Source of the DNA: a virus
Virus record (IMG/VR): IMGVR_UViG_3300050490_000084
Length of the DNA: 64,000 nucleotides
Reading direction: 5' to 3' (one strand)
Every line of letters begins with the position of its first letter. Within the stretch, counting starts at the first letter, position 1. The notes below the pieces were generated by a model. That model saw nothing but the letters and a program-made list of their open reading frames with translations. It did no database searches and had not been told where the DNA came from. Both the position numbers and the translations under genes were made by a program. This document shows, one piece after another, positions 1 through 64,000 of this stretch.

Positions 1-28
1 GCCCCGTTCCCGCCTGCGCGCAAACCGT

Positions 29-862
29 TTGCCGGTCGCTCCTCCCCCGCTCCGCCACCGCTTGCACTCGCCAGCTGGCGCGGGTGCCAGCCGGGAGAGT
101 TCCCTTGACCGCGTGCGGCGCCTGGCGCGCGAGCACCGCGTCGCCGAGAAGCCCTTCGATCCGGAGAAGCGCGGCACGTGGCGGGGCAGCTCGCGAGATC
201 TCGTCGTGAACCCTCGTCACCGTCGTAACGCAGGCAATGACCCAGACGCCCGGGCGCGCTTCGAAGATCTCCAGCAGGGAGATTTTTACGACATCGACGC
301 AGAGGACGCAGGCGCCGCGGGAGTCTCGTATGGTCGAGTGCACCGAGATCAAAATGGTGATTGGTGGGGCTCTGACTACTCGGTCGGCAGCGACTACTCG
401 GGTGGGACTGTCCACCTGAACAACTACAATCAGTTGTGCGAGATGGCCCGAGAGCTCGAAGAGGAGCACGGTAACCAATTCTACGTGACGGCCCATGGTG
501 GACACGGGACATACGCGATCTTTTTTAACGTCTACACGACGCCTGACGAGATCGTGGAAGCGCTGGCAGCGCTCGACGACTACCCGTCCATCGACGATGA
601 GTCCCTCTCCGAGCTCGAACAAGAGCAATCCGAAGAGGCCTGGAACAACTGGGCAGAGAGCGAATTCCGCAAGGGGCTCGAGGCGAAGTTTACGGGGGAT
701 GCGAGTGAGGTGTCGGACGAAGATCTTTACGCCTGCTTCCACGAAGCGATGGAGGCGTCGAACTCGTACTGGCAAGATCAGCAGGGAAGCGGCATGTGGG
801 TCGACATCAAGCGCGTGCTTGCGAAAGTCGACGAACCGCCACCTGGCTTCGTCGAGGAATAG
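29..862 (+). CDS. acidic hypothetical protein (start uncertain)
   Basis: Long ORF abutting the next ORF (TAG-ATG at 860-865); no recognisable family. Confidence 0.6.
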   Translation: MPVAPPPLRHRLHSPAGAGASRESSLDRVRRLAREHRVAEKPFDPEKRGTWRGSSRDLVVNPRHRRNAGNDPDARARFEDLQQGDFYDIDAEDAGAAGVSYGRVHRDQNGDWWGSDYSVGSDYSGGTVHLNNYNQLCEMARELEEEHGNQFYVTAHGGHGTYAIFFNVYTTPDEIVEALAALDDYPSIDDESLSELEQEQSEEAWNNWAESEFRKGLEAKFTGDASEVSDEDLYACFHEAMEASNSYWQDQQGSGMWVDIKRVLAKVDEPPPGFVEE

Positions 863-1588
863 ATGAAGCAAAGCGACGCGAAGAAGCTCGGCAAGGCAAC
901 CGAAGCGCTGCTCAAGCGTCTCCGTGCTTGCCAGACGACGCTCAAGGCGCGTGAGAAGACGGTACTATCCGCGCTCGATTCAGTATTCGAGTGCAACGAC
1001 GCGATCAGCGCCGAGTTCGAAAAATGGGACGAGATCTCACATGAGCTCGATGAGGACGCCGAGATTGCCCCGGTGATGGTCGATCCGAAGCTGGATCTCG
1101 ACGCGCTCATCGTCGATGCCGCATTCGAGTCGGTGCACTTGGCGCTCGATACAGCGATTGAAAGTTTCGAGGGTATCCTCAAGAGCGCCAACGAGTACGA
1201 AGAGCCCGAGGAGGAGGAAGACGAATCTGATGTGGACGAGGGTGAGGAAGACAAAGACGACGACGAGGAGGAGGAGGACGAGCACCTATGCGCCTGCGAT
1301 CATCCGGGGTGCCTAGCTGAAAGCCCTGCGCGCCGCACCGCTGAAGCGGCAGATCAGGCAGCCCGAACGGCAGGCTGGTCGATAGGCGACGAGGGGACTT
1401 ATTGTCCGGAGCACATCCCTGCTCCCGAAACAGAAGGGGAGCACTTCGGCTGCCATGCGCGCGCCTGTTACGCCGAGAGTCCCGGCTGCGAAACGCTGGA
1501 TGAAGCGGAGGAGGCTGCGCTCGCGGCGGGGTGGAAGTTCGATCCGAAGGGCTGGCCCTACTGCCCGAAGCACCGGGATCAGGCCTAG
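863..1588 (+). CDS. acidic coiled-coil protein with two C-terminal Cys/His repeats
   Basis: Poly-Glu/Asp linker, then two repeats C-x4-C...A.xAGW...YCPxH. Confidence 0.7.
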   Translation: MKQSDAKKLGKATEALLKRLRACQTTLKAREKTVLSALDSVFECNDAISAEFEKWDEISHELDEDAEIAPVMVDPKLDLDALIVDAAFESVHLALDTAIESFEGILKSANEYEEPEEEEDESDVDEGEEDKDDDEEEEDEHLCACDHPGCLAESPARRTAEAADQAARTAGWSIGDEGTYCPEHIPAPETEGEHFGCHARACYAESPGCETLDEAEEAALAAGWKFDPKGWPYCPKHRDQA

Positions 1589-2359
1589 CTACTCGATCCT
1601 GAGCACTGTATCCGGTGGCACGACGATTGACCCGCCAGGCGTGAGCGTGCCCTCGAATTTACCCCACATCCCCTCGCCGCGGTAGGTGATGGCGGCATTG
1701 CGCTGACCAGAGAGCAACACCAAGCTCTCATAGGTCATCGGTTTGAAGCGTTCGACGCGACAATGCACCCCATTGATGACTACCGTCATAAAATCCATGG
1801 GCCGAGCAGCTCGCGAGAGGATCGCTGCACCTTCGCGCAAAGCCTGGTTAGCGGACTTGAGCCGTGCGACTTCATCGAGCAGCGCGAGCACCCCCGTGTC
1901 ATACTCGGTGCCGTTCAGGCGTACGAAGAGCATGCGTCCGGCGGAGTCAATGAGCACGCCCGTCGGAGCGCGCAGCATGGCGCGCAGGGCCTCGGCTTCG
2001 GGATGTACGGAGAGATCGGCCTCGGCGACGGCGAACAGCTTCCACAGGTCGAGGTTGGCTCGATCGATGAGGGTATTGAGGTTTTTTTCTAGGTGCGCGA
2101 GCGGCTGCGTTTCAGTCGGGTCGGAGAGGATCGCGGTGAGGCGTGCCTTCACGGTGAGGAGGGCGTCGCGGAAGCCTTGGTCGTAGGGCGGGATGGGCGC
2201 GGATGTTGCTGATGCAGTGCTCAGCTCGAGTTGGAGCAGCTGCGCGCGGAGCGCGTCGAATTCTTTCCGGATGCGCTCCAGTGCTTCAGTCGGAGCGGGA
2301 TCTCCGGGTTTCCAGTCGAGAGCATCGGCGACGCAGGAGAAGTCATCGGGAATGGTCAT
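1589..2359 (-). CDS. coiled-coil protein with C-terminal multi-ubiquitin-like (beta-grasp) domain
   Basis: C-terminal TVVINGVHCRVE..MTYESLVLLSG..ITYR..EGTLTPGGSIVV..TVLRI resembles the Multi_ubiq pattern. Confidence 0.55.
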   Translation of the reverse strand: MTIPDDFSCVADALDWKPGDPAPTEALERIRKEFDALRAQLLQLELSTASATSAPIPPYDQGFRDALLTVKARLTAILSDPTETQPLAHLEKNLNTLIDRANLDLWKLFAVAEADLSVHPEAEALRAMLRAPTGVLIDSAGRMLFVRLNGTEYDTGVLALLDEVARLKSANQALREGAAILSRAARPMDFMTVVINGVHCRVERFKPMTYESLVLLSGQRNAAITYRGEGMWGKFEGTLTPGGSIVVPPDTVLRIE

Positions 2360-2664
2360 CGGTGCGAGTTCTTTCCTATGCGCTCGCGCAGTGTCTCCAG
2401 CTCCTGGAGCAACTCCGCCTCCCTTTTTGCGAGGGTTTCTCGCAGGGGGTAGTTTTCTGTCCAGTTGACCGTACCCTTAGGACACAGATCCAGGCCATTC
2501 TTGGCGAGAATTTCTTGTACGGCGCGAAGTGTTGCTACACGCAGGCAACCACCGTTGACGCGAATCATCAGTGCCCCTGAGAACAGCATCGGCGTGTCTA
2601 AATCGACCATAGTCCCTCCATCTGGCATGGTGGATACCATCTCATCATCGGCGGGCAAGCTCAT
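2356..2664 (-). CDS. hypothetical protein
   Basis: ATG at 2664 overlaps the upstream stop (ATGA coupling). Confidence 0.55.
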   Translation of the reverse strand: MSLPADDEMVSTMPDGGTMVDLDTPMLFSGALMIRVNGGCLRVATLRAVQEILAKNGLDLCPKGTVNWTENYPLRETLAKREAELLQELETLRERIGKNSHR

Positions 2665-2912
2665 TCGCTGCCTTTCGCTCGGTACTGAGCTTGCGGCAGA
2701 ACGCCGATTGCCCCCTCTCCACCACCCCCAAGTCCGTCGTACGATCTCCAGTTGATGGCGAGCACTCGGGCGGATCCAAGCGCTTCGACCTCGCCGCTGT
2801 CGCTCAGCTTGCCCCGCGCTGCGCCGCACTCGCAGGTCCGCACCTTCTCGACGAGCTTCACCACGTCGTCACAACGCGTGCAGTTGAGCAGCAGCATGGC
2901 GCGCCTGCTCAT
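2661..2912 (-). CDS. small Zn-ribbon protein
   Basis: CTRC...CECG motifs; translationally coupled. Confidence 0.6.
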   Translation of the reverse strand: MSRRAMLLLNCTRCDDVVKLVEKVRTCECGAARGKLSDSGEVEALGSARVLAINWRSYDGLGGGGEGAIGVLPQAQYRAKGSE

Positions 2913-3124
2913 GGCTCAGCGCTCGTGGGAGGCGACTGGCGGATCAGGTGCGGGTGCACCGGCTGGCGACTAAATGCGCCTCGGTACTGCACGTTTTCTA
3001 CGTATTCGGAGCAGTGATGGTCAGGACGGGCTCCGCAGCGCGGGCACTCTTCGGTCATGACTCGATAGCGGTAGGACTCGACGGGAAAGGCGCGGGTATA
3101 GTCGGTCACCGGAGCCTCGTACAT
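2909..3124 (-). CDS. small zinc-finger protein
   Basis: MYEAP start at 3124; CPRCGARPDHHC motif. Confidence 0.5.
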   Translation of the reverse strand: MYEAPVTDYTRAFPVESYRYRVMTEECPRCGARPDHHCSEYVENVQYRGAFSRQPVHPHLIRQSPPTSAEP

Positions 3125-3387
3125 TCCGCCGCGAGCCGGCGGTACGCCCGCTCTCGCCGCTCGAGGTTCGGGATCTGGCTGACGCGGTTGTACGTCCCGA
3201 CGACGCTTTCGCGCGCATGCCAGAGCAGGCGCTGATGGGGCTCGAGGGACTCGACGGCGCCGCCCTGGAGCGCGACCAGGCGCTTCAGCCATCCGAAGCG
3301 CTCGTCGATGCGGGCGAGGCACTCGCGCCGGGCATCCTCGGCGCGGAGGAGGGCATTGTGCGACGCGGGCAGGATGCGGGCGTTCAT
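3106..3387 (-). CDS. hypothetical protein
   Basis: MNARIL start at 3387 overlaps the upstream stop. Confidence 0.55.
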   Translation of the reverse strand: MNARILPASHNALLRAEDARRECLARIDERFGWLKRLVALQGGAVESLEPHQRLLWHARESVVGTYNRVSQIPNLERRERAYRRLAAECTRLR

Positions 3388-3683
3388 GGGAGGTCTCCAC
3401 AGCAGAGCGCTTCGCAGGGCGTGCCGCAGTGCTCCCAGTGCCCCGACATGGGGGTGTGCTCGACGCACCAGAAACGCGATTTGCCGAAATGCCATTCGCC
3501 GTGCACAGCGGGATCTGTGCAGGATTCACAAGTGTGCAGCAGGGTCGTGGCCTCTGCCGGGAGCTTGCTGAGGCTGATGCAGTTGCCGTACGCCGCCGCG
3601 TAGATCCGCAAAATAGATAGAGGGGCTTTTTCTCGAGCGGCGATGATCAGGGCGCGCTCGGCGCGGGCAACGTGGACGCTCAC
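3384..3683 (-). CDS. Cys/His-rich hypothetical protein
   Basis: CESC...WCVEH; coupled ORF. Confidence 0.55.
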   Translation of the reverse strand: MSVHVARAERALIIAAREKAPLSILRIYAAAYGNCISLSKLPAEATTLLHTCESCTDPAVHGEWHFGKSRFWCVEHTPMSGHWEHCGTPCEALCCGDLP

Positions 3684-3964
3684 CGGAGCTTCTCCCGCCT
3701 CGAGCAGTAGCGATCCACCAGGTCTGATACCTCCTGGATCGGGTCGGCGTGCTCGACGTGGAGCTCGTCGCAGGCGGCGGCCTCGAGCAGGCGGAGCTTT
3801 CCGGGTGCGAATGCCTCCATGGTGAGCAGCACCGCTTCGACCTCGTGGAGGTTGAGCATGATGCTCTTCCAGAGGCGGCGGTCGGGGTGTGTCGAGTACG
3901 GCGCAAAGTGCGCGAGCGCCTCGATGGCGTGCGACAGATCGGTGGTGATGGCGGCTTTAGCCAC
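3680..3964 (-). CDS. hypothetical protein
   Basis: Coupled ORF in the leftward run. Confidence 0.55.
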   Translation of the reverse strand: MAKAAITTDLSHAIEALAHFAPYSTHPDRRLWKSIMLNLHEVEAVLLTMEAFAPGKLRLLEAAACDELHVEHADPIQEVSDLVDRYCSRREKLR

Positions 3965-4175
3965 GGCGCCTCAAGAGCGCGCGGCGGCGCTGCGCGCGGA
4001 GATCGAGGTAGCAGTTTTGCGTCACGTAGGTGAGCAGGATTGGCCACAGGAACATGCCGCGCACGAATTCCATGCGGGTCACGCAGCCGTCGAGGCACTC
4101 GTTGGCGGCCAGCATGATGAGGCAGCCGACGAGCAGGTAGGCAGGGATGATCATGTAGACGAGCGCAATGGGCAT
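3957..4175 (-). CDS. small membrane protein
   Basis: Two hydrophobic segments including GMFLWPILL; start-associated motif upstream. Confidence 0.6.
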   Translation of the reverse strand: MPIALVYMIIPAYLLVGCLIMLAANECLDGCVTRMEFVRGMFLWPILLTYVTQNCYLDLRAQRRRALLRRRG

Positions 4176-4184
4176 GGTGGGTGC

Positions 4185-4210
4185 TACGTGGTGTGATCGG
4201 GAGATCTTCC
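4185..4210 (-). promoter_or_regulatory. start-associated GGAAG-N17-CGTA element (ECF-promoter-like), copy 1 of 7
   Basis: Same motif at 10090-10114, 10909-10933, 11870-11895, 12979-13003, 14508-14532 and 15278-15303, each just upstream of an ATG. Confidence 0.65.
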
Positions 4211-4215
4211 CTGGC

Positions 4216-4497
4216 TCAGAACTCTGCTGCGGCCCCGGATCCCCAGGGCTCGATAGAAAACTTCATCAGTTGATGCGTGCCAGTTGGGTCGTAGGGCTCT
4301 ACCCGGGCTAGCTTCCAGTAGTCTCTCCTGCGAAGCAGCAACTCTGCCTGCGAGATCGCGTCAGCTGCGGTCAGCGCGCGGAGTACTGTCGGGGCCATCG
4401 CGCCGAGTGGCCCTTCTGCCCAGCAGACAAATTTGGGAATCACGACCTTGTGTTCAGGCACGGCTCTGACACTACGCTGATGGCATGTCGCTGTCAA
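4216..4497 (-). CDS. hypothetical protein
   Basis: Coupled ORF. Confidence 0.5.
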   Translation of the reverse strand: MTATCHQRSVRAVPEHKVVIPKFVCWAEGPLGAMAPTVLRALTAADAISQAELLLRRRDYWKLARVEPYDPTGTHQLMKFSIEPWGSGAAAEF

Positions 4498-4844
4498 CCT
4501 TCCGGATCAGGCGGCTTTCCCCGGCGCAATTCGGCCGACAGCTTCGCCGCGTGCGCGCATTTCTGCAGGAAGTCTCGCTCCGCTAGCGCTAGCGCGATCT
4601 CGGGCTTCCCCCCGACGCCGTTACCCCCCTCGTGGCTCTCGCCTCGCCCCTCCTCGAGCCCCTGAAAGTGGATCAGCGCAGTCCACTCGGGGGGCACCTC
4701 GGGATCTTGGATGTCGCGATAGATCAGCCGCACGCGGAGCTTCGGGAGCCGCATCTCCCAGTGCACCTCTTTGCTTGTGGCGTGCGACTGACGAAACTCC
4801 CAGCCGCGCCACAGGAACTTCTCGCGTGCGGCGATGCGACTCAC
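4494..4844 (-). CDS. hypothetical protein
   Basis: Coupled ORF. Confidence 0.55.
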   Translation of the reverse strand: MSRIAAREKFLWRGWEFRQSHATSKEVHWEMRLPKLRVRLIYRDIQDPEVPPEWTALIHFQGLEEGRGESHEGGNGVGGKPEIALALAERDFLQKCAHAAKLSAELRRGKPPDPEG

Positions 4845-5140
4845 TCGGGGAGCTCGACGGGCACCACTTGAGGATCGATGACGCCGTACGTGAGCGTGAT
4901 GGGGCCGCGATCGGTGTCGAAGATCATCGAGCGGAGATTGGGCTCGGCAGGGCCGAGCGTGACCTGGCCAGAGAAGACGCAGCCCTCGGTGTCATTGGGC
5001 TGCGTGAGTGACTTCACGTTGCCCGCCCCGAAGCCAAACGATCGCCGCATGCCGTCCATGAACACGAGCGTGAGGCTCGCTTGGTCAGCCGGAACGAAGC
5101 AGTGACGGAGTGCCTTTTGAGTCATGTTGTCGAAGTTCAT
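4841..5140 (-). CDS. hypothetical protein
   Basis: MNFDN start at 5140 overlaps the upstream stop. Confidence 0.55.
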   Translation of the reverse strand: MNFDNMTQKALRHCFVPADQASLTLVFMDGMRRSFGFGAGNVKSLTQPNDTEGCVFSGQVTLGPAEPNLRSMIFDTDRGPITLTYGVIDPQVVPVELPE

Positions 5141-5484
5141 GGGGAGTCCTGGGTGCGCGCGGGTCGAGAGGGATGGCGCCGCTTGAGGCGACGCTGTTGG
5201 TTGCAGTCGGCGCACCGACAAGAACCATACTCTTGAGGGAGTTTCCGGCACAAGAGACACGGATGGGCTTTCCGTGCAAACTCCCCGGGTGCGGCATTCA
5301 TCCGGGGCTTCGGGGGCCGGATGCCGGCGCGCCGCAGGCGCTCGCGGAATGCGCGCCCCGTGACGCGCATCGATCCCGCCTGGCCGAGCATGCCCGCCAC
5401 CCGCTTGAACATCGACACCGACTCCTGCGCTTCGGCAAAGATCTCGGTGACCCAGTCTTGGGGGTCCTCGTCCTCGAAGCTCAT
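5137..5484 (-). CDS. hypothetical protein with CxxC motifs
   Basis: CLLC...CADC. Confidence 0.55.
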   Translation of the reverse strand: MSFEDEDPQDWVTEIFAEAQESVSMFKRVAGMLGQAGSMRVTGRAFRERLRRAGIRPPKPRMNAAPGEFARKAHPCLLCRKLPQEYGSCRCADCNQQRRLKRRHPSRPARTQDSP

Positions 5485-5487
5485 GGT

Positions 5488-5709
5488 CTATTGGGTGGAG
5501 TGACGCTCGAGGAGCGTGTACAGGGTCCCGCATTGGCTGCAGCACCGCGATTGCATGTAGCATCGCTCGATGAGCCTGCCGCCTTCAATAGGCCGCACAT
5601 CGATCAGCACGGGGCACAAGATGTCCGACTCGGAGCGCTCGGCGCCGCACGGGCACCGAGTCTTGACGGGCTCACCGGAGCCTTGTTCAGGGAGATCGAA
5701 TGGGTTCAA
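5488..5709 (-). CDS. small Cys-rich Zn-ribbon protein
   Basis: TTG start overlapping the recombinase stop; CPC...CSQC. Confidence 0.45.
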   Translation of the reverse strand: MNPFDLPEQGSGEPVKTRCPCGAERSESDILCPVLIDVRPIEGGRLIERCYMQSRCCSQCGTLYTLLERHSTQ

Positions 5710-6722
5710 AGGAGGCCTCGTCCCGGATTGTCTTGGAAGAGGTTGGCGCGGCGGATGTAGCCGCGGAAGCTCTCGTAGCTCTTGTGTCGCGAGTGGGTCA
5801 TGATTTGCCACTCGGGGCGCCCCGCGCGCGCTGCCTCCGTGATGAATCCCGCCCGGAGCGAGTGCCCGCTAAACTCGACCCCTGGCTGGTCGGGCGTGAT
5901 GCCCGTCTTGCGCGCCCACTTCTTCACCACGTCATTGACCTCCCATTCCGGCATGCGATCGAGCACGAGGCCGCCGTAGTAGGTGCGGGGGAAGACTGCC
6001 TGGACGATCTCCATCACGTCGGGGCTGGCATCAAGCCACGTGCGCAGGGCTCCGACGGGGCAGAGATCGGGGTTACTGGCGGGCTCGATCGGGATGAGCT
6101 CGCCTTGCCCCTCTTGGTCGGTCTTCGAAGAAGCGATGGTGAGCTGGATCCCCTCCGGGGTAAACACCGCGTGCGGGCGATCGAGCGCTGCGATCTCGCT
6201 CCGCCGGAGCGCGCCGGCCCATCCAACGAGGAGCAGCGCCTTGTCGCGCATGGCAATGGGATCGGTCGCCGGCATCCGCGCGACGATCTTCTCCAGGTGC
6301 CGGACGAGCAGCGGTGGCGCCTGCTCGGGGGCCATCTTGAGCGCGTTCTTGACTTTGCGGATGTGCTGCTGCACGTGGATCGATTGCCGGGGCGGCACGT
6401 AGCCCCGCACCTTGTGGTAGTGGCTGAGCGCTGCCATGGCCCGCTCGATAGTGCTCGGCTTCTGCGAGCCTCCTGGACGCTCCGGATCGGCCAGGTACGT
6501 CACGTAGAGGATCACGACCTGTGGCGAGGCGGGGAGCGCGCGGTGCCCCCAGGCCGCGCACCACCCCTCGAACCGCTTCCAGTCCCCCTCGTAGGCGCGC
6601 TTGGTGTTGGCGGGCGTGCCTTCGCGCTCGAAGCGGAGCGCCCGCGCGTAGAGGCGCTCTGCTTCCAGCCGCTGGGGCGGGGAGAGATGCAGGGGATCGG
6701 GGCGGCCGAGGAAATCGCTCAC
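5706..6722 (-). CDS. tyrosine recombinase/integrase (Cre-like, N-terminal SAM-like domain)
   Basis: RDKALLLVGWAGALRRSEI (catalytic R), SGHSLRAG (HxxR), SRH...RGY (H, catalytic Y). Confidence 0.92.
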   Translation of the reverse strand: MSDFLGRPDPLHLSPPQRLEAERLYARALRFEREGTPANTKRAYEGDWKRFEGWCAAWGHRALPASPQVVILYVTYLADPERPGGSQKPSTIERAMAALSHYHKVRGYVPPRQSIHVQQHIRKVKNALKMAPEQAPPLLVRHLEKIVARMPATDPIAMRDKALLLVGWAGALRRSEIAALDRPHAVFTPEGIQLTIASSKTDQEGQGELIPIEPASNPDLCPVGALRTWLDASPDVMEIVQAVFPRTYYGGLVLDRMPEWEVNDVVKKWARKTGITPDQPGVEFSGHSLRAGFITEAARAGRPEWQIMTHSRHKSYESFRGYIRRANLFQDNPGRGLL

Positions 6723-6838
6723 TTCGGAGGAGGATACAGCTTTTCAACTAGCTGGGCGAGGCACCCGTTCTCGGTATAGAAGAGATCGGCGAAGGCTCCA
6801 GGCGTGCCTGGGACGGCACTGGCGTGAGCTGTGGGGCA

Positions 6839-7138
6839 TCAGGTCTCCTCCGGGTACTCTTCGAGTAGCATTTGCATCGCCGTGGTGGCCTGGCAGAGAG
6901 CATCGAAGTGGTTCACGCCGCGTGCGCGGAGCACCGGGGCAAAGTCTGCCGACTCCGTGGCGCGCATCACCCATCCGTACGGGTTATCGGGATTTGTATA
7001 ATGAACGAAGACCGATTCTGCTTCGCCAGGAGCGCGATTGATCTTCGGGTCAACCTCGTAGCGCCAACCGCGCTGCGTCCACTGCTCCAAGATCTCGAGC
7101 ACGTGGACGGCTTGCTCGGGAGTCGGGGCGGGGATCAT
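6839..7138 (-). CDS. hypothetical protein
   Basis: MIPAP start at 7138, coupled. Confidence 0.55.
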   Translation of the reverse strand: MIPAPTPEQAVHVLEILEQWTQRGWRYEVDPKINRAPGEAESVFVHYTNPDNPYGWVMRATESADFAPVLRARGVNHFDALCQATTAMQMLLEEYPEET

Positions 7139-7362
7139 GGTTGCGGGGCCCCGACGAAACGCTCGGTCGCCTGCAAGCCTCGAGCAACCGCAGAAACGCC
7201 CTCGTCGACCTGATCGATTTGCCGGCTCAACGCTCTGCACCAGAGCGCGAGCCGCTTGCAACACAGGAGCAGCTCCCTGCCTTGCTCGACAGTGAGCGTA
7301 ACGCTGGGATCGAGCTCTGCGAACTCCTCATCCAGCTGATCGATCGCTTCAATGACGGTCAT
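7135..7362 (-). CDS. small coiled-coil protein
   Basis: Coupled ORF. Confidence 0.55.
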   Translation of the reverse strand: MTVIEAIDQLDEEFAELDPSVTLTVEQGRELLLCCKRLALWCRALSRQIDQVDEGVSAVARGLQATERFVGAPQP

Positions 7363-7673
7363 ACGCTAAACCTCTTTCCTGCGATGAGTTCTTCCAGGTG
7401 CTCATCAAGCCACTTGCCGGCTAATTGCACGGCCCATTCCTCCGCCTCGCGCCGCCCCAAGTAGAACGGCCCACCGAATGGGATCTTCGCAATACGCGGC
7501 ACCTGATCGCTCGGCGCGTGCCCAGGGATGACGCTCCCACTCGTCACGCCCAGCGTGACGCCGGGGCGCAGGTACAAGCATAGCTCCCATTGCCCAGGGG
7601 CATCCTCGAAGAGGGCCAGGCGCAAGATGTTCCAGTCACGTTGACGACCGAGTTTGCTGTTGGTCCAAGTCAT
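7359..7673 (-). CDS. hypothetical protein
   Basis: Coupled ORF. Confidence 0.55.
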   Translation of the reverse strand: MTWTNSKLGRQRDWNILRLALFEDAPGQWELCLYLRPGVTLGVTSGSVIPGHAPSDQVPRIAKIPFGGPFYLGRREAEEWAVQLAGKWLDEHLEELIAGKRFSV

Positions 7674-8038
7674 GGCTTCACCACCCGTAGCTTACGCCGC
7701 AAGATCTCGCCCACCTGCTTGACGCGCGTGGCGTAGTCCCCGTCGCACTCCTGCTCGTCGTCCTCCCAGCCGAGCTCTTCGTCGATCAGCATGCGGAGCT
7801 CGCCCAGGTGCTTCGAGTCGTCCGCATCGTACCCGAACGCCCCCAGCACCTCGTTACCTTCGGCTTCGTCGGCGGCGTAGAGCACCTCGATCGCGTGAGC
7901 GCGTGCCTCGGTCGGCGTCATGGTTCGGTCGCCGCGGACGGTCACGCGCGCGTGGTGCGCGTCAGGGATGACTAGGAGCGCGAGCAGGGGCCGGATGTGG
8001 CGGAGATTGTCGTCGGTCATCACCAAAACTTCCACCAC
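7670..8038 (-). CDS. hypothetical protein
   Basis: Coupled ORF. Confidence 0.55.
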   Translation of the reverse strand: MVEVLVMTDDNLRHIRPLLALLVIPDAHHARVTVRGDRTMTPTEARAHAIEVLYAADEAEGNEVLGAFGYDADDSKHLGELRMLIDEELGWEDDEQECDGDYATRVKQVGEILRRKLRVVKP

Positions 8039-8139
8039 GGACGTTGGACCGGAACCTTGCTGGGTTCAGGGGCATCATCGTGGAATGAAATGTGCCTCAT
8101 GACGCAGCAACACGACCATTTACCGAAGCAGTTGTACAT

Positions 8140-8469
8140 TCAGATCACCACCACTCGGAGTTTGAAATCAGTCACGAGACCCGGCACGCCCTTGAAATCC
8201 GGAAGGTCACTACTCACGAATACGATGCCGTCGGAGGTTCCTTCCTTGAGCATGCTCGCGATCATCGTCGGAGGCCATTCGGAGATCTCGCGCCTCCCGA
8301 ACTTCTCCGACGCAAACAGCTGCGCCCGGCCGCGCGCTGCCCACCTCAATAGGTACTGCTCTTGCACGTACTCGGGCAAGTTTCGGGCGAGGCCGGGCTC
8401 CCGCGCTTCTTGGTCGGTTGTCCACCAGATGAAGAGCTCGCGACGAGGCTTTGGGGCTTCGATCGTCAT
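8140..8469 (-). CDS. hypothetical protein
   Basis: Coupled ORF. Confidence 0.55.
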   Translation of the reverse strand: MTIEAPKPRRELFIWWTTDQEAREPGLARNLPEYVQEQYLLRWAARGRAQLFASEKFGRREISEWPPTMIASMLKEGTSDGIVFVSSDLPDFKGVPGLVTDFKLRVVVI

Positions 8470-8696
8470 CCGGAATCCTCCGCGTCCGCTGGGTCATGAT
8501 GCCTCACGAACTTGTATCCCGGCGGGACGTAGATCTCGTCGTCGGCTGGGCTGAGTCTGCCCATGGTGTGCCCCTGATGGACGAGCACGTAGGCTCCTTC
8601 GCCGGTCGCTTCGCGCGGGTGCGTGAATGGCCCGAGCGCCGTCTTGACGTGCTTGGACTTGGGCTCTCCGCATGTGCCGCAGATGGGATCGCTCAT
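8466..8696 (-). CDS. small Cys/His protein
   Basis: CGTC..KSKH; coupled. Confidence 0.5.
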   Translation of the reverse strand: MSDPICGTCGEPKSKHVKTALGPFTHPREATGEGAYVLVHQGHTMGRLSPADDEIYVPPGYKFVRHHDPADAEDSG

Positions 8697-8905
8697 CGCT
8701 GGCTCTTTCTTGGGGAAGGCACCGGCAGATACGGATTATCATTGACACCACGAAGAGCCGCCGCGTGGCCATCGGCCCAAGCTTTGCCGCGAAGCTCTTG
8801 GCTTTCGTGAGGAGAGATCCAGTCTCTTTTTAGTCGAACGACTTCGTCCTCGAGCCACGCTATGCGCTGATTGGCTAGGTCCAGTTCTGAGTCCGGCATA
8901 GTCAT
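8693..8905 (-). CDS. hypothetical protein
   Basis: Coupled ORF. Confidence 0.5.
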   Translation of the reverse strand: MTMPDSELDLANQRIAWLEDEVVRLKRDWISPHESQELRGKAWADGHAAALRGVNDNPYLPVPSPRKSQR

Positions 8906-17775: not shown

Positions 17776-17850
17776 GCGCTCCTAGCTCAGTTGGTAGAGC
17801 GCCCGGTGTAAGCAATCGGGAGGTCAATGGTTCGAAACCATTGGAGCGCA
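17776..17850 (+). tRNA. tRNA-like RNA with 9-nt anticodon loop (central AAG)
   Basis: Acceptor GCGCTCC/GGAGCGC, same D-arm, stem CCCGG/TCGGG, loop TGTAAGCAA, T-arm AATGG-TTCGAAA-CCATT; no encoded CCA. Confidence 0.75.
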
Positions 17851-17869
17851 CGAAGCGAAAGGACACGCC

Positions 17870-18295
17870 ATGCAAAAGCTCTATGTCGTCACGCGGTCAA
17901 ACCTGAGTCCCGGCGCGATCGTCGCGCAGTCCTGTCACGCCGTGAGCGCCTTCGCGGTACGCTTTCCCGATGAGCATCGCACCTGGCACGCGCACGGCCA
18001 GAACCTCGTCGTGCTCGCTACTCCCGACGAGTCAGCGCTCGATTGGCTGATCCGCGCACTCGAGGGCGTGCACCATATCCCGTGCGCGGCGTTCTTCGAG
18101 CCCGATCTCGACCACGCGCTCACGGCGTTCGCGGTGAGTGACCGAGCGGCGAAGCTGCTCTCGCAGCTGCCGCTCGCTTTGCGAGCTCCGCGCTGCTCGG
18201 ACTGCAAGGAAGGCCAGCTCGTCCCATCTGCGCGCGCTGCGCCTAGTAGTGATCTCCGCCGAAGATGTGACCGTCACCATGCGATAGCTCGTTAG
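17870..18295 (+). CDS. pth2: peptidyl-tRNA hydrolase II (PTH2)-family protein
   Basis: KLYVVTRSNLSPGAIVAQSCHAV...NLVVL...FFEPDLDHALTAFA pattern; AAGGA RBS. Confidence 0.75.
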   Translation: MQKLYVVTRSNLSPGAIVAQSCHAVSAFAVRFPDEHRTWHAHGQNLVVLATPDESALDWLIRALEGVHHIPCAAFFEPDLDHALTAFAVSDRAAKLLSQLPLALRAPRCSDCKEGQLVPSARAAPSSDLRRRCDRHHAIAR

Positions 18296-18596
18296 CCCAC
18301 TCGCGCGCGGTCACTTTCAAAAACCAGTAAACCTGAGTCGGATCTGGCACGCCGTTGTGCGTGAGCGCCTGCTGGTACTCGCGGGGATCGTCCCATTTTT
18401 CGTTCGGTGATTCGCAACACACGGCGATGAGCTCGTCGTCGGGCACCTCGCGCTTGAAGTCATCGGAAGCGGGACAGCCATCGTAACAACCGTCGCCGTC
18501 GCTAAAGTCAGCGCAGTAGAGTCGGAGCGCTTCCTCTTTGCTCTCGGCCGCGTAGAAGCCGCCCTCGGCGAATTCGTATAGGTGCTTTTCGGTCAT
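18243..18596 (-). CDS. acidic hypothetical protein
   Basis: Coupled ORF. Confidence 0.55.
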   Translation of the reverse strand: MTEKHLYEFAEGGFYAAESKEEALRLYCADFSDGDGCYDGCPASDDFKREVPDDELIAVCCESPNEKWDDPREYQQALTHNGVPDPTQVYWFLKVTAREWANELSHGDGHIFGGDHY

Positions 18597-18853
18597 TGCT
18601 TCGATGCTTTCAAGACACGATCTCGTAATGCGACGTACTCTTTGCCGATCTGAAATAAATCGCCCGCGTAGCGGGTATGCTGCACGAGCTCGCCAGCGAG
18701 AGCGGCTCTAACATATCTCCGAACCGCACCGAGCACCCGTTGCTCCATGGCAGAGAGCTCGTCGTACTCCGCGCGACAGCCAGCGCATCTCTCCGCGCAC
18801 TCCCGGAGCTCCTTGCCCCAGTTACAGGCAGCGGTACAGGTGTGCTCAGACAT
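18593..18853 (-). CDS. hypothetical protein
   Basis: Coupled ORF. Confidence 0.5.
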   Translation of the reverse strand: MSEHTCTAACNWGKELRECAERCAGCRAEYDELSAMEQRVLGAVRRYVRAALAGELVQHTRYAGDLFQIGKEYVALRDRVLKASKQ

Positions 18854-19214
18854 TGGGCTTCTTCACGAGCTCCCGGAGGTAGATCGTGTTTCCTTTCGCG
18901 CTGGGCGAATAGAGCACATCCTTGTAGCGGAGATTGCCGCGGCCGAGGGTTGCGACGACCTTCTCGGCTGCCGCGTCGCGCGTCTTGATGGCGTCGACCA
19001 CCATCTGTCGAGCGCGCGCGACGACCTTGTCGGCCTTCTCCCACTCTTCGAGCAGGCGGCGCTTGGTGGCTTCCGTGGCGAGCTCGGGCTTGGCGGCGAG
19101 CGCGAGTGCTTCGAGCCGATCTTTGCCGCTCGGCTTCGGTTCGGGGGCAAGTGCTTGGGCGAGATCTTGGCGGTTCTCACTCATGTTTTTCTGGATCCTG
19201 ATGGGCGCGTTCAC
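18846..19214 (-). CDS. coiled-coil hypothetical protein
   Basis: ORF at a divergent junction. Confidence 0.6.
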   Translation of the reverse strand: MNAPIRIQKNMSENRQDLAQALAPEPKPSGKDRLEALALAAKPELATEATKRRLLEEWEKADKVVARARQMVVDAIKTRDAAAEKVVATLGRGNLRYKDVLYSPSAKGNTIYLRELVKKPNV

Positions 19215-19300
19215 GGTGGGATACCACTACGATGCCATCACGGTGCTGTCAATGTTAGAATTTGCGCCCCGAGGCGGCGGCGCGGTAAGATCCCGGCGCG

Positions 19301-19600
19301 ATGCAAATCCAACACCCGAATGTCTCTTGGGTCCTCTGCGGGCAATCCATCGGCGGCAGCAGCTGGCAATGCTCCTGCCAAGTGTGCGGCGCACAGATGG
19401 GATCTTTTGGATCTGCTCAGGCAGCAGACGCCTTCGCGCGAGTGCACTCGGCGCATCAGAGCGCGAGCCCAACGCACTACGGGCTCGGAGATCTGATTGC
19501 TAAGGCGACGAGCGCAGTCGGGATCAAACCGTGCTCTCCGTGCGAAGCGCGGAGGCGCGCCATGAATGGGGCGTTCCCGCAAGTGCTGCGGAAACGCTGA
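19301..19600 (+). CDS. small Cys-rich protein (GLGD..GIKPCSPCE.RR motif)
   Basis: CQVC and PCSPC motifs; converges on the array's distal end. Confidence 0.55.
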   Translation: MQIQHPNVSWVLCGQSIGGSSWQCSCQVCGAQMGSFGSAQAADAFARVHSAHQSASPTHYGLGDLIAKATSAVGIKPCSPCEARRRAMNGAFPQVLRKR

Positions 19601-19619
19601 TCGATCTGCTCCACGAGCA

Positions 19620-21274
19620 GTCCCGGCTTCCGTCGGCGCCGAGCTGCCTCCACACGCTTTTTATCCGCGTTGCACCACCGACAGAGAATCTGGATCCCGG
19701 CTTCCGTCGGCGCCGAGCTGCCTCCACACACCTGGGGGAGCGACGAGAAGCCTAAGAGCAAGAAGGTCTCGGCTTCCGTCGGCGCCGAGCTGCCTCCACA
19801 CAGAGACCATCGGACTCATGCCGCGTCTGACCATCGCCGTCTCGGCTTCCGTCGGCGCCGAGCTGCCTCCACACCCTCGTGAACGCAAGGAAACGAAAAT
19901 GTCCGATTATAGTCTCGGCTTCTATCGGCGCCGAGCTGCCTCCACGCCACGCACAAGCGCGCGGACTGCTATGCGATGACATGTCTCGACTTCCATCGGC
20001 GCCGAGCTGCCTCCACACTTCGCAGAAGCGGTCAATTGCGTGGTCGCCGGACTCGTCCCGGCTTCCATCGGCGCCGAGCTGCCTCCACACGCCGTCGGGC
20101 GAGCGCCGCACGCTCTGCATCGTGAGTCCCGGCTTCCATCGGCACCGAGCTACCTCCACACGCGCTCTTTTTTATCCGCATTGCACCACCGGCAGAGAAT
20201 CTGGGTCCCGGACTTCCGTCGGCGCCGAGCTGCCTCTACACCGCGAGGAGTGACCTGCACACCCGACCTCCGGGCCCCGTCCCGGCTTCCGTCGGCGCCG
20301 AGCTGCCTCCACATCGGACCACGGCTCGGACAAACCGGTTGGGTGCTTATCGTCCCGGCTTCCGTCGGCGCCGAGCTGCCTCCACACCGGATCGTCCCCC
20401 GGCGTGGCTGCGTGTGGACTCGACCCGTCTCAGCTTCCGTCGGCGCCGAGCTGCCTCCACACTCGCGTGCACCGAACCGCGACGAATCGGAACTGCTTGT
20501 CTCAGCTTCTGCCGGCGCTGAGCTACCTCTACACAAGCGCCAGGGATCCAGGTGATTCGTCCCGGGTGTCTCGACTTCAGTAGGCGCCGAGCTGCCTCCA
20601 TACTCCTCCGCTAGGCTGCGCAAGGGGTCGTCGCGAGATCGTCGCGTCTCGGCTTCTATCGGCACCGAGCTGCCTCCACACCGCGCCGACGAGTAGGTCG
20701 CGCCCTCGCCCGCCCAGCAGTGTCTCAGTTTCCATCGGCACCGAGCTGCCTCCACACGTTCCGGTCAAAGTCCTGGCAAATGATGTACTTGAGCCGTCTC
20801 AGTTTCCATCGGCACCGAGCTGCCTCCACACGCAGGAGGACTTTCCACTCAGTCCGACGCGGGGCGGCTGTCTCAGTTTCCATCGGCACCGAGCTGCCTC
20901 CACACCGCGCTCCCTGGTGCACCTGCTCCGCCCGCACCTGTCTCAGTTTCCATCGGCACCGAGCTGCCTCCACCCCCCCCCTCACGAGCGAAGGGCTCGC
21001 GCATGACGCGACGAAGGTCTCAGTTTCCATCGGCACCGAGCTGCCTCCACACTTTCCTGCCCCCTGACGAGGTCGCTGTGCTGCATGAGTCTCAGTTTCC
21101 ATCGGCACCGAGCTGCCTCCACACACTTGGCGCAGCTGCTCCGCGTCGGCGCGCACCAGCGGCAAGGTCTCAGTTTCCATCGGCACCGAGCTGCCTCCAC
21201 ACACCCGAATCCTCGCGCATGCCGCGCTCACTGCAAATGTCTCAGTTTCCATCGGCACCGAGCTGCCTCCACAC
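19620..21274 (-). CRISPR. CRISPR array: 23 repeats (36 nt; one of 37 nt) and 22 spacers of 33-43 nt
   Basis: Minus-strand repeat GTGTGGAGGCAGCTCGGTGCCGATGGAAACTGAGAC (leader-proximal) and GTGTGGAGGCAGCTCGGCGCCGACGGAAGCCG(A/G)GAC (distal); uniform near 21274, degenerate distally. Confidence 0.98.
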
Positions 21275-21343
21275 CGGTTCAATTGTCACAGAACAATTCC
21301 GCCCACTTACCGGACGACTTGCGAGCGCCTCGAAAACTATCGC
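21275..21343 (-). promoter_or_regulatory. putative CRISPR leader
   Basis: 69-nt, AT-richer gap between the effector stop and the most uniform repeats; contains GATAGTTTTCGAGG, identical to 30622-30635. Confidence 0.55.
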
Positions 21344-22810
21344 CTACTCAGCCGCGTCGAGTAGCTGATTCTTCGCGTTATTTGCATCCTGATCCCAGGC
21401 AGCACCGCAGCTCTCGCAATCATGACGAAGCTCGCGCGCCTTGTCCCATTTGCAGAGCGCCCCACAGGCATGGCAAGTGAGCGTGCGCTTGGCGGGCTTG
21501 AGCACCTCACATCGCGCGCCGAAGACGCTCTGGATCTCTAAGCGCAAGCAATGCGGGCCCACCAAAAACCGGTAGTGCCGCGCTGCCGGAATGTCATCCT
21601 CGCTTGGTGTCCGCTTGACGACGCTCCGCATATCGAAGGCCTCGATGATGACCGAGTCATAGCTCGCGGCGAGCTTGCGCGCCCAGAGTCGATAGATCTC
21701 TCGGCGAGCGCGCAGCACGGAAGCATACTCGTCCCGCTCCCACTGGTAGAGGTGCCGATCACGGCGAGCCCAGTGCTCAGCATCCGTTCCATCTCGCTTT
21801 GCCGCTTGCTCCATCGTAAACCACTCGCGCCCGAGTTCACGGTGAATCGCGTCGGGATCCGCGAGCGCGGAGCAGCGTGCTTTTGTTCTGCGGGCGGCAT
21901 CTCCGAGGTAGGCGGCCGCGATCTCATCGGCGAGGCTCCGCAATGACTCGGCATGCTTCTGCCGCCCGAGCAGCGCATCAGGGAACACGCAACTCGTCTC
22001 GTTCCCGTCGTCGTCCACCGCGTACGCGACGCGGATGCCGCCCGGCACCCGGCGCCAGCCGAAGTTGACCGCGCAGCGGCCGAGGCCGCCCTGGGCGACG
22101 TGCACGCGCGGCGCTGCGTCGATGGTCAAATGTACGGAGTAAGTCCACCGATCTCCGATGCGATCGATCACGAGCCGCGCGAAGATCACCCGCACGTCAT
22201 AGGGCACGCCCTCCTTCTCGGCGCGCTCGGGGAGCGGCCGGTGATAAACGATGGGCACCTCAAGCGAGAGCCCCTCCCGCAACCGGAGCGTGACCGTGCG
22301 GTGCTTCCCGTCGCCCGAGATTTGCACCGGGCCCGGCTTCGTGAGCACGGCGCTTGCCTTGAGCCCGGTTGCCCCCTGCACCGTCGCTGCCAGGATCCCC
22401 TCCCCATCGAAGCGCCGGTGCCGCGGGCGCGCGCAAGTCATGACGCGCTTCAAAAAATCATAGCCCTTCTTCGAAGCCCGCTGCCGCGCCTTGAACTCAT
22501 CCGAACGCCGCGTCTTCATGGCAGCCGCCACCATCTCCGTCACGGCTTGCTTTTGGCCCCAGCCGATCGGCGTCGCGGCCCCGGCCGCGCGGCACGCGGC
22601 GTTGTAGGCCAGCCGATGCTCGGTCTTTTGCTCGTCGGAGAGCGGAGCGGATTGCGCGAGCTCGACGATGTCTCGCGCGGCGATGCGCCAGCGCTCGATC
22701 TCGATGAGCGCGTTGTAGAAGGCGTTCGAGTGGCGCTGGTACTGAAGCAGATCTTCGAAGGTGCCGCCGATGACCTTGGGTTTCAGCGCGCCGTATTTGT
22801 AAACGATCAT
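21344..22810 (-). CDS. cas12m: compact type V-M (V-U1) Cas12m-like effector, probably nuclease-deficient
   Basis: RHRRFDGEG, VYHRPLP, RuvC-I AVNFGWR (N249), RuvC-II IIE390, Zn finger C446/449/465/468, RuvC-III WDQD475; adjacent array; motifs parallel Cas12m as I recall it (RHHRFDG, ALHLGWR, YDQD). Confidence 0.85.
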   Translation of the reverse strand: MIVYKYGALKPKVIGGTFEDLLQYQRHSNAFYNALIEIERWRIAARDIVELAQSAPLSDEQKTEHRLAYNAACRAAGAATPIGWGQKQAVTEMVAAAMKTRRSDEFKARQRASKKGYDFLKRVMTCARPRHRRFDGEGILAATVQGATGLKASAVLTKPGPVQISGDGKHRTVTLRLREGLSLEVPIVYHRPLPERAEKEGVPYDVRVIFARLVIDRIGDRWTYSVHLTIDAAPRVHVAQGGLGRCAVNFGWRRVPGGIRVAYAVDDDGNETSCVFPDALLGRQKHAESLRSLADEIAAAYLGDAARRTKARCSALADPDAIHRELGREWFTMEQAAKRDGTDAEHWARRDRHLYQWERDEYASVLRARREIYRLWARKLAASYDSVIIEAFDMRSVVKRTPSEDDIPAARHYRFLVGPHCLRLEIQSVFGARCEVLKPAKRTLTCHACGALCKWDKARELRHDCESCGAAWDQDANNAKNQLLDAAE

Positions 22811-22839
22811 GATTGGTCCTATTTGCCCAAAAAGTTGCG

Positions 22840-22987
22840 GTCTCGGATTCAGTCGGCTCCGAGCTGCCTCTGCACAGATTCGTCAGCCAAAGTCCTTCGG
22901 GTCTCGGCTTCTATCGGCGCCGAGCTGCCTCAAATCTCTTCCATGACCCGGGTCTCGGCTTCTATCGGCGCCGAGCTGCCTCAAATC
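22840..22987 (-). CRISPR. 3-repeat mini-array upstream of the effector gene
   Basis: Repeats at 22840-22875, 22901-22936 and 22952-22987, same family with altered 5' ends; spacers of 25 and 15 nt. Confidence 0.85.
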
Positions 22988-23805
22988 TCTCGCCCGTCAT
23001 CGGGGATCGCTCGCACGTAGGACTCCTTCCCCGGCGTCGCCACGAAGAGCGCGAGCGTGAGCATCTCCTCGGCTGCCGGGATCGTCCAGTCATGCACGCA
23101 GAGCGGGTACCCCGCAGTCAGATCGTACAGACTCCGAAAGCTCTGGTGCGTGGGCACCCGCGATCGCACGTACTGAGGAGCGTTCCGGGAGGTGATCACG
23201 TACAGGTGCCCGGTGTCGGCGCCGCGCTGCAGGAACGATTGCTCGGCGTTGAAGTCCCTGAGCTGATCCGGATTCAGGAAGCTCCGGAGCACGCGGGTCG
23301 CGCGGTGATCGATGGCCTCGAAGTCGGGGGGCGGGCAGCCTTGCGTGGGAGCCGCGACCGTGACGGCCGCGGTCGGCTGGGGCTTCTGCTCGATCTCGGC
23401 CGCTGGCTCTTCCCGCTCAGGCTCTGCATCCAAGATCCCGGCGAGCTTTTCCGTCACCTCTTCGATGACGCCGTTCTTGTAGCGCACGACCGAGAGTAGA
23501 TCTCGACCGGGCTTCATGGGCTTCGCCAGCGCCTTCTGCACTTTGCTGATCGGTGCGCCGATGACGACCGCTTGCTCGGAGAGCGCATCGAGATCGAGCC
23601 TCTGGAGCGCTTCCTGATTACCCCACGGCGCCTTGGTCAGGCCGCTCCGCTTCGCCTCTACCTGCAAGGCTTTCATCGCCACCTTCTCGGTGGAGGACAG
23701 GCCGACGATCACGACCCGCGTCTCCCCATTGCTCACTCTCTCCAAGCGAATGTCCCCGTAGAAGCTCGGCAGATACCACGTGAGTGTCGGGCGCGGGTGA
23801 TTCAT
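22981..23805 (-). CDS. hypothetical protein
   Basis: MNHPRP start with AAGGA RBS; ends inside the first mini-array repeat. Confidence 0.65.
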   Translation of the reverse strand: MNHPRPTLTWYLPSFYGDIRLERVSNGETRVVIVGLSSTEKVAMKALQVEAKRSGLTKAPWGNQEALQRLDLDALSEQAVVIGAPISKVQKALAKPMKPGRDLLSVVRYKNGVIEEVTEKLAGILDAEPEREEPAAEIEQKPQPTAAVTVAAPTQGCPPPDFEAIDHRATRVLRSFLNPDQLRDFNAEQSFLQRGADTGHLYVITSRNAPQYVRSRVPTHQSFRSLYDLTAGYPLCVHDWTIPAAEEMLTLALFVATPGKESYVRAIPDDGREI

Positions 23806-24451
23806 TGATGTCGTCCTTTCCAATCAGATCAATGTAGGTTTCGATTTGTTTTTCGACGCGAGCGAGCAGCGTCGCATCCTTCGGGTCTTGGAGCGCCGAG
23901 CGGGCGCGGAAGAGCTCATTGAGCTCGACGTAGAGATCGAGGCGCCTCGCAGAAGGATCCTTCTCCTTCTTATGCGCCTTCTCTTTCTTCTGGTCCTCGA
24001 ACCACCCCGCCACCATCGTCAACATGTCACGCTGGAGCGTGACCATGTCGTTCGGGCGGGGCTGAAGCATGCGTCCGCCGCCGGGCAGATCAACGCCGAG
24101 GCCGTAATCGCCGACGCCATTGAGGATGGCGTAGTCCTGTTGCTCGCCGACATAGCCGTCTACTTCGCCGCCGCCCTGAGCGATGTACTGCCCCTCGGGA
24201 CCTAGGCCGCCAGCAAGCGCATTCTGATGATTCTCTTGGGCGCGGAGACGTTGGGCCTCGCGCACGCTCGTCACGAGCTCGGTCGAGATCTTCTGACCCA
24301 TCACGCACAGCCGAGAAGCGCGCCCAAAGCGCCCCGGATCGCTGCTCGCGAGCAGCGCCGTCACCGCGTCGCTCATCGCGCTCAGCACTCCGCGGAATTT
24401 CTCTTCGATGGGTGAGTGAGACGGCGGCGATGGGATCGTTTCTTCAGCCAT
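23618..24451 (-). CDS. hypothetical protein
   Basis: Long ORF; the C-terminal ~60 codons overlap the next gene. Confidence 0.6.
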   Translation of the reverse strand: MAEETIPSPPSHSPIEEKFRGVLSAMSDAVTALLASSDPGRFGRASRLCVMGQKISTELVTSVREAQRLRAQENHQNALAGGLGPEGQYIAQGGGEVDGYVGEQQDYAILNGVGDYGLGVDLPGGGRMLQPRPNDMVTLQRDMLTMVAGWFEDQKKEKAHKKEKDPSARRLDLYVELNELFRARSALQDPKDATLLARVEKQIETYIDLIGKDDINESPAPDTHVVSAELLRGHSLGESEQWGDAGRDRRPVLHREGGDESLAGRGEAERPDQGAVG

Positions 24452-24520
24452 GACAAGTCTTCTCGCGCATGACGCGCTTCAATCCGTACCTACGTTGCCC
24501 CGCCAGAAACCTTCCCCGTT

Positions 24521-24742
24521 TTACCCAGCGAGACGACCGACTTCGTGATCGATCTTCAGCTGCGCCGCGATCATCCACCTGCCGGTGTAGATCAGGAAAG
24601 CGTGCATGCGCTTCGGGTTGTTCCGGTAGCGCCGCTCGAGATCTTCTCGCGTCTCGAGAGCGAGATCTTCGATCGCCGTCCATGGCCATTCCCCGAACAT
24701 CCACTTCTCGAGCTGGATGATCTGGCCATCCCCGGTGATCAT
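24521..24742 (-). CDS. hypothetical protein
   Basis: Coupled ORF. Confidence 0.45.
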   Translation of the reverse strand: MITGDGQIIQLEKWMFGEWPWTAIEDLALETREDLERRYRNNPKRMHAFLIYTGRWMIAAQLKIDHEVGRLAG

Positions 24743-24933
24743 CGCGCGCGCGCCACCTTCGCGGGCGCCGCGTCCCGCGTGGCCCGCAGCCCCTTGATCA
24801 AGATCTCCGTGTACGGCACCGCCCGCCCTTCCGCCTCAGAGCTCTCGACCTTGCAGGCCTTCAGGTACTCGTAGTCCGGCTGCCGGAGCCGGACCGTGAT
24901 CGTGTGGTAGGGTTTCTTCGTCGCTTTCGCCAT
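24739..24933 (-). CDS. putative ribbon-helix-helix DNA-binding protein
   Basis: Alternating TITVRL strand followed by two helices (PDYEYLKAC..PYTEILIKGL). Confidence 0.5.
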   Translation of the reverse strand: MAKATKKPYHTITVRLRQPDYEYLKACKVESSEAEGRAVPYTEILIKGLRATRDAAPAKVARAR

Positions 24934-24995
24934 GCAGTCACCGTGCTATCACGATGCTAGCAGCGGATCAAGCCTTGGGGTATGAACGATCGCCC

Positions 24996-25436
24996 ATGAA
25001 TCCACAGCCAGAACAAATCTACGGCCTCTGGCACAACGGCTGGTGCGGGCTGCTTACGTCGAGGAACCCCGATAGACTCGGCTACGGCTATTCAGGGACC
25101 GAGGCCGAGGCGCGCGCGGGGCAAGAGCAGTTCGTGCTCGAAGGCGCCTCGGCTTGTGAGTACCTCGTCATGGCATTCGATCCAAACCGCGACCCTGAGA
25201 CCAAACCGGGCAAACCGTCCCCCGCGCAACTGAAATTATTGAGGTTCGTGAGTGAGCACGGGACTATCAATGCGTCGTGGGCTTCCCGTAAAACCATCGA
25301 CGTGATCTTCGATCGCGGCTGGGTGACCCACAACATCACTGCCGACGGACAAGAGGGCAGGCCCTTGCTGCGCTTCACCGCTGCGGGGCGCAGGGTTCTA
25401 GAGGCCGCCACCGGACACGCTACAGGGCCCCGCTAA
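24996..25436 (+). CDS. hypothetical protein, possible C-terminal winged helix
   Basis: SPAQLKLLRFV...TIDVIFDRGWV. Confidence 0.5.
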   Translation: MNPQPEQIYGLWHNGWCGLLTSRNPDRLGYGYSGTEAEARAGQEQFVLEGASACEYLVMAFDPNRDPETKPGKPSPAQLKLLRFVSEHGTINASWASRKTIDVIFDRGWVTHNITADGQEGRPLLRFTAAGRRVLEAATGHATGPR

Positions 25437-26086
25437 GTGAGCCACTGCCAGAGCGCCCCTGCCCACGCCGCGTAGCCGCGCGCGACCGGATGAATCCCGT
25501 CCGGTCCCCGCGGAATGCTGAGGCTCTGCGTCGGAAAAAAAGAAACTCGCGGTTTTATTTTTGGGAGCGTCACCTGATGCTCGCTTTCGATGAGCCGCAT
25601 TACGCTCGGCAGTGAAATCGCGGCAGAGGGGAGCGTCGGCGGGCTCACCCACACGATCGCGCGCGGACCTAGGCCGTAATCGGCCTTGTGCGTGTACCGC
25701 TCGATCTTCTGGAGCAGCGCTTCCATGTACGGCGCCTGACGCTGCCCGATGTCTTGATTCGGGGTCGGCTGCATGTAGGCGTCGTTCGTGCCGAGGGAGA
25801 TGAGCACGAGGGTCGGCTGGAAGCTCTCGAGCAGCTCGGTCAGGGCGTCCGATTGCGCCCACTGGTCGATGCGCGTGCCGACCTTTGCGAGCGCCTGGAA
25901 GGCTACGCCACGCTCGGCAGCGAGGGCTTTGAGCGGGGCGGTGAGCCCGACCGCCAGCGAATCGCCCACGAGCAGGATGCGGTCGCCGGGGCGGATCTTC
26001 GGTGACTCGAGCAGGCTCACCAGGCCAAGCGCGGTCGCGGCGCCAGCGGCTAGCCCCACGTAGATCCAGGCGCGGGAGGTCAGCAT
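25433..26086 (-). CDS. SGNH/GDSL hydrolase with N-terminal membrane anchor
   Basis: LLVGDSL, LGTND and DGIHP blocks. Confidence 0.88.
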   Translation of the reverse strand: MLTSRAWIYVGLAAGAATALGLVSLLESPKIRPGDRILLVGDSLAVGLTAPLKALAAERGVAFQALAKVGTRIDQWAQSDALTELLESFQPTLVLISLGTNDAYMQPTPNQDIGQRQAPYMEALLQKIERYTHKADYGLGPRAIVWVSPPTLPSAAISLPSVMRLIESEHQVTLPKIKPRVSFFPTQSLSIPRGPDGIHPVARGYAAWAGALWQWLT

Positions 26087-26095
26087 GGCGCTTTC

Positions 26096-26125
26096 TTGCT
26101 AGTGGGACGCATCCAGGGGTAGCAT
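26096..26125 (+). promoter_or_regulatory. sigma70-like promoter for the transglycosylase gene
   Basis: TTGCTA-N18-TAGCAT. Confidence 0.45.
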
Positions 26126-26135
26126 TCATCCTGCC

Positions 26136-26792
26136 ATGCCACAGGACTTCACCGCAAATATCTGTGGCGGAGTCCGTTGGCGGACCCACCCGGGCGGCGT
26201 CATCGAGCTCGAGGGGTTCGGCACCCCGCTCCTCGACCCCACTTCCGCAAAGTTCCAGAACCTCGCCCGCACCTGGAAGAACTTCGACAGCGAGCTCGGC
26301 GCCGCCGCCGACAAGTCCGGGATCCCCCGCTCCTGGGCGCTCGCGTTTGCGACGGTCGAGACCGGGTTCCTGTCAGCCGACTACCAGAAGCAAGCGACAG
26401 CCGTGAGCGGCGCGGGCGCGGTCGGCGTGATGCAGCTCATGCCCCAGTACTTTTCGAAGTACTCGCGCGAGCAATTGCTCGATCCGAGCATCAACATCCC
26501 GGTGGGCGTCGCCTTCATCAAGACGCTTTGCGCGAGCACGAGCTGCCCCTGGCGCTGCGAGCTGCCGTACCTGGGATCGGTGTACAACGCGGGCAGCGGG
26601 AGCAATTGCGTGCAGTGCTCGCCCGGCAAGAACGCTTTCAATTTCTTCGAGGACGCCGACTACTCGATGCAGCTCGTCGTCTACAATAACTCGGCGCTCA
26701 CTTACCTGAAGCTCGGGGAGGCGGCGTGGCCGTGGATGCTGGGTGGAGCGGTCGTGGCGGGCGCGGGGGCCGCTGCTTGGCTTTGGCTTTGA
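26136..26792 (+). CDS. lytic transglycosylase (SLT domain) with C-terminal TM anchor
   Basis: AFATVETG (catalytic E), AVSGAGAVGVMQLMP, DPSINIPVG; hydrophobic tail. Confidence 0.88.
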   Translation: MPQDFTANICGGVRWRTHPGGVIELEGFGTPLLDPTSAKFQNLARTWKNFDSELGAAADKSGIPRSWALAFATVETGFLSADYQKQATAVSGAGAVGVMQLMPQYFSKYSREQLLDPSINIPVGVAFIKTLCASTSCPWRCELPYLGSVYNAGSGSNCVQCSPGKNAFNFFEDADYSMQLVVYNNSALTYLKLGEAAWPWMLGGAVVAGAGAAAWLWL

Positions 26793-27147
26793 CGCGACGC
26801 GCGTAGGATTTGTCCATACTCTCGCGGAGCTTTTCTTTCGGAGTCAAGTCACGCCCCGCTCGGCGCTTCCGACGGATCGACGCACGCCGTAGCTTATTCC
26901 GAAGAATGTTCCCCGCCTGGCCGAACTTCTTCAGCACGATCAGGATGCAATCATCCATCGGGACGATGGGGCCGAGGTATCCGCTCCGCTCGATGCAGTG
27001 CGGGCCCAAAAACGGGGCAGGCTCGATGGCTTCCCCGCGAAAACCGAGTTCTTCGGCAAAGCGCTGATCGCTCGCGGCCAAGTAACACTCCAAGAGGAGG
27101 TCCGATTCGCTGATTTCGGTGGCGTCGTCACGCTGGCGGCGGGGCAT
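26698..27147 (-). CDS. basic hypothetical protein
   Basis: ORF overlapping the 3' end of the SLT gene. Confidence 0.45.
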   Translation of the reverse strand: MPRRQRDDATEISESDLLLECYLAASDQRFAEELGFRGEAIEPAPFLGPHCIERSGYLGPIVPMDDCILIVLKKFGQAGNILRNKLRRASIRRKRRAGRDLTPKEKLRESMDKSYARRVKAKAKQRPPRPPRPLHPASTATPPPRASGK

Positions 27148-27192
27148 CAGTGGCTGAGCTAGATCTTCACTGCACGTGGCGCCACCGCTTGG

Positions 27193-27510
27193 CTATAGCC
27201 TATACCGGTATTGCAGGTACGGCAATACCGTCGCGAACAGAGGCAGCATGTGCCTATTTATTTGATCGATCGCGGCAAGGTTTGCGGCGAGCGACAGGCT
27301 CGACGCTAGCGCGACCTTCGGCGCCTCCGCCATGATCAATCCCGTCGGCAGCGCGAGGGCTGCCACAGCGGCCGTCGTGCCCCGAAAAAACCCGCGCCGA
27401 TCCATGCCCGCGCGTACGAGCTTCTCGCTCGCGAGCGCGTCTTCGATCTGATCACCGCGCACCGAGAGCATCCCGGCGAGCGAATCGAGGGTTGAGCGGA
27501 GGATGCTCAC
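27193..27510 (-). CDS. small protein with a twin-arginine-like motif
   Basis: MDRRGFFRG followed by a hydrophobic stretch. Confidence 0.5.
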   Translation of the reverse strand: MSILRSTLDSLAGMLSVRGDQIEDALASEKLVRAGMDRRGFFRGTTAAVAALALPTGLIMAEAPKVALASSLSLAANLAAIDQINRHMLPLFATVLPYLQYRYRL

Positions 27511-27728
27511 CGAGGCGGCCCGCCCATGAACAGCGACATGAATGACCGGTCAGTTTTCTTCGGCTCCATCTCGATGACCGGCCCGAAGGGCTTCGCTTGC
27601 GCCCCGCACTGCTCACAGGTCGGCACGGGCGGATTGACGCCCATCCAGTGCTCCGGGACACACACGCGCCCTCCGCAGAGGGAACAAGACCCGATACTTT
27701 TCCTCATCTCCTCGCTCCTTCCTAGCAC
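27507..27728 (-). CDS. small Zn-ribbon protein
   Basis: CSLC...CEQC. Confidence 0.5.
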   Translation of the reverse strand: MLGRSEEMRKSIGSCSLCGGRVCVPEHWMGVNPPVPTCEQCGAQAKPFGPVIEMEPKKTDRSFMSLFMGGPPR

Positions 27729-27967
27729 CTGATCAACGTCGAATGCGGATCGAACGGCGTCCCCTGCCCTGCGTGGATCGAGCTCAGCTCTTGCTGACGC
27801 ACCGCCGAGCCCGCGCTCGGATCGATCTCGTGCTTGAACACCATGGCCAGGTGGTTCTTGATCGCCTGAGCTTGCTGCGCACTCAGCTGCGGCATGCCAG
27901 GGTCAGCTCCCTGAGCGCTCAGCTCGAAGAAACCCTGGAGCCAGTAGCAAAATTCTCGGGCGGTCAT
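27722..27967 (-). CDS. phage-type hypothetical protein
   Basis: MTAREFCYWLQGFFEL...IKNHLAMVFKHEIDP pattern. Confidence 0.65.
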   Translation of the reverse strand: MTAREFCYWLQGFFELSAQGADPGMPQLSAQQAQAIKNHLAMVFKHEIDPSAGSAVRQQELSSIHAGQGTPFDPHSTLIRC

Positions 27968-28073
27968 GACTTTGAGGAGATCCGTTCTCGGTGGGGGAAG
28001 ATTGTCACAGCTTCGGCGTACGTGCTATCACCGTACCATCAGTGTGATGGCACAGTCAACCCGGGGTAGGACC

Positions 28074-28259
28074 ATGCAAATCAGCCCAGATCTCACGCTC
28101 CGCGAAGTCAAAGCCCGTCTCGACAAGGCCGGCCTCAAGCTCCACCTCAACTTCGAGCACGGTGTTTACCACGCCTACGTGCACGGAGACACGAGCGTCA
28201 AAGCCTACGACCGAGGGGACCTCGCCGAGGCAATCGACGGGGCCACGAGATCGGCATGA
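28074..28259 (+). CDS. hypothetical protein
   Basis: MQISP start; first of a coupled rightward series. Confidence 0.5.
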   Translation: MQISPDLTLREVKARLDKAGLKLHLNFEHGVYHAYVHGDTSVKAYDRGDLAEAIDGATRSA

Positions 28260-28465
28260 GACGCACCGTCACCATCGGCGCATTCCAGGTCAAGAACAAG
28301 CCGCGCCCGCTCGTCGGCACGAAGACCTCGATCCGGGAGACCGAGCTCGATATGAAGCAGTGGGAGTGGAGCGAAAACTTCTTCCCCAGTCGCTTCGAGC
28401 GACCCTACGTCACGCCCTGGCATTGTTTGCCTAAGCCGCCCCGCACCAAGAAAGTCAGCGCATGA
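28256..28465 (+). CDS. hypothetical protein
   Basis: ATGA coupling. Confidence 0.5.
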   Translation: MRRTVTIGAFQVKNKPRPLVGTKTSIRETELDMKQWEWSENFFPSRFERPYVTPWHCLPKPPRTKKVSA

Positions 28466-28710
28466 AGATCTACATCACTTGCGTGCTAGAGGACCCGAAC
28501 TCCGATCGCGCAGACCGGCTCTTACCCTATCTCGCCATCGCAAAAGCCCCATGGGGCAGCGTCGAGACGCGCGGCACGGATCCGAAGCATGCCTTGGCCA
28601 ATGCCAAGGGCATCATGCTCCACGCACTCGGAGACTCATCCGACCCACCCGATGAGATCATTTTCAGCTACTTCGATCTATCGCAAAAGCCCCCTCATGC
28701 CGCTCCGTAA
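28462..28710 (+). CDS. HicB-like small protein (tentative)
   Basis: Beta-beta-helix pattern ..VETRGTDPKHALANAKGIM. Confidence 0.4.
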   Translation: MKIYITCVLEDPNSDRADRLLPYLAIAKAPWGSVETRGTDPKHALANAKGIMLHALGDSSDPPDEIIFSYFDLSQKPPHAAP

Positions 28711-28933
28711 GCACGACTTTCGCTGGGCGCTATCGATGCCGGGCCTCGAGCGGTCCTGCTGCGAGCAGTGCAACTGCTACCGGGACGTGACCCCACAAGG
28801 GGTAACTTATTCGGTCGCCGGTGAGCAGGCCGATCTCACCGAAGCACCTTGTTGCTTTCCGCCGTTCGATCCGGACATATCGCCCGAAGATCTCGACAAG
28901 GCCGGCTACATGCCGAAGCCGAAGCCCGCATGA
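28697..28933 (+). CDS. small Cys-rich protein
   Basis: CCEQCNC. Confidence 0.45.
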   Translation: MPLRKHDFRWALSMPGLERSCCEQCNCYRDVTPQGVTYSVAGEQADLTEAPCCFPPFDPDISPEDLDKAGYMPKPKPA

Positions 28934-29196
28934 CCGAGCCACGCATCACCGTCATTCCGCACCAGCACGGCGTCCCCACGCATCTCTGCTCGATCTGGCG
29001 CCCCAATGGGGGCCTTCCGTACCAGTGCGCGCTGGACATCACCCGCGAGGTAGCAACCTGGAATGCCGAGCGCCAGATCTGGACGCCGCAGATCCGTCTC
29101 TGCTATCTGCACGCGATAGAATACGCCACCGGCAAGCCCGTGATGAGCCTCACCTACGCCGAGCGCCAAGCCGACATGCGCTTGCTCGGAGCCTAG
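28930..29196 (+). CDS. hypothetical protein
   Basis: ATGA coupling. Confidence 0.5.
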   Translation: MTEPRITVIPHQHGVPTHLCSIWRPNGGLPYQCALDITREVATWNAERQIWTPQIRLCYLHAIEYATGKPVMSLTYAERQADMRLLGA

Positions 29197-29202
29197 CCCA
29201 CC

Positions 29203-29433
29203 ATGGCGCACGTATTGCTCTTCAATAAGCGCGCGGACTCGCACAACGCCGCTCGGATCCACGACGCAGACTGCCCGCTGGTTACTGCAGCCCGTCAATC
29301 ATGCGGCGTCGTTGCCGTCATCGAAAGCGACGCGGTCGCCGAGGCAATCAAAGACCTCACCGAGCGCGATTGGCCCGTCAAAGCTTGCCGCTGCACCAAG
29401 GGCTCAACATCCTCCGCTGCCATCGCTCGCTGA
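29203..29433 (+). CDS. small Cys/His protein
   Basis: IHDADCP...CRC. Confidence 0.5.
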   Translation: MAHVLLFNKRADSHNAARIHDADCPLVTAARQSCGVVAVIESDAVAEAIKDLTERDWPVKACRCTKGSTSSAAIAR

Positions 29434-29959
29434 GCGTCTCTCTCGCCACCTTCATGATCTGGCTCACCCGAGCTGCGGTGACTCCGAGCTCTTTCGCGAT
29501 CTCTGGCTGGATCTTGCCATCGACCGAATGCCGCATCGCGACCCGCTGCTGACGCGGCAGCGTCTCAATGGCATCATCGAGCCAGCGCAGGCGCGCGTGC
29601 TGATCGAGATCTTCTTCAATGTTGAGCGCGACCGTGTACTGCCGAATGGTCTCGGTCGTACTGAAGCCATCGGCATGCAAGATCTGCCACAGCTTGCCGA
29701 AGCTTTTTCGGGCGCGGCGTGGGAAGTCATCGCGCGCCCGGAGATCGTCGATGATGGCCCCTCGGATCCGCACGATGGCCACCGCCTCGAACTCCGCCTC
29801 CGGAAGCCGGTGGTGACGAAGCGCCGCATCCCACAGGCCCCCGAGCGCGACCGTCTGGATCTCGATCGCTTCGACCGATTGCGGCAGCTTCCTCAGGTAG
29901 CCAAGGGCGATGCGATGAGCCAAATCTCGGTATTGCTCGAAGGCCTCACCGGGCGTCAT
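29378..29959 (-). CDS. sigma70-family factor, FliA/WhiG-like regions 2 and 4
   Basis: ALGGLWDAA..FEAVAIVRIRGAIIDDLR (region 2); LPRQQR..QPEIAKELGVTAARVSQI (region 4 HTH). Confidence 0.85.
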   Translation of the reverse strand: MTPGEAFEQYRDLAHRIALGYLRKLPQSVEAIEIQTVALGGLWDAALRHHRLPEAEFEAVAIVRIRGAIIDDLRARDDFPRRARKSFGKLWQILHADGFSTTETIRQYTVALNIEEDLDQHARLRWLDDAIETLPRQQRVAMRHSVDGKIQPEIAKELGVTAARVSQIMKVARETLSERWQRRMLSPWCSGKL

Positions 29960-30566
29960 CCTTCGATCCAGATCGTGAGGGGAGGAGCGCCCAAGCGCCT
30001 GCGCCGACGACGACGGCAGAGGTCGCCGCCCAAGGCAGCACCGAATCACCTGAGCGCGATGCGAGGAACGGCTCGACCGAATAAAACGCCGCTACGGCGG
30101 ACTTCGGCACGATGCTCGCACTGACGGCGCCGCCCGTACCATTGCCGTTGATCAGCGAGACGAGATCGCCCTGCACGCCGATCACGACCGCTTGGTGCTG
30201 GTTGTGGTCGAAGTAAGCGATGTCCCCAGGCTGGGGATTGTTTGTGGTCGGGAAATCGTAGAGGAAGCCCGTGCCAATAATCCACGGACGGTTTTTCAGG
30301 ATCCCCGCCTGGTGCAGCGCCCACAGCGCAAACGCTCCGCACCAGTCCTTCGGCCAGCCGTCGGGCGGCACGCCAGGGAGTACGTTCTGCCAGTAGGGGG
30401 CGGCGCTCGCGCGGCCGAGCTCGGCTTGGGCGTACTGAGCGATGCGGAGCCGCGCTGGCGCGGGCCAGAAGGCCCAGACGCTGAGCGAGGCACCGAGCAC
30501 GCTGAGCGCGGTCAGAGCCCAGCCCGCGGGGCTCTTCGGGAAGATCTTCGGGAGCGTGACGGGCAT
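29946..30566 (-). CDS. CHAP/NlpC-P60-type peptidoglycan hydrolase with N- and C-terminal TM segments
   Basis: DWCGAFALWAL, PQPGDIAYF..HQAVV, LINGN. Confidence 0.8.
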   Translation of the reverse strand: MPVTLPKIFPKSPAGWALTALSVLGASLSVWAFWPAPARLRIAQYAQAELGRASAAPYWQNVLPGVPPDGWPKDWCGAFALWALHQAGILKNRPWIIGTGFLYDFPTTNNPQPGDIAYFDHNQHQAVVIGVQGDLVSLINGNGTGGAVSASIVPKSAVAAFYSVEPFLASRSGDSVLPWAATSAVVVGAGAWALLPSRSGSKDDAR

Positions 30567-30590
30567 CAGGTAGCGGGGGTCGGCCTCTCA

Positions 30591-30635
30591 CCTCGAAAAG
30601 TAGCATCCCCCGAGCGAGACTGATAGTTTTCGAGG
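30591..30635. promoter_or_regulatory. divergent promoter region with inverted CCTCGAAAA/TTTTCGAGG
   Basis: On + strand AAAAG-TAGCAT-N17-TAGTTT; lies between divergent genes. Confidence 0.5.
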
Positions 30636-30673
30636 GGAAGAAAGCCCGCTCGCGGGCGTAGGACACTCCAGCC

Positions 30674-32209
30674 ATGCCGCATCAGGAACCGAACCGCGCA
30701 CTCGCGCGTGCCAAGCTCGAAACCCTGGCCTGGGAGCAAACCCCGGAAGCGCGTCGCGGGCGATCGGGCTCACGGCGTAAGGTGCTCCTCGACACGACCG
30801 ACGGCACCGGGATGGTGCCGCTGAGCGAGCTCACGGACTTTCAGCTGAGGCGATACATTGGGCCGGGACGGCTCGAGGAAGCAGGCGACATGCGAAAGAA
30901 TTCAACGTCGGGACCCTACCAAAAACGCCGCGAGCTCCGCCGGAATGCTGCCCGCCCCCCAGCCACCCTCGGCCTGGGTGAAGATCTCCCGCTCCTTCGT
31001 CAGCTCATCGCATCGACTGCCGAGTCGATGGAGATCGAAAACTGGAAGGACTCCAACCTGACTCAAGACGCCATCGAAGAAGGCGCGCGCTACGATCTCG
31101 CCCTGCGTGATGCCTTGAACGAGGTAGTCGAGCGCTTCCCTCCCGAGAACGGCGCCACCGCCGACGATCTCTGGGACGCCAACGCGCCCTACCTCGTGCT
31201 CATGACCCTACGCCGCGAAGGCGTCGGGATTTGGGACGGAAGCTGGGAGGACTTCTACGCGGATACTTCCGAGGTCGAGCGATTTCTGAAGCAGAAGCTC
31301 CGCAGCTTCTCGGACAGCAGCGGATCGGGCTCGCTGAATGATGTGTTTATGGAGGCAGCTGAGAAGACGTGCGGCGCCTACTCCCGGAACGCCTCTCGCA
31401 AGCGACCCAAGGTCCCCTCGCGCTACGTCGATCACGGCGATCCGGTATTCATCATCGGTGACCACGTCGAGAGAAAAGACGGGCGCGGTGAGGGTGTGAT
31501 CAAAGACCTCAACACCCAACGGGGTCGGATCGAATACCTCATCCACCTCTCCAATGGCGACAAGCTCTGGTTCGATGAGTCGGAGCTCGTGGTGCCCGCT
31601 CACTGGAAGAACGCCCGCAGCAAAGGCCGTGGGCCAGCAATGGGCGCCCGAGGCAAGCCAGGCCAACGGCTCGCGTGGGTATACGGAAAAAACGACAACA
31701 CGCTCCTGGTTTTCGTTACGAAAGAGCCAGATGGCCTTTTCTATACTTGGACGCGCAAAGATCTCAACGGCGTAGAGGACTGGACCTATGGCTTCAAGAC
31801 CGAACGCGAAGCCAAGCAAGAGATGTATCGCCTTGGCGGGTACGATGGTTCTCCAAGAGGCTGGGAAGAAGACCTCGAGCAGAATGCCTCACGCCGTCGC
31901 GAAGAGCCCGACGAGGTCGCCGCCCGCGAGCTCTCCCTCTACATCGAAAACGAATACTCGCTCGTCGGCGCGCCCAACTCCCAGGGCAAGGCCATCGAAA
32001 AGAACCTCCTCGGCCACCTGCGCCGCGGCAACTTCGACATCAAGAAGGCCGAGATCGCCTACATGCACCTGATGGAGACGGGCGCCAAGAAGTACGCGAA
32101 GGAATACGCGGACGGCAAGGACTGGCACCAGATCTTCAACAAATCCACGCGCGAGCTCGTCGCTCACGAATTCGCTACGACCTTCTACGAAGAGCACAAA
32201 GGACGCTGA
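30674..32209 (+). CDS. modular multi-domain protein with basic xNA/xNS linkers and an SH3/Tudor-like segment
   Basis: 511-aa ORF; linkers RKNS, RRNA, SRNA, WKNA, EQNA. Confidence 0.7.
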   Translation: MPHQEPNRALARAKLETLAWEQTPEARRGRSGSRRKVLLDTTDGTGMVPLSELTDFQLRRYIGPGRLEEAGDMRKNSTSGPYQKRRELRRNAARPPATLGLGEDLPLLRQLIASTAESMEIENWKDSNLTQDAIEEGARYDLALRDALNEVVERFPPENGATADDLWDANAPYLVLMTLRREGVGIWDGSWEDFYADTSEVERFLKQKLRSFSDSSGSGSLNDVFMEAAEKTCGAYSRNASRKRPKVPSRYVDHGDPVFIIGDHVERKDGRGEGVIKDLNTQRGRIEYLIHLSNGDKLWFDESELVVPAHWKNARSKGRGPAMGARGKPGQRLAWVYGKNDNTLLVFVTKEPDGLFYTWTRKDLNGVEDWTYGFKTEREAKQEMYRLGGYDGSPRGWEEDLEQNASRRREEPDEVAARELSLYIENEYSLVGAPNSQGKAIEKNLLGHLRRGNFDIKKAEIAYMHLMETGAKKYAKEYADGKDWHQIFNKSTRELVAHEFATTFYEEHKGR

Positions 32210-32212
32210 CCC

Positions 32213-32611
32213 ATGGCCGCACGACGAAAAGCAAAGACCACTCGCTCCTCCGCTCCGAAACGCATCACCGAAGAGGACGTGAAGGCGGCGGTCGACGTGA
32301 TCAGTTCCGACTACTGGCAAGACGTGCGTGAGTGCGCAGCCGACTTCATCGAGCGCTCCCAAAAAGGGGAGTTCAAGAACGAGGATGACTACCGCGAGCA
32401 ACTTGAGCAGTACGTCGATGGGTCCCAGCGCGTGATCTACACGTACTGGGCGCGACTCGGTCTGCTCGCGACCAACAGCGCGGACGCTTACGAGGAGCAG
32501 ACCGGAGAGGAGCCAACCGGTGACTCCGCCGGCATCTCGAAGCAGATGTACTACGCGTACCTCGAAGACATCCAGAACCACATCGGCTCGGACATCGACT
32601 TCAACGAGTGA
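32213..32611 (+). CDS. acidic hypothetical protein with a basic N-terminus
   Basis: Follows the upstream ORF after 3 nt. Confidence 0.65.
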   Translation: MAARRKAKTTRSSAPKRITEEDVKAAVDVISSDYWQDVRECAADFIERSQKGEFKNEDDYREQLEQYVDGSQRVIYTYWARLGLLATNSADAYEEQTGEEPTGDSAGISKQMYYAYLEDIQNHIGSDIDFNE

Positions 32612-32612
32612 G

Positions 32613-32918
32613 CTACGGCACCCAGCGAGCTCGGAGGCGAGCACCCGCCTGCACGCCGCCGATCTCCGCAAGCAGATCGCATAGCTCATTGAGGTTCGAT
32701 TCGCCGGGCACGCGGCGCATGAGCGCGTGCCCCATGCCGTGCTCGAGGGAGGCGACGCCGATCTTCAGCACCGTGAAGAAGAGCGCCGCTTTGATGGGCG
32801 ATACGCCGTAGACGCCGGCAGCAAAGCCGAGCCCGAAGTGGAGCGGCGTGTAGATGTCGACCGCGGCCTGTCCGTACTCGGAGCGGTTACTCGCGATGAT
32901 CCCGACAGGGCGCGTCAT
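32613..32918 (-). CDS. small membrane protein
   Basis: Hydrophobic; H..G...ES..N...D pattern. Confidence 0.55.
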   Translation of the reverse strand: MTRPVGIIASNRSEYGQAAVDIYTPLHFGLGFAAGVYGVSPIKAALFFTVLKIGVASLEHGMGHALMRRVPGESNLNELCDLLAEIGGVQAGARLRARWVP

Positions 32919-32923
32919 GGCCG

Positions 32924-33646
32924 TCAGATCTGGCTGATCACGACCGAGTAACGCCGGAAGGTCTCGGTCAAACTGCCGACCGCTGTGGTGATGCGGCGGA
33001 TCATGTGCTGCACCGTGTCTCCGTTATTCAGCTGCAGCTCGGCGACGTGCGAAAAATTCGCGTAGATGCCAGCGGTGCCGGTGAGGAAATTCGCGGTAGC
33101 ATCAGCGAGATCGCTCGTCGTGCCGATCAAGGCGCCGTTCGTGGTGAAGTCGACATCGTACGCGATCGGCGTCGAAAACGTGTCCCTACTGAAGGACAGG
33201 TTCGCGGACATATTGAACTTCAGACCCGACGGGCCGCCATACGTGATGACGCCCGTGGTCGTGTTCACCGACCACATCAGGGACGTGGGAAACTCCTCGT
33301 AGAAGTTCGTGCCGGTGGGGAGCGCGGTCCACGTGCCGACGACCGCGGGCACGATGAGCGCGCTGTTCTGAAAGTGGGCGACGGTGCCCGTCACGCCGAC
33401 CGAAAAATCGCTCTCGGCGTTCTGCTTGAACCAGCACCCGCCGCCGCTCAGCGGCACAAGGAAGGTGTCGCCGATCGTCGCCTGCGTGCTCGATGCCGAA
33501 TATCGGTAGACCGATTTGTTCGCGACGCAGTAGCACTCTGCGCCGTCACCGCGCGCGGTGACGTTGAGCGACGTGACCGAGTTGACGGTACCGGTCGCCG
33601 TAGCGACCACCAGCGAGCAAAATGACCCTGCAGAAGACCTGTTCAA
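32924..33646 (-). CDS. fibre/spike-like protein: shared N-module plus beta-rich (C1q/TNF-like?) head
   Basis: N-terminus paralogous to 33654-34385; Ser/Thr-rich beta-strand C-terminus. Confidence 0.65.
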   Translation of the reverse strand: MNRSSAGSFCSLVVATATGTVNSVTSLNVTARGDGAECYCVANKSVYRYSASSTQATIGDTFLVPLSGGGCWFKQNAESDFSVGVTGTVAHFQNSALIVPAVVGTWTALPTGTNFYEEFPTSLMWSVNTTTGVITYGGPSGLKFNMSANLSFSRDTFSTPIAYDVDFTTNGALIGTTSDLADATANFLTGTAGIYANFSHVAELQLNNGDTVQHMIRRITTAVGSLTETFRRYSVVISQI

Positions 33647-33653
33647 GAGACCC

Positions 33654-34385
33654 TCATGGAACGGGGGTAATCACGACCGAATAACGACTGGCCGTAAAGG
33701 TGCCGGGGTTCGCTGAGATGCAGCGCAACGCGTGCTGAATCACGAATCCATTGGAAGGAGACAGGATACTGTCGAGCGAGATCTGAGTCAGCTGACCGCT
33801 GAGCCCCGACACGGAGGCCGACGACTGCCTCACCGAGGCGGAAGTCGTCCCGATGATGCTGCTGTTCTGCGTGATAGCTAGCTCGATGACCTGATCGGTG
33901 CGGCCACCGACCGGATTGTCGTCGCTCACCGACAACGTCGCATTGAACAAAAATGACATGCCCGTCGGGCCCACGTAGGTGATGACGCCGCTCGTCGTGC
34001 TGAGATTGAAGAGCGCCGACTGCACTACGGCGGAGAAGAAGTTCGCCCCGAATGGCAGCACGTGCCAAACGTTTTGGGTGAGCGTCTGAAACGCCGCTCC
34101 GTTGAACGCCGAGCTCGAGACGATGTGCTCGCCAAATAGCCCTTGGGTATTCTGTCGAATCCAACACCCGACGCCGCTCAGCGGCACCAGGAACGCATCC
34201 GTATTGGGGATCGCTGCTTGGGTCGAGCTCGCGCTGTAGCGATAGATCCCTTGGTTTGCGACGCAGTAGCACTCGGCGCCGTCACCGCGGGCCGTCACGT
34301 CTAAACTCGTGACCGAGTTGACGGTGCCGGTCGCCGTGGCGACGACCAGCGAACAGAACGACCCCGACGATGAGCGATTCGCCAA
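33654..34385 (-). CDS. fibre/spike-like protein, tandem paralog
   Basis: First ~75 aa nearly identical to 32924-33646. Confidence 0.65.
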   Translation of the reverse strand: MANRSSSGSFCSLVVATATGTVNSVTSLDVTARGDGAECYCVANQGIYRYSASSTQAAIPNTDAFLVPLSGVGCWIRQNTQGLFGEHIVSSSAFNGAAFQTLTQNVWHVLPFGANFFSAVVQSALFNLSTTSGVITYVGPTGMSFLFNATLSVSDDNPVGGRTDQVIELAITQNSSIIGTTSASVRQSSASVSGLSGQLTQISLDSILSPSNGFVIQHALRCISANPGTFTASRYSVVITPVP

Positions 34386-34392
34386 ACTGGCC

Positions 34393-35136
34393 TCAGGTCG
34401 GTTGCAAGATCAGATTGAACTGCGTGACCGTCAGGTTGGCGGAGGCCGAACGATTTCGCAGAGCGGCGAAGAAGGTCGTGCCGACGCCCATGACCTGCGG
34501 CTTTTGCGTCGACACCTGAGCGCCCAAGGCGGCTGTGGTCGTATCGGTCGTCGTGCGACCGGCTGAACCAACGAAGGTTGTCGCTCCGATGACGGAGTCC
34601 GCGCCGCTCATCAGGGCAAACTCCACCACCTGACCCGCGGTGGCCGTCGCGACCGTGATCTCTGCCGTCGCAATGAACTGCGCGAGCGCCGGACCCGAGT
34701 ACGTGTACACGCCCGTCGTGGTATTGAGCGACCAGTACGCGCCGGTGTTGCCGGTGACGTAGAAGTTGGTGCCTGACGGGAGACCGATCCAAGTGTCCTG
34801 CGTCACGGCAAACGAACTCGACCCCTGGAGGGCCGCCGTGCCGAGCGCTTGCCCGAGTCGCGGGTCGAGCGCGGTGCCACCCGAAACGAAGAGCCAGCGG
34901 CCTGGCCCCGAGAGTGGCGTGACGACCGAGCCATCGGCGGTTTGGACCGTGGTCGAGTCGGTTTTCTTCAGGCGGTAGGAGCCGCCGTTCGAGATCACGA
35001 AGGCGAGGGCGCCGTTCGGGAGCTGGGCGGTGTTGACGCCGTCGAGGGAGTCAGCCGGACCGGTAGAATCGACCACGCCGAGGGACCCGACGATGATATC
35101 TCGGAGAGCGACGGCAGCACGTTGGGTATTGGACAT
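34393..35136 (-). CDS. fibre/spike-like protein: shared N-module plus beta-rich head
   Basis: DSLDGVNTAQLPNGALAFV...PLSGPGRW module. Confidence 0.65.
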   Translation of the reverse strand: MSNTQRAAVALRDIIVGSLGVVDSTGPADSLDGVNTAQLPNGALAFVISNGGSYRLKKTDSTTVQTADGSVVTPLSGPGRWLFVSGGTALDPRLGQALGTAALQGSSSFAVTQDTWIGLPSGTNFYVTGNTGAYWSLNTTTGVYTYSGPALAQFIATAEITVATATAGQVVEFALMSGADSVIGATTFVGSAGRTTTDTTTAALGAQVSTQKPQVMGVGTTFFAALRNRSASANLTVTQFNLILQPT

Positions 35137-35176
35137 GACGGGGAAAATCCTTGCTTGGGGAACGAAAGCGAGGACG

Positions 35177-35226
35177 ATCCTGCCCGACAATGCCTCAGGG
35201 GCGCAACTTTTTGGGCCGAGAGGGGT
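35177..35226 (-). promoter_or_regulatory. A-tract sigma70-like promoter; 24-bp block identical to 44815-44838
   Basis: AAAAAG-TTGCGC-N18-CAGGAT. Confidence 0.55.
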
Positions 35227-35237
35227 GGCGGCGGGGA

Positions 35238-35552
35238 CTAAGGCGCGAGCACTGGCCAAAACCGCACCCGGACGCGGGGCAAGCCCGGGGCCCCTGCCTC
35301 GAGCGCGCGCTGGACTGCCGCATACAGCGGCGAATGGTCGACGCCAATCACGTAGGGGCGGCGCTCGAGGCGCTTGGTCTTCTCTGGCCGTCGTCGACGG
35401 CACCCGGGGCACGTGACGCGAGCGTGGACCCGATAGCACGCCGAGATCTTCGTGCCGCACACGGGCAGCCCATCCGCATGGGCGAGGTGCACGAGGTGCC
35501 CGTTGGCGGAGAGCGCGGCGCGGAGTCGCTCGGGGCGGCGAGGTTTGGTCAC
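35238..35552 (-). CDS. small zinc-finger protein
   Basis: HLAH..PVCGT...TCPGC. Confidence 0.5.
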   Translation of the reverse strand: MTKPRRPERLRAALSANGHLVHLAHADGLPVCGTKISACYRVHARVTCPGCRRRRPEKTKRLERRPYVIGVDHSPLYAAVQRALEAGAPGLPRVRVRFWPVLAP

Positions 35553-35875
35553 AGAGAGCGCCCTTCCTTTCGGGCAAGCGCACCCTCAATGGCGGCGGCT
35601 GCGCGCTCTCCAACGCTCCAATACCCAAACACCCAGCTCCAATTACCCGGACCACCTTGCGTACCGCACATCCCCGTCGTGCCATCCATGCACTTGTACT
35701 GGCCGATGTACTGGTGCCACTCGAAAAAGCCAGCCATCCTTCTCCCGGGCTCGAACTCCAGGACATTCCAGCGCTCGATTGGAGATTGAGTGGGGCCGAG
35801 CTTCGGAGGCGGCGGCGCGTAGGGCGTATACGCCTGCTCGAAATCCACGAAACGGACTGCCGGGATCTCGCTCAT
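35549..35875 (-). CDS. hypothetical protein
   Basis: Coupled ORF. Confidence 0.5.
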   Translation of the reverse strand: MSEIPAVRFVDFEQAYTPYAPPPPKLGPTQSPIERWNVLEFEPGRRMAGFFEWHQYIGQYKCMDGTTGMCGTQGGPGNWSWVFGYWSVGERAAAAIEGALARKEGRSL

Positions 35876-36453
35876 ATGACCGACCAGTCGATGCTCGCCA
35901 TGTCGCTCGTACCCGGCGCGATCTGGATGTAGTTGTAGCCGTCGCTCGCTCGCGGCCCCGCGACGAATTTAGCCCCGCAGCGCACGACGTGATCGTTGAC
36001 GCGAATCTCGCGCGTGTCCCAGTTCGTGCAGGCGATGTGGTTGAGATCGTCGGTGGTCTTCAGACACCAGCCGATCGTGCCGAGATCCATTTTGACTTTG
36101 CTCGAGACGTTCGTGGCGGGGGCGCAGGGGGGATCGATCGGAGGCGGCACCGCGATGGTGCCTCCCGCGCCAGCGCCCGCGCCGCCTGCCGAGCTCGCCC
36201 CGCCGGCGCTCGACGGAGGCGCGCCCGCGGCGCCTGCGCCGGGCTCGGAGTCTCCGCCTGCTCCTGCGGCTCCAGTCGTATCCGGAGCGCCGGCAGCGCC
36301 GTCCGGAGCGCCAGCGGTCCCCACCGCAACCGCTTGCCCGGCTTCGCCTGCTGTCGGTCCCGATCCGATCAGCTGCTCCGGCTTAAACGGCTCGCCGCCG
36401 CACGCCGACAGGGAGAGTAGCGCCAGACCCAGGAAAAAACAGAGGAGCTTCAT
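35872..36453 (-). CDS. lipoprotein with Gly/Ala-rich linker
   Basis: MKLLCFFLGLALLSLSAC lipobox; low-complexity GA linker; Cys-containing C-terminal domain. Confidence 0.7.
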   Translation of the reverse strand: MKLLCFFLGLALLSLSACGGEPFKPEQLIGSGPTAGEAGQAVAVGTAGAPDGAAGAPDTTGAAGAGGDSEPGAGAAGAPPSSAGGASSAGGAGAGAGGTIAVPPPIDPPCAPATNVSSKVKMDLGTIGWCLKTTDDLNHIACTNWDTREIRVNDHVVRCGAKFVAGPRASDGYNYIQIAPGTSDMASIDWSVI

Positions 36454-36524
36454 TTGGCTTCTGAGACTCTTACGGCGGCGTTTCCGTTTCCCTTCCTTCA
36501 TGACATCATGGTACTAGCACGGTA

Positions 36525-37871
36525 ATGGCAAACCCTCCCCAAGATCCTCATGACGCGGCCTTTTTCGAGCAAATGCGGCAGTGCCGCGAGCCCTACCGGC
36601 GCCTGGCCGACTGCTTCGACGCCGTCGTCGGGAAGCAGGAGAGCTGCCTCGATATTGGCTGCGGGATCGGTCTCCAGACCGCGCGCCTGCAGGAGCTCGG
36701 CTGGAATGCGGCGGGCGCCGAATACTCGCCCTACGCGATCGAGATGATCGAGCCCGGGGTCACGGTGACCCCGCTCGATCTCACTCAGCTCCACGACGGG
36801 CAAACAGAAGGCGCGTGGGATTGCGTGATCTGCACCGAGACGGGTGAGCATATCCCCGCCGAGCACGCCATGACCGTCGTGCGCAATGTCGCCGACCGCG
36901 CGCAGAAGTTCATTATCTGGTCCGCGGCGGCGCCCGGGCAAGAGTGGGAAGGCCACATCAACCTCCAGCACCCCGAGTACTGGCTCACGCGGTTTCGGAT
37001 CTTGGGCTGGGACATCGACGACGACCGCACCGCCAAGCTCCGCTACTTGATGAGCAAAACCAACGCTCAGCACGTGCTCGGCAAGGAGAACTTCTGCGTG
37101 CTCACCAAGGCTCGAAAGCCGCTGCACATGACGATCGTGAGCACGATCCTAAACGGCAAAAAGTGGGTCAGAAAGCACATCGAAAGCGTCGTCACTCAGA
37201 CCTTCGACAACTATACGCACTACATCATCGACGCCGCGAGCGATGACGGGACCGCCGACGAAGCCAAGCAGGTACGCAGCGGGTGTTGGGATGTGTACCG
37301 CGAGAAGCTCGAGATCGTCCGCAACGACACGAGACAGTCCGCACTCGAAAACTGCTGGTCGATCTGGAAAGATCTCCCCGACGACGAGGTCATCATCTGG
37401 CTCGATGGCGACGACTGGCTGGCGCACGATCAGGCGCTCGAGATCGTGGCGCGCGCCTACTGCGCTTCGAGCGAGCCGTGGCTCACGTACGGGCAGTTTA
37501 TGTTCCAGGACGGTGGGGTGGGGTTTGCGAGCCCATACAATCCAGGCGCGCACGCGCGACTCGATCCGGTGTGGCGCGCAACGCACCTGAAGACGTTTCG
37601 AGCTGGGCTCGTGAAGAAGCTCAACGTCGATGACATCAAACGCCCCGACGGATCGTGGGTCGATCTCGCCATCGACCGCACGATCATGTGGCCGCTGCTC
37701 GAGATGGCGGGGGATCGCTATACCTGCATCCCGCAGATCTTGTCGGTCTACAACTACGACGCCTCCTGGGCCGCCAACCGTCCCGCCGATCAGCTGAAGA
37801 CTGAGCTCGACGAGGTGGCTCGGCTGCGCGGGCTCACGCCGTATCCCGCGCTCACCAAGCGCCCATGGTGA
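36525..37871 (+). CDS. SAM-dependent methyltransferase-GT2 glycosyltransferase fusion
   Basis: LDIGCGIG motif I and CTETGEH; GT2 IIDAASDDGT and WLDGDDW. Confidence 0.85.
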   Translation: MANPPQDPHDAAFFEQMRQCREPYRRLADCFDAVVGKQESCLDIGCGIGLQTARLQELGWNAAGAEYSPYAIEMIEPGVTVTPLDLTQLHDGQTEGAWDCVICTETGEHIPAEHAMTVVRNVADRAQKFIIWSAAAPGQEWEGHINLQHPEYWLTRFRILGWDIDDDRTAKLRYLMSKTNAQHVLGKENFCVLTKARKPLHMTIVSTILNGKKWVRKHIESVVTQTFDNYTHYIIDAASDDGTADEAKQVRSGCWDVYREKLEIVRNDTRQSALENCWSIWKDLPDDEVIIWLDGDDWLAHDQALEIVARAYCASSEPWLTYGQFMFQDGGVGFASPYNPGAHARLDPVWRATHLKTFRAGLVKKLNVDDIKRPDGSWVDLAIDRTIMWPLLEMAGDRYTCIPQILSVYNYDASWAANRPADQLKTELDEVARLRGLTPYPALTKRPW

Positions 37872-38026
37872 TCTTCCCGTTTACACCAGAAGTCTTGGCG
37901 AGGCTTCGCGAGCACGCCTCCGATCCGCCTACTCCATGGACGACATCAGATGTCATCGGCGGCGCGCTGTTGTTTTTTTTCATCCTGTTCGGCGCTCTAG
38001 CCGGCAGCGCGCGCCGGAAGCGCTAA
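37868..38026 (+). CDS. 52-aa membrane peptide (not in the ORF track)
   Basis: GTG start overlaps the upstream stop; VIGGALLFFFILFGALAGS followed by RRKR. Confidence 0.5.
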   Translation: MIFPFTPEVLARLREHASDPPTPWTTSDVIGGALLFFFILFGALAGSARRKR

Positions 38027-38086
38027 TCGATCCGACTGCCCGAGCATACTTTGGTAAGACGCCAACCCGAAAGTAGAGAGCACCAA

Positions 38087-38306
38087 ATGAGCGAGTTTAA
38101 GCAATACCGACGCAAACAAATCGCCGAGATCCGTGAGTTCCGTTCCAGGGGAGACGCTTTCGGATCGCGTTTCAATCAGCCCTACGGACAAGGACGCTGG
38201 GTCACCTAAACCTGGTGACATGATCGCTCGCAACCCAAAGAATCACGACGACCAATGGCTGATCGCGGCTGATTATTTCGCGGATAATTTCGAGCCGGTC
38301 GACTAA
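38087..38306 (+). pseudogene. frameshifted small phage-type gene (one extra base near 38141)
   Basis: MSEFKQYRRKQIAEIREF joins VPGETL...GDMIARNPKNHDDQWLIAADYFADNFEPVD* only after removing one nt. Confidence 0.6.
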
Positions 38307-38842
38307 ACGATCCGCTTGCCCGAGCGAGCCTGATAGCGCCGCTCGATGCGAAACCCGTGGGCCTCTGGATCTCTGCCGAGGCTCACGGCGCGATCATGGA
38401 TGCCTTCAGTCGCACCGATGCGCGCCATCTGCTCTGCCCGCTTGAGGGGGTGCGGGCCGTAGGGCCCTTCGCTCGAGAGCGGCGCGTCCGAATGCGGAGC
38501 GAGCACCCAGACGTAGTAGGAGGCGTTCGGCTGCAGCTGGCGCCTCTCGAACTCCCGCGTCTGCTCGTCGTCGAGGTGCACTTCCCAGATCGCCCAGCCA
38601 ACTTGGCTCTCCCCGTAGCGCTTCGTCGTCACACCTTTACGCCGCGCCTTGTCTTGAATGACGAGGCCCTTACGCGCGGCTGACTTCAGCAAGCGATAGG
38701 CTACCTCGGTGTCGATTCCAAGACCCGCGGCCACGTCATCCGTTGTTGCGCGCGCCCAGCCGTTGCCCTTCTCACCACCGAAGGAGTCATGGTCCTCCGA
38801 CTCGAAAGCGATCCAGCGCGCTGCGTCTTCTGCCGTGGCCAT
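38303..38842 (-). CDS. hypothetical protein, possible winged-helix N-terminus
   Basis: TTDDVAAGLGIDTEVAYRLLKSAARKGLV. Confidence 0.6.
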   Translation of the reverse strand: MATAEDAARWIAFESEDHDSFGGEKGNGWARATTDDVAAGLGIDTEVAYRLLKSAARKGLVIQDKARRKGVTTKRYGESQVGWAIWEVHLDDEQTREFERRQLQPNASYYVWVLAPHSDAPLSSEGPYGPHPLKRAEQMARIGATEGIHDRAVSLGRDPEAHGFRIERRYQARSGKRIV

Positions 38843-39580
38843 CTACGCCGCCTCTTCCAGATGCCCGTGCCCCGTGAGCCCGTGCTCGTACACGTTGAAG
38901 CTCGCGAAGGCCTCGCTCGCCCGCACGTGGAGCGGGATGGGATCGCTCAAGGGAGCGACCGCATCGTGGACGGGGTTCGGCCAGTAGAGGGCGGGGGTGC
39001 CGTAGTCGCCGTCATCGATCGCAGCGGCGTTGGCGAGGCAGAGCTGCACCTGGAGGTTCCGCGGGTGGACACCGGGATTGCCGTCTTCGCGGATCTTCGC
39101 GCAGCGCGCAGCGCTCGCCCAGTCGCGCTGCAAGACGAAGTGGGAGAAGTTCGTGAAGGTTTTCGGGAAGCCTGCGCCGCAAGCCCAGGCCATTGCCATG
39201 ATCGCGAGCTGCGCGTCAGCAGGAAAGTCATCCCACGCGGGGTAGTAGTGCTTGAGCGTGCCTTCGAAGAGTTCCATGCGCTGCTGGAGGAGCGCATCGA
39301 CTCCCGACTGCGTGAGCCTCAGCGAGCACGCTTCCTTGTAGCGATTGAAGTGCATCGCCTTGGGCAGGGCGTTCACCTTGTTCCATTCGGCGGCGATCGT
39401 GGCGGGCGACGGCGAGTCCACCCAGCCGGGCACCGCCGCAGCGAGCGCTTCGGGCTCGATGAGGCAGCCGTAGCCGATCGTGACGAGGCCCAAAATGTCC
39501 TGGTAGGGCCAGAGCACGCAGCCCTCGAGCGGAGCTGTAAACCTCGGGAACACCTCCACCACTGCTTGCCGAATCGTCAT
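38843..39580 (-). CDS. phage lysozyme (GH24-like endolysin)
   Basis: LEGCVLWPYQDILGLVTIGYG catalytic-loop pattern. Confidence 0.75.
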   Translation of the reverse strand: MTIRQAVVEVFPRFTAPLEGCVLWPYQDILGLVTIGYGCLIEPEALAAAVPGWVDSPSPATIAAEWNKVNALPKAMHFNRYKEACSLRLTQSGVDALLQQRMELFEGTLKHYYPAWDDFPADAQLAIMAMAWACGAGFPKTFTNFSHFVLQRDWASAARCAKIREDGNPGVHPRNLQVQLCLANAAAIDDGDYGTPALYWPNPVHDAVAPLSDPIPLHVRASEAFASFNVYEHGLTGHGHLEEAA

Positions 39581-39801
39581 ACCCTCACCGGTCCTCTCAC
39601 CATCACCGTGTGCGCAGCGCCACAGATCCCGCAGATCCCGCACCCCTCACACACGCGCCGCGTCGGGTGAAGAAGCGTGTCCTTGTGCCCGCAGTGCTTG
39701 CACGAGAGATCGATCGCCAGCCGCTCCGGTGGCGGCGGCACGCTGTACAGCACCCCGCATCCACTGCACTCGTAGGGCCGATCGTCGGTCGGGAGGCTCA
39801 T
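39577..39801 (-). CDS. small multi-CxxC protein
   Basis: CSGC, CKHC, CEGC, CGIC. Confidence 0.5.
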   Translation of the reverse strand: MSLPTDDRPYECSGCGVLYSVPPPPERLAIDLSCKHCGHKDTLLHPTRRVCEGCGICGICGAAHTVMVRGPVRV

Positions 39802-40136
39802 TTGATCAAATCCTCGACCGTCGACTCGACCTGCCCCCACTGCGAGACGAGCGTCGGTAGCTCCGCCAATATCGAGTACACGCTCGCGCACATCGCCACG
39901 AAGCGCACGCAGTCGCTGAGCTTGACGTGCACGTCGCGTGGAGGCGGCGGCGACTCCTGAATCGGACCGATGAAGGCCTTCCTCGCCTTGGCCGCCTCCA
40001 TGTCACCCACCAGCCCATCGATCATGAGTTTCCCCACGACCGCGGCGCCGCCGAGGAGAAGGCCGTAGCCGATGAGCTGCTGCGTTCCCTGAGAGATCGG
40101 CGGCAGCGGCGTGGGCTTCGAAGTAGCGGCGAGCAT
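39798..40136 (-). CDS. small membrane protein
   Basis: LIGYGLLLGGAAVVG TM segment. Confidence 0.55.
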   Translation of the reverse strand: MLAATSKPTPLPPISQGTQQLIGYGLLLGGAAVVGKLMIDGLVGDMEAAKARKAFIGPIQESPPPPRDVHVKLSDCVRFVAMCASVYSILAELPTLVSQWGQVESTVEDLIK

Positions 40137-40390
40137 CAGGTGTTCCAGCGGCGGAGGTAGTTGACGACTTCTGCGGTAGTCAGGCACGAGCGGATGAATC
40201 GCGCGAGCGCTCGGGACTCTGGCAGGGCGTCGGCGATCTGCTCGCTCACCCATTCGCGTAGCGCTGGGATGTCGTCCTTCGGAAATTCTTCCGTCGCAAA
40301 GAACTCTCCCGCGAGATCGGGATCGTCGAGCAGCACCTGCAACTCACGCGCAAACTGCTCGTTGAGATCCGCGGGCTTTGCCATCGGCAA
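40136..40390 (-). CDS. acidic hypothetical protein
   Basis: Coupled ORF. Confidence 0.55.
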   Translation of the reverse strand: MPMAKPADLNEQFARELQVLLDDPDLAGEFFATEEFPKDDIPALREWVSEQIADALPESRALARFIRSCLTTAEVVNYLRRWNT

Positions 40391-41017
40391 TCACCCCATC
40401 GTGACGGACATCGGGAGCAATGCGTAACCGGAGGGAGCCGGCAGTTCGATGCCGCACTGGGAAGCCAGTGTCTGCGGCACGACGAGCTTTCGACCGCCCG
40501 AGCACCATGCCGCTTGCGGGCTCGGCACGTGGAACTTGGCGCTGATCTTCGCGCCGTGCGTCGCAAGCCAGCTCGCCGGCTCGATGGCGGTGCCGAGCGC
40601 GGCCTTGCCGGTGGGGAGCCGGGAGAGATTCCAGACCGCGAATTTGACGGTGCTGGCGAGCCCGATCTGCTCACCGGCGCTCACGGCGTCGCCCGAGTGC
40701 ATCTGCGCGAGGAAGGCTTCCGGATCGCCCGAGTACTCGAGCACGACGGCCTGGTCCGAGGGGATGATCAGGATGCGCCCCGGCATGGCGTCGGCCACGA
40801 CGCCGCGCACCGGAGAGTACACTTCGGTCTGCCCCGAGAAGCTCGTGATGGTCATCGCCGGATCGCACGAAAATGCGCCCGCGCAGCGGGACGCAAAGCC
40901 GTCTTTGACCAGCGTCCGCCACGGGTGATACAGCGCCCGGAACGCACACAGGGCGCCGACGGTGCCCCAGAAGAGCGCGCCGTAGGGGTGTTTCTGCTTC
41001 TTCGGGGAATCGGCCAT
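40391..41017 (-). CDS. membrane-anchored protein with an M23/duplicated-hybrid-like fold (catalytic motifs not evident)
   Basis: N-terminal TM; VYSPVRGVV...GDAVSAGEQIG...IEPASWL. Confidence 0.5.
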   Translation of the reverse strand: MADSPKKQKHPYGALFWGTVGALCAFRALYHPWRTLVKDGFASRCAGAFSCDPAMTITSFSGQTEVYSPVRGVVADAMPGRILIIPSDQAVVLEYSGDPEAFLAQMHSGDAVSAGEQIGLASTVKFAVWNLSRLPTGKAALGTAIEPASWLATHGAKISAKFHVPSPQAAWCSGGRKLVVPQTLASQCGIELPAPSGYALLPMSVTMG

Positions 41018-41024
41018 TGACAAA

Positions 41025-41058
41025 AAGCTACCCGGATCCCGAATCCGAAGCAACTTTT
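41025..41058 (-). promoter_or_regulatory. A-tract sigma70-like promoter
   Basis: AAAAG-TTGCTT-N17-TAGCTT. Confidence 0.55.
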
Positions 41059-41753
41059 CGGGCCATGAGGCGCTGGCGATCTTGAATCTTTCGCTCGGTC
41101 AGCGGGCGCGCCTGCGACGAGCTCACGGGGGCCGGACCCCCGCGAGCGGCCGGATAGTGCGGCAGCAGCAAGCGCCGGAGTTTGCCGATCGCGCGCTTTT
41201 CGATCTGCCGGATGCGCTCGCGGGAAATGTCCCAGTCGAGGGCAATCGACTCGAAGGTGCGCTCCTCGACGAAGCGCTGCTCGATCACGTAGCGCTCGCG
41301 GGGCGAGAGCTGACCGAGCACCTGACCGATGAGGGCTTCCGCCTCGGTCGTCTCCAGGCGCGCATCCGGCGCCGGAAGCTCGGTACGGATTTGACGCCGC
41401 GACTCCCCGAAATCGTCCTCTTCGTCCATACTGGAGACGATCCCCTGCCGCTTCTTGCTTCGACCCGTGCGACGGAGCAACTCGAAGCGGTGCATGAGCG
41501 AGATATACGCGTACGTCTTGAAACTAGCGCCACCGTCTTCTCGGTAGGTCATCGTACTCTTCCAGACCGTCAGCTGACCCATCGCGACGATGTCATCGTA
41601 GTCATAGAAGCGCGCGAGCTTCCGGGCGTATTGACCAGCCACGTGCCGCACGAGCGGCAAGTACTGCTTGAGCAGCACGAGGCGCTCGGCATACGAGCGC
41701 GCGGGAAGCTCCGCTTCCGGAGAAGCGCATTCAGCAAGGGCACGAGCGGACAT
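41028..41753 (-). CDS. sigma70-family factor (regions 2 and 4)
   Basis: YLPLVRHVA..DDIVAMGQLTVWKS..ASFKTYA; LSPRERYVIEQRF...ISRERIRQIEKRAIGKLR. Confidence 0.88.
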   Translation of the reverse strand: MSARALAECASPEAELPARSYAERLVLLKQYLPLVRHVAGQYARKLARFYDYDDIVAMGQLTVWKSTMTYREDGGASFKTYAYISLMHRFELLRRTGRSKKRQGIVSSMDEEDDFGESRRQIRTELPAPDARLETTEAEALIGQVLGQLSPRERYVIEQRFVEERTFESIALDWDISRERIRQIEKRAIGKLRRLLLPHYPAARGGPAPVSSSQARPLTERKIQDRQRLMARKVASDSGSG

Positions 41754-41786
41754 CGTGCGAGATTACCCGCACTCCTGCCTCACTCG

Positions 41787-42338
41787 CTAGCGCAAACCCA
41801 TCGGGCGCGCCCGCGTCGCATCGAAGCTCTGAATGTGGCATGGGCCGAGGTATCCATACGGCATCCCCATCACGCGCTCGGCGATCGCATCGGCCGTGAG
41901 CTCGACTACGTCGGCGTCGCGCCGGTGCCAGGCCTTGAGCCATTTGCTCCACTGCTTGCCTTCGACCTGCGCCTTCGGGCGACGCAAGGCGGGGCCGCCG
42001 TCGTTGAGCACAAACTCCCCCGGATAGAGAAAATCCGTCGCGTGCCCAAACTCATGCGCCATGATAGCGAGCATCACCGTGTCCGCCACGTCCGCGAGCT
42101 CGGGAGCGAGCAGGATCATCGATCCGTCGTCCTTGCAGGCGCCAAAGTGGCGCTCCGAATCGTGCATCGCGGGAGCGACGAAGAGCCGCACGCGTTTGAC
42201 GAGCTTGAAGCCCGCGCTCAGGTAGTCGTCGCGGACGGCGTTGAAGTACGGCTCGAGGACGGAGTAGGCCTCATCGGGATCGAGCGGCTGGTAAGCGGCG
42301 CTGTCGATGCCGGGCAAACAGCGCGCGGGGCTCGCCAT
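41787..42338 (-). CDS. zincin-like metallopeptidase domain protein
   Basis: IMAHEFGH (HExxH) and downstream ELTADAIA. Confidence 0.65.
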   Translation of the reverse strand: MASPARCLPGIDSAAYQPLDPDEAYSVLEPYFNAVRDDYLSAGFKLVKRVRLFVAPAMHDSERHFGACKDDGSMILLAPELADVADTVMLAIMAHEFGHATDFLYPGEFVLNDGGPALRRPKAQVEGKQWSKWLKAWHRRDADVVELTADAIAERVMGMPYGYLGPCHIQSFDATRARPMGLR

Positions 42339-42353
42339 GTGCGGAGAGAAAAC

Positions 42354-42767
42354 TCAGCGACGCCCTGCCGCAGCGCGGGCTTGCTGAGCGATCTGCGTGG
42401 CCTGCGCCGGATCGAGCGCGCCCTGGCTTACGCCCATCTGCACGTAGCGCTGGAGCTCGGCGGGCGTGTAGTGGATGTTGAGCAGCACGTGGCAGTTGCC
42501 GAGGGCGCAGCCGATGTTTGGGTAGAGGGTGCCGTTGCCAACGTTCCAGCCCTGGGGGACGAGGGACTGCGATCCGACGATGATCTCTTCCCAGGAAAAA
42601 TAAATATCGTTTTTCCTGCCGCAGTTGTTGCAGGTGCAGCGCGTCTTCAGGAGCCGCGACTTCGGATCGACCACCGTCGCGACCTTCCCGAACTCCCTCA
42701 CCGCGTCGCCGGCGAAGACGCCATCGCCCTGATTTGCAAGATCGTCGTCGTCGAAGTCGTTGGCCAT
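42354..42767 (-). CDS. hypothetical protein with Cys clusters
   Basis: CTCNNC...C..C; promoter upstream. Confidence 0.6.
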   Translation of the reverse strand: MANDFDDDDLANQGDGVFAGDAVREFGKVATVVDPKSRLLKTRCTCNNCGRKNDIYFSWEEIIVGSQSLVPQGWNVGNGTLYPNIGCALGNCHVLLNIHYTPAELQRYVQMGVSQGALDPAQATQIAQQARAAAGRR

Positions 42768-42777
42768 GGATGCTCCA

Positions 42778-42812
42778 AAGCTACCCGGTTGTCGCCAGGC
42801 ACTCAAGCTTTT
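42778..42812 (-). promoter_or_regulatory. A-tract sigma70-like promoter
   Basis: AAAAGC-TTGAGT-N17-TAGCTT. Confidence 0.55.
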
Positions 42813-42815
42813 CTG

Positions 42816-43268
42816 TCACGCCACGTGGCGGGGTGGAGGTGGCGGGCCATCCACCGGGGTCGGCTCGTCATCGTGGGCCGCATCCATGAGCGGCGGGATA
42901 ACGGGGTCGGGAGCTGGAGCGGGCGCAGGGGCAGGCAGGGGAGCGCCGCCCGCGCCGCCGCTCCAGGGGAGCGGGGACTCTTTCAGCGCGGCAGCGGCGC
43001 CCATGGCCGACAGGGCAATCTTGATCGCGTCCCAGACGGAGGCCGCCGCCGTCTCGTGCGCCTCGAAGCCATGCACGAATGCCGTGCACGCCCCGGCGAT
43101 GACCGGCACGCTCCAGCGGTAGCCGACCGGGATCTTGAGCCAGATCTTCTGGCGGAGCCAGGGCAGGCTCTTCAGGAGCTGCGTGCCGATCATGATGGTG
43201 AGTGCGGCGGAGGCAAACCAGTTCTGGGTGGTGAGGGAGGCGTACAGATCGATCAGCGGCTGGGGCAT
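42816..43268 (-). CDS. multi-TM protein, holin-like (tentative)
   Basis: Three hydrophobic segments, Pro-rich tail. Confidence 0.5.
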   Translation of the reverse strand: MPQPLIDLYASLTTQNWFASAALTIMIGTQLLKSLPWLRQKIWLKIPVGYRWSVPVIAGACTAFVHGFEAHETAAASVWDAIKIALSAMGAAAALKESPLPWSGGAGGAPLPAPAPAPAPDPVIPPLMDAAHDDEPTPVDGPPPPPRHVA

Positions 43269-43277
43269 GGCGGTCTT

Positions 43278-44054
43278 TCAGGGTTTGGGCGGGACCGGGT
43301 AGGGATCCCGCGGTTGCACGATGTGAGTGCCCGTCACCTTGTGAGGATCGACGAGCGGGGAAGGGTAGAAGCGAAGCGGGTCGCGGGGAGGCGTGCCGGG
43401 GGGGTCGTCGATCTTCACGCTGGCTGCTCGCTCCAGTACGTCCGTCACCCAGCTCCGTACGTCCAGGTTGTAGCGGTAGTCTTCGTTGCGATCGTCCGAG
43501 CGCTGCTTGGCTTCAGCCTCGATGTGCGCGTCGATCTTCTTGTCGGTCTTGGCGAGCGATGTCTCGAGCGCTTCGAAGTGCTTGAGCACCTCGGGGCTCG
43601 GCTTTTGCGCGTTGATGATCATCGCGATGAGCCCCGTCAGGGCCACGACGAATGCGGCGACGTACTGGAGGTGGCTCCATTCAAACTTCTTTTTCACCTC
43701 AGGCAGAGGCGGCGGCGGGCAGCTCTTCACCTCGTGCACGACGAGCTTTCGGAGCTCCGAGCGGAGCTGGGCCTCGAAGGCGCGCTGGCGCTCGACCTGC
43801 CGCTCCTCTTCTTCCTCCCGCTTGTCGGAGATCTCGGCCAGCATGCGGCCTTCGGTCGCAGCGATGGCGCTCAAGAGCGCTTGGTGCGGATCGAGGGCAG
43901 AGGCGGGGACCTTGGGGGCCTTCAGCGCCATGCGGGCGATGGGCTCGCCCTTGATGGTGTGGGCGGGGAGCGCCCGGTACACGCCGGGTGGCGGATCTTC
44001 GCCGCGATCGTGAGGGGGGAGCGTCGGGCGGGAGCGCTTGGGATCATCAGCCAC
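43278..44054 (-). CDS. single-TM coiled-coil protein
   Basis: YVAAFVVALTGLIAMII TM between coiled coils. Confidence 0.6.
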   Translation of the reverse strand: MADDPKRSRPTLPPHDRGEDPPPGVYRALPAHTIKGEPIARMALKAPKVPASALDPHQALLSAIAATEGRMLAEISDKREEEEERQVERQRAFEAQLRSELRKLVVHEVKSCPPPPLPEVKKKFEWSHLQYVAAFVVALTGLIAMIINAQKPSPEVLKHFEALETSLAKTDKKIDAHIEAEAKQRSDDRNEDYRYNLDVRSWVTDVLERAASVKIDDPPGTPPRDPLRFYPSPLVDPHKVTGTHIVQPRDPYPVPPKP

Positions 44055-44439
44055 GGCGGCGCCTCGCTTCGCGCAGGATGACGCGGCGGATGAGCCCCGG
44101 ATCCATGTCCTTGGTCAACACGCGGACACCGGCCTCGAGCACGATCTGGGAGTCGGGCAGGCCCGTGAAGAGCAGGCGGGGCAAGTCCGGGTAGAGCCGC
44201 CCGACTTCTCCCAGGAATGCGATGCCGTGCATGCCGCGCATCCAGTAGTCTGCAACGACGAGATCGACCGACTGTCGAGCGAGCAAATCGAGGGCGTGCA
44301 GACCCGATGACGCGGTCAGAATGACGATGGGCTCACGAGCAAAGAACCTTCGGAAAGTCGACAGAGCTGTCTCTTCGTCGTCCACGAAGAGCACGACGGG
44401 ATCACTGGGGCTGGGTCCCTCGGATCGCGTGATCGTCAT
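44047..44439 (-). CDS. stand-alone response-regulator receiver (REC) domain
   Basis: VLFVDDE, DLVVADYWMRGMHG, LFTG, LTK. Confidence 0.88.
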   Translation of the reverse strand: MTITRSEGPSPSDPVVLFVDDEETALSTFRRFFAREPIVILTASSGLHALDLLARQSVDLVVADYWMRGMHGIAFLGEVGRLYPDLPRLLFTGLPDSQIVLEAGVRVLTKDMDPGLIRRVILREARRRRG

Positions 44440-44749
44440 GGCTAATGGTGCTCGATTCTCCGTGAATGTGCTTGTTGACGCTTTCCAGCATATCGAAATT
44501 CGTCTTACTGAGCTCGGTCAACCCTTCGAGGGCTTGCGTGTGCTCGCGCAAGGTCGCTTGAATTTTCCCGACATCTTCCTCGATCACATTGAACGTCGTG
44601 TGCATCAGGCCCATGCCTGATCTCAGATCGTCGATCCTTTTGGTGAGTTTTCCCTCGAGATCGCTGATCGCGGTCAAGGTCGCTACCCGGGTTTTGGCGA
44701 GTTCGTCGATCAGGTGATCGAATTGGGCGTCGGTGAGCTCGACGGTCAT
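44402..44749 (-). CDS. coiled-coil protein
   Basis: Heptad pattern. Confidence 0.6.
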   Translation of the reverse strand: MTVELTDAQFDHLIDELAKTRVATLTAISDLEGKLTKRIDDLRSGMGLMHTTFNVIEEDVGKIQATLREHTQALEGLTELSKTNFDMLESVNKHIHGESSTISHDDHAIRGTQPQ

Positions 44750-44788
44750 ATGGCCTCAACACGATGGGGGTGCGCCATGGCGGAACTA

Positions 44789-44838
44789 AATCTACCGGAG
44801 GGGTGGGGCGCCCAGCAACTTTTTGGGCCGAGAGGGGT
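44789..44838 (-). promoter_or_regulatory. A-tract sigma70-like promoter; 24-bp block identical to 35203-35226
   Basis: AAAAAG-TTGCTG-N18-TAGATT. Confidence 0.6.
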
Positions 44839-44893
44839 AATAGGGCGCAGGGGGACTCTCCCCGGACCACCTCAGCCCACTGGACACCGAAGC

Positions 44894-46300
44894 CTACGGG
44901 ATTAGGGGGACCCCTGAGGGGACCAATCCCGAACGGTAGGGGTTGTTCGGGAACATGATCGTCTGCGGGAACCCAGGACCCACGATCAACGAACGCCCCG
45001 CTGCGACTGTACCGCTCGCCGCGAGCTGAGCGGCGGTGAGTAGCACTGTCTTGGAATCATCTTGGGCAATCACCCAGGCGTCACCCTCAGGAGTGAACGC
45101 CAGCGCGACGAGGCCATTGGCTCCCGTCACAGCGATGTCGATGGCCGGGGCAGGGTTACCGCTCGCTGCCGCTTGATAAACCCAGGCGCGGAGGCGGCTC
45201 GCCGCTCCGCCACCAATCGCATAATTGGCAGCCCACAGCAGTCCGGTCGGGCCAAACGCCATCCCAATCGGGCGCAGAAAATTCGTGCCCGTCCATGAGA
45301 CAGCCGCCACGAGCGCTGGGTTAGCACCCGCAGCCAATTGGGCCGAGCTGACCATCTGCATGCCGCCACTAGGATCGGGTCCTCCGGTGAAGCACGACAC
45401 CCAAAAGTTCCCCTGCGCATCGAACAGCGCGTCTTGAAATTCTCCGGGGACGACGTTGGTCGTCACGATTGTCCACTCTGGAGTCGGCGCGCCGCTCGTC
45501 GCATAAGACGCGGCGCCGTATTTTTTGATCGTGCAGCCGGTGTTGCCTGCGACCGTAAAAATTGACAGATACAGCGCGTTCGTTTTATCGAATACCACCT
45601 GCTGTCCGCCGGAGTTCGCGAGCGAGTTCGTGATCGTCACTCGCGGGGTTGGAGATCCCGACTGAAGCACATCTGCCAGCGCGAGCTTGTGCACCCAGGT
45701 CGTGACGCCGGTCGGTGTATGATGGAACGCGAGCGCCCACAGGTTTCCGAGATTGTCCACGGTCACCCCGTCGAGGAAGCTTCCTTCTGAAGCCGTGAGC
45801 GCATTTAGGTCAATCAGAATGTCCGGGGCCACAGCGCCTGCCGCTTGCTGCCCGGGGCCGAATCCTCCCACGAGCGCATCGTTCGCGACGAAGCCGGATG
45901 TGTTGCAAATCCACAGGAAAAAGTTCCCGACGACATAGGCTTTCGACCGTCGGAACCACCTGCCTCCACCGAGCGCTGCAATGATGAGCGGTGAGCTCGC
46001 GACGAAAGTGTTCGCCGTGTCGAGTCGATACGATTCACCCTGATCAAGCACGTACACGCTCGCGCCGTTCTGGGAATTTGGAACGAGCGCGAGCGCGGCA
46101 AGATCGGCGACGACTTGCGTGCCCGTCGCGCCTTGAAAGCCCTGCGCTCCAACGGATCCCTGAAACCCTTGCGCGCCAGGCGCACCTTGAAAGCCCTGGG
46201 CACCGCGCGCGCCTTGAGCGCCCTGCGATCCCGCGGCTGCGGGCGGAGGCACGCGAGGGGTGCCGCGGGCAGAAGCGCCTAATCTCGCGCGAATGGTCAT
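44894..46300 (-). CDS. short collagen stalk + shared module + NHL/SMP-30-like beta-propeller
   Basis: GAQ/GFQ triplets; repeated (F)D..GNLWV blades. Confidence 0.75.
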   Translation of the reverse strand: MTIRARLGASARGTPRVPPPAAAGSQGAQGARGAQGFQGAPGAQGFQGSVGAQGFQGATGTQVVADLAALALVPNSQNGASVYVLDQGESYRLDTANTFVASSPLIIAALGGGRWFRRSKAYVVGNFFLWICNTSGFVANDALVGGFGPGQQAAGAVAPDILIDLNALTASEGSFLDGVTVDNLGNLWALAFHHTPTGVTTWVHKLALADVLQSGSPTPRVTITNSLANSGGQQVVFDKTNALYLSIFTVAGNTGCTIKKYGAASYATSGAPTPEWTIVTTNVVPGEFQDALFDAQGNFWVSCFTGGPDPSGGMQMVSSAQLAAGANPALVAAVSWTGTNFLRPIGMAFGPTGLLWAANYAIGGGAASRLRAWVYQAAASGNPAPAIDIAVTGANGLVALAFTPEGDAWVIAQDDSKTVLLTAAQLAASGTVAAGRSLIVGPGFPQTIMFPNNPYRSGLVPSGVPLIP

Positions 46301-46319
46301 GAGGGCTCCGATAGCACGG

Positions 46320-47738
46320 TCACGCGGGAATCCCCGAGGGCAGCAGGCCTGCGCGATCGGGGTTATTAGGGAATGTCACTGTCTCTTCGAGCACGAAGGT
46401 CGTCTGCGAGAGGATCACGTCTGCTGACACCGCTCCGGACGCAAGCAAACTGGCGGCCGGGATACGTATCAACTTAGTACTAAACACGCCACACACCCAA
46501 AGGTTGCCCGATGCGTCAAAGGCAATGCTGAGGGAGTTCGAGAAATCCGAGCAGGTGATCGTCACTACGGGCGCCGGGTTTCCACTCGACGGGCTTCGAA
46601 TATCCCAAGCCTTCAGGGTGTTGCTACGGAGGCTCGCCACCCAAAGCAGACCCGCGGGCGAGATGGCGGCGCCGGAAGTATGCCCCACGCCTCCCGCGCC
46701 CGCACCGAAGTTCGAGCCGCTCCAGACAACTACTGGCGCTACCGCCGCGCCGCCCGCGGCCAGTTGCGATGCGCTAAACATCACTACCCCACCGTTGACC
46801 CCGCCCGCGTCTCCGCTAAATCCGATCGTGCACCACAGGTTGCCCTGTCCATCCAAAACCCCGTCTTGTTGGTTTGACGTAGTGAGGGGAGCAATCGATC
46901 CCGCAACGAGGGTGGTGCTCGGCGTGCCGAGACTCAGCTGGTAGTCCCGTTGCCCATACCGCACCAAGCTCGTCACGCCTGACGCTCCGTGAGTCCCGTT
47001 ACCCACCCACAACCCATTCAACTTGTCGAAGAAGGCCATCAGCGCCTCGCTCGAGGCAGGCACCGGCACACTCAGCGTCACCGATGGGACAATGGCGCCA
47101 GAGGCCAGGCAATCCTTCAGCAGGAATTTGTATGCCTTGATGACCGTGAATCCGGTATTGCGCGCCACTACCCAAAGGTTGCCCAGGCTATCGGTGATGA
47201 TCCTCAGATCATCGGTGCCAAATAACACATGGGCGTCCAGCTGAATGTCGGGCAACGCTCCGCTGCTCACGGCTAATTGCCCAGGGGTAAATCCGACGAC
47301 GCCAAACCCAAACGATGTACACCACAGCGTGAAGTTCCCGACGACGTATTCTTTGCTTCTCCGAAACCATCGTCCGCCGCCAAGCGCCGCGACGATGAGC
47401 GGAGAGCTCACCACGAAGGTATTGGCCGTGTCGAGTCGATACGACTCGGCTTGATCGAGCACGTACACGGTGGCGCCGTTCGGGGAGTTGGGGACGAGCT
47501 CGAGCGCGGCAAGATCGGCGACGACTTGCGTGCCCGTCGCCCCTTGAAAACCTTGGCTGCCCTGCGCGCCCTGGAAACCCTGCGCGCCGATTACCCCTTG
47601 GACTCCTTGTGCACCCGTCGACCCCTGGAAGCCCTGGGCTCCTCGGGCGCCTTGTGCGCCTTGAGATCCCGCTGCTGCGGGCGGCGGCACGCGGGGAGTG
47701 CCGCGTGCAGAAGCGCCCAATTTCGAGCGGATGGTCAT
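46320..47738 (-). CDS. tandem paralog of 44894-46300 (collagen + beta-propeller)
   Basis: Near-identical first ~135 aa, diverged propeller. Confidence 0.75.
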   Translation of the reverse strand: MTIRSKLGASARGTPRVPPPAAAGSQGAQGARGAQGFQGSTGAQGVQGVIGAQGFQGAQGSQGFQGATGTQVVADLAALELVPNSPNGATVYVLDQAESYRLDTANTFVVSSPLIVAALGGGRWFRRSKEYVVGNFTLWCTSFGFGVVGFTPGQLAVSSGALPDIQLDAHVLFGTDDLRIITDSLGNLWVVARNTGFTVIKAYKFLLKDCLASGAIVPSVTLSVPVPASSEALMAFFDKLNGLWVGNGTHGASGVTSLVRYGQRDYQLSLGTPSTTLVAGSIAPLTTSNQQDGVLDGQGNLWCTIGFSGDAGGVNGGVVMFSASQLAAGGAAVAPVVVWSGSNFGAGAGGVGHTSGAAISPAGLLWVASLRSNTLKAWDIRSPSSGNPAPVVTITCSDFSNSLSIAFDASGNLWVCGVFSTKLIRIPAASLLASGAVSADVILSQTTFVLEETVTFPNNPDRAGLLPSGIPA

Positions 47739-47808
47739 GATGGGTCGGACTCCGAGAACATGGGTCTGCCTGTCTCGACCCTCCTGACGACCGGTCTAGT
47801 TGCGCCGA

Positions 47809-47842
47809 ATCCTACATGAGCTGGCAAACATGCCGCAACTTT
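47809..47842 (-). promoter_or_regulatory. sigma70-like promoter
   Basis: AAAG-TTGCGG-N18-TAGGAT. Confidence 0.5.
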
Positions 47843-47888
47843 CCCGAGCGAGGGAAGACAATTCCCACCGGGCGGGTACAATCGACCC

Positions 47889-48302
47889 ATGTGGACCCAC
47901 TTCACCGGATGGCAACCCCTCAGCATCGTGCTCGGCGTTTTGGCGGCACTGATCTTCCTCTGGCGCACCGCACGCGGAGCGCGGCTCCGGCGAGCGGCGG
48001 AAATCCAGGCCTCCCTTTCGGATGCGGTCGTCGAAGAGGAGAGCTTGCCGCGCCCGCCCGTGCTGCAGCTCACGGGCGAACGGCTCGATCGAGCGCGTGA
48101 GATCGCGCTCGCCGAGCGGGAGATCTTGTGGGCCGTCGACATGCTGACGCGCTGCGATCCCGAGGTCGAGGCCGTCTGGGTGCACGCGTTGAAAACGGGT
48201 GAGAAGCGGCTCCAGCGCCTGCGCCGTCCCGCGCTCACGTCAATATCGACAGCTGCTCGGCCACTATCCGCAGTGTGTACGTCGGTAAATCGCCCTGAGT
48301 GA
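47889..48302 (+). CDS. small N-terminally anchored membrane protein
   Basis: LSIVLGVLAALIFLW followed by a basic stretch. Confidence 0.55.
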   Translation: MWTHFTGWQPLSIVLGVLAALIFLWRTARGARLRRAAEIQASLSDAVVEEESLPRPPVLQLTGERLDRAREIALAEREILWAVDMLTRCDPEVEAVWVHALKTGEKRLQRLRRPALTSISTAARPLSAVCTSVNRPE

Positions 48303-48633
48303 CGATCGTGGTCGAGTATTGAATCGGCGCGACCCCGTCGCACTCGCACACGAAGGAATCCTGAGCGATGGCCAATGGGGGCGTCCCCGGCAGCAGCGTC
48401 GCGAGCGATTGCGTCACGACGACGGCGTTGTCGCCCTTGGACAGGATGTTGGCCGTGATTTGGGATGCAGAGTCAGTACCGGTCGTGATCGCGAGCGCGA
48501 GTGAGACACGGTAGAGGCCCTTGACCGGCGTGACGAGCGTTGTCGTCGCGATCGCAGCCGTCTGGGCTTTCAGGTAGAGATTCGCGACGCGCCCGATGGG
48601 GAGCGTCCACGGGCCAGCTCGAAGATCGCTCAT
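48235..48633 (-). CDS. small beta-rich virion-like protein
   Basis: Thr-rich beta-strand pattern; coupled to the fibre gene. Confidence 0.55.
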
Positions 48634-51600
48634 GACAGGTTCTGGGCTCCGACGTAGATGATGCTCAAGAGATCTTCAGAGGCTTGGAAGAAGTAGCGGG
48701 CGGGTACGTCCGTGCTAAGGATCGCCTTCAGCGTGACGGACGCAAACTGCACCGTGAGCGTGTGGCCGTTCGTGCCGTAGACATCGATCGGCAGGAGATC
48801 GAGGGCAGCGGCGCCGGTGAGGCTCAGCTGGATGATGCGGTCGGCGGTGAGGGTCGGTATGGCGAGGTAGAGCCGATCGGCCGTATTGAAGGTGTAGGTG
48901 GTGGCCGAGTCGAGCAGCTGCTGAGCGTTTGGTTCGATCTGATCGAGCGAGACGATCGGCGAGAGCGTGGCGGTGACTGAGGCTTGGCCGTTGCCCGACG
49001 AGAACAAGCTCCGCTCGCTCATCGCGTCGAGCTGGAGGCCCATCGTCGAGCCACCGAGGTTCACGCGGCCGGAGGTCTTCGGGCCGAAGATCGTGTTTCG
49101 GCAATTGAAGACCGCCCAGTTGGCGCTGACCGAATGCGAGGTCGTTGCGACCGTACCGATCTTGCAGTTCGTGAGAAAGAGCTGCGGAGATCCGGTGGAG
49201 GAGGTGATGTCCACGTCGATCGTGCAGTTCGTGAGGCGGTTGATGGCGGCCACGCCCGCGGGCGCCGTGATGCCTTGCTGGAAATAGCAGCCGTCACAGA
49301 GCAGCGGGCCGGCGGTCACCGTGTCGACAAAGCGACAATAGTTGAAGGTATGCGGCGTCGCTTCGCCGGCGGACGCCTGCGAATTCGAGAAGGTCGCGTT
49401 CACGTACACGTACTCGCCAAACACCTGCGAGCAGAGCGAGATCTCGGCCGTGCTCATGCCATCCAAGCGAGCAACAGGCAGCACCGAGCTCATGCGAAGG
49501 ACGGTGTTCGAGGCGCCTGATCCCGATCCCGAGATCGCTCCTGCCTGCACGTCGATGAGCTGGATGTTCGACTGGACGGAGGAGGCGTCGATGATCGAGT
49601 TGGTCGTGCAGTTTTGCAGGGTGAGGGTGAAGCCCGCCGTCGTCGTGAAGGTGAGGTTCACGAAGGAAAAGGCGACCGTCTGATCCGTCGGTCCGCAGAG
49701 CCCGATGAGCGTCACATCGCGCGCGGTGTTGATCGTCCAACCTCCGTAGTTTCCGGGAGCAACGAGCAGCGTGATGGCGCCGGTCGGGTGCGCCGCGAGC
49801 GCGGCGGTCGGCGTCGCGTACGGCTGCTGAATCGATCCAGTCGCTGTGCCGAGGTTGTTCGAGTCGACGTAGAAGACCTGGAAAAGCGGACCGACTGTGG
49901 TCGATCCCTGAAAGCCCTGCGTGCCCGTTGCGCCCTGGAAACCCTGCGCGCCGCGCGCGCCTTGGAAGCCCTGCGCGCCCTGAAAACCGCTCCCTTGGAA
50001 GCCCTGCACGCCCGTTGCGCCCTGGAAACCCTGCGCGCCTTGACGGCCCTGCGATCCCTGCGCGCCGCCGGCGCCGAGACCGCCCTGAAAACCCTGCGGA
50101 CCCGTGGCCCCGGTTGCGCCCTGCGCGCCGGTCGTGCCCGTGTTGCCGGTCGCACCCTGCGCGCCTTGCACACCGGTCGTACCTGTATTGCCTGTCGCAC
50201 CTTGTCGACCTTGCGCGCCCTGGAAACCCTGCGCGCCGGTCGCGCCTTGCGCGCCCTGCGATCCCGAGCCCGTTGCGCCTTGGAAGCCCTGCGCGCCGGT
50301 GGTGCCGGTTGAGCCCTGAGCACCTTGAGATCCTGCGCCCGTGGCACCCTGGAAACCCTGCGTGCCGGTTGCGCCTTGGGCGCCTTGGCTGCCTGCGCCG
50401 GTGGCGCCTTGCGCGCCTTGTGATCCCTGCGCGCCCGCGCCCGCTTGCGCGCCTTGTGCGCCTTGAAATCCGCCGCCCTGGAAGCCTTGGGCTCCCTGAA
50501 AGCCTTGCGCGCCCGCTGCGGCTTGCGCACCTTGGGCGCCCTGAAAGCCGCCGCCCTGGAAACCCTGCGCGCCTTGCGATCCGGTGGCGCCCTGCGCGCC
50601 CGTCGATCCCTGAAAGCCGCCACCCTGGCGACCCTGTGCACCTTGAAAGCCCTGCGTGCCCGTCGCACCCTGGGCGCCTTGCGTGCCGGCACCCGTCGCG
50701 CCTTGCGCGCCTTGGTTGCCTTGCGTGCCGGTTGCACCCTGAAAGCCGCCGCCTTGAAAGCCTTGGGCGCCAGTCGTACCCGTTGCGCCCTGCGCGCCTT
50801 GACGGCCCTGCGATCCCTGCGCGCCGCCGCCATTTTGGCCCTGAAAGCCCTGCGCGCCTTGCGTCCCGGTTGCGCCCTGGGCGCCTTGAGATCCCGTCGT
50901 GCCGGAGGTGCCTGCGGCACCTTGGAAGCCCTGCGCGCCGGTCGCACCCGGCGCGCCTTGGGCGCCTTGTGCGCCGCTGCCGCCGACGGTCTGCGGCGCG
51001 TAACCCGGCAGCGAGTCGAGCCAGGTGAGCACCTGCAAGTTCTGGGCGCCTGCTCGCTGGATGCCGGTCGGATCGACATCGTTGCGAATCGTGAGCGTCG
51101 CTCCAGCCGCCAGGGTGATGCCACTCGCGCCGCCCGCGGACGCGTGCGAAAACCCATCCATCACGATCGATCCCGGACCTGTAAAGGTGGGATTGACCGT
51201 AAACAAGCAGTCGGTGAAGATCGCAGCGCCGCCGCCGAGGGAGATGCCTGCGACGCCGAATCGGCTTCCGAAAAATTGCGTCGCGACCGACGTAAACGAA
51301 ACGGTCGATCCGAACGTGTATCCTCGACAAAGAATCTGACCTGCGACCGTCACCGCACCCGAGAGCTGGCCGCCAAAGCCAAAGAAGGTGTCGCCGGCAC
51401 CACGCATCGGCACGAACCACGCCCCCGAACCGGTCCTCGTGAGCGTAGTCGTGCCGGTCACGATCGTATTCGTGAGGTAAAGGAAATTCCCGGACGAGCT
51501 CGTGGCGTCACCACTCACTGTTCCTGAGACAATCAGATTCGTGAGACGGTATTGAGACTGCACCGTCGAAGTCGCGATGACGTTTCCGGAGATCGTTGCG

Positions 51601-52988
51601 CGAGCGATGGACTGGCACTGAAGCTCCCAGTTGCCTGGCGGAAAAATGACGGTCTCCGTCGTCGTCGTTTCAGGCGCCTGGATGATGAGGCAGCCGCCAG
51701 CAGGGGCCGCCGCGAATGTCGCCGCGTAGCTCGGGTAAGGCGCCGACTGCGTGCCATTGGAAGTCCCAACGAACGTCGGGTCCATGTACAGTGTGTTCTT
51801 GAACGGATCGCCGATCGATTGCGCACCTTGAAGCCCTTGGGCACCCTGCGCACCTTGGAAGCCCTGCGTTCCCGTGGCTCCCTGCGCGCCTTGGGCTCCT
51901 TGAGCGCCGCCGGACGCGCCTTGCGATCCCGTTGATCCCTGCGCGCCCTGAAAGCCTGCGCCCTGCGTGCCCTGCGCGCCTTGGTTACCCTGCGCGCCCT
52001 GGAAACCCTGGCTGCCCTGTGCACCGCCGCTCGGACCTTGCGGACCGGTCGCGCCCTGGGCGCCGGTGATGGCTTGGCCTTGAAAGCCCTGCGCGCCCTG
52101 GAAGCCCTGGCTGCCTTGTGATCCCTGCGTGCCCGACGCGCCTTGCGCGCCCTGACTCCCCGATCCCTGGTTGCCTTGAGCACCGGTCGACCCTTGCGAT
52201 CCCTGGTTGCCCTGTGACCCAGTTGCGCCCTGAGATCCCACCGCGCCCTGCGCGCCTTGATTCCCTTGCGACCCCTGCGCGCCCGTGGTGCCCGTCGCGC
52301 CCTGTGATCCTTGCGCGCCGGTGGCCCCTTGTGCGCCTTGTCGGCCCTGCGCTCCTTGAAAGCCTGCCCCCTGAGCACCTTGCGCACCCTGAGATCCGGT
52401 CGTCCCCGTCGCCCCTTGAGCGCCCTGGGCGCCGCCGCCCGAGCCTTGCGCGCCCGTCGACCCCTGTGCACCCTGAAAGCCCGCACCCTGCGTGCCTTGG
52501 GCACCCTGAAAGCCTTGGCTTCCGGTCGCACCTTGCGCGCCCTGCGCGCCGCCGCTCGGGCCTTGCGGACCGGTCGCGCCCTGCGCGCCCGTGACCGCTT
52601 GACCTTGAAAGCCCTGCGCACCTTGGGCGCCCTGCGATCCCTGGCTCCCCGTCCCGCCTTGAGATCCCTGGCTTCCGGATCCGGTCGCGCCTTGGCTGCC
52701 CTGCGCGCCCTGGGCTCCTTGTCGACCCTGCGCGCCCTGGAGGCCTTGCGCGCCGCCCGTGCTCGGCACCCAGCGGCCGGGGCCCGAGATCGGCTTGACG
52801 ACATTCGGGGGGGAAGGAGGAGACGTGTCGGACTTGTGGAGCTCATAGTGCTTGAGCTGATCTTCGACGTACGCGAGGCATCCATCGTCGAGCACCGAAG
52901 TGCTGACATTTTCCAGGGAATCGCCCAGGCCGAGGAGGGTTGCTACGGCTCCAATATTTCTGCTGGCCACGCTGGATCGATCGGTCAT
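48630..52988 (-). CDS. 1452-aa collagen-like fibre protein with two collagen stalks and two beta-helix-like heads
   Basis: Two long Gly-X-Y tracts, each followed by a (L/F)Y(M/V)D...G(T/S)...PY motif; shared N-module. Confidence 0.85.
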
Positions 52989-53074
52989 GGGGGAGGGGAC
53001 GGAGCTCGGCGCCGCTCTGCCGTCCCGTTGCCCGGATCCGAAACGATCCGACCCAAACCTGGCCTAGTGGGGGA

Positions 53075-53109
53075 AGCCTACCCCGCCCCTGGCCCGGGCC
53101 TCAAGTTTT
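53075..53109 (-). promoter_or_regulatory. A-tract sigma70-like promoter
   Basis: AAAAAC-TTGAGG-N18-TAGGCT. Confidence 0.55.
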
Positions 53110-53149
53110 TGAGTTGAAGATCGCGAGATCGCTCTGGCAGAGTGCCCCG

Positions 53150-53767
53150 ATGGCAACGAATTTCCACTCGCGCACCCCCGCTCTGCTCGTGGTCGATGAC
53201 TTTTATACCGACCCGGACGCCGTCCGAGCCGAAGCGCTCGGGACCGAGTACGAGGCCGACGAGCGCTATTTCAAAGGCGTCCGATCAAAGAAAAAGTTTT
53301 TGTATCCTTATGTGAAGGAGGAGTTCGAGCGGTTATTGAGGGTGACGATCGTCGACTGGCTCGATCAGCCGGCGAACGGATCGTTTCAGAAGACGACGGG
53401 CGCGGACCCGCTCGTGTGGCATTCCGACACGCAGAGCTACGCGGCGGCGGTGTACCTCACCGCGCAACTCGGAACACTCCGCAATGGGCGAAACTGTGAC
53501 CCTGTCCTTTCAGGAACCAGCTTTTGGCGGAACAAGATCACTGGCGCGAGGCGACCACCGGGAGACGCCGACGATTACCAAGAGACGTACAGTCAGTTCA
53601 ACCTAACGCACCCGAACAACTGGGACCTCGTCGACCGCGTCGGAAATGTCTACAACCGCCTGGTGCTCTGGGACGCGCAGCTCATCCACTCGGCGACGAG
53701 CTACGAGGGCTTCACCGAAACGGATCCGCGCCTCGTGCAGCTCTTCTTCTTCAACGTGGCGCGATGA
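53150..53767 (+). CDS. 2OG-Fe(II) oxygenase-like protein
   Basis: LVVDDFYTDPDAVR, WHSD (HxD), GTSFW, YNRLVLWD..IHS. Confidence 0.8.
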   Translation: MATNFHSRTPALLVVDDFYTDPDAVRAEALGTEYEADERYFKGVRSKKKFLYPYVKEEFERLLRVTIVDWLDQPANGSFQKTTGADPLVWHSDTQSYAAAVYLTAQLGTLRNGRNCDPVLSGTSFWRNKITGARRPPGDADDYQETYSQFNLTHPNNWDLVDRVGNVYNRLVLWDAQLIHSATSYEGFTETDPRLVQLFFFNVAR

Positions 53768-53937
53768 AGTACTCCGTGACACGCGTGGTTGAGATCGCCC
53801 GAGCGATCGAGAAATTCATCGACAATTGTCCCTTCTCCGAAAGCGAGAAGGATCTGATCCCGCTCGCTCTCCGAGCGCTTGCCGATGAGTACGAGATGTA
53901 CCTGTCTTCTGCTCTCACCAAGGACCCTGACCGATGA
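53764..53937 (+). CDS. small hypothetical protein
   Basis: ATGA coupling at both ends. Confidence 0.5.
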   Translation: MKYSVTRVVEIARAIEKFIDNCPFSESEKDLIPLALRALADEYEMYLSSALTKDPDR

Positions 53938-54644
53938 AGACCGTCATCTACACCGCGTGCTTCGGCGACCATGACCAGCCGGCTGAGCTGCCAGGCTTCG
54001 AGGGCAAGGCCGATCTCGTTTGCTTCACCGACTCGCCGACGCTCGCGCGCGAGCGGAAGACCTGGCAGGTGATTCGGAGGCGCTCGCGCTTCAAGACCGC
54101 TCGCATGGATGCCAAATGGTACAAGATGAGCGCGAGCCATTTGTTCCCCGAGCATGAGCTGTCGATCTACATCGACTCGAGCGTGCGCTTCCACAAGACG
54201 GAGGGGTTCCTCGAGCACTGCATCGAAGCGCTCCGGGTATCTGGCGCGCGCTTGGCGTTCTATCAGCATCCTGAGGGGCAGCGCACAATCCTGCAAGAGG
54301 CGGAGTTTTCGATGACGATGAGCAAATACATCGGCGAGCCGCTCATCGAGCAGGCCCGGCACTACTACTCATCCGGCTACCGCGATTCGGAGTTGCTCGC
54401 GGGTGGGTGCATCGTGCGCGACCAGGCAACCTGTCACCTCGACAACACTGAGCGCTGCAACTACCCACACGACGTAGCCCGCTTCGAGAAGGCGTGGTTC
54501 GATGAATGCGTGCACTGGTCGGCGCAAGATCAAATCTCGCTTCCGTATGTGCTCAGTAGCGAGCACATCGACTACGCAGTGCTCCCCGGCAGCATCTACG
54601 AAAACGAGTTCTTCAGCCGCGTCTGGTCGGGACCCGACCGTTAA
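53934..54644 (+). CDS. DUF616/TOD1-MUCI70-like glycosyltransferase
   Basis: VIYTACFGDHD, CFTD, SIYIDSS, DQISLPYV. Confidence 0.75.
   Translation: MKTVIYTACFGDHDQPAELPGFEGKADLVCFTDSPTLARERKTWQVIRRRSRFKTARMDAKWYKMSASHLFPEHELSIYIDSSVRFHKTEGFLEHCIEALRVSGARLAFYQHPEGQRTILQEAEFSMTMSKYIGEPLIEQARHYYSSGYRDSELLAGGCIVRDQATCHLDNTERCNYPHDVARFEKAWFDECVHWSAQDQISLPYVLSSEHIDYAVLPGSIYENEFFSRVWSGPDR

Positions 54645-64000: not shown

Follow-up and report, generated by a model that had tools for sequence, protein, structure and literature searches.

Features of the locus

The DNA analysed here, a 64,000-nt window, belongs to an IMG/VR record of 135,429 bp and carries on its minus strand a gene for a small effector, a leader and a CRISPR array, with further degenerate repeats in the 5' region of the gene (Table 1). 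The original prediction, made from the sequence of the window, had described a phage-borne 488-aa effector next to a 23-repeat array and lacking cas1, cas2 and cas4, and this description was borne out. The ORF and the array were recovered, the latter by a pattern search, and direct reading of the codons together with alignments confirmed the predicted N249/E390/D475 triad and CCCC zinc finger. IMG/VR classes the record as viral and complete, with terminal repeats (DTR), and the status as a virus rests on that classification. Six-frame HMM searches extended the absence of Cas1, Cas2 and Cas4 to the entire 135,429-bp genome, and the ORFs flanking the locus were without PADLOC or Pfam matches.

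Table 1. Features of the cas12m locus and its array (positions in the window).
Feature	Position	Strand	Evidence
CRISPR array, 23 repeats of 36 nt, 22 spacers of 33-44 nt	19620-21274	-	Pattern search, covariance model
Eight identical cas-proximal repeats, derived repeat variant	20722-21274	-	Repeat comparison
Spacer 5, 30/34 identical to the phage's own gene at 12282-12315	20906-20939	-	Spacer search
Leader between cas12m stop codon and first repeat, ~70 nt	21275-21343	-	Clade-wide conservation
cas12m gene, 488 aa, miniature N-E-D clade	21344-22810	-	ORF; phmmer, profile, fold and PADLOC
D475, codon GAT, RuvC position 3	21386-21388	-	Codon check, alignment
CCCC zinc finger C446/C449/C465/C468, TNB domain	21407-21475	-	Codon check; weak Pfam TNB match
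E390, codon GAG, RuvC position 2	21641-21643	-	Codon check, alignment
N249, codon AAC, RuvC position 1 (D in canonical Cas12, H317 in Cas12m2)	22064-22066	-	Codon check, alignment
29-nt stretch from last upstream repeat to cas12m ATG, guide position, AGGA ribosome-binding site	22811-22839	-	Sequence inspection
Mini-array, three degenerate repeats still folding, gaps of 15 and 25 nt	22840-22987	-	Covariance model scores of 50-55 bits

The carrier is a ~135-kb soil/rhizosphere virus. Replication and fibre-like genes were seen on the record; terminase, capsid and portal were not recognised with the Pfam models Terminase_6N, TerL_ATPase, Phage_capsid and Phage_portal, and searching PHROGs, Pfam, PDB and Atlas with the large ORFs at 110-130 kb returned nothing useful. 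When 185,579 species genomes were scanned with a pattern, a single relative came up, in Paraburkholderia (30% identical), and the relatives in phage and plasmid collections were all at ≤32% identity. The locus was present in none of the RNA runs, and consensus scans for promoters and terminators remained at chance level.

The effector is a Cas12m protein

The 488-aa protein is a Cas12m (type V-M, formerly V-U1), scoring well above TnpB and Cas12f. Comparisons of sequence, profile and fold all agree on this assignment, which the original prediction had favoured over TnpB. With phmmer against the PDB, the best evidence is for Cas12m 23vw (E 3.8e-36, against 0.055 for a TnpB-like protein). A profile of the clade described below matches 23vw over nearly its full length (3.2e-68), followed by UnCas12m4a (9.6e-29), Cas12m2 (5.6e-25) and GoCas12m (2e-20), with the TnpB-like protein at 7.7e-6. 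PADLOC assigns Cas12u1 (5e-48); one of its models labelled Cas12f scores similarly (2e-49), which we read as labelling overlap. In an AF2 model (pLDDT 89.8) the protein has a bilobed WED-REC-RuvC-TNB fold nearest to the solved Cas12m structures, which occupy ranks 1-4 in Foldseek. VIA-align gave Z 21.8-23.3 with Cas12m2 and GoCas12m (421-439 residues aligned) and Z 18.4-20.6 with TnpB (323-359 residues), a margin of only 1-3 Z units but with ~90 more residues aligned to Cas12m. Identity as Cas12f (V-F), a tracrRNA-dependent dimer, was rejected, its chains reaching just E about 4e-4 with the clade profile and Z 17-18.

It is extremely improbable that the gene encodes an ordinary TnpB/IS200-IS605 transposon nuclease lying by chance beside repeats, or a decaying relic. 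The Pfam and NCBIfam matches are weak, C-terminal and of TnpB type only, and TnpB structures do reach Z about 20, but the NCBIfam TnpB models fall far below cut-off and the similarity to Cas12m is better by more than 30 orders of magnitude in E-value. The regular 23-unit array with its conserved leader and covarying pseudoknot, and a clade that stays conserved at identities as low as 30-40% and has arrays at most of its loci, also argue against it. A TnpB/IS200-IS605 identity is contradicted by an array in place of a single omega-RNA, by the N-E-D triad and by a cas12m gene that is single-copy in the genome, with no repeat unit found by the covariance model away from the locus.

The RuvC site is non-canonical, N-E-D. 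Its residues align with D/E/D of Cas12m 23vw and with H317/D485/D579 of Cas12m2. Among 36 clade members N249 and D475 are invariant and E390 is kept in at least 90%; the zinc finger has C449, C465 and C468 in every member and C446 in at least 90%. Such conservation, with an invariant Asn beside the retained E390 and D475, indicates a pocket under selection and would also suit an active, DNA-cutting Cas12. We nevertheless regard cutting as very unlikely: the first RuvC carboxylate coordinates the catalytic metal, and Cas12m proteins with H-D-D, N-D-D and even D-E-D sites do not cut. D-E-D and H-D-D members bind without cutting (PMC11013384), as does the N-D-D protein PmCas12m, which binds DNA (bioRxiv 10.64898/2026.03.26.714355). 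No direct test of any N-E-D Cas12m was found in the accessible literature. From these comparisons we infer that the 488-aa protein binds DNA without cleaving it.

A clade of miniature Cas12m proteins

The protein falls in a clade of 36 members that forms one side of a long-stemmed branch with support 100, in a midpoint-rooted FastTree phylogeny that had no TnpB outgroup and included every second long relative. Clade proteins span 425-520 aa, and their triad is N-E-D in 35 of 36 cases and N-D-D in the other. All members found came from viral or metagenomic contigs, of which many measure 110-136 kb. Hallmark motifs of the short clade occur in none of the 134 sequences of PMC11013384.

The predicted shortening by ~100 aa relative to typical members holds, and is mainly due to ~66 residues missing at the site of the helical 'Roof' insertion in the REC lobe of GoCas12m. 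In the N33-G85 segment longer relatives have a median of 118 aa, where the window protein has 52; the RuvC helical insertion has 52 aa against 66, and the clade profile is offset from GoCas12m by ~76 residues. The long, arginine-rich Roof and the enlarged RuvC insertion, both features of GoCas12m and MmCas12m, are missing. A private insertion of ~24 aa follows the GWG motif in the clade. The Roof does not define the Cas12m family as a whole, since it is likewise missing from a few D-E-D relatives (526-529 aa). The Roof has been linked to tight DNA binding (PMC11013384), so binding by the roofless clade may be weaker or may work differently. The locus is a new small branch of the known Cas12m system, not a new kind of system.

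Repeat structure, leader and variation of the array

A covariance model run over the whole 135-kb genome found 26 units, all on the minus strand: the 23 of the array and three upstream of cas12m. It detected no repeat unit elsewhere and no anti-repeat on the opposite strand, and there is no tracrRNA. The 36-nt minus-strand repeat folds into a Cas12m-type pseudoknot handle. Pairing is 99.3%, six of the nine pairs have changes on both sides, none of 500 shuffles reached the observed values, and slid controls paired at 31-43%; G-U pairs agree with the minus-strand reading. The topology is that of the PmCas12m crRNA and the Mm repeat. The likeness to MmCas12m was part of the original prediction, and the MmCas12m repeat given there matches the crRNA oligonucleotides in the supplement of PMC10442227. 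In the leader, aligned over 11 loci, CTCGCAA is invariant and the blocks TAAGT and GGAAT..TC.GTGACAA are conserved.

Spacers average 37.6 nt. The eight identical derived repeats adjoin the leader, with intermediate forms deeper in the array. In run X4, from a rhizosphere sample, a contig joins 20720 to 21238 and the skipped part is without depth, leaving seven cas-proximal units missing. The cas-proximal end of the array varies between samples, and the array seems to undergo turnover despite having no acquisition genes of its own.

Spacer matches to related phages

In all-against-all searches with the spacers, three matches to kin or self were credible, the rest being noise. Besides the match of spacer 5 to the phage's own gene, one spacer of the relative L012 matches the window phage at 34/35 positions, and a spacer of the relative G001 matches cas12m genes: its own at 36/38, that of the window phage at 27/28 and that of L012 at 22/22. 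Most spacers had no identifiable target in the searches made; four spacers scanned for exact matches in IMG/VR gave none, and when the entire array was compared by BLAST with the related phages G001 and G002, only repeat or leader sequence matched. Spacer-2 contigs were noted in run X2. The three protospacer flanks read CGT, CGT and TTC/CTC, and because three are too few no PAM was called. The spacer matches suggest that the main targets are related phages sharing a host, including a rival's own cas12m, and the system is probably used against such rivals. It is equally possible that the spacers matching kin derive from the phage itself and serve regulation.

Structured repeats upstream of cas12m

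The degenerate repeats in the cas12m 5' region retain their structure; the third unit keeps helix 2 by way of a compensatory A-U pair. Structured units with private compensatory changes lie upstream in the relatives L012, L006 and L008 too, and upstream repeats are absent in L004, L002 and L013. The first 15 nt of the 29-nt stretch that leads up to the ATG recur at 35202 (15/15, E 0.002), 44815 (14/14) and 41049 (13/15).

These observations bear on whether the locus is mainly a gene-control device rather than a weapon, with a nuclease-dead effector whose mini-array and partly self-matching spacers would tune phage operons or host genes, in the manner of prophage-encoded TldR repressors. The three recurrences of the 15-nt segment are intergenic, and a core common to spacers 1 and 4 matches 24462-24478, 11-27 nt ahead of the start codon (ATG) of the run of genes that leads into cas12m. 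The match of a G001 spacer to its own cas12m points the same way, and self-targets would be tolerable for an effector that only binds. However, the matches are just 13-15 nt long, the flanks of the motif sites (GGG, CCC and CGA) reveal no common PAM, and the sites sit in a longer element not common to the cas12m leader. In L012 the equivalent segment is unrelated in sequence, and 22 diverse spacers with turnover between samples suit defence better. We consider a device of this kind unlikely.

Proposed mechanism and significance

We favour, as probable, an account in which a type V-M locus of the miniature clade, carried on a virus, binds DNA without cutting, targets kin phages and may be subject to feedback through its 5' region. 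The array would be transcribed together with or after cas12m, and the transcript would be processed to crRNAs that combine roughly 33 nt of repeat with a ~17-20 nt guide. The N-E-D RuvC site is predicted to be unable to cut DNA; the Cas12m-crRNA complex would therefore bind PAM-flanked targets and block their transcription or replication. Two putative routes could supply new units: the host's adaptation proteins, working in trans, and recombination of one array with another. We hypothesize that the three 5'-region repeats most likely let Cas12m bind or process its own transcript beside the ribosome-binding site, which would give negative feedback.

A more specific version is tentative, and on balance we doubt it: a self-regulating minimal phage DNA binder in which the 5' units control their own transcript and perhaps promoters bearing the 15-nt motif, the array grows at the leader via host Cas1-Cas2, and roofless proteins of 425-490 aa bind tightly.

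The new points of the locus are the upstream structured repeats, the kin-matching spacers and the variable cas-proximal end of the array. It points to CRISPR-based conflict among related large soil phages, including a guide against a rival's cas12m, and apparent turnover without acquisition genes of its own bears on the origin of spacers in virus-borne, adaptation-less arrays. As a small, naturally 'dead' Cas, Cas12m is under development for base editing, epigenome editing and CRISPRi. Conserved natural proteins of 425-520 aa would show which parts a Cas12m can spare, among them the Roof with its presumed role in tight binding, and would offer smaller scaffolds.

Comparison with known systems

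TldR is a natural nuclease-dead, RNA-guided repressor, TnpB-like and encoded by mobile elements or prophages, which uses a single omega-RNA and no array. CreR, a degenerate mini-array located beside cas genes, controls their expression by feedback, through partial pairing to cas promoter DNA. The present locus shares with TldR the idea of a nuclease-dead repressor but has an array in place of one omega-RNA, and shares with CreR a mini-array adjoining a cas gene, whereas a putative pairing to the cas promoter was not found here.

Among characterised Cas12m proteins, MmCas12m2 (PDB 8HHL/8HHM/8HIO) and GoCas12m (8PM4) have the same fold and CCCC finger and a non-canonical RuvC; their 36-nt repeat likewise forms a helix plus pseudoknot and ends in GAC, and they too lack a tracrRNA and adaptation genes. 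They are only 19-20% identical to the window protein and differ in having an H-D-D site, ~100 aa more, with the Roof at Go residues 50-124, and an actinobacterial plasmid or chromosome, not a virus, as carrier. V-U1 loci are typically without acquisition genes (PMC11013384), and clades 3 and 4 (Wu et al. 2022) are cited as DED/NED in PMC10442227; neither the N-E-D triad nor the missing adaptation genes is novel, since both are already described for Cas12m. The best sequence match, 23vw (577 aa), is D-E-D; from it and from the D-E-D/N-E-D proteins the window clade differs as a separate branch with Asn at position I throughout and a length of 425-520 aa. PmCas12m shares the Asn at position I and the crRNA pseudoknot topology, with N-D-D as its triad.

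Two systems are likewise virus-borne with an adjacent array and no cas1/2/4, namely UnCas12m (IMG/VR, 583 aa; PMC11013384 supplement) and MvCas12m of myxophage MV-1 (610 aa; bioRxiv 10.64898/2026.09.14.751636), but unlike the window protein both are full-length and D-E-D. The smallest engineered Cas12m found, xCas12m, is called hypercompact at 581 aa, and internal deletions abolished its activity (bioRxiv 10.64898/2026.03.26.714355); the proteins of the window clade are naturally 60-150 aa smaller.

Identity of the effector

The original prediction of a Cas12m-like protein, as opposed to a TnpB, is supported overall by sequence, fold and repeat. In a sequence search of the PDB, the 488-aa protein matched Cas12m 23vw (E 3.8e-36) and UnCas12m4a (2.7e-10), against 0.055 for a TnpB-like protein. 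A profile of the short clade (Cas12m proteins of 425-520 aa, including that of the window) gave 3.2e-68 with 23vw, 9.6e-29 with UnCas12m4a, 5.6e-25 with Cas12m2 and 2e-20 with GoCas12m, versus 7.7e-6 for TnpB-like proteins and about 4e-4 for Cas12f. The PADLOC Cas12u1 model matched at 5e-48, and in Pfam and NCBIfam the C-terminal zinc-ribbon region alone was matched, weakly. Foldseek with the AlphaFold2 model (mean pLDDT 89.8) returned Cas12m structures as the best four matches, and VIA-align aligned 421-439 residues to Cas12m (Z 21.8-23.3), as against 323-359 to TnpB (Z 18.4-20.6).

The RuvC triad and CCCC zinc finger read from the sequence were both recovered. N249/E390/D475 align to D/E/D in 23vw and pair with H317/D485/D579 of Cas12m2, while C449, C465 and C468 are invariant in the clade and C446 is kept in at least 90% of its members.

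A clade of short Cas12m proteins

Database searches uncovered about fifty relatives of 425-520 aa, separated by a clear size gap from the usual Cas12m-like proteins (550-700 aa). In a FastTree phylogeny (114 sequences, midpoint-rooted, without TnpB outgroup and with every second long relative only), a long-stemmed branch with a support of 100 separates the 36 short proteins from the other sequences. N249 is invariant throughout the clade, the triad being N-E-D in 35/36 proteins and N-D-D in the other (1/36); in the remaining family in the tree D-E-D predominates, and N and H variants are scattered. The shorter length had been attributed to loss of much of an N-terminal helical insertion, and about 66 residues between N33 and G85 are indeed missing relative to longer relatives, at the position of the 75-residue arginine-rich 'Roof' of GoCas12m (profile offsets, about 76 residues). 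In addition, the RuvC helical insertion is about 14 residues shorter, the WED has about 13 residues fewer, the C-terminal tail is shorter, and about 24 extra residues follow the GWG motif. A few D-E-D relatives of 526-529 aa likewise lack the N33-G85 segment.

Members occur in three IMG/VR records and in metagenome contigs, many of which are 110-136 kb long, similar to the 135,429-bp genome studied here. The clade was absent from 185,579 prokaryotic species (one genome each, pattern-based scan), 50,697 deposited phages and 72,556 plasmids contained just relatives of ≤32% identity, and its hallmark motifs were not found in the 134 Cas12m sequences of Bigelyte et al. (PMC11013384). One sub-branch of 19 contigs (L007 and L014-L017; protein P0029, 520 aa) has no array within 5 kb, and an integrase and a HigB-like gene lie nearby, which gives it the appearance of an orphan cas12m. 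Among other viruses, the earlier-deposited Virus Rctr197k (KX853510.1, 197 kb) carries a Cas12m-like gene at 112507-113424 (31.6% identity over 61% of the query), annotated solely as similar to transposase. The complete 83.5-kb IMG/VR record G002 (L003, with DTR) encodes a 531-aa D-E-D Cas12m-like protein (6001-8171), accompanied by an eight-repeat array of different repeat sequence.

Locus organization and repeat structure

The array was found beside the effector gene, as first noted. A covariance model made from the repeats detected 26 units (23 + 3) in the whole genome and none elsewhere, all on the minus strand, where the repeat begins with GTGT and ends with GAGAC. The eight gene-proximal repeats are identical and drift grows farther out, as arrays usually show at their old end. 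A leader of ∼70 nt is conserved clade-wide, even where effectors are 36-41% identical.

Features of the cas12m locus and other sites discussed (window numbering)
Feature	Position	Strand	Details
CRISPR array	19620-21274	minus	23 repeats of 36 nt, 22 spacers of 33-44 nt
Spacer 22	19656-19693		
Spacer 15	20162-20205		
Region between cas12m stop codon and first repeat			69 nt
cas12m ORF	21344-22810	minus	488 aa
Three degenerate repeats	22840-22987	minus	upstream of cas12m, between it and the preceding gene; gaps 15 and 25 nt
Spacer 5 match	12282-12315		phage's own gene, 30/34
Near-palindromic motif	24462-24478		11-27 nt before ATG of gene at 24451
Intergenic motif, GCAACTTTTTGGGCCGAGAGGGG-like	35202-35230, 44814-44842, 41049-41063, 103139		last site at genome about 109274
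Sigma factor gene	41028-41753		phage RNA polymerase sigma factor, phrog_351, E 1.7e-20
Two tRNA genes (Ser-GCT, Leu-AAG) and adjoining gene	17679-17851, 17870-18295		tRNAs by ARAGORN

Orthologous repeats of eleven loci were aligned with the window's variants and the upstream units. Together they support pairing of positions 13-18 with 29-34 into a 6-bp helix and of 8-10 with 19-21 into a 3-bp pseudoknot helix, with standard pairs in 99.3% of cells and two-sided changes in 6/9 pairs. None of 500 shuffles reached the observed values, and slid controls paired at 31-43%. G-U pairs are few, and they agree with the minus strand being the RNA strand. The same topology is seen in the PmCas12m crRNA (bioRxiv 10.64898/2026.03.26.714355), and it fits the MmCas12m repeat (PMC10442227 supplement), so the resemblance noted at first is real.

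Array dynamics and spacer targets

A derived variant is common to the eight leader-side repeats: one helix pair has changed from C-G to U-A and the adjacent pair to G-U; repeat 9 is a one-sided intermediate. Such a block is the pattern expected if each addition copies the first repeat. A contig of metagenome run X4 joins 20720 to 21238, with zero depth over the seven skipped units, which are partly covered by other runs. This junction could reflect an array state that is older, or one from which units were deleted between identical repeats; as the evidence consists of contigs, it could also be an assembly artefact. At about 93% identity, spacers 15 and 22 are nearly the same, a sign of duplication or recombination within the array.

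For most spacers no match was found. Spacer 5 matches the phage's own gene, and in the closest relative, L012, whose effector is 86% identical, one spacer has a 34/35 match to this phage, at about 120.6 kb within an ORF of 680 aa. In the related phage G001, a spacer matches cas12m itself: 36/38 in G001's own gene (mismatch at guide position 6), 27/28 in that of the window and 22/22 in that of L012. These three matches fit conflict among related phages and, equally, self-derived regulatory guides. Their protospacer flanks (CGT, CGT and TTC/CTC) are too few to name a PAM. Contigs of run X2 match spacer 2 alone, with unlike flanks, and are candidate targets. The near-palindromic motif is the genome's sole copy outside the array, and is matched by spacers 1 (16/17) and 4 (15/15).

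Repeat units upstream of cas12m

The three upstream units, though degenerate, can still fold and score 50-55 bits each with the repeat model; an A-U pair of its own keeps helix 2 intact in unit 3, and the last unit stops 29 nt short of the cas12m ATG. Structured units also precede cas12m in several relatives. L012 has two units, the second with a private G-C swap and ending 38 nt before the ATG; L006 has one, about 51 nt before the ATG; and L008 has two ahead of a three-gene operon ending in cas12m. The relatives L004, L002 and L013 have none. We tentatively infer, as the preferred reading, that Cas12m binds or processes its own transcript next to the ribosome-binding site, which would create feedback. 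A separate proposal is that Cas12m is directed to phage promoters by the 29 nt past the last unit, and their first 14-15 nt do recur at 35202 (15/15), 44815 (14/14) and 41049 (13/15). However, the flanks there (GGG, CCC and CGA) share no PAM, the motif is part of a longer element, and the equivalent segment of L012 is unrelated in sequence.

The viral genome

The window covers positions 6136-70135 of a 135,429-bp IMG/VR virus record with direct terminal repeats and a completeness rated at 100%. Six-frame HMM searches detected no Cas1, Cas2 or Cas4 in it, extending the absence reported for 64 kb to the whole record. The genome encodes collagen-like fibre proteins, a DnaB-type helicase, a sliding clamp, thymidylate synthase and an integrase-like protein (weak PHROG hits). 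The sigma factor gene lies among minus-strand genes and adjoins fibre genes. Capsid, portal and terminase were not recognised by sequence, and the label 'phage' therefore rests on IMG/VR and general gene content. A run of plus-strand ORFs (270-680 aa) at 110-130 kb, including the L012 spacer's target, had no match in PHROG, Pfam or PDB and may represent highly divergent virion genes. In the syntenic relative L004, the counterpart of the gene adjoining the tRNA genes is PTH2-like, and this neighbourhood also flanks cas12m there. At least eight rhizosphere metagenome runs contain near-identical sequence.

Comparison with known systems

The first observation holds and its interpretation is supported. 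The locus is a new, small variant of a known system, with a function presumed from its relatives. D-E-D, H-D-D and N-D-D Cas12m proteins bind DNA without cutting and silence their targets (PMC10442227; PMC11013384; bioRxiv 10.64898/2026.03.26.714355). N-E-D triads are on record for Cas12m clades 3 and 4 (PMC10442227), and acquisition genes are typically missing from V-U1/V-M loci (PMC11013384). A 583-aa Cas12m from IMG/VR was characterised in 2024 (PMC11013384), and a 2026 preprint describes a 610-aa D-E-D Cas12m of a myxophage, reported as the first in phage (bioRxiv 10.64898/2026.09.14.751636). Neither the Asp>Asn change nor the lack of adaptation genes nor carriage by a virus is thus new in itself; what is new is a small, roofless and uniformly N-E-D clade, so far on viral and metagenomic contigs only.

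Follow-up and report, generated by a model that had tools for sequence, protein, structure and literature searches.

A CRISPR array beside a cas12m-family gene on a complete phage genome

The DNA analysed here (the window, 64,000 nt in all) corresponds to bases 6136-70135 of a complete 135,429-bp phage genome, G000, an IMG/VR virus record with direct terminal repeats and a completeness of 100%, whose genes include an integrase, sigma factors and a lysis gene. The window contains a CRISPR array, located on the virus genome itself and found in an identical locus in a second assembly, next to the gene for a compact effector. The features of the locus are as follows.

19620..21274, minus strand: CRISPR array in which 22 spacers of 33-44 nt separate 23 repeats, each 36 nt long
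20906..20939, minus strand: spacer 18, 34 nt between two 36-nt repeats, with the guide read on the minus strand
20940..20975, minus strand: repeat giving the 5' handle of the spacer-18 crRNA, with one substitution
21275..21343, minus strand: leader, which separates the first repeat from the stop codon of cas12m and is conserved in relatives
21344..22810, minus strand: cas12m-family effector gene, 488 aa, with the RuvC triad N249-E390-D475 and a C-terminal zinc-finger TNB domain
22840..22987, minus strand: mini-array of three extra degenerate repeats (22840-22875, 22901-22936 and 22952-22987) upstream of cas12m

The repeats of the array are uniform beside cas12m and degenerate at the far (left) end. 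Among the eight young repeats nearest cas12m only one has a base change, at handle position 2, and this is the repeat at 20940..20975 that precedes the guide of spacer 18. The numbering of the spacers starts at the degenerate far end; counted from the leader, spacer 18 is number five. Both spacer 18 and the imperfect target described below are present in L048, a separate ENA assembly identical over 20.5 kb, and this excludes an assembly chimera. Cas1 is absent from the complete G000 genome, and the acquisition of spacers would have to take place without it. Spacers 1 and 8 of the window array are two alleles of one target, as expected if a variable population is targeted. Across the related phages whose arrays were compared, no spacer is common to any two arrays, and this absence of shared spacers indicates what appears to be a fast turnover of the arrays.

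The effector belongs to the Cas12m family

By sequence and by fold the 488-aa protein is a member of the Cas12m family. Its best match to a solved structure (phmmer against PDB chains) is the Cas12m chain 23vw_A (E 3.8e-36, residues 178-483), and the top four Foldseek matches of its AlphaFold model are the Cas12m2 structures 8HHL, 8HHM and 8HIO and GoCas12m 8PM4, with E values of 2e-15 to 2e-13 for Cas12m, while Cas12f and TnpB rank lower. Metagenomes contain about 60 homologues of 435-520 aa, several of them on contigs of 110-136 kb, so the carriers appear to form a family of soil and rhizosphere phages sharing the system.

The N249-E390-D475 triad is invariant in 17 homologues of the clade. 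DNA binding without cutting is known for Cas12m proteins that have a D-E-D, H-D-D or N-D-D triad (PMC11013384), and Cas12m silences transcription by binding (PMC11013384, PMC10442227). From the Asn in RuvC-I we infer that the N-E-D effector has lost cleavage. Published work on other members of the family also suggests how this protein might read its guide. The heteroduplex of Cas12m2 comprises 17 bp of the guide (PMC10442227). MmCas12m is described as tolerating mismatches very poorly within the first 11 nt, and the activity of PmCas12m is abolished by a single mismatch within 12 nt of the PAM or a double mismatch within 14 nt (bioRxiv 10.64898/2026.03.26.714355; 10.64898/2026.10.26.761838); these rules are taken from enzymes that are ~30% identical to the 488-aa protein, in the C-terminal half only, and ~100 aa longer.

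The guide is read from the minus strand

An alignment of the repeats from ten arrays or parts of arrays needs no gaps. On the minus strand the repeat has a 3-bp pseudoknot (positions 8-10 with 19-21) and a 6-bp stem (13-18 with 29-34), the latter two bases short of the spacer. Stem and pseudoknot pair in all 90 cells (100%) across the 10 repeat variants, with four of the pairs changed on both sides, and this degree of pairing was equalled by none of 500 shuffles and approached by no slid register. Several of the pairs are G-U wobbles on the minus strand that would be A-C mismatches in a plus-strand RNA, and the stem is not formed at all by the plus-strand repeat RNA. Together with the uniform repeats and conserved leader beside cas12m, this covariation and the wobbles show the predicted crRNA to be a minus-strand product, in which a 5' handle precedes the 3' guide. 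The crRNA of Cas12m2 likewise has the handle 5' followed by the guide (PMC10442227). The minus-strand sense that the initial annotation had assumed for the crRNA thus agrees with the covariation and the G-U wobbles.

Spacer 18 is an imperfect match to a gene of its own phage

Read as a minus-strand guide, spacer 18 matches a site elsewhere in the window at 30 of 34 positions, with mismatches at guide positions 7, 10, 29 and 32 and an 18-nt perfect core at positions 11-28. The site and the gene around it are listed here.

12282..12315, plus strand: own protospacer of the phage, an imperfect match, with the plus strand as non-target strand
11896..12417, minus strand: target gene for a 173-aa Cys-rich protein, in a leftward early or accessory gene run (GC3 0.89)

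This match, including its core, had been noted in the initial annotation and is far above anything seen with the other spacers or with shuffled sequence. For the other 21 spacers the best match anywhere in the 135,429-bp genome is 21-28 of 33-44 positions, and in 300 shuffles of spacer 18 the best match was 20-25 of 34. The protospacer spans codons 35-45 of the gene. Translated in the minus-strand frame of 11896-12417, the spacer gives RAPWCTCSART where the gene has RAPWCTCSTCT, which bears out the earlier count of two synonymous and two missense differences between them. Paired with the own allele, the guide would form an rG:dT wobble at position 7 and an rC:dA mismatch at position 10. The 173-aa protein has no match in Pfam, PHROG or NCBIfam, and its AlphaFold model, which is weak (pLDDT 64), gave no PDB fold match and no atlas lead.

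Relatives carry alleles that fit the guide better

The target protein has eight homologues, every one of them on related phage contigs. Two proteins that are 90% identical (P0003 and P0011) read CTCSART at the site, which is the exact translation of the spacer. The pattern xAR stands at the site in 7/9 homologues, and STC is found only in G000, whose own gene reads STCT. Judged by this distribution, the STCT allele of the carrier is derived and the SART of the spacer is the family consensus. The same holds at the nucleotide level, where the contigs L008 and L009 (the P0011 contigs, with a 93%-identical orthologue) match the guide at 32/34, with mismatches at positions 11 and 29, and the 131-kb relative L007 matches at 31/34, with mismatches at 4, 29 and 33. 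Each of these alleles has one wobble-type mismatch in the first 11 positions (position 11 in L008/L009 and position 4 in L007), and the sampled relatives may be partly targeted, or may already have escaped.

With L007 as outgroup, the allele inferred for the ancestor shared by the window and L008 departs from spacer 18 at position 29 alone. The spacer has none of the three window-specific changes, nor the L008-specific one, so the donor would be a third lineage of the clade or the ancestor itself. The window and L008 target genes are 93.3% identical, and the protospacer has no significant excess of substitutions, neither in the differences between window and L008 (4 against 2.3 expected) nor in the window-specific changes (3 against 1.3 expected). 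Since these counts are near background, selection for self-avoidance, as an escape signature, cannot be claimed.

A perfect protospacer in related phages, which the initial annotation had proposed to look for, did not emerge: searches of IMG/VR, the metagenome collection, GTDB genomes, the phages of GenBank and four public runs gave no 34/34 match, and the best match remained that of 32/34. The 18-nt core retrieved only six unrelated chance matches in IMG/VR, and a degenerate 27-nt pattern had no match in metagenome_contigs or genome_contigs. A protein-guided locus search with the target protein found nothing in IMG/VR or metagenome_contigs, and the GenBank phages yielded no related DNA and no spacer matches. 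When the four public runs were compared with positions 11000-23000, the identical strain was found in rhizosphere samples and a 93% relative in one soil run, with no new allele among the matches listed; soil run X8 has the L009-type allele plus some contigs at least 99% like the window. A search of IMG/VR with the repeat pattern returned only two further phages, G001 and G002, and array-like repeat pairs were not found in GTDB genomes, which leaves no host or prophage lead from that source.

A candidate PAM common to carrier and relatives

The bases beside the protospacer were compared between the phages. The flank in question is the following.

12278..12281, plus strand: 5' flank CCGT, whose pyrimidines at -4/-3 are the candidate PAM

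The CCGT flank is identical in the own gene, in L008/L009 and in L007. In seven independent protospacers, a small sample, positions -4/-3 read CC, CT, TC, TC, TC, CT and CT; an all-pyrimidine pair there is expected by chance with a probability of ~6e-5 for one register, or ~2e-3 allowing for registers and base classes. A YCGT flank is present both at the spacer 18 target and at the 34/35 target of a spacer from the related phage L011, described below. We propose the pyrimidine pair at -4/-3 as the candidate PAM of the 488-aa clade. The PAM of MmCas12m2 is TTN (PMC10442227), PAMs across the Cas12m family are T- and C-rich (PMC11013384), and those measured include YTN, YTTS and TTV (bioRxiv 10.64898/2026.03.26.714355). 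The CGT next to the site, which the initial annotation had set against a TTN known for Cas12m, is present as it said, but TTN is not a family-wide PAM, as YTN and others have been published. The flank is common to the carrier and the relatives, so it cannot be through the PAM that the own gene is spared.

Related phages carry spacers against one another and spacers that nearly match their own genomes

We compared 110 spacers from eight phages with G000 (whole), G001 (110 kb), G002 (41 kb) and the fragments L007, L008, L010-L013 and L042. Of the relatives named here, L009 stems from ERR1043166, L008 from JGI 3300039459, L011 from JGI 3300019874 and L007 from JGI 3300049791. Two of the five leader-end spacers in the array of L011 match G000, at 36/36 and at 34/35 (mismatch at position 24), and a third matches it at 29/36. 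One spacer of L010 matches G000 at 33/36. The DNA of L010 and L011 is 78-79% identical to G000, and spacers from their own genomes would match G000 at only ~28/36, so these spacers must have come from G000-like phages. By these matches, which involve fragments of the relatives, phages of this family carry spacers against one another. Among the 22 spacers of the window a target was found for spacer 18 only, and the 49 spacers of L007 (18), L013 (19) and L042 (12) had no match in the phage DNA compared.

Relative to the strand of the gene, three of the targets are sense and three antisense. Targets on either strand fit DNA rather than RNA targeting, and no bias to one strand, such as RNA targeting might produce, was seen.

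Spacers that nearly match the phage carrying them are not confined to G000. A spacer of G001 fits the phage's own cas12m at 36/38 (mismatches at 6 and 28) and the cas12m of other phages at 31-34/38, and a spacer of G002 fits its own genome at 35/37 (mismatches at 3 and 13), beside a degenerate solo repeat. For both of these near-self spacers the best known match is the carrier itself, which keeps alive both an old self-capture and a functional self-tuning as explanations.

Spacer 18 as a probable guide against close kin

On balance we consider spacer 18 to be, probably, a weapon derived from kin, captured from a close relative and used for kin exclusion. The initial annotation had likewise suggested capture from a close relative's orthologue for use of phage against phage, and it gains support from the relatives that fit the guide better, from the SART allele and from the cross-targeting. 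Spacer 18 would have been captured from a third lineage within the clade of G000 and L008/L009, out of its orthologue of the 11896-12417 gene. The array would be expressed as a minus-strand pre-crRNA, and the mature crRNA, whose 36-nt handle folds into a hairpin and a pseudoknot, would be loaded on the phage's own, presumably binding-only, Cas12m-family protein. When a relative with a matching allele co-infects or superinfects, the complex would bind its target ~100 nt inside the coding region, and this binding would block transcription of the competitor's early leftward operon, downstream genes included. The own allele would escape via the mismatches at 7 and 10, which fall in the putatively mismatch-intolerant PAM-proximal part of the guide, and these two are probably what spares the own copy. 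If the 488-aa clade behaves like the Cas12m proteins tested, the mismatches at 29 and 32 would be irrelevant, because Cas12m2 pairs only 17 nt of the guide.

An alternative that we regard as unlikely is an old self-capture, in which the spacer was taken from the phage's own ancestor and the own gene has since drifted or escaped, leaving a relic that fits slower-evolving relatives better. In an infected cell no DNA is more abundant than that of the phage, and with an effector that only binds, a self-spacer would not be lethal. The identity of the spacer with the inferred window/L008 ancestor fits such an origin, but position 29 then needs an extra mutation in the spacer. Both seed mismatches are missense changes of the window lineage at otherwise conserved residues; the window-specific changes in the protospacer are nevertheless not significantly enriched. 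While the spacers of G001 (against its own cas12m) and G002 are precedents in that they match their own genomes best, the position of spacer 18 in its array argues for a recent capture, as it lies in the young uniform part with just four newer spacers and is flanked by a repeat variant specific to G000. The spacer must also have survived ~3.8% lineage-specific divergence of its target gene, in a family of phages in which the lack of common spacers points to fast turnover.

The recurrence of near-self guides may be taken further, to the effect that they are a selected and general feature of Cas12m phages, in which guides against ancestral or sister alleles of the phage's own genes would serve kin discrimination, weak self-tuning or both. 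We put this forward as a speculative generalization that is, as it stands, quite improbable. The cases it would cover are G000 on 11896-12417, G001 on its own cas12m and G002 beside the solo repeat. If it were true, binding-only guides would silence recombinant or superinfecting sister genomes at the level of the allele, and near-self guides could weakly tune the carrier's expression and drive the divergence and speciation of phage lineages.

The initial annotation had also raised tuned self-repression. On this reading the imperfect match would work, and weak binding by Cas12m would dampen or time the phage's own leftward early operon. We consider this improbable, with two mismatches in the first 11 guide positions counting against it. 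The effector family does silence by binding (PMC11013384, PMC10442227), the PAM-like flank is intact at the own locus and the position-7 mismatch is a wobble, yet mismatches such as those at 7 and 10 abolish the activity of MmCas12m and PmCas12m (bioRxiv 10.64898/2026.10.26.761838; 10.64898/2026.03.26.714355), and the guide fits relatives better than the own gene. The site is within the coding region, not at a promoter. Near-self spacers recur in G001 and G002, but no other array examined has a spacer against the 11896-12417 gene, and no orthologue of this gene is present in the DNA compared for G001 (110 kb), G002 (41 kb), L013 or L042 (L013 and L042 being fragments).

That the match is a chance similarity or an assembly artefact is effectively refuted, since, for all the GC-rich, Gly/Cys-codon-like composition of the core and its six chance matches on unrelated IMG/VR contigs, 30/34 compares with a maximum of 25/34 among 300 shuffles and of 28/42 among the other spacers, the relatives' orthologues match better still in the same frame, and the independent assembly is identical over 20.5 kb. 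The probability left after these readings and capture from kin belongs to a guide that is no longer useful, or to an explanation not considered here.

Comparison with known systems

The closest parallel to a kin-directed spacer 18 is found in the Sulfolobus portogloboviruses SPV1 and SPV2, whose virus-borne mini-arrays target close relatives while the carrier's orthologous locus is point-mutated (Medvedeva et al. 2019, PMC6858448). As in SPV1/SPV2, the spacer of G000 fits relatives better, the own locus has point mutations that would prevent self-targeting, and the array of a relative targets G000. The SPV1/SPV2 arrays have one or two spacers, no cas gene and depend on the host's cutting type I machinery (PMC6858448), whereas the G000 array has 22 spacers and its own effector of a binding-only family. 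With such an effector a near-self guide would silence and not destroy, and self-tolerance would be less stringent than in SPV1/SPV2.

Compared with the type V-M members MmCas12m2, GoCas12m, MsCas12m and PmCas12m, the G000 system is alike in the best sequence and fold matches of its effector, in a 36-nt repeat with stem and pseudoknot, and further in its handle-plus-guide crRNA, lack of adaptation genes, candidate T/C-rich 5' flank and non-canonical RuvC site (PMC10442227, PMC11013384, bioRxiv 10.64898/2026.03.26.714355). It differs in the size of the effector (488 aa against 577-614), in an N-E-D triad as opposed to the assayed D-E-D, H-D-D and N-D-D, in a candidate PAM at -4/-3 as opposed to TTN or YTN at -3/-2, and in being phage-borne. 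In the myxophage MV-1, too, a Cas12m gene adjoins an array, and the complete genome of this phage lacks cas1, cas2 and cas4 (bioRxiv 10.64898/2026.09.14.751636). Its MvCas12m has 610 aa and a D-E-D triad, and no protospacer was found for its eight spacers (bioRxiv 10.64898/2026.09.14.751636), unlike the present case, where protospacers are identified in G000 itself and in relatives. Arrays without adaptation genes and with spacers against the genes of other phages are known from huge phages as well (Al-Shayeb et al. 2020, PMC7162821), and that study proposed repression by nuclease-dead effectors (PMC7162821). The huge phages differ in having Cas12j and other effectors and genomes of >200 kb, and discrimination between near-self alleles was not described for them (PMC7162821). 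Spacers of one virus against another are thus already known, and the novelty of G000 lies in the combination of a long array with a compact N-E-D Cas12m of the phage itself, which is presumably binding-only.

Overall this is a concrete and testable case of CRISPR conflict between sister phages with an effector of a binding-only family, in which the guide, the own allele predicted to be spared, two partly matching alleles of relatives and the relatives' spacers against G000 are all identified. The sole paper on a phage-borne Cas12m that we found in the literature had no protospacers, and the targets described here show what such systems aim at. The candidate non-TTN PAM of the compact 488-aa clade may be of interest to tool developers. 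Given that binding is not lethal, the case is also relevant to the question of how closely the guides of a virus may resemble its own genome.

Effector and array of the window

The Cas12m-family effector gene (21344-22810, minus strand, 488 aa) encodes N249 ('NFGWR') in place of the RuvC-I aspartate, a residue that is invariant in 17 of 17 aligned clade members. Together with E390 and D475 it gives the product an N-E-D triad, which is absent from the combinations assayed in the Cas12m literature that we examined.

In the adjoining array (19620-21274, minus strand), the repeat at 20940-20975 supplies the handle of the crRNA of spacer 18, the spacer that matches a gene of this phage at 30/34. 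This repeat carries the sole substitution among the eight young repeats, at handle position 2 (GTGTGG to GGGTGG, RNA sense), and is followed by a run of C in spacer 19. Two further spacers, identical at 34/38 positions, are two versions of one target:

19656-19693, spacer 1
20162-20205, spacer 8

Their similarity suggests that variant alleles of one target were captured repeatedly; we searched for this target and found none in any DNA compared. The spacers of this array vary more in length (33-44 nt) than is usual in CRISPR arrays, and those of relatives' arrays are likewise variable (19-63 nt).

Genes near the target gene or matched by spacers of relatives

13004-13537 of the window, leftward run, Pyr_excise gene (PF03013, pyrimidine dimer excision)
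96280-96828 of G000, the complete phage genome, outside the window, DUF1643 gene (PF07799, E 5.5e-41)

The Pyr_excise gene, whose domain is taken from existing annotation of L048, a contig identical to this one, lies two genes upstream of the gene matched by spacer 18 (11896-12417). The DUF1643 gene is matched at 29/36 by a spacer of the related contig L011, and a family search of the other G000 genes matched by relatives' spacers gave no match.

Arrays of other Cas12m phages

L007 (close relative), 1-1830, two tandem arrays of nine repeats each, differing repeat variants
G002 (IMGVR_UViG_3300012532_000215), 5693, 9030, 11751, 12584 and 27874, five solitary repeats, all in one orientation, intergenic and scattered
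G002, 12334, further degenerate repeat
G001 (IMGVR_UViG_3300048892_000198), 110351-110692, mini-array of six degenerate repeats at short spacings, opposite orientation, at the other contig end

The L007 arrays lie ~500 nt apart, and the sequence between them appears to end in a residual 3' portion of a second cas12m gene, together with a second leader. G002, a more distant Cas12m phage, also has an array of 27 repeats, of which spacer 17 has a near-self target at 12275-12311, 22 nt from the degenerate repeat. In the relative G001, a spacer of the main array matches that phage's own cas12m gene at 36/38 (1850-1887) and the cas12m genes of other phages at 31-34/38. This spacer may be a guide against the effector genes of competitors.

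Follow-up and report, generated by a model that had tools for sequence, protein, structure and literature searches.

A phage Cas12m leader mini-array with a copy of the phage's own promoter block in the guide position: a possible RNA guide against the phage's own promoters

Does a phage that encodes a presumably binding-only Cas12m use a short CRISPR-like array in the cas12m leader to guide that protein to its own promoters? The question is raised by positions 22811-22987 of the window, by which we mean the whole 64,000-nucleotide stretch that was analysed, equivalent to bases 6136-70135 of a 135,429-bp IMG/VR virus record. This record has direct terminal repeats, a completeness rating of 100% and a G+C content of about 64%, and the phage is a soil phage found in rhizosphere metagenomes; close relatives were found neither among GenBank phages nor in bacterial genomes. 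Codon-position G+C placed the real genes at 32-64 kb on the minus strand, and an Rfam scan of the window matched no family. The effector gene and its main array are the following.

21344-22810, minus strand: cas12m, 488 aa, with RuvC residues N249-E390-D475 and a CCCC zinc finger
19620-21274, minus strand: main CRISPR array downstream of cas12m, 23 repeats (36 nt) separated by spacers of 33-44 nt

The cas12m product matched the PDB Cas12m chain 23vw_A (E 3.8e-36, residues 178-483) and the PADLOC model Cas12u1, the former V-U1 (5.2e-48), and Pfam returned only a weak TNB match. N249 aligned with the RuvC-I Asp of 23vw_A and was invariant across 20 homologues, while E390, D475 and the four zinc-finger cysteines were retained in the homologue alignment; N-E-D triads are listed for Cas12m clades 3 and 4 (PMC10442227). 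Judged by sequence, triad and array, the locus is type V-M. We infer from the N-E-D triad and from the behaviour of the family that the phage Cas12m would bind target DNA without cutting it. That the effector is a Cas12m-family protein, as stated in the initial annotation, was supported. A protospacer search of GenBank phages with the main array, as well as two spacer scans of IMG/VR for protospacers, returned nothing. Separately, spacer 8 of the phage was observed to match the phage's own gene at 12282, with seed mismatches.

The leader of cas12m, read towards the gene, is arranged as follows.

24491-24515, minus strand: GGAAG-N16-CGTA promoter-like element, the nearest such element, two ORFs upstream of the mini-array
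22952-22987, minus strand: mini-array repeat R1, 55.1 bits with the covariance model, degenerate at its 5' end
22937-22951, minus strand: spacer-like segment 1, 15 nt, with no convincing target
22901-22936, minus strand: mini-array repeat R2, identical to R1 and within a 42-nt duplication
22876-22900, minus strand: spacer-like segment 2, 25 nt, with no convincing target
22840-22875, minus strand: mini-array repeat R3, with every invariant handle position kept
22825-22839, minus strand: guide-position 15-mer CGCAACTTTTTGGGC, reverse complement of the class-A promoter A-tract/-35 block
22811-22824, minus strand: remainder of the post-repeat segment, with an AGGA ribosome-binding site at 22817-22820, followed by the cas12m ATG at 22808-22810

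The three repeats and the 15- and 25-nt spacers upstream of cas12m, as described in the initial annotation, were thus all present. R1 and R2 form a recent 42-nt duplication, and in all the mini-array repeats the 3' handle part is conserved and the five 5' bases are degenerate. The stem of R3 carries a compensatory change (CTCGGA/TCCGAG versus CTCGGC/GCCGAG), and its covariance-model score of 55.8 bits (E 1.8e-12) lies within the 43.7-62.1 bits of the main-array repeats; over the whole genome the model found only 26 repeats, the 23 of the main array and these three. Both-sided changes were observed in four of the six pairs of the repeat stem, R3 included, and 92.9% of cells were paired in the stem versus 18-39% with the partner slid. 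The second repeat helix in A3 changes from GGC/GCC to GGG/CCC in the relatives L009 and L013, and matches the handle of the PmCas12m crRNA, which consists of two helices (bioRxiv 10.64898/2026.03.26.714355). On this sequence evidence, the mini-array repeats are intact crRNA handles. Folding of the leader RNA from the window and from the relative L014 gave no structure besides the repeat hairpins (z about 0), and target searches with the two short spacers yielded only chance-level seeds of 9-11 nt in coding DNA.

The upstream ORF (22981-23823) terminates within R1, its stop codon being part of the degenerate 5' end of this repeat, and a promoter would thus have no space before the mini-array. 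GGAAG-N16/17-CGTA is a second promoter class that is frequent in the phage, and the element at 24491-24515 probably drives an operon comprising two ORFs, the mini-array and cas12m. A generic sigma-70 promoter scan of 21000-25200 found none, and the phage's own motif classes told more. The T-run was also considered as a sense promoter or an intrinsic terminator and was rejected, its U-tract being 8-10 nt off the stem and the promoter identity being left unexplained.

The distance from R3 to the cas12m ATG is 29 nt (22811-22839). The 15-mer starts at the first base after R3 and makes up the first 15 of these nucleotides, and the remaining stretch, 22811-22824, is homologous to the ribosome-binding region of relatives that have no mini-array. 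As initially annotated, the 15-mer matched 35202-35216 at 15/15 (19/22 extended), 44814-44828 at 14/15, 41049-41063 at 13/15, 59088-59102 at 12/15 and 47834-47842 at 9/9, and these values were reproduced in full. With up to three mismatches to the 15-mer, five sites were found versus 1.57 expected (2 of 100 shuffles reach five), and its 12-mer core gave eight sites versus 2.17 expected from shuffles (0 of 100 reach eight). Repeats abound in this genome, to the extent that a 29-nt segment chosen at random has a 6% chance of sharing some 15-mer with another place; the 15-mer match should therefore be read as true homology to a repeated element rather than as an improbable coincidence.

That repeated element belongs to a class of promoter-like units, here called class A, consisting of CYCRAAAAGTTGM, then 19-20 nt, then a TAGGCT-like -10 box, then an ORF. 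About 10 units occur in the 135-kb genome, including some beyond the ends of the window, at genome positions 387, 109261 and 119940 and, in window numbering, at 64222. The units that bear on the guide are given below.

35177-35216, minus strand: P35203, block 35203-35215, -10 CAGGAT at 35177-35182; precedes the fibre-like ORF 34393-35136
44789-44828, minus strand: P44815, block 44815-44827, -10 TAGATT; precedes a receiver/sigma-factor operon
41025-41063, minus strand: P41050, block 41050-41062, -10 TAGCTT; ATG 7 nt past the -10, leaderless
59063-59102, minus strand: P59089; precedes the collagen-like tail-fibre gene 56684-58969
53075-53114, minus strand: P53101; precedes a 1452-aa collagen-like ORF, 48630-52988; weak guide match, 11/17
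47800-47842, minus strand: P47842, promoter-like unit with TTGCGG, 18 nt and TAGGAT; precedes the fibre-like ORF 46320-47738

In three class-A units the ATG lies 7-9 nt past the -10, indicating leaderless mRNAs, and such ORF starts are good positional evidence that these units are promoters. In agreement with the initial claim that the matched sites overlap the A-tract/-35 box of predicted promoters, each lies on the minus strand and has a TAGGCT-like -10 at 19-20 nt in the downstream direction, with an ORF beginning after it; by sequence, the matched sites are real promoter -35/UP blocks, and the guide is a derived copy of the class-A block. The operon behind P44815 includes a receiver-domain gene (44047-44439) and a sigma-70-family factor (41028-41753), and further genes behind class-A units encode a transglutaminase-like protein, outside the window, and unknowns. 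The downstream operons had been described as fibre, lysis-like or other: fibres and others (the sigma/receiver operon and the unknowns) were confirmed, nothing lysis-like was identified, and the suggested late or lysis/lysogeny switch found no support. The phage encodes two sigma-70-family factors, at 41028-41753 and 29378-30049, one of which plausibly reads the class-A block. The relative G001, which has no mini-array, carries the same block at 8 promoter-like sites, several clearly homologous to those of the window; because this guide-less relative keeps the block equally, the block must be conserved for a reason other than the guide.

The 15-mer at 22825-22839 runs in the opposite orientation to cas12m; that it lacks a -10 had been pointed out initially and was confirmed. 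An antisense promoter at this position was rejected, since neither the window nor L014 has a -10 at a distance of 16-21 nt. No other isolated half-sites of the promoter block were found in the genome, and neither the guide nor the short spacers matched the 24491-24515 cas12m operon promoter region or the array leader. Alignment of four DNA sequencing runs listed no variation at the guide or its targets.

The pairing of the guide with each promoter narrows the candidate targets. P35203 is the only site with full pairing through the seed, 15 nt being paired from position 1, next to a 5' flank of GGG. P44815 pairs at 14/17 with a mismatch at position 1 (flank CCC), P41050 at 14/17 with mismatches at positions 1, 11 and 16 (flank CGA) and P59089 at 12/17 (flank GGC); the promoter at genome position 109261 pairs over 10 nt from position 1 (flank CTT) and P47842 over 9 nt from position 1 (flank TGC). 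For PmCas12m, a 17-bp heteroduplex with a 17-nt guide is optimal, and single mismatches up to 12 nt from the PAM abolish activity (bioRxiv 10.64898/2026.03.26.714355). If the phage enzyme behaves like PmCas12m, P35203 would be the only full target. The initial suggestion that one guide co-represses several promoters is consequently doubtful: compared with the sites at 44814, 41049 and 59088, which mismatch at position 1 or 11, only that at 35202 pairs from position 1.

The flanks add a further difficulty. Characterised Cas12m PAMs are TTN, YTN or other T- or C-rich sequences (PMC11013384; bioRxiv 10.64898/2026.03.26.714355). Seven protospacers, a number too small to define a PAM, were recovered from spacers of this phage group, and their 5' flanks (CCG, CGT, TGC, ATC, CGA/CGT, YTC and CGG) have a pyrimidine at -3 in six of seven cases and TTN in none. 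The weakness conceded at the outset, that the GGG and CCC flanks are not TTN, was borne out, and the GGG of P35203 is in addition unlike all seven recovered flanks. The sites with plausible flanks carry seed mismatches. This combination of flanks and seeds is also what would be expected for tolerated self-matches of a spacer directed against rival phages.

Comparison with relatives showed that leader repeats are confined to the closest clade, with a Cas12m identity of at least 85%, and that their make-up differs in every member. Two leader repeats, built differently from those of the window, are present in L014 (85%), two in L015/L041 (86%) and two in L028 (86%), and L026, the gene of which is apparently frameshifted, has one solitary repeat; the Cas12m homologues at 79% identity or below (G001/L009, L011, L013, L027, L029 and L042) have no mini-array. 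In these relatives without a mini-array, a GGAAG-N17-CGTA element immediately precedes the cas12m ATG. In L014 and L026 this element is found immediately ahead of the leader repeats, which places the repeats at the start of the cas12m transcript. Whatever lies between, the last leader repeat ends 22-38 nt before the ATG in all five repeat-bearing relatives.

Among these relatives, L014 alone shares the motif CGCAACTTTTTGG, its post-repeat segment starting with TCCGCAACTTTTTGGAAATGG. This 13-nt motif is identical between the window and L014, while the adjoining 17 nt up to the ATG agree at 12/17 and the mini-array spacers are unrelated. At L174:7661, the L014 counterpart of P35203 has the sequence TCCAAAAAGTTGCG and agrees with the post-repeat motif of L014 at 14/14. 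GGGC is found in both guide and promoter of the window, and GGA in both guide and promoter of L014; this agreement involves a single covarying position and is thus suggestive only. The L014 motif begins 2 nt past the repeat end, and owing to this shift L014's own known promoter would mismatch guide positions 1-2. When the actual register is used (TCCGCAAC...), the first 12 nt of the L014 guide pair with the promoter of G001 that is homologous to that at genome position 109261 (flank TCC), and the guide model predicts that the L014 homologue of this promoter would read ...TCC TCCGCAACTTTTTGG. The post-repeat sequences of L015/L041, L028 and L026 are unrelated to the motif and found no match in the DNA at hand. 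Conservation of the pairing in related phages, which had been named as a check, was accordingly found in part: in L014 the motif is retained and agrees with a promoter of L014 itself at 14/14, and the post-repeat sequences of L015, L028 and L026 are unrelated.

Wider searches located few additional loci. IMG/VR, searched by protein and by alignment, gave two cas12m loci, neither with a mini-array; JGI metagenomes gave 10 loci, of which only L041 (the same as L015) has one; and bacterial genomes contained no guide-bearing relatives. A 14-mer scan of IMG/VR hit at least 119 stretches, and among the matches listed none has a repeat before the motif. A search with the downstream protein for the L014 copy of the promoter at genome position 109261, which is absent from the L014 contig, returned many relatives, none of which could be linked to the L014 genome.

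These observations can be assembled into a model. From the layout, the 5' leader of cas12m would contain a crRNA-like module, formed by the three repeats and co-transcribed with the two upstream ORFs from the promoter at 24515. Each repeat, to judge by covariation and model score, keeps the pseudoknotted handle gripped by Cas12m, which may then bind and process the leader. The last unit would yield a handle plus guide RNA, the first 15 nt of which are by sequence complementary to the class-A A-tract/-35 block, and the guided, non-cutting Cas12m would occupy this block and exclude RNA polymerase; -35/UP is the best place for such a roadblock. The realistic targets would be narrower than first proposed, with full pairing at P35203, ahead of the fibre-like operon, and an effect at P44815, P41050 and genome position 109261 that would be weak because their pairing has seed mismatches. 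With the ribosome-binding site and ATG located at nucleotides 20-32 of the guide, this binding would in addition conceal the cas12m start and produce negative feedback. The DNA targets may be the phage's own promoters or the near-identical ones of co-infecting relatives, as the sequence fits both.

A working guide would be favoured by the exact position of the 15-mer, the intact handle, the -35/UP target, the binding-only family, the retention of the motif in L014 and the precedent of CreR/crlRNA; the flank and seed problems and the three relatives with other post-repeat sequences speak against it. Weighing these points, we put forward tentatively, as a real possibility, that the mini-array guide works on the phage's own class-A promoters. 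We consider it somewhat unlikely that the full scheme holds, in which a virulent-type phage would run part of its own transcription by directing Cas12m with the leader guide to the -35/UP blocks of sigma-dependent promoters of the fibre and sigma-factor operons while throttling cas12m translation, thereby coupling the amount of Cas12m to the silencing of a promoter class.

The repeats might instead act exclusively in cis, Cas12m binding the handle of its own mRNA, separating it from the upstream ORFs by processing and limiting its own translation, with the 15-mer having no target in trans. The constant distance of 22-38 nt between last repeat and ATG in all five relatives fits this reading, as do the cas12m transcripts of L026 and L014 that start with repeats, the upstream stop codon inside R1 that leaves no promoter space in the window, and the conservation of just the 3' handle part of the repeats. 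The arrangement of handle, about 20-30 nt, ribosome site and ATG in all five relatives indeed points to a general job of the leader repeats in cis, and argues that this job would consist of cas12m processing and translational feedback and could operate alongside a trans guide in the window and in L014. The cis reading is in itself compatible with a trans guide; taken as the whole explanation it seems unlikely, given that it accounts neither for the 15/15 (19/22) identity to a promoter block at the exact repeat boundary nor for the survival of the motif in L014 amid mini-array change. Alternatively, the mini-array might be a relic, either the end of an older array that has decayed or a scar left by recombination, with a promoter fragment that has no present function. 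The abnormally short spacers of 15 and 25 nt, the recent 42-nt duplication of R1 and R2, the restriction of the mini-array to the closest clade with a different composition in each member, and relatives that do well without it would all suit such a relic, but its handles have stayed intact, showing compensatory changes and scoring as well as working repeats under the model, and the window and L014 share the 13-nt motif without a single difference amid diverged surroundings, making this explanation very unlikely.

Warfare among related phages offers another origin for the 15-mer, as a truncated immunity spacer against the class-A block of co-infecting relatives, with the phage's own copies tolerated because the one that pairs perfectly would lack a PAM and the others have seed mismatches. 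Mutual targeting is visible in the spacers of this group: G000 is hit by spacers of L026, L015 and L014 at 33-35 of 36-38 nt and itself has a spacer that matches L011, and the cas12m genes of all relatives are matched by a spacer of G001. The promoter block is common to the relatives, sites in G001 offer leads of 12 and 10 nt with the flanks CGC and CTC, and the self sites present the exact pattern of tolerated self-matches. However, only 15 nt are left where main-array spacers have 33-44 nt, the sequence sits in a degenerate leader array rather than the main array, and the premise that self lacks a PAM is an assumption, with too few flanks to define one; we regard this explanation as decidedly unlikely. 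The initial annotation had itself allowed that the element might simply be a shared protein-binding site, and in this form the 15-mer would be a half-promoter or operator serving as a decoy or roadblock before cas12m, bound by the protein that also reads the class-A block, whether a phage sigma factor in holoenzyme or an activator, and no RNA guide would take part. Part of that proposal stands: the block is conserved in the guide-less G001, so that a protein very probably reads it, the phage has two sigma-70-family factors, and the 2-nt register shift in L014 would be irrelevant for DNA binding. As an account of the copy before cas12m it is highly improbable, considering that no -10 follows in the window or L014 although sigma factors need both elements, that the 15-mer is inverted relative to cas12m, that its boundary coincides with the repeat end, and that the genome has no other isolated half-sites.

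Returning to the guide that may act on the phage's own promoters, regulatory mini-arrays that tune cas genes and phage mini-arrays that hijack host Cas proteins are already known; if true, the combination of a phage's own binding-only Cas12m with a leader-embedded guide on its own promoters would be new. It would amount to a natural CRISPRi circuit for viral genes, and a compact one, with a 488-aa effector, a 36-nt handle and a guide of ~15-17 nt. If only the cis reading is true, an mRNA led by the crRNA handle of its own effector, with the ribosome site in the guide channel, would still be a neat feedback design. The locus also provides material for the PAM and mismatch rules of the N-E-D Cas12m clade.

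The precedent cited initially, that degenerate mini-arrays guide Cas proteins to promoters, is sound (PMC10120712; bioRxiv 10.1101/2023.03.10.532045). CreR/crlRNA mini-arrays of types I-B, I-E, I-F and V-A likewise have degenerate repeats beside a cas gene with the handle kept, as well as a short spacer-like segment with limited, PAM-proximal promoter complementarity, here 15 nt from position 1 at P35203, and they use the Cas effector as a repressor rather than a nuclease, as would be the case here. Their target is the adjacent cas operon promoter or a toxin gene with a cognate PAM, whereas the phage matches are dispersed promoters 12-36 kb away with no consistent PAM, the cas12m operon promoter is unmatched, and the guide segment also holds the cas12m ribosome site and start. 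By sequence, the effector belongs to the same family as the characterised MmCas12m, Cas12m2, GoCas12m and PmCas12m (PMC10442227; PMC11013384; bioRxiv 10.64898/2026.03.26.714355), and the locus shares with characterised type V-M systems a non-canonical RuvC, a CCCC zinc finger, a two-helix handle and the lack of adaptation genes; silencing by this family works through binding and involves a heteroduplex of about 17 bp. In contrast to the characterised proteins, that of the phage is smaller (488 aa versus about 580-610), phage-borne and associated with flanks other than TTN/YTN, and a leader mini-array is not described for characterised Cas12m loci in these Cas12m papers.

TldR, a TnpB-like nuclease-dead repressor (bioRxiv 10.1101/2023.11.30.569447), is likewise a non-cleaving, RNA-guided promoter repressor of the RuvC family with a short guide, and some examples are prophage-borne. 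It differs in relying on an omega-RNA scaffold at the 3' end of the gene instead of CRISPR repeats, and on host-gene targets next to a TAM. Virus-borne mini-CRISPR arrays and phage crlRNAs (Medvedeva 2019 via PMC10120712; bioRxiv 10.1101/2024.10.29.618823) similarly have one to three repeats and short guides, but they rely on the Cas proteins of the host, and their targets are rival viruses or the promoters of host cas and immune genes. The phage described here, by comparison, brings its own effector, and the match of its mini-array is to its own promoter family.

Array spacers of three of the closest relatives, those with leader repeats before cas12m (loci L026, L015 and L014), showed matches of 33-35 out of 36-38 nt to this phage, and one of the protospacers begins precisely at the ATG of the ORF at 53934-54644. 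Through their array spacers, the phages in this group target each other.

Protospacers of the L026, L015 and L014 spacers (genome, coordinates of the whole record):
genome 60069-60103 (window 53934-53968)
genome 120619
genome 84576
genome 123543

In the phage's own main array (window 19620-21274), spacer 8 (window 20906-20939) had a 30/35 match inside one of this phage's genes, at 12282-12315, where positions 7 and 10 are mismatched and the 5' flank is CGT; the spacer's match to a relative lacking the mini-array (L011) was better, at 32/35 with the flank CGA. The repeat variants of this array are arranged in a patchwork, with the stems CTCGGT/ACTGAG, CTCGGC/GCCGAG and CTCGGC/GCCGGG, and spacer 18 is nearly a duplicate of spacer 25 (34/39).

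Window 21275-21343, minus strand: main-array leader

This leader carries a conserved element, GTTCTGTGACAAYT, immediately 5' of the first repeat and in common with L009, the cas12m locus of the relative G001, as well as a TAGTTT box directly after the cas12m stop codon.

Two classes of promoter-like motif were observed, CYCRAAAAGTTGM-N19/20-TAGGCT (class A) and GGAAG-N16/17-CGTA, and several of these units yield leaderless ORFs. A class-A promoter heads the operon containing one of two phage-encoded sigma-70-family genes.

Window 41028-41753, minus strand: sigma-70-family factor
Window 29378-30049, minus strand: sigma-70-family factor

The cas12m of L026 (L026:9519-10984), in a relative of 131.8 kb, was called as two ORFs of 172 and 327 aa, reflecting a frameshift or, alternatively, a sequencing error, and is preceded by a solitary repeat. 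In G001 (IMGVR_UViG_3300048892_000198), which lacks the mini-array, an array spacer (L009:7794-7831) matched the conserved N-terminal part of cas12m on the antisense strand.

Window 22674-22701: protospacer of the G001 spacer in this phage's cas12m

Identity was 36/39 to G001's own cas12m and 31-34/39 to that of every relative, including the gene in the window, with CTC or TTC as protospacer 5' flanks. The spacer could serve in targeting a rival's cas gene or could provide an alternative route to autoregulation.
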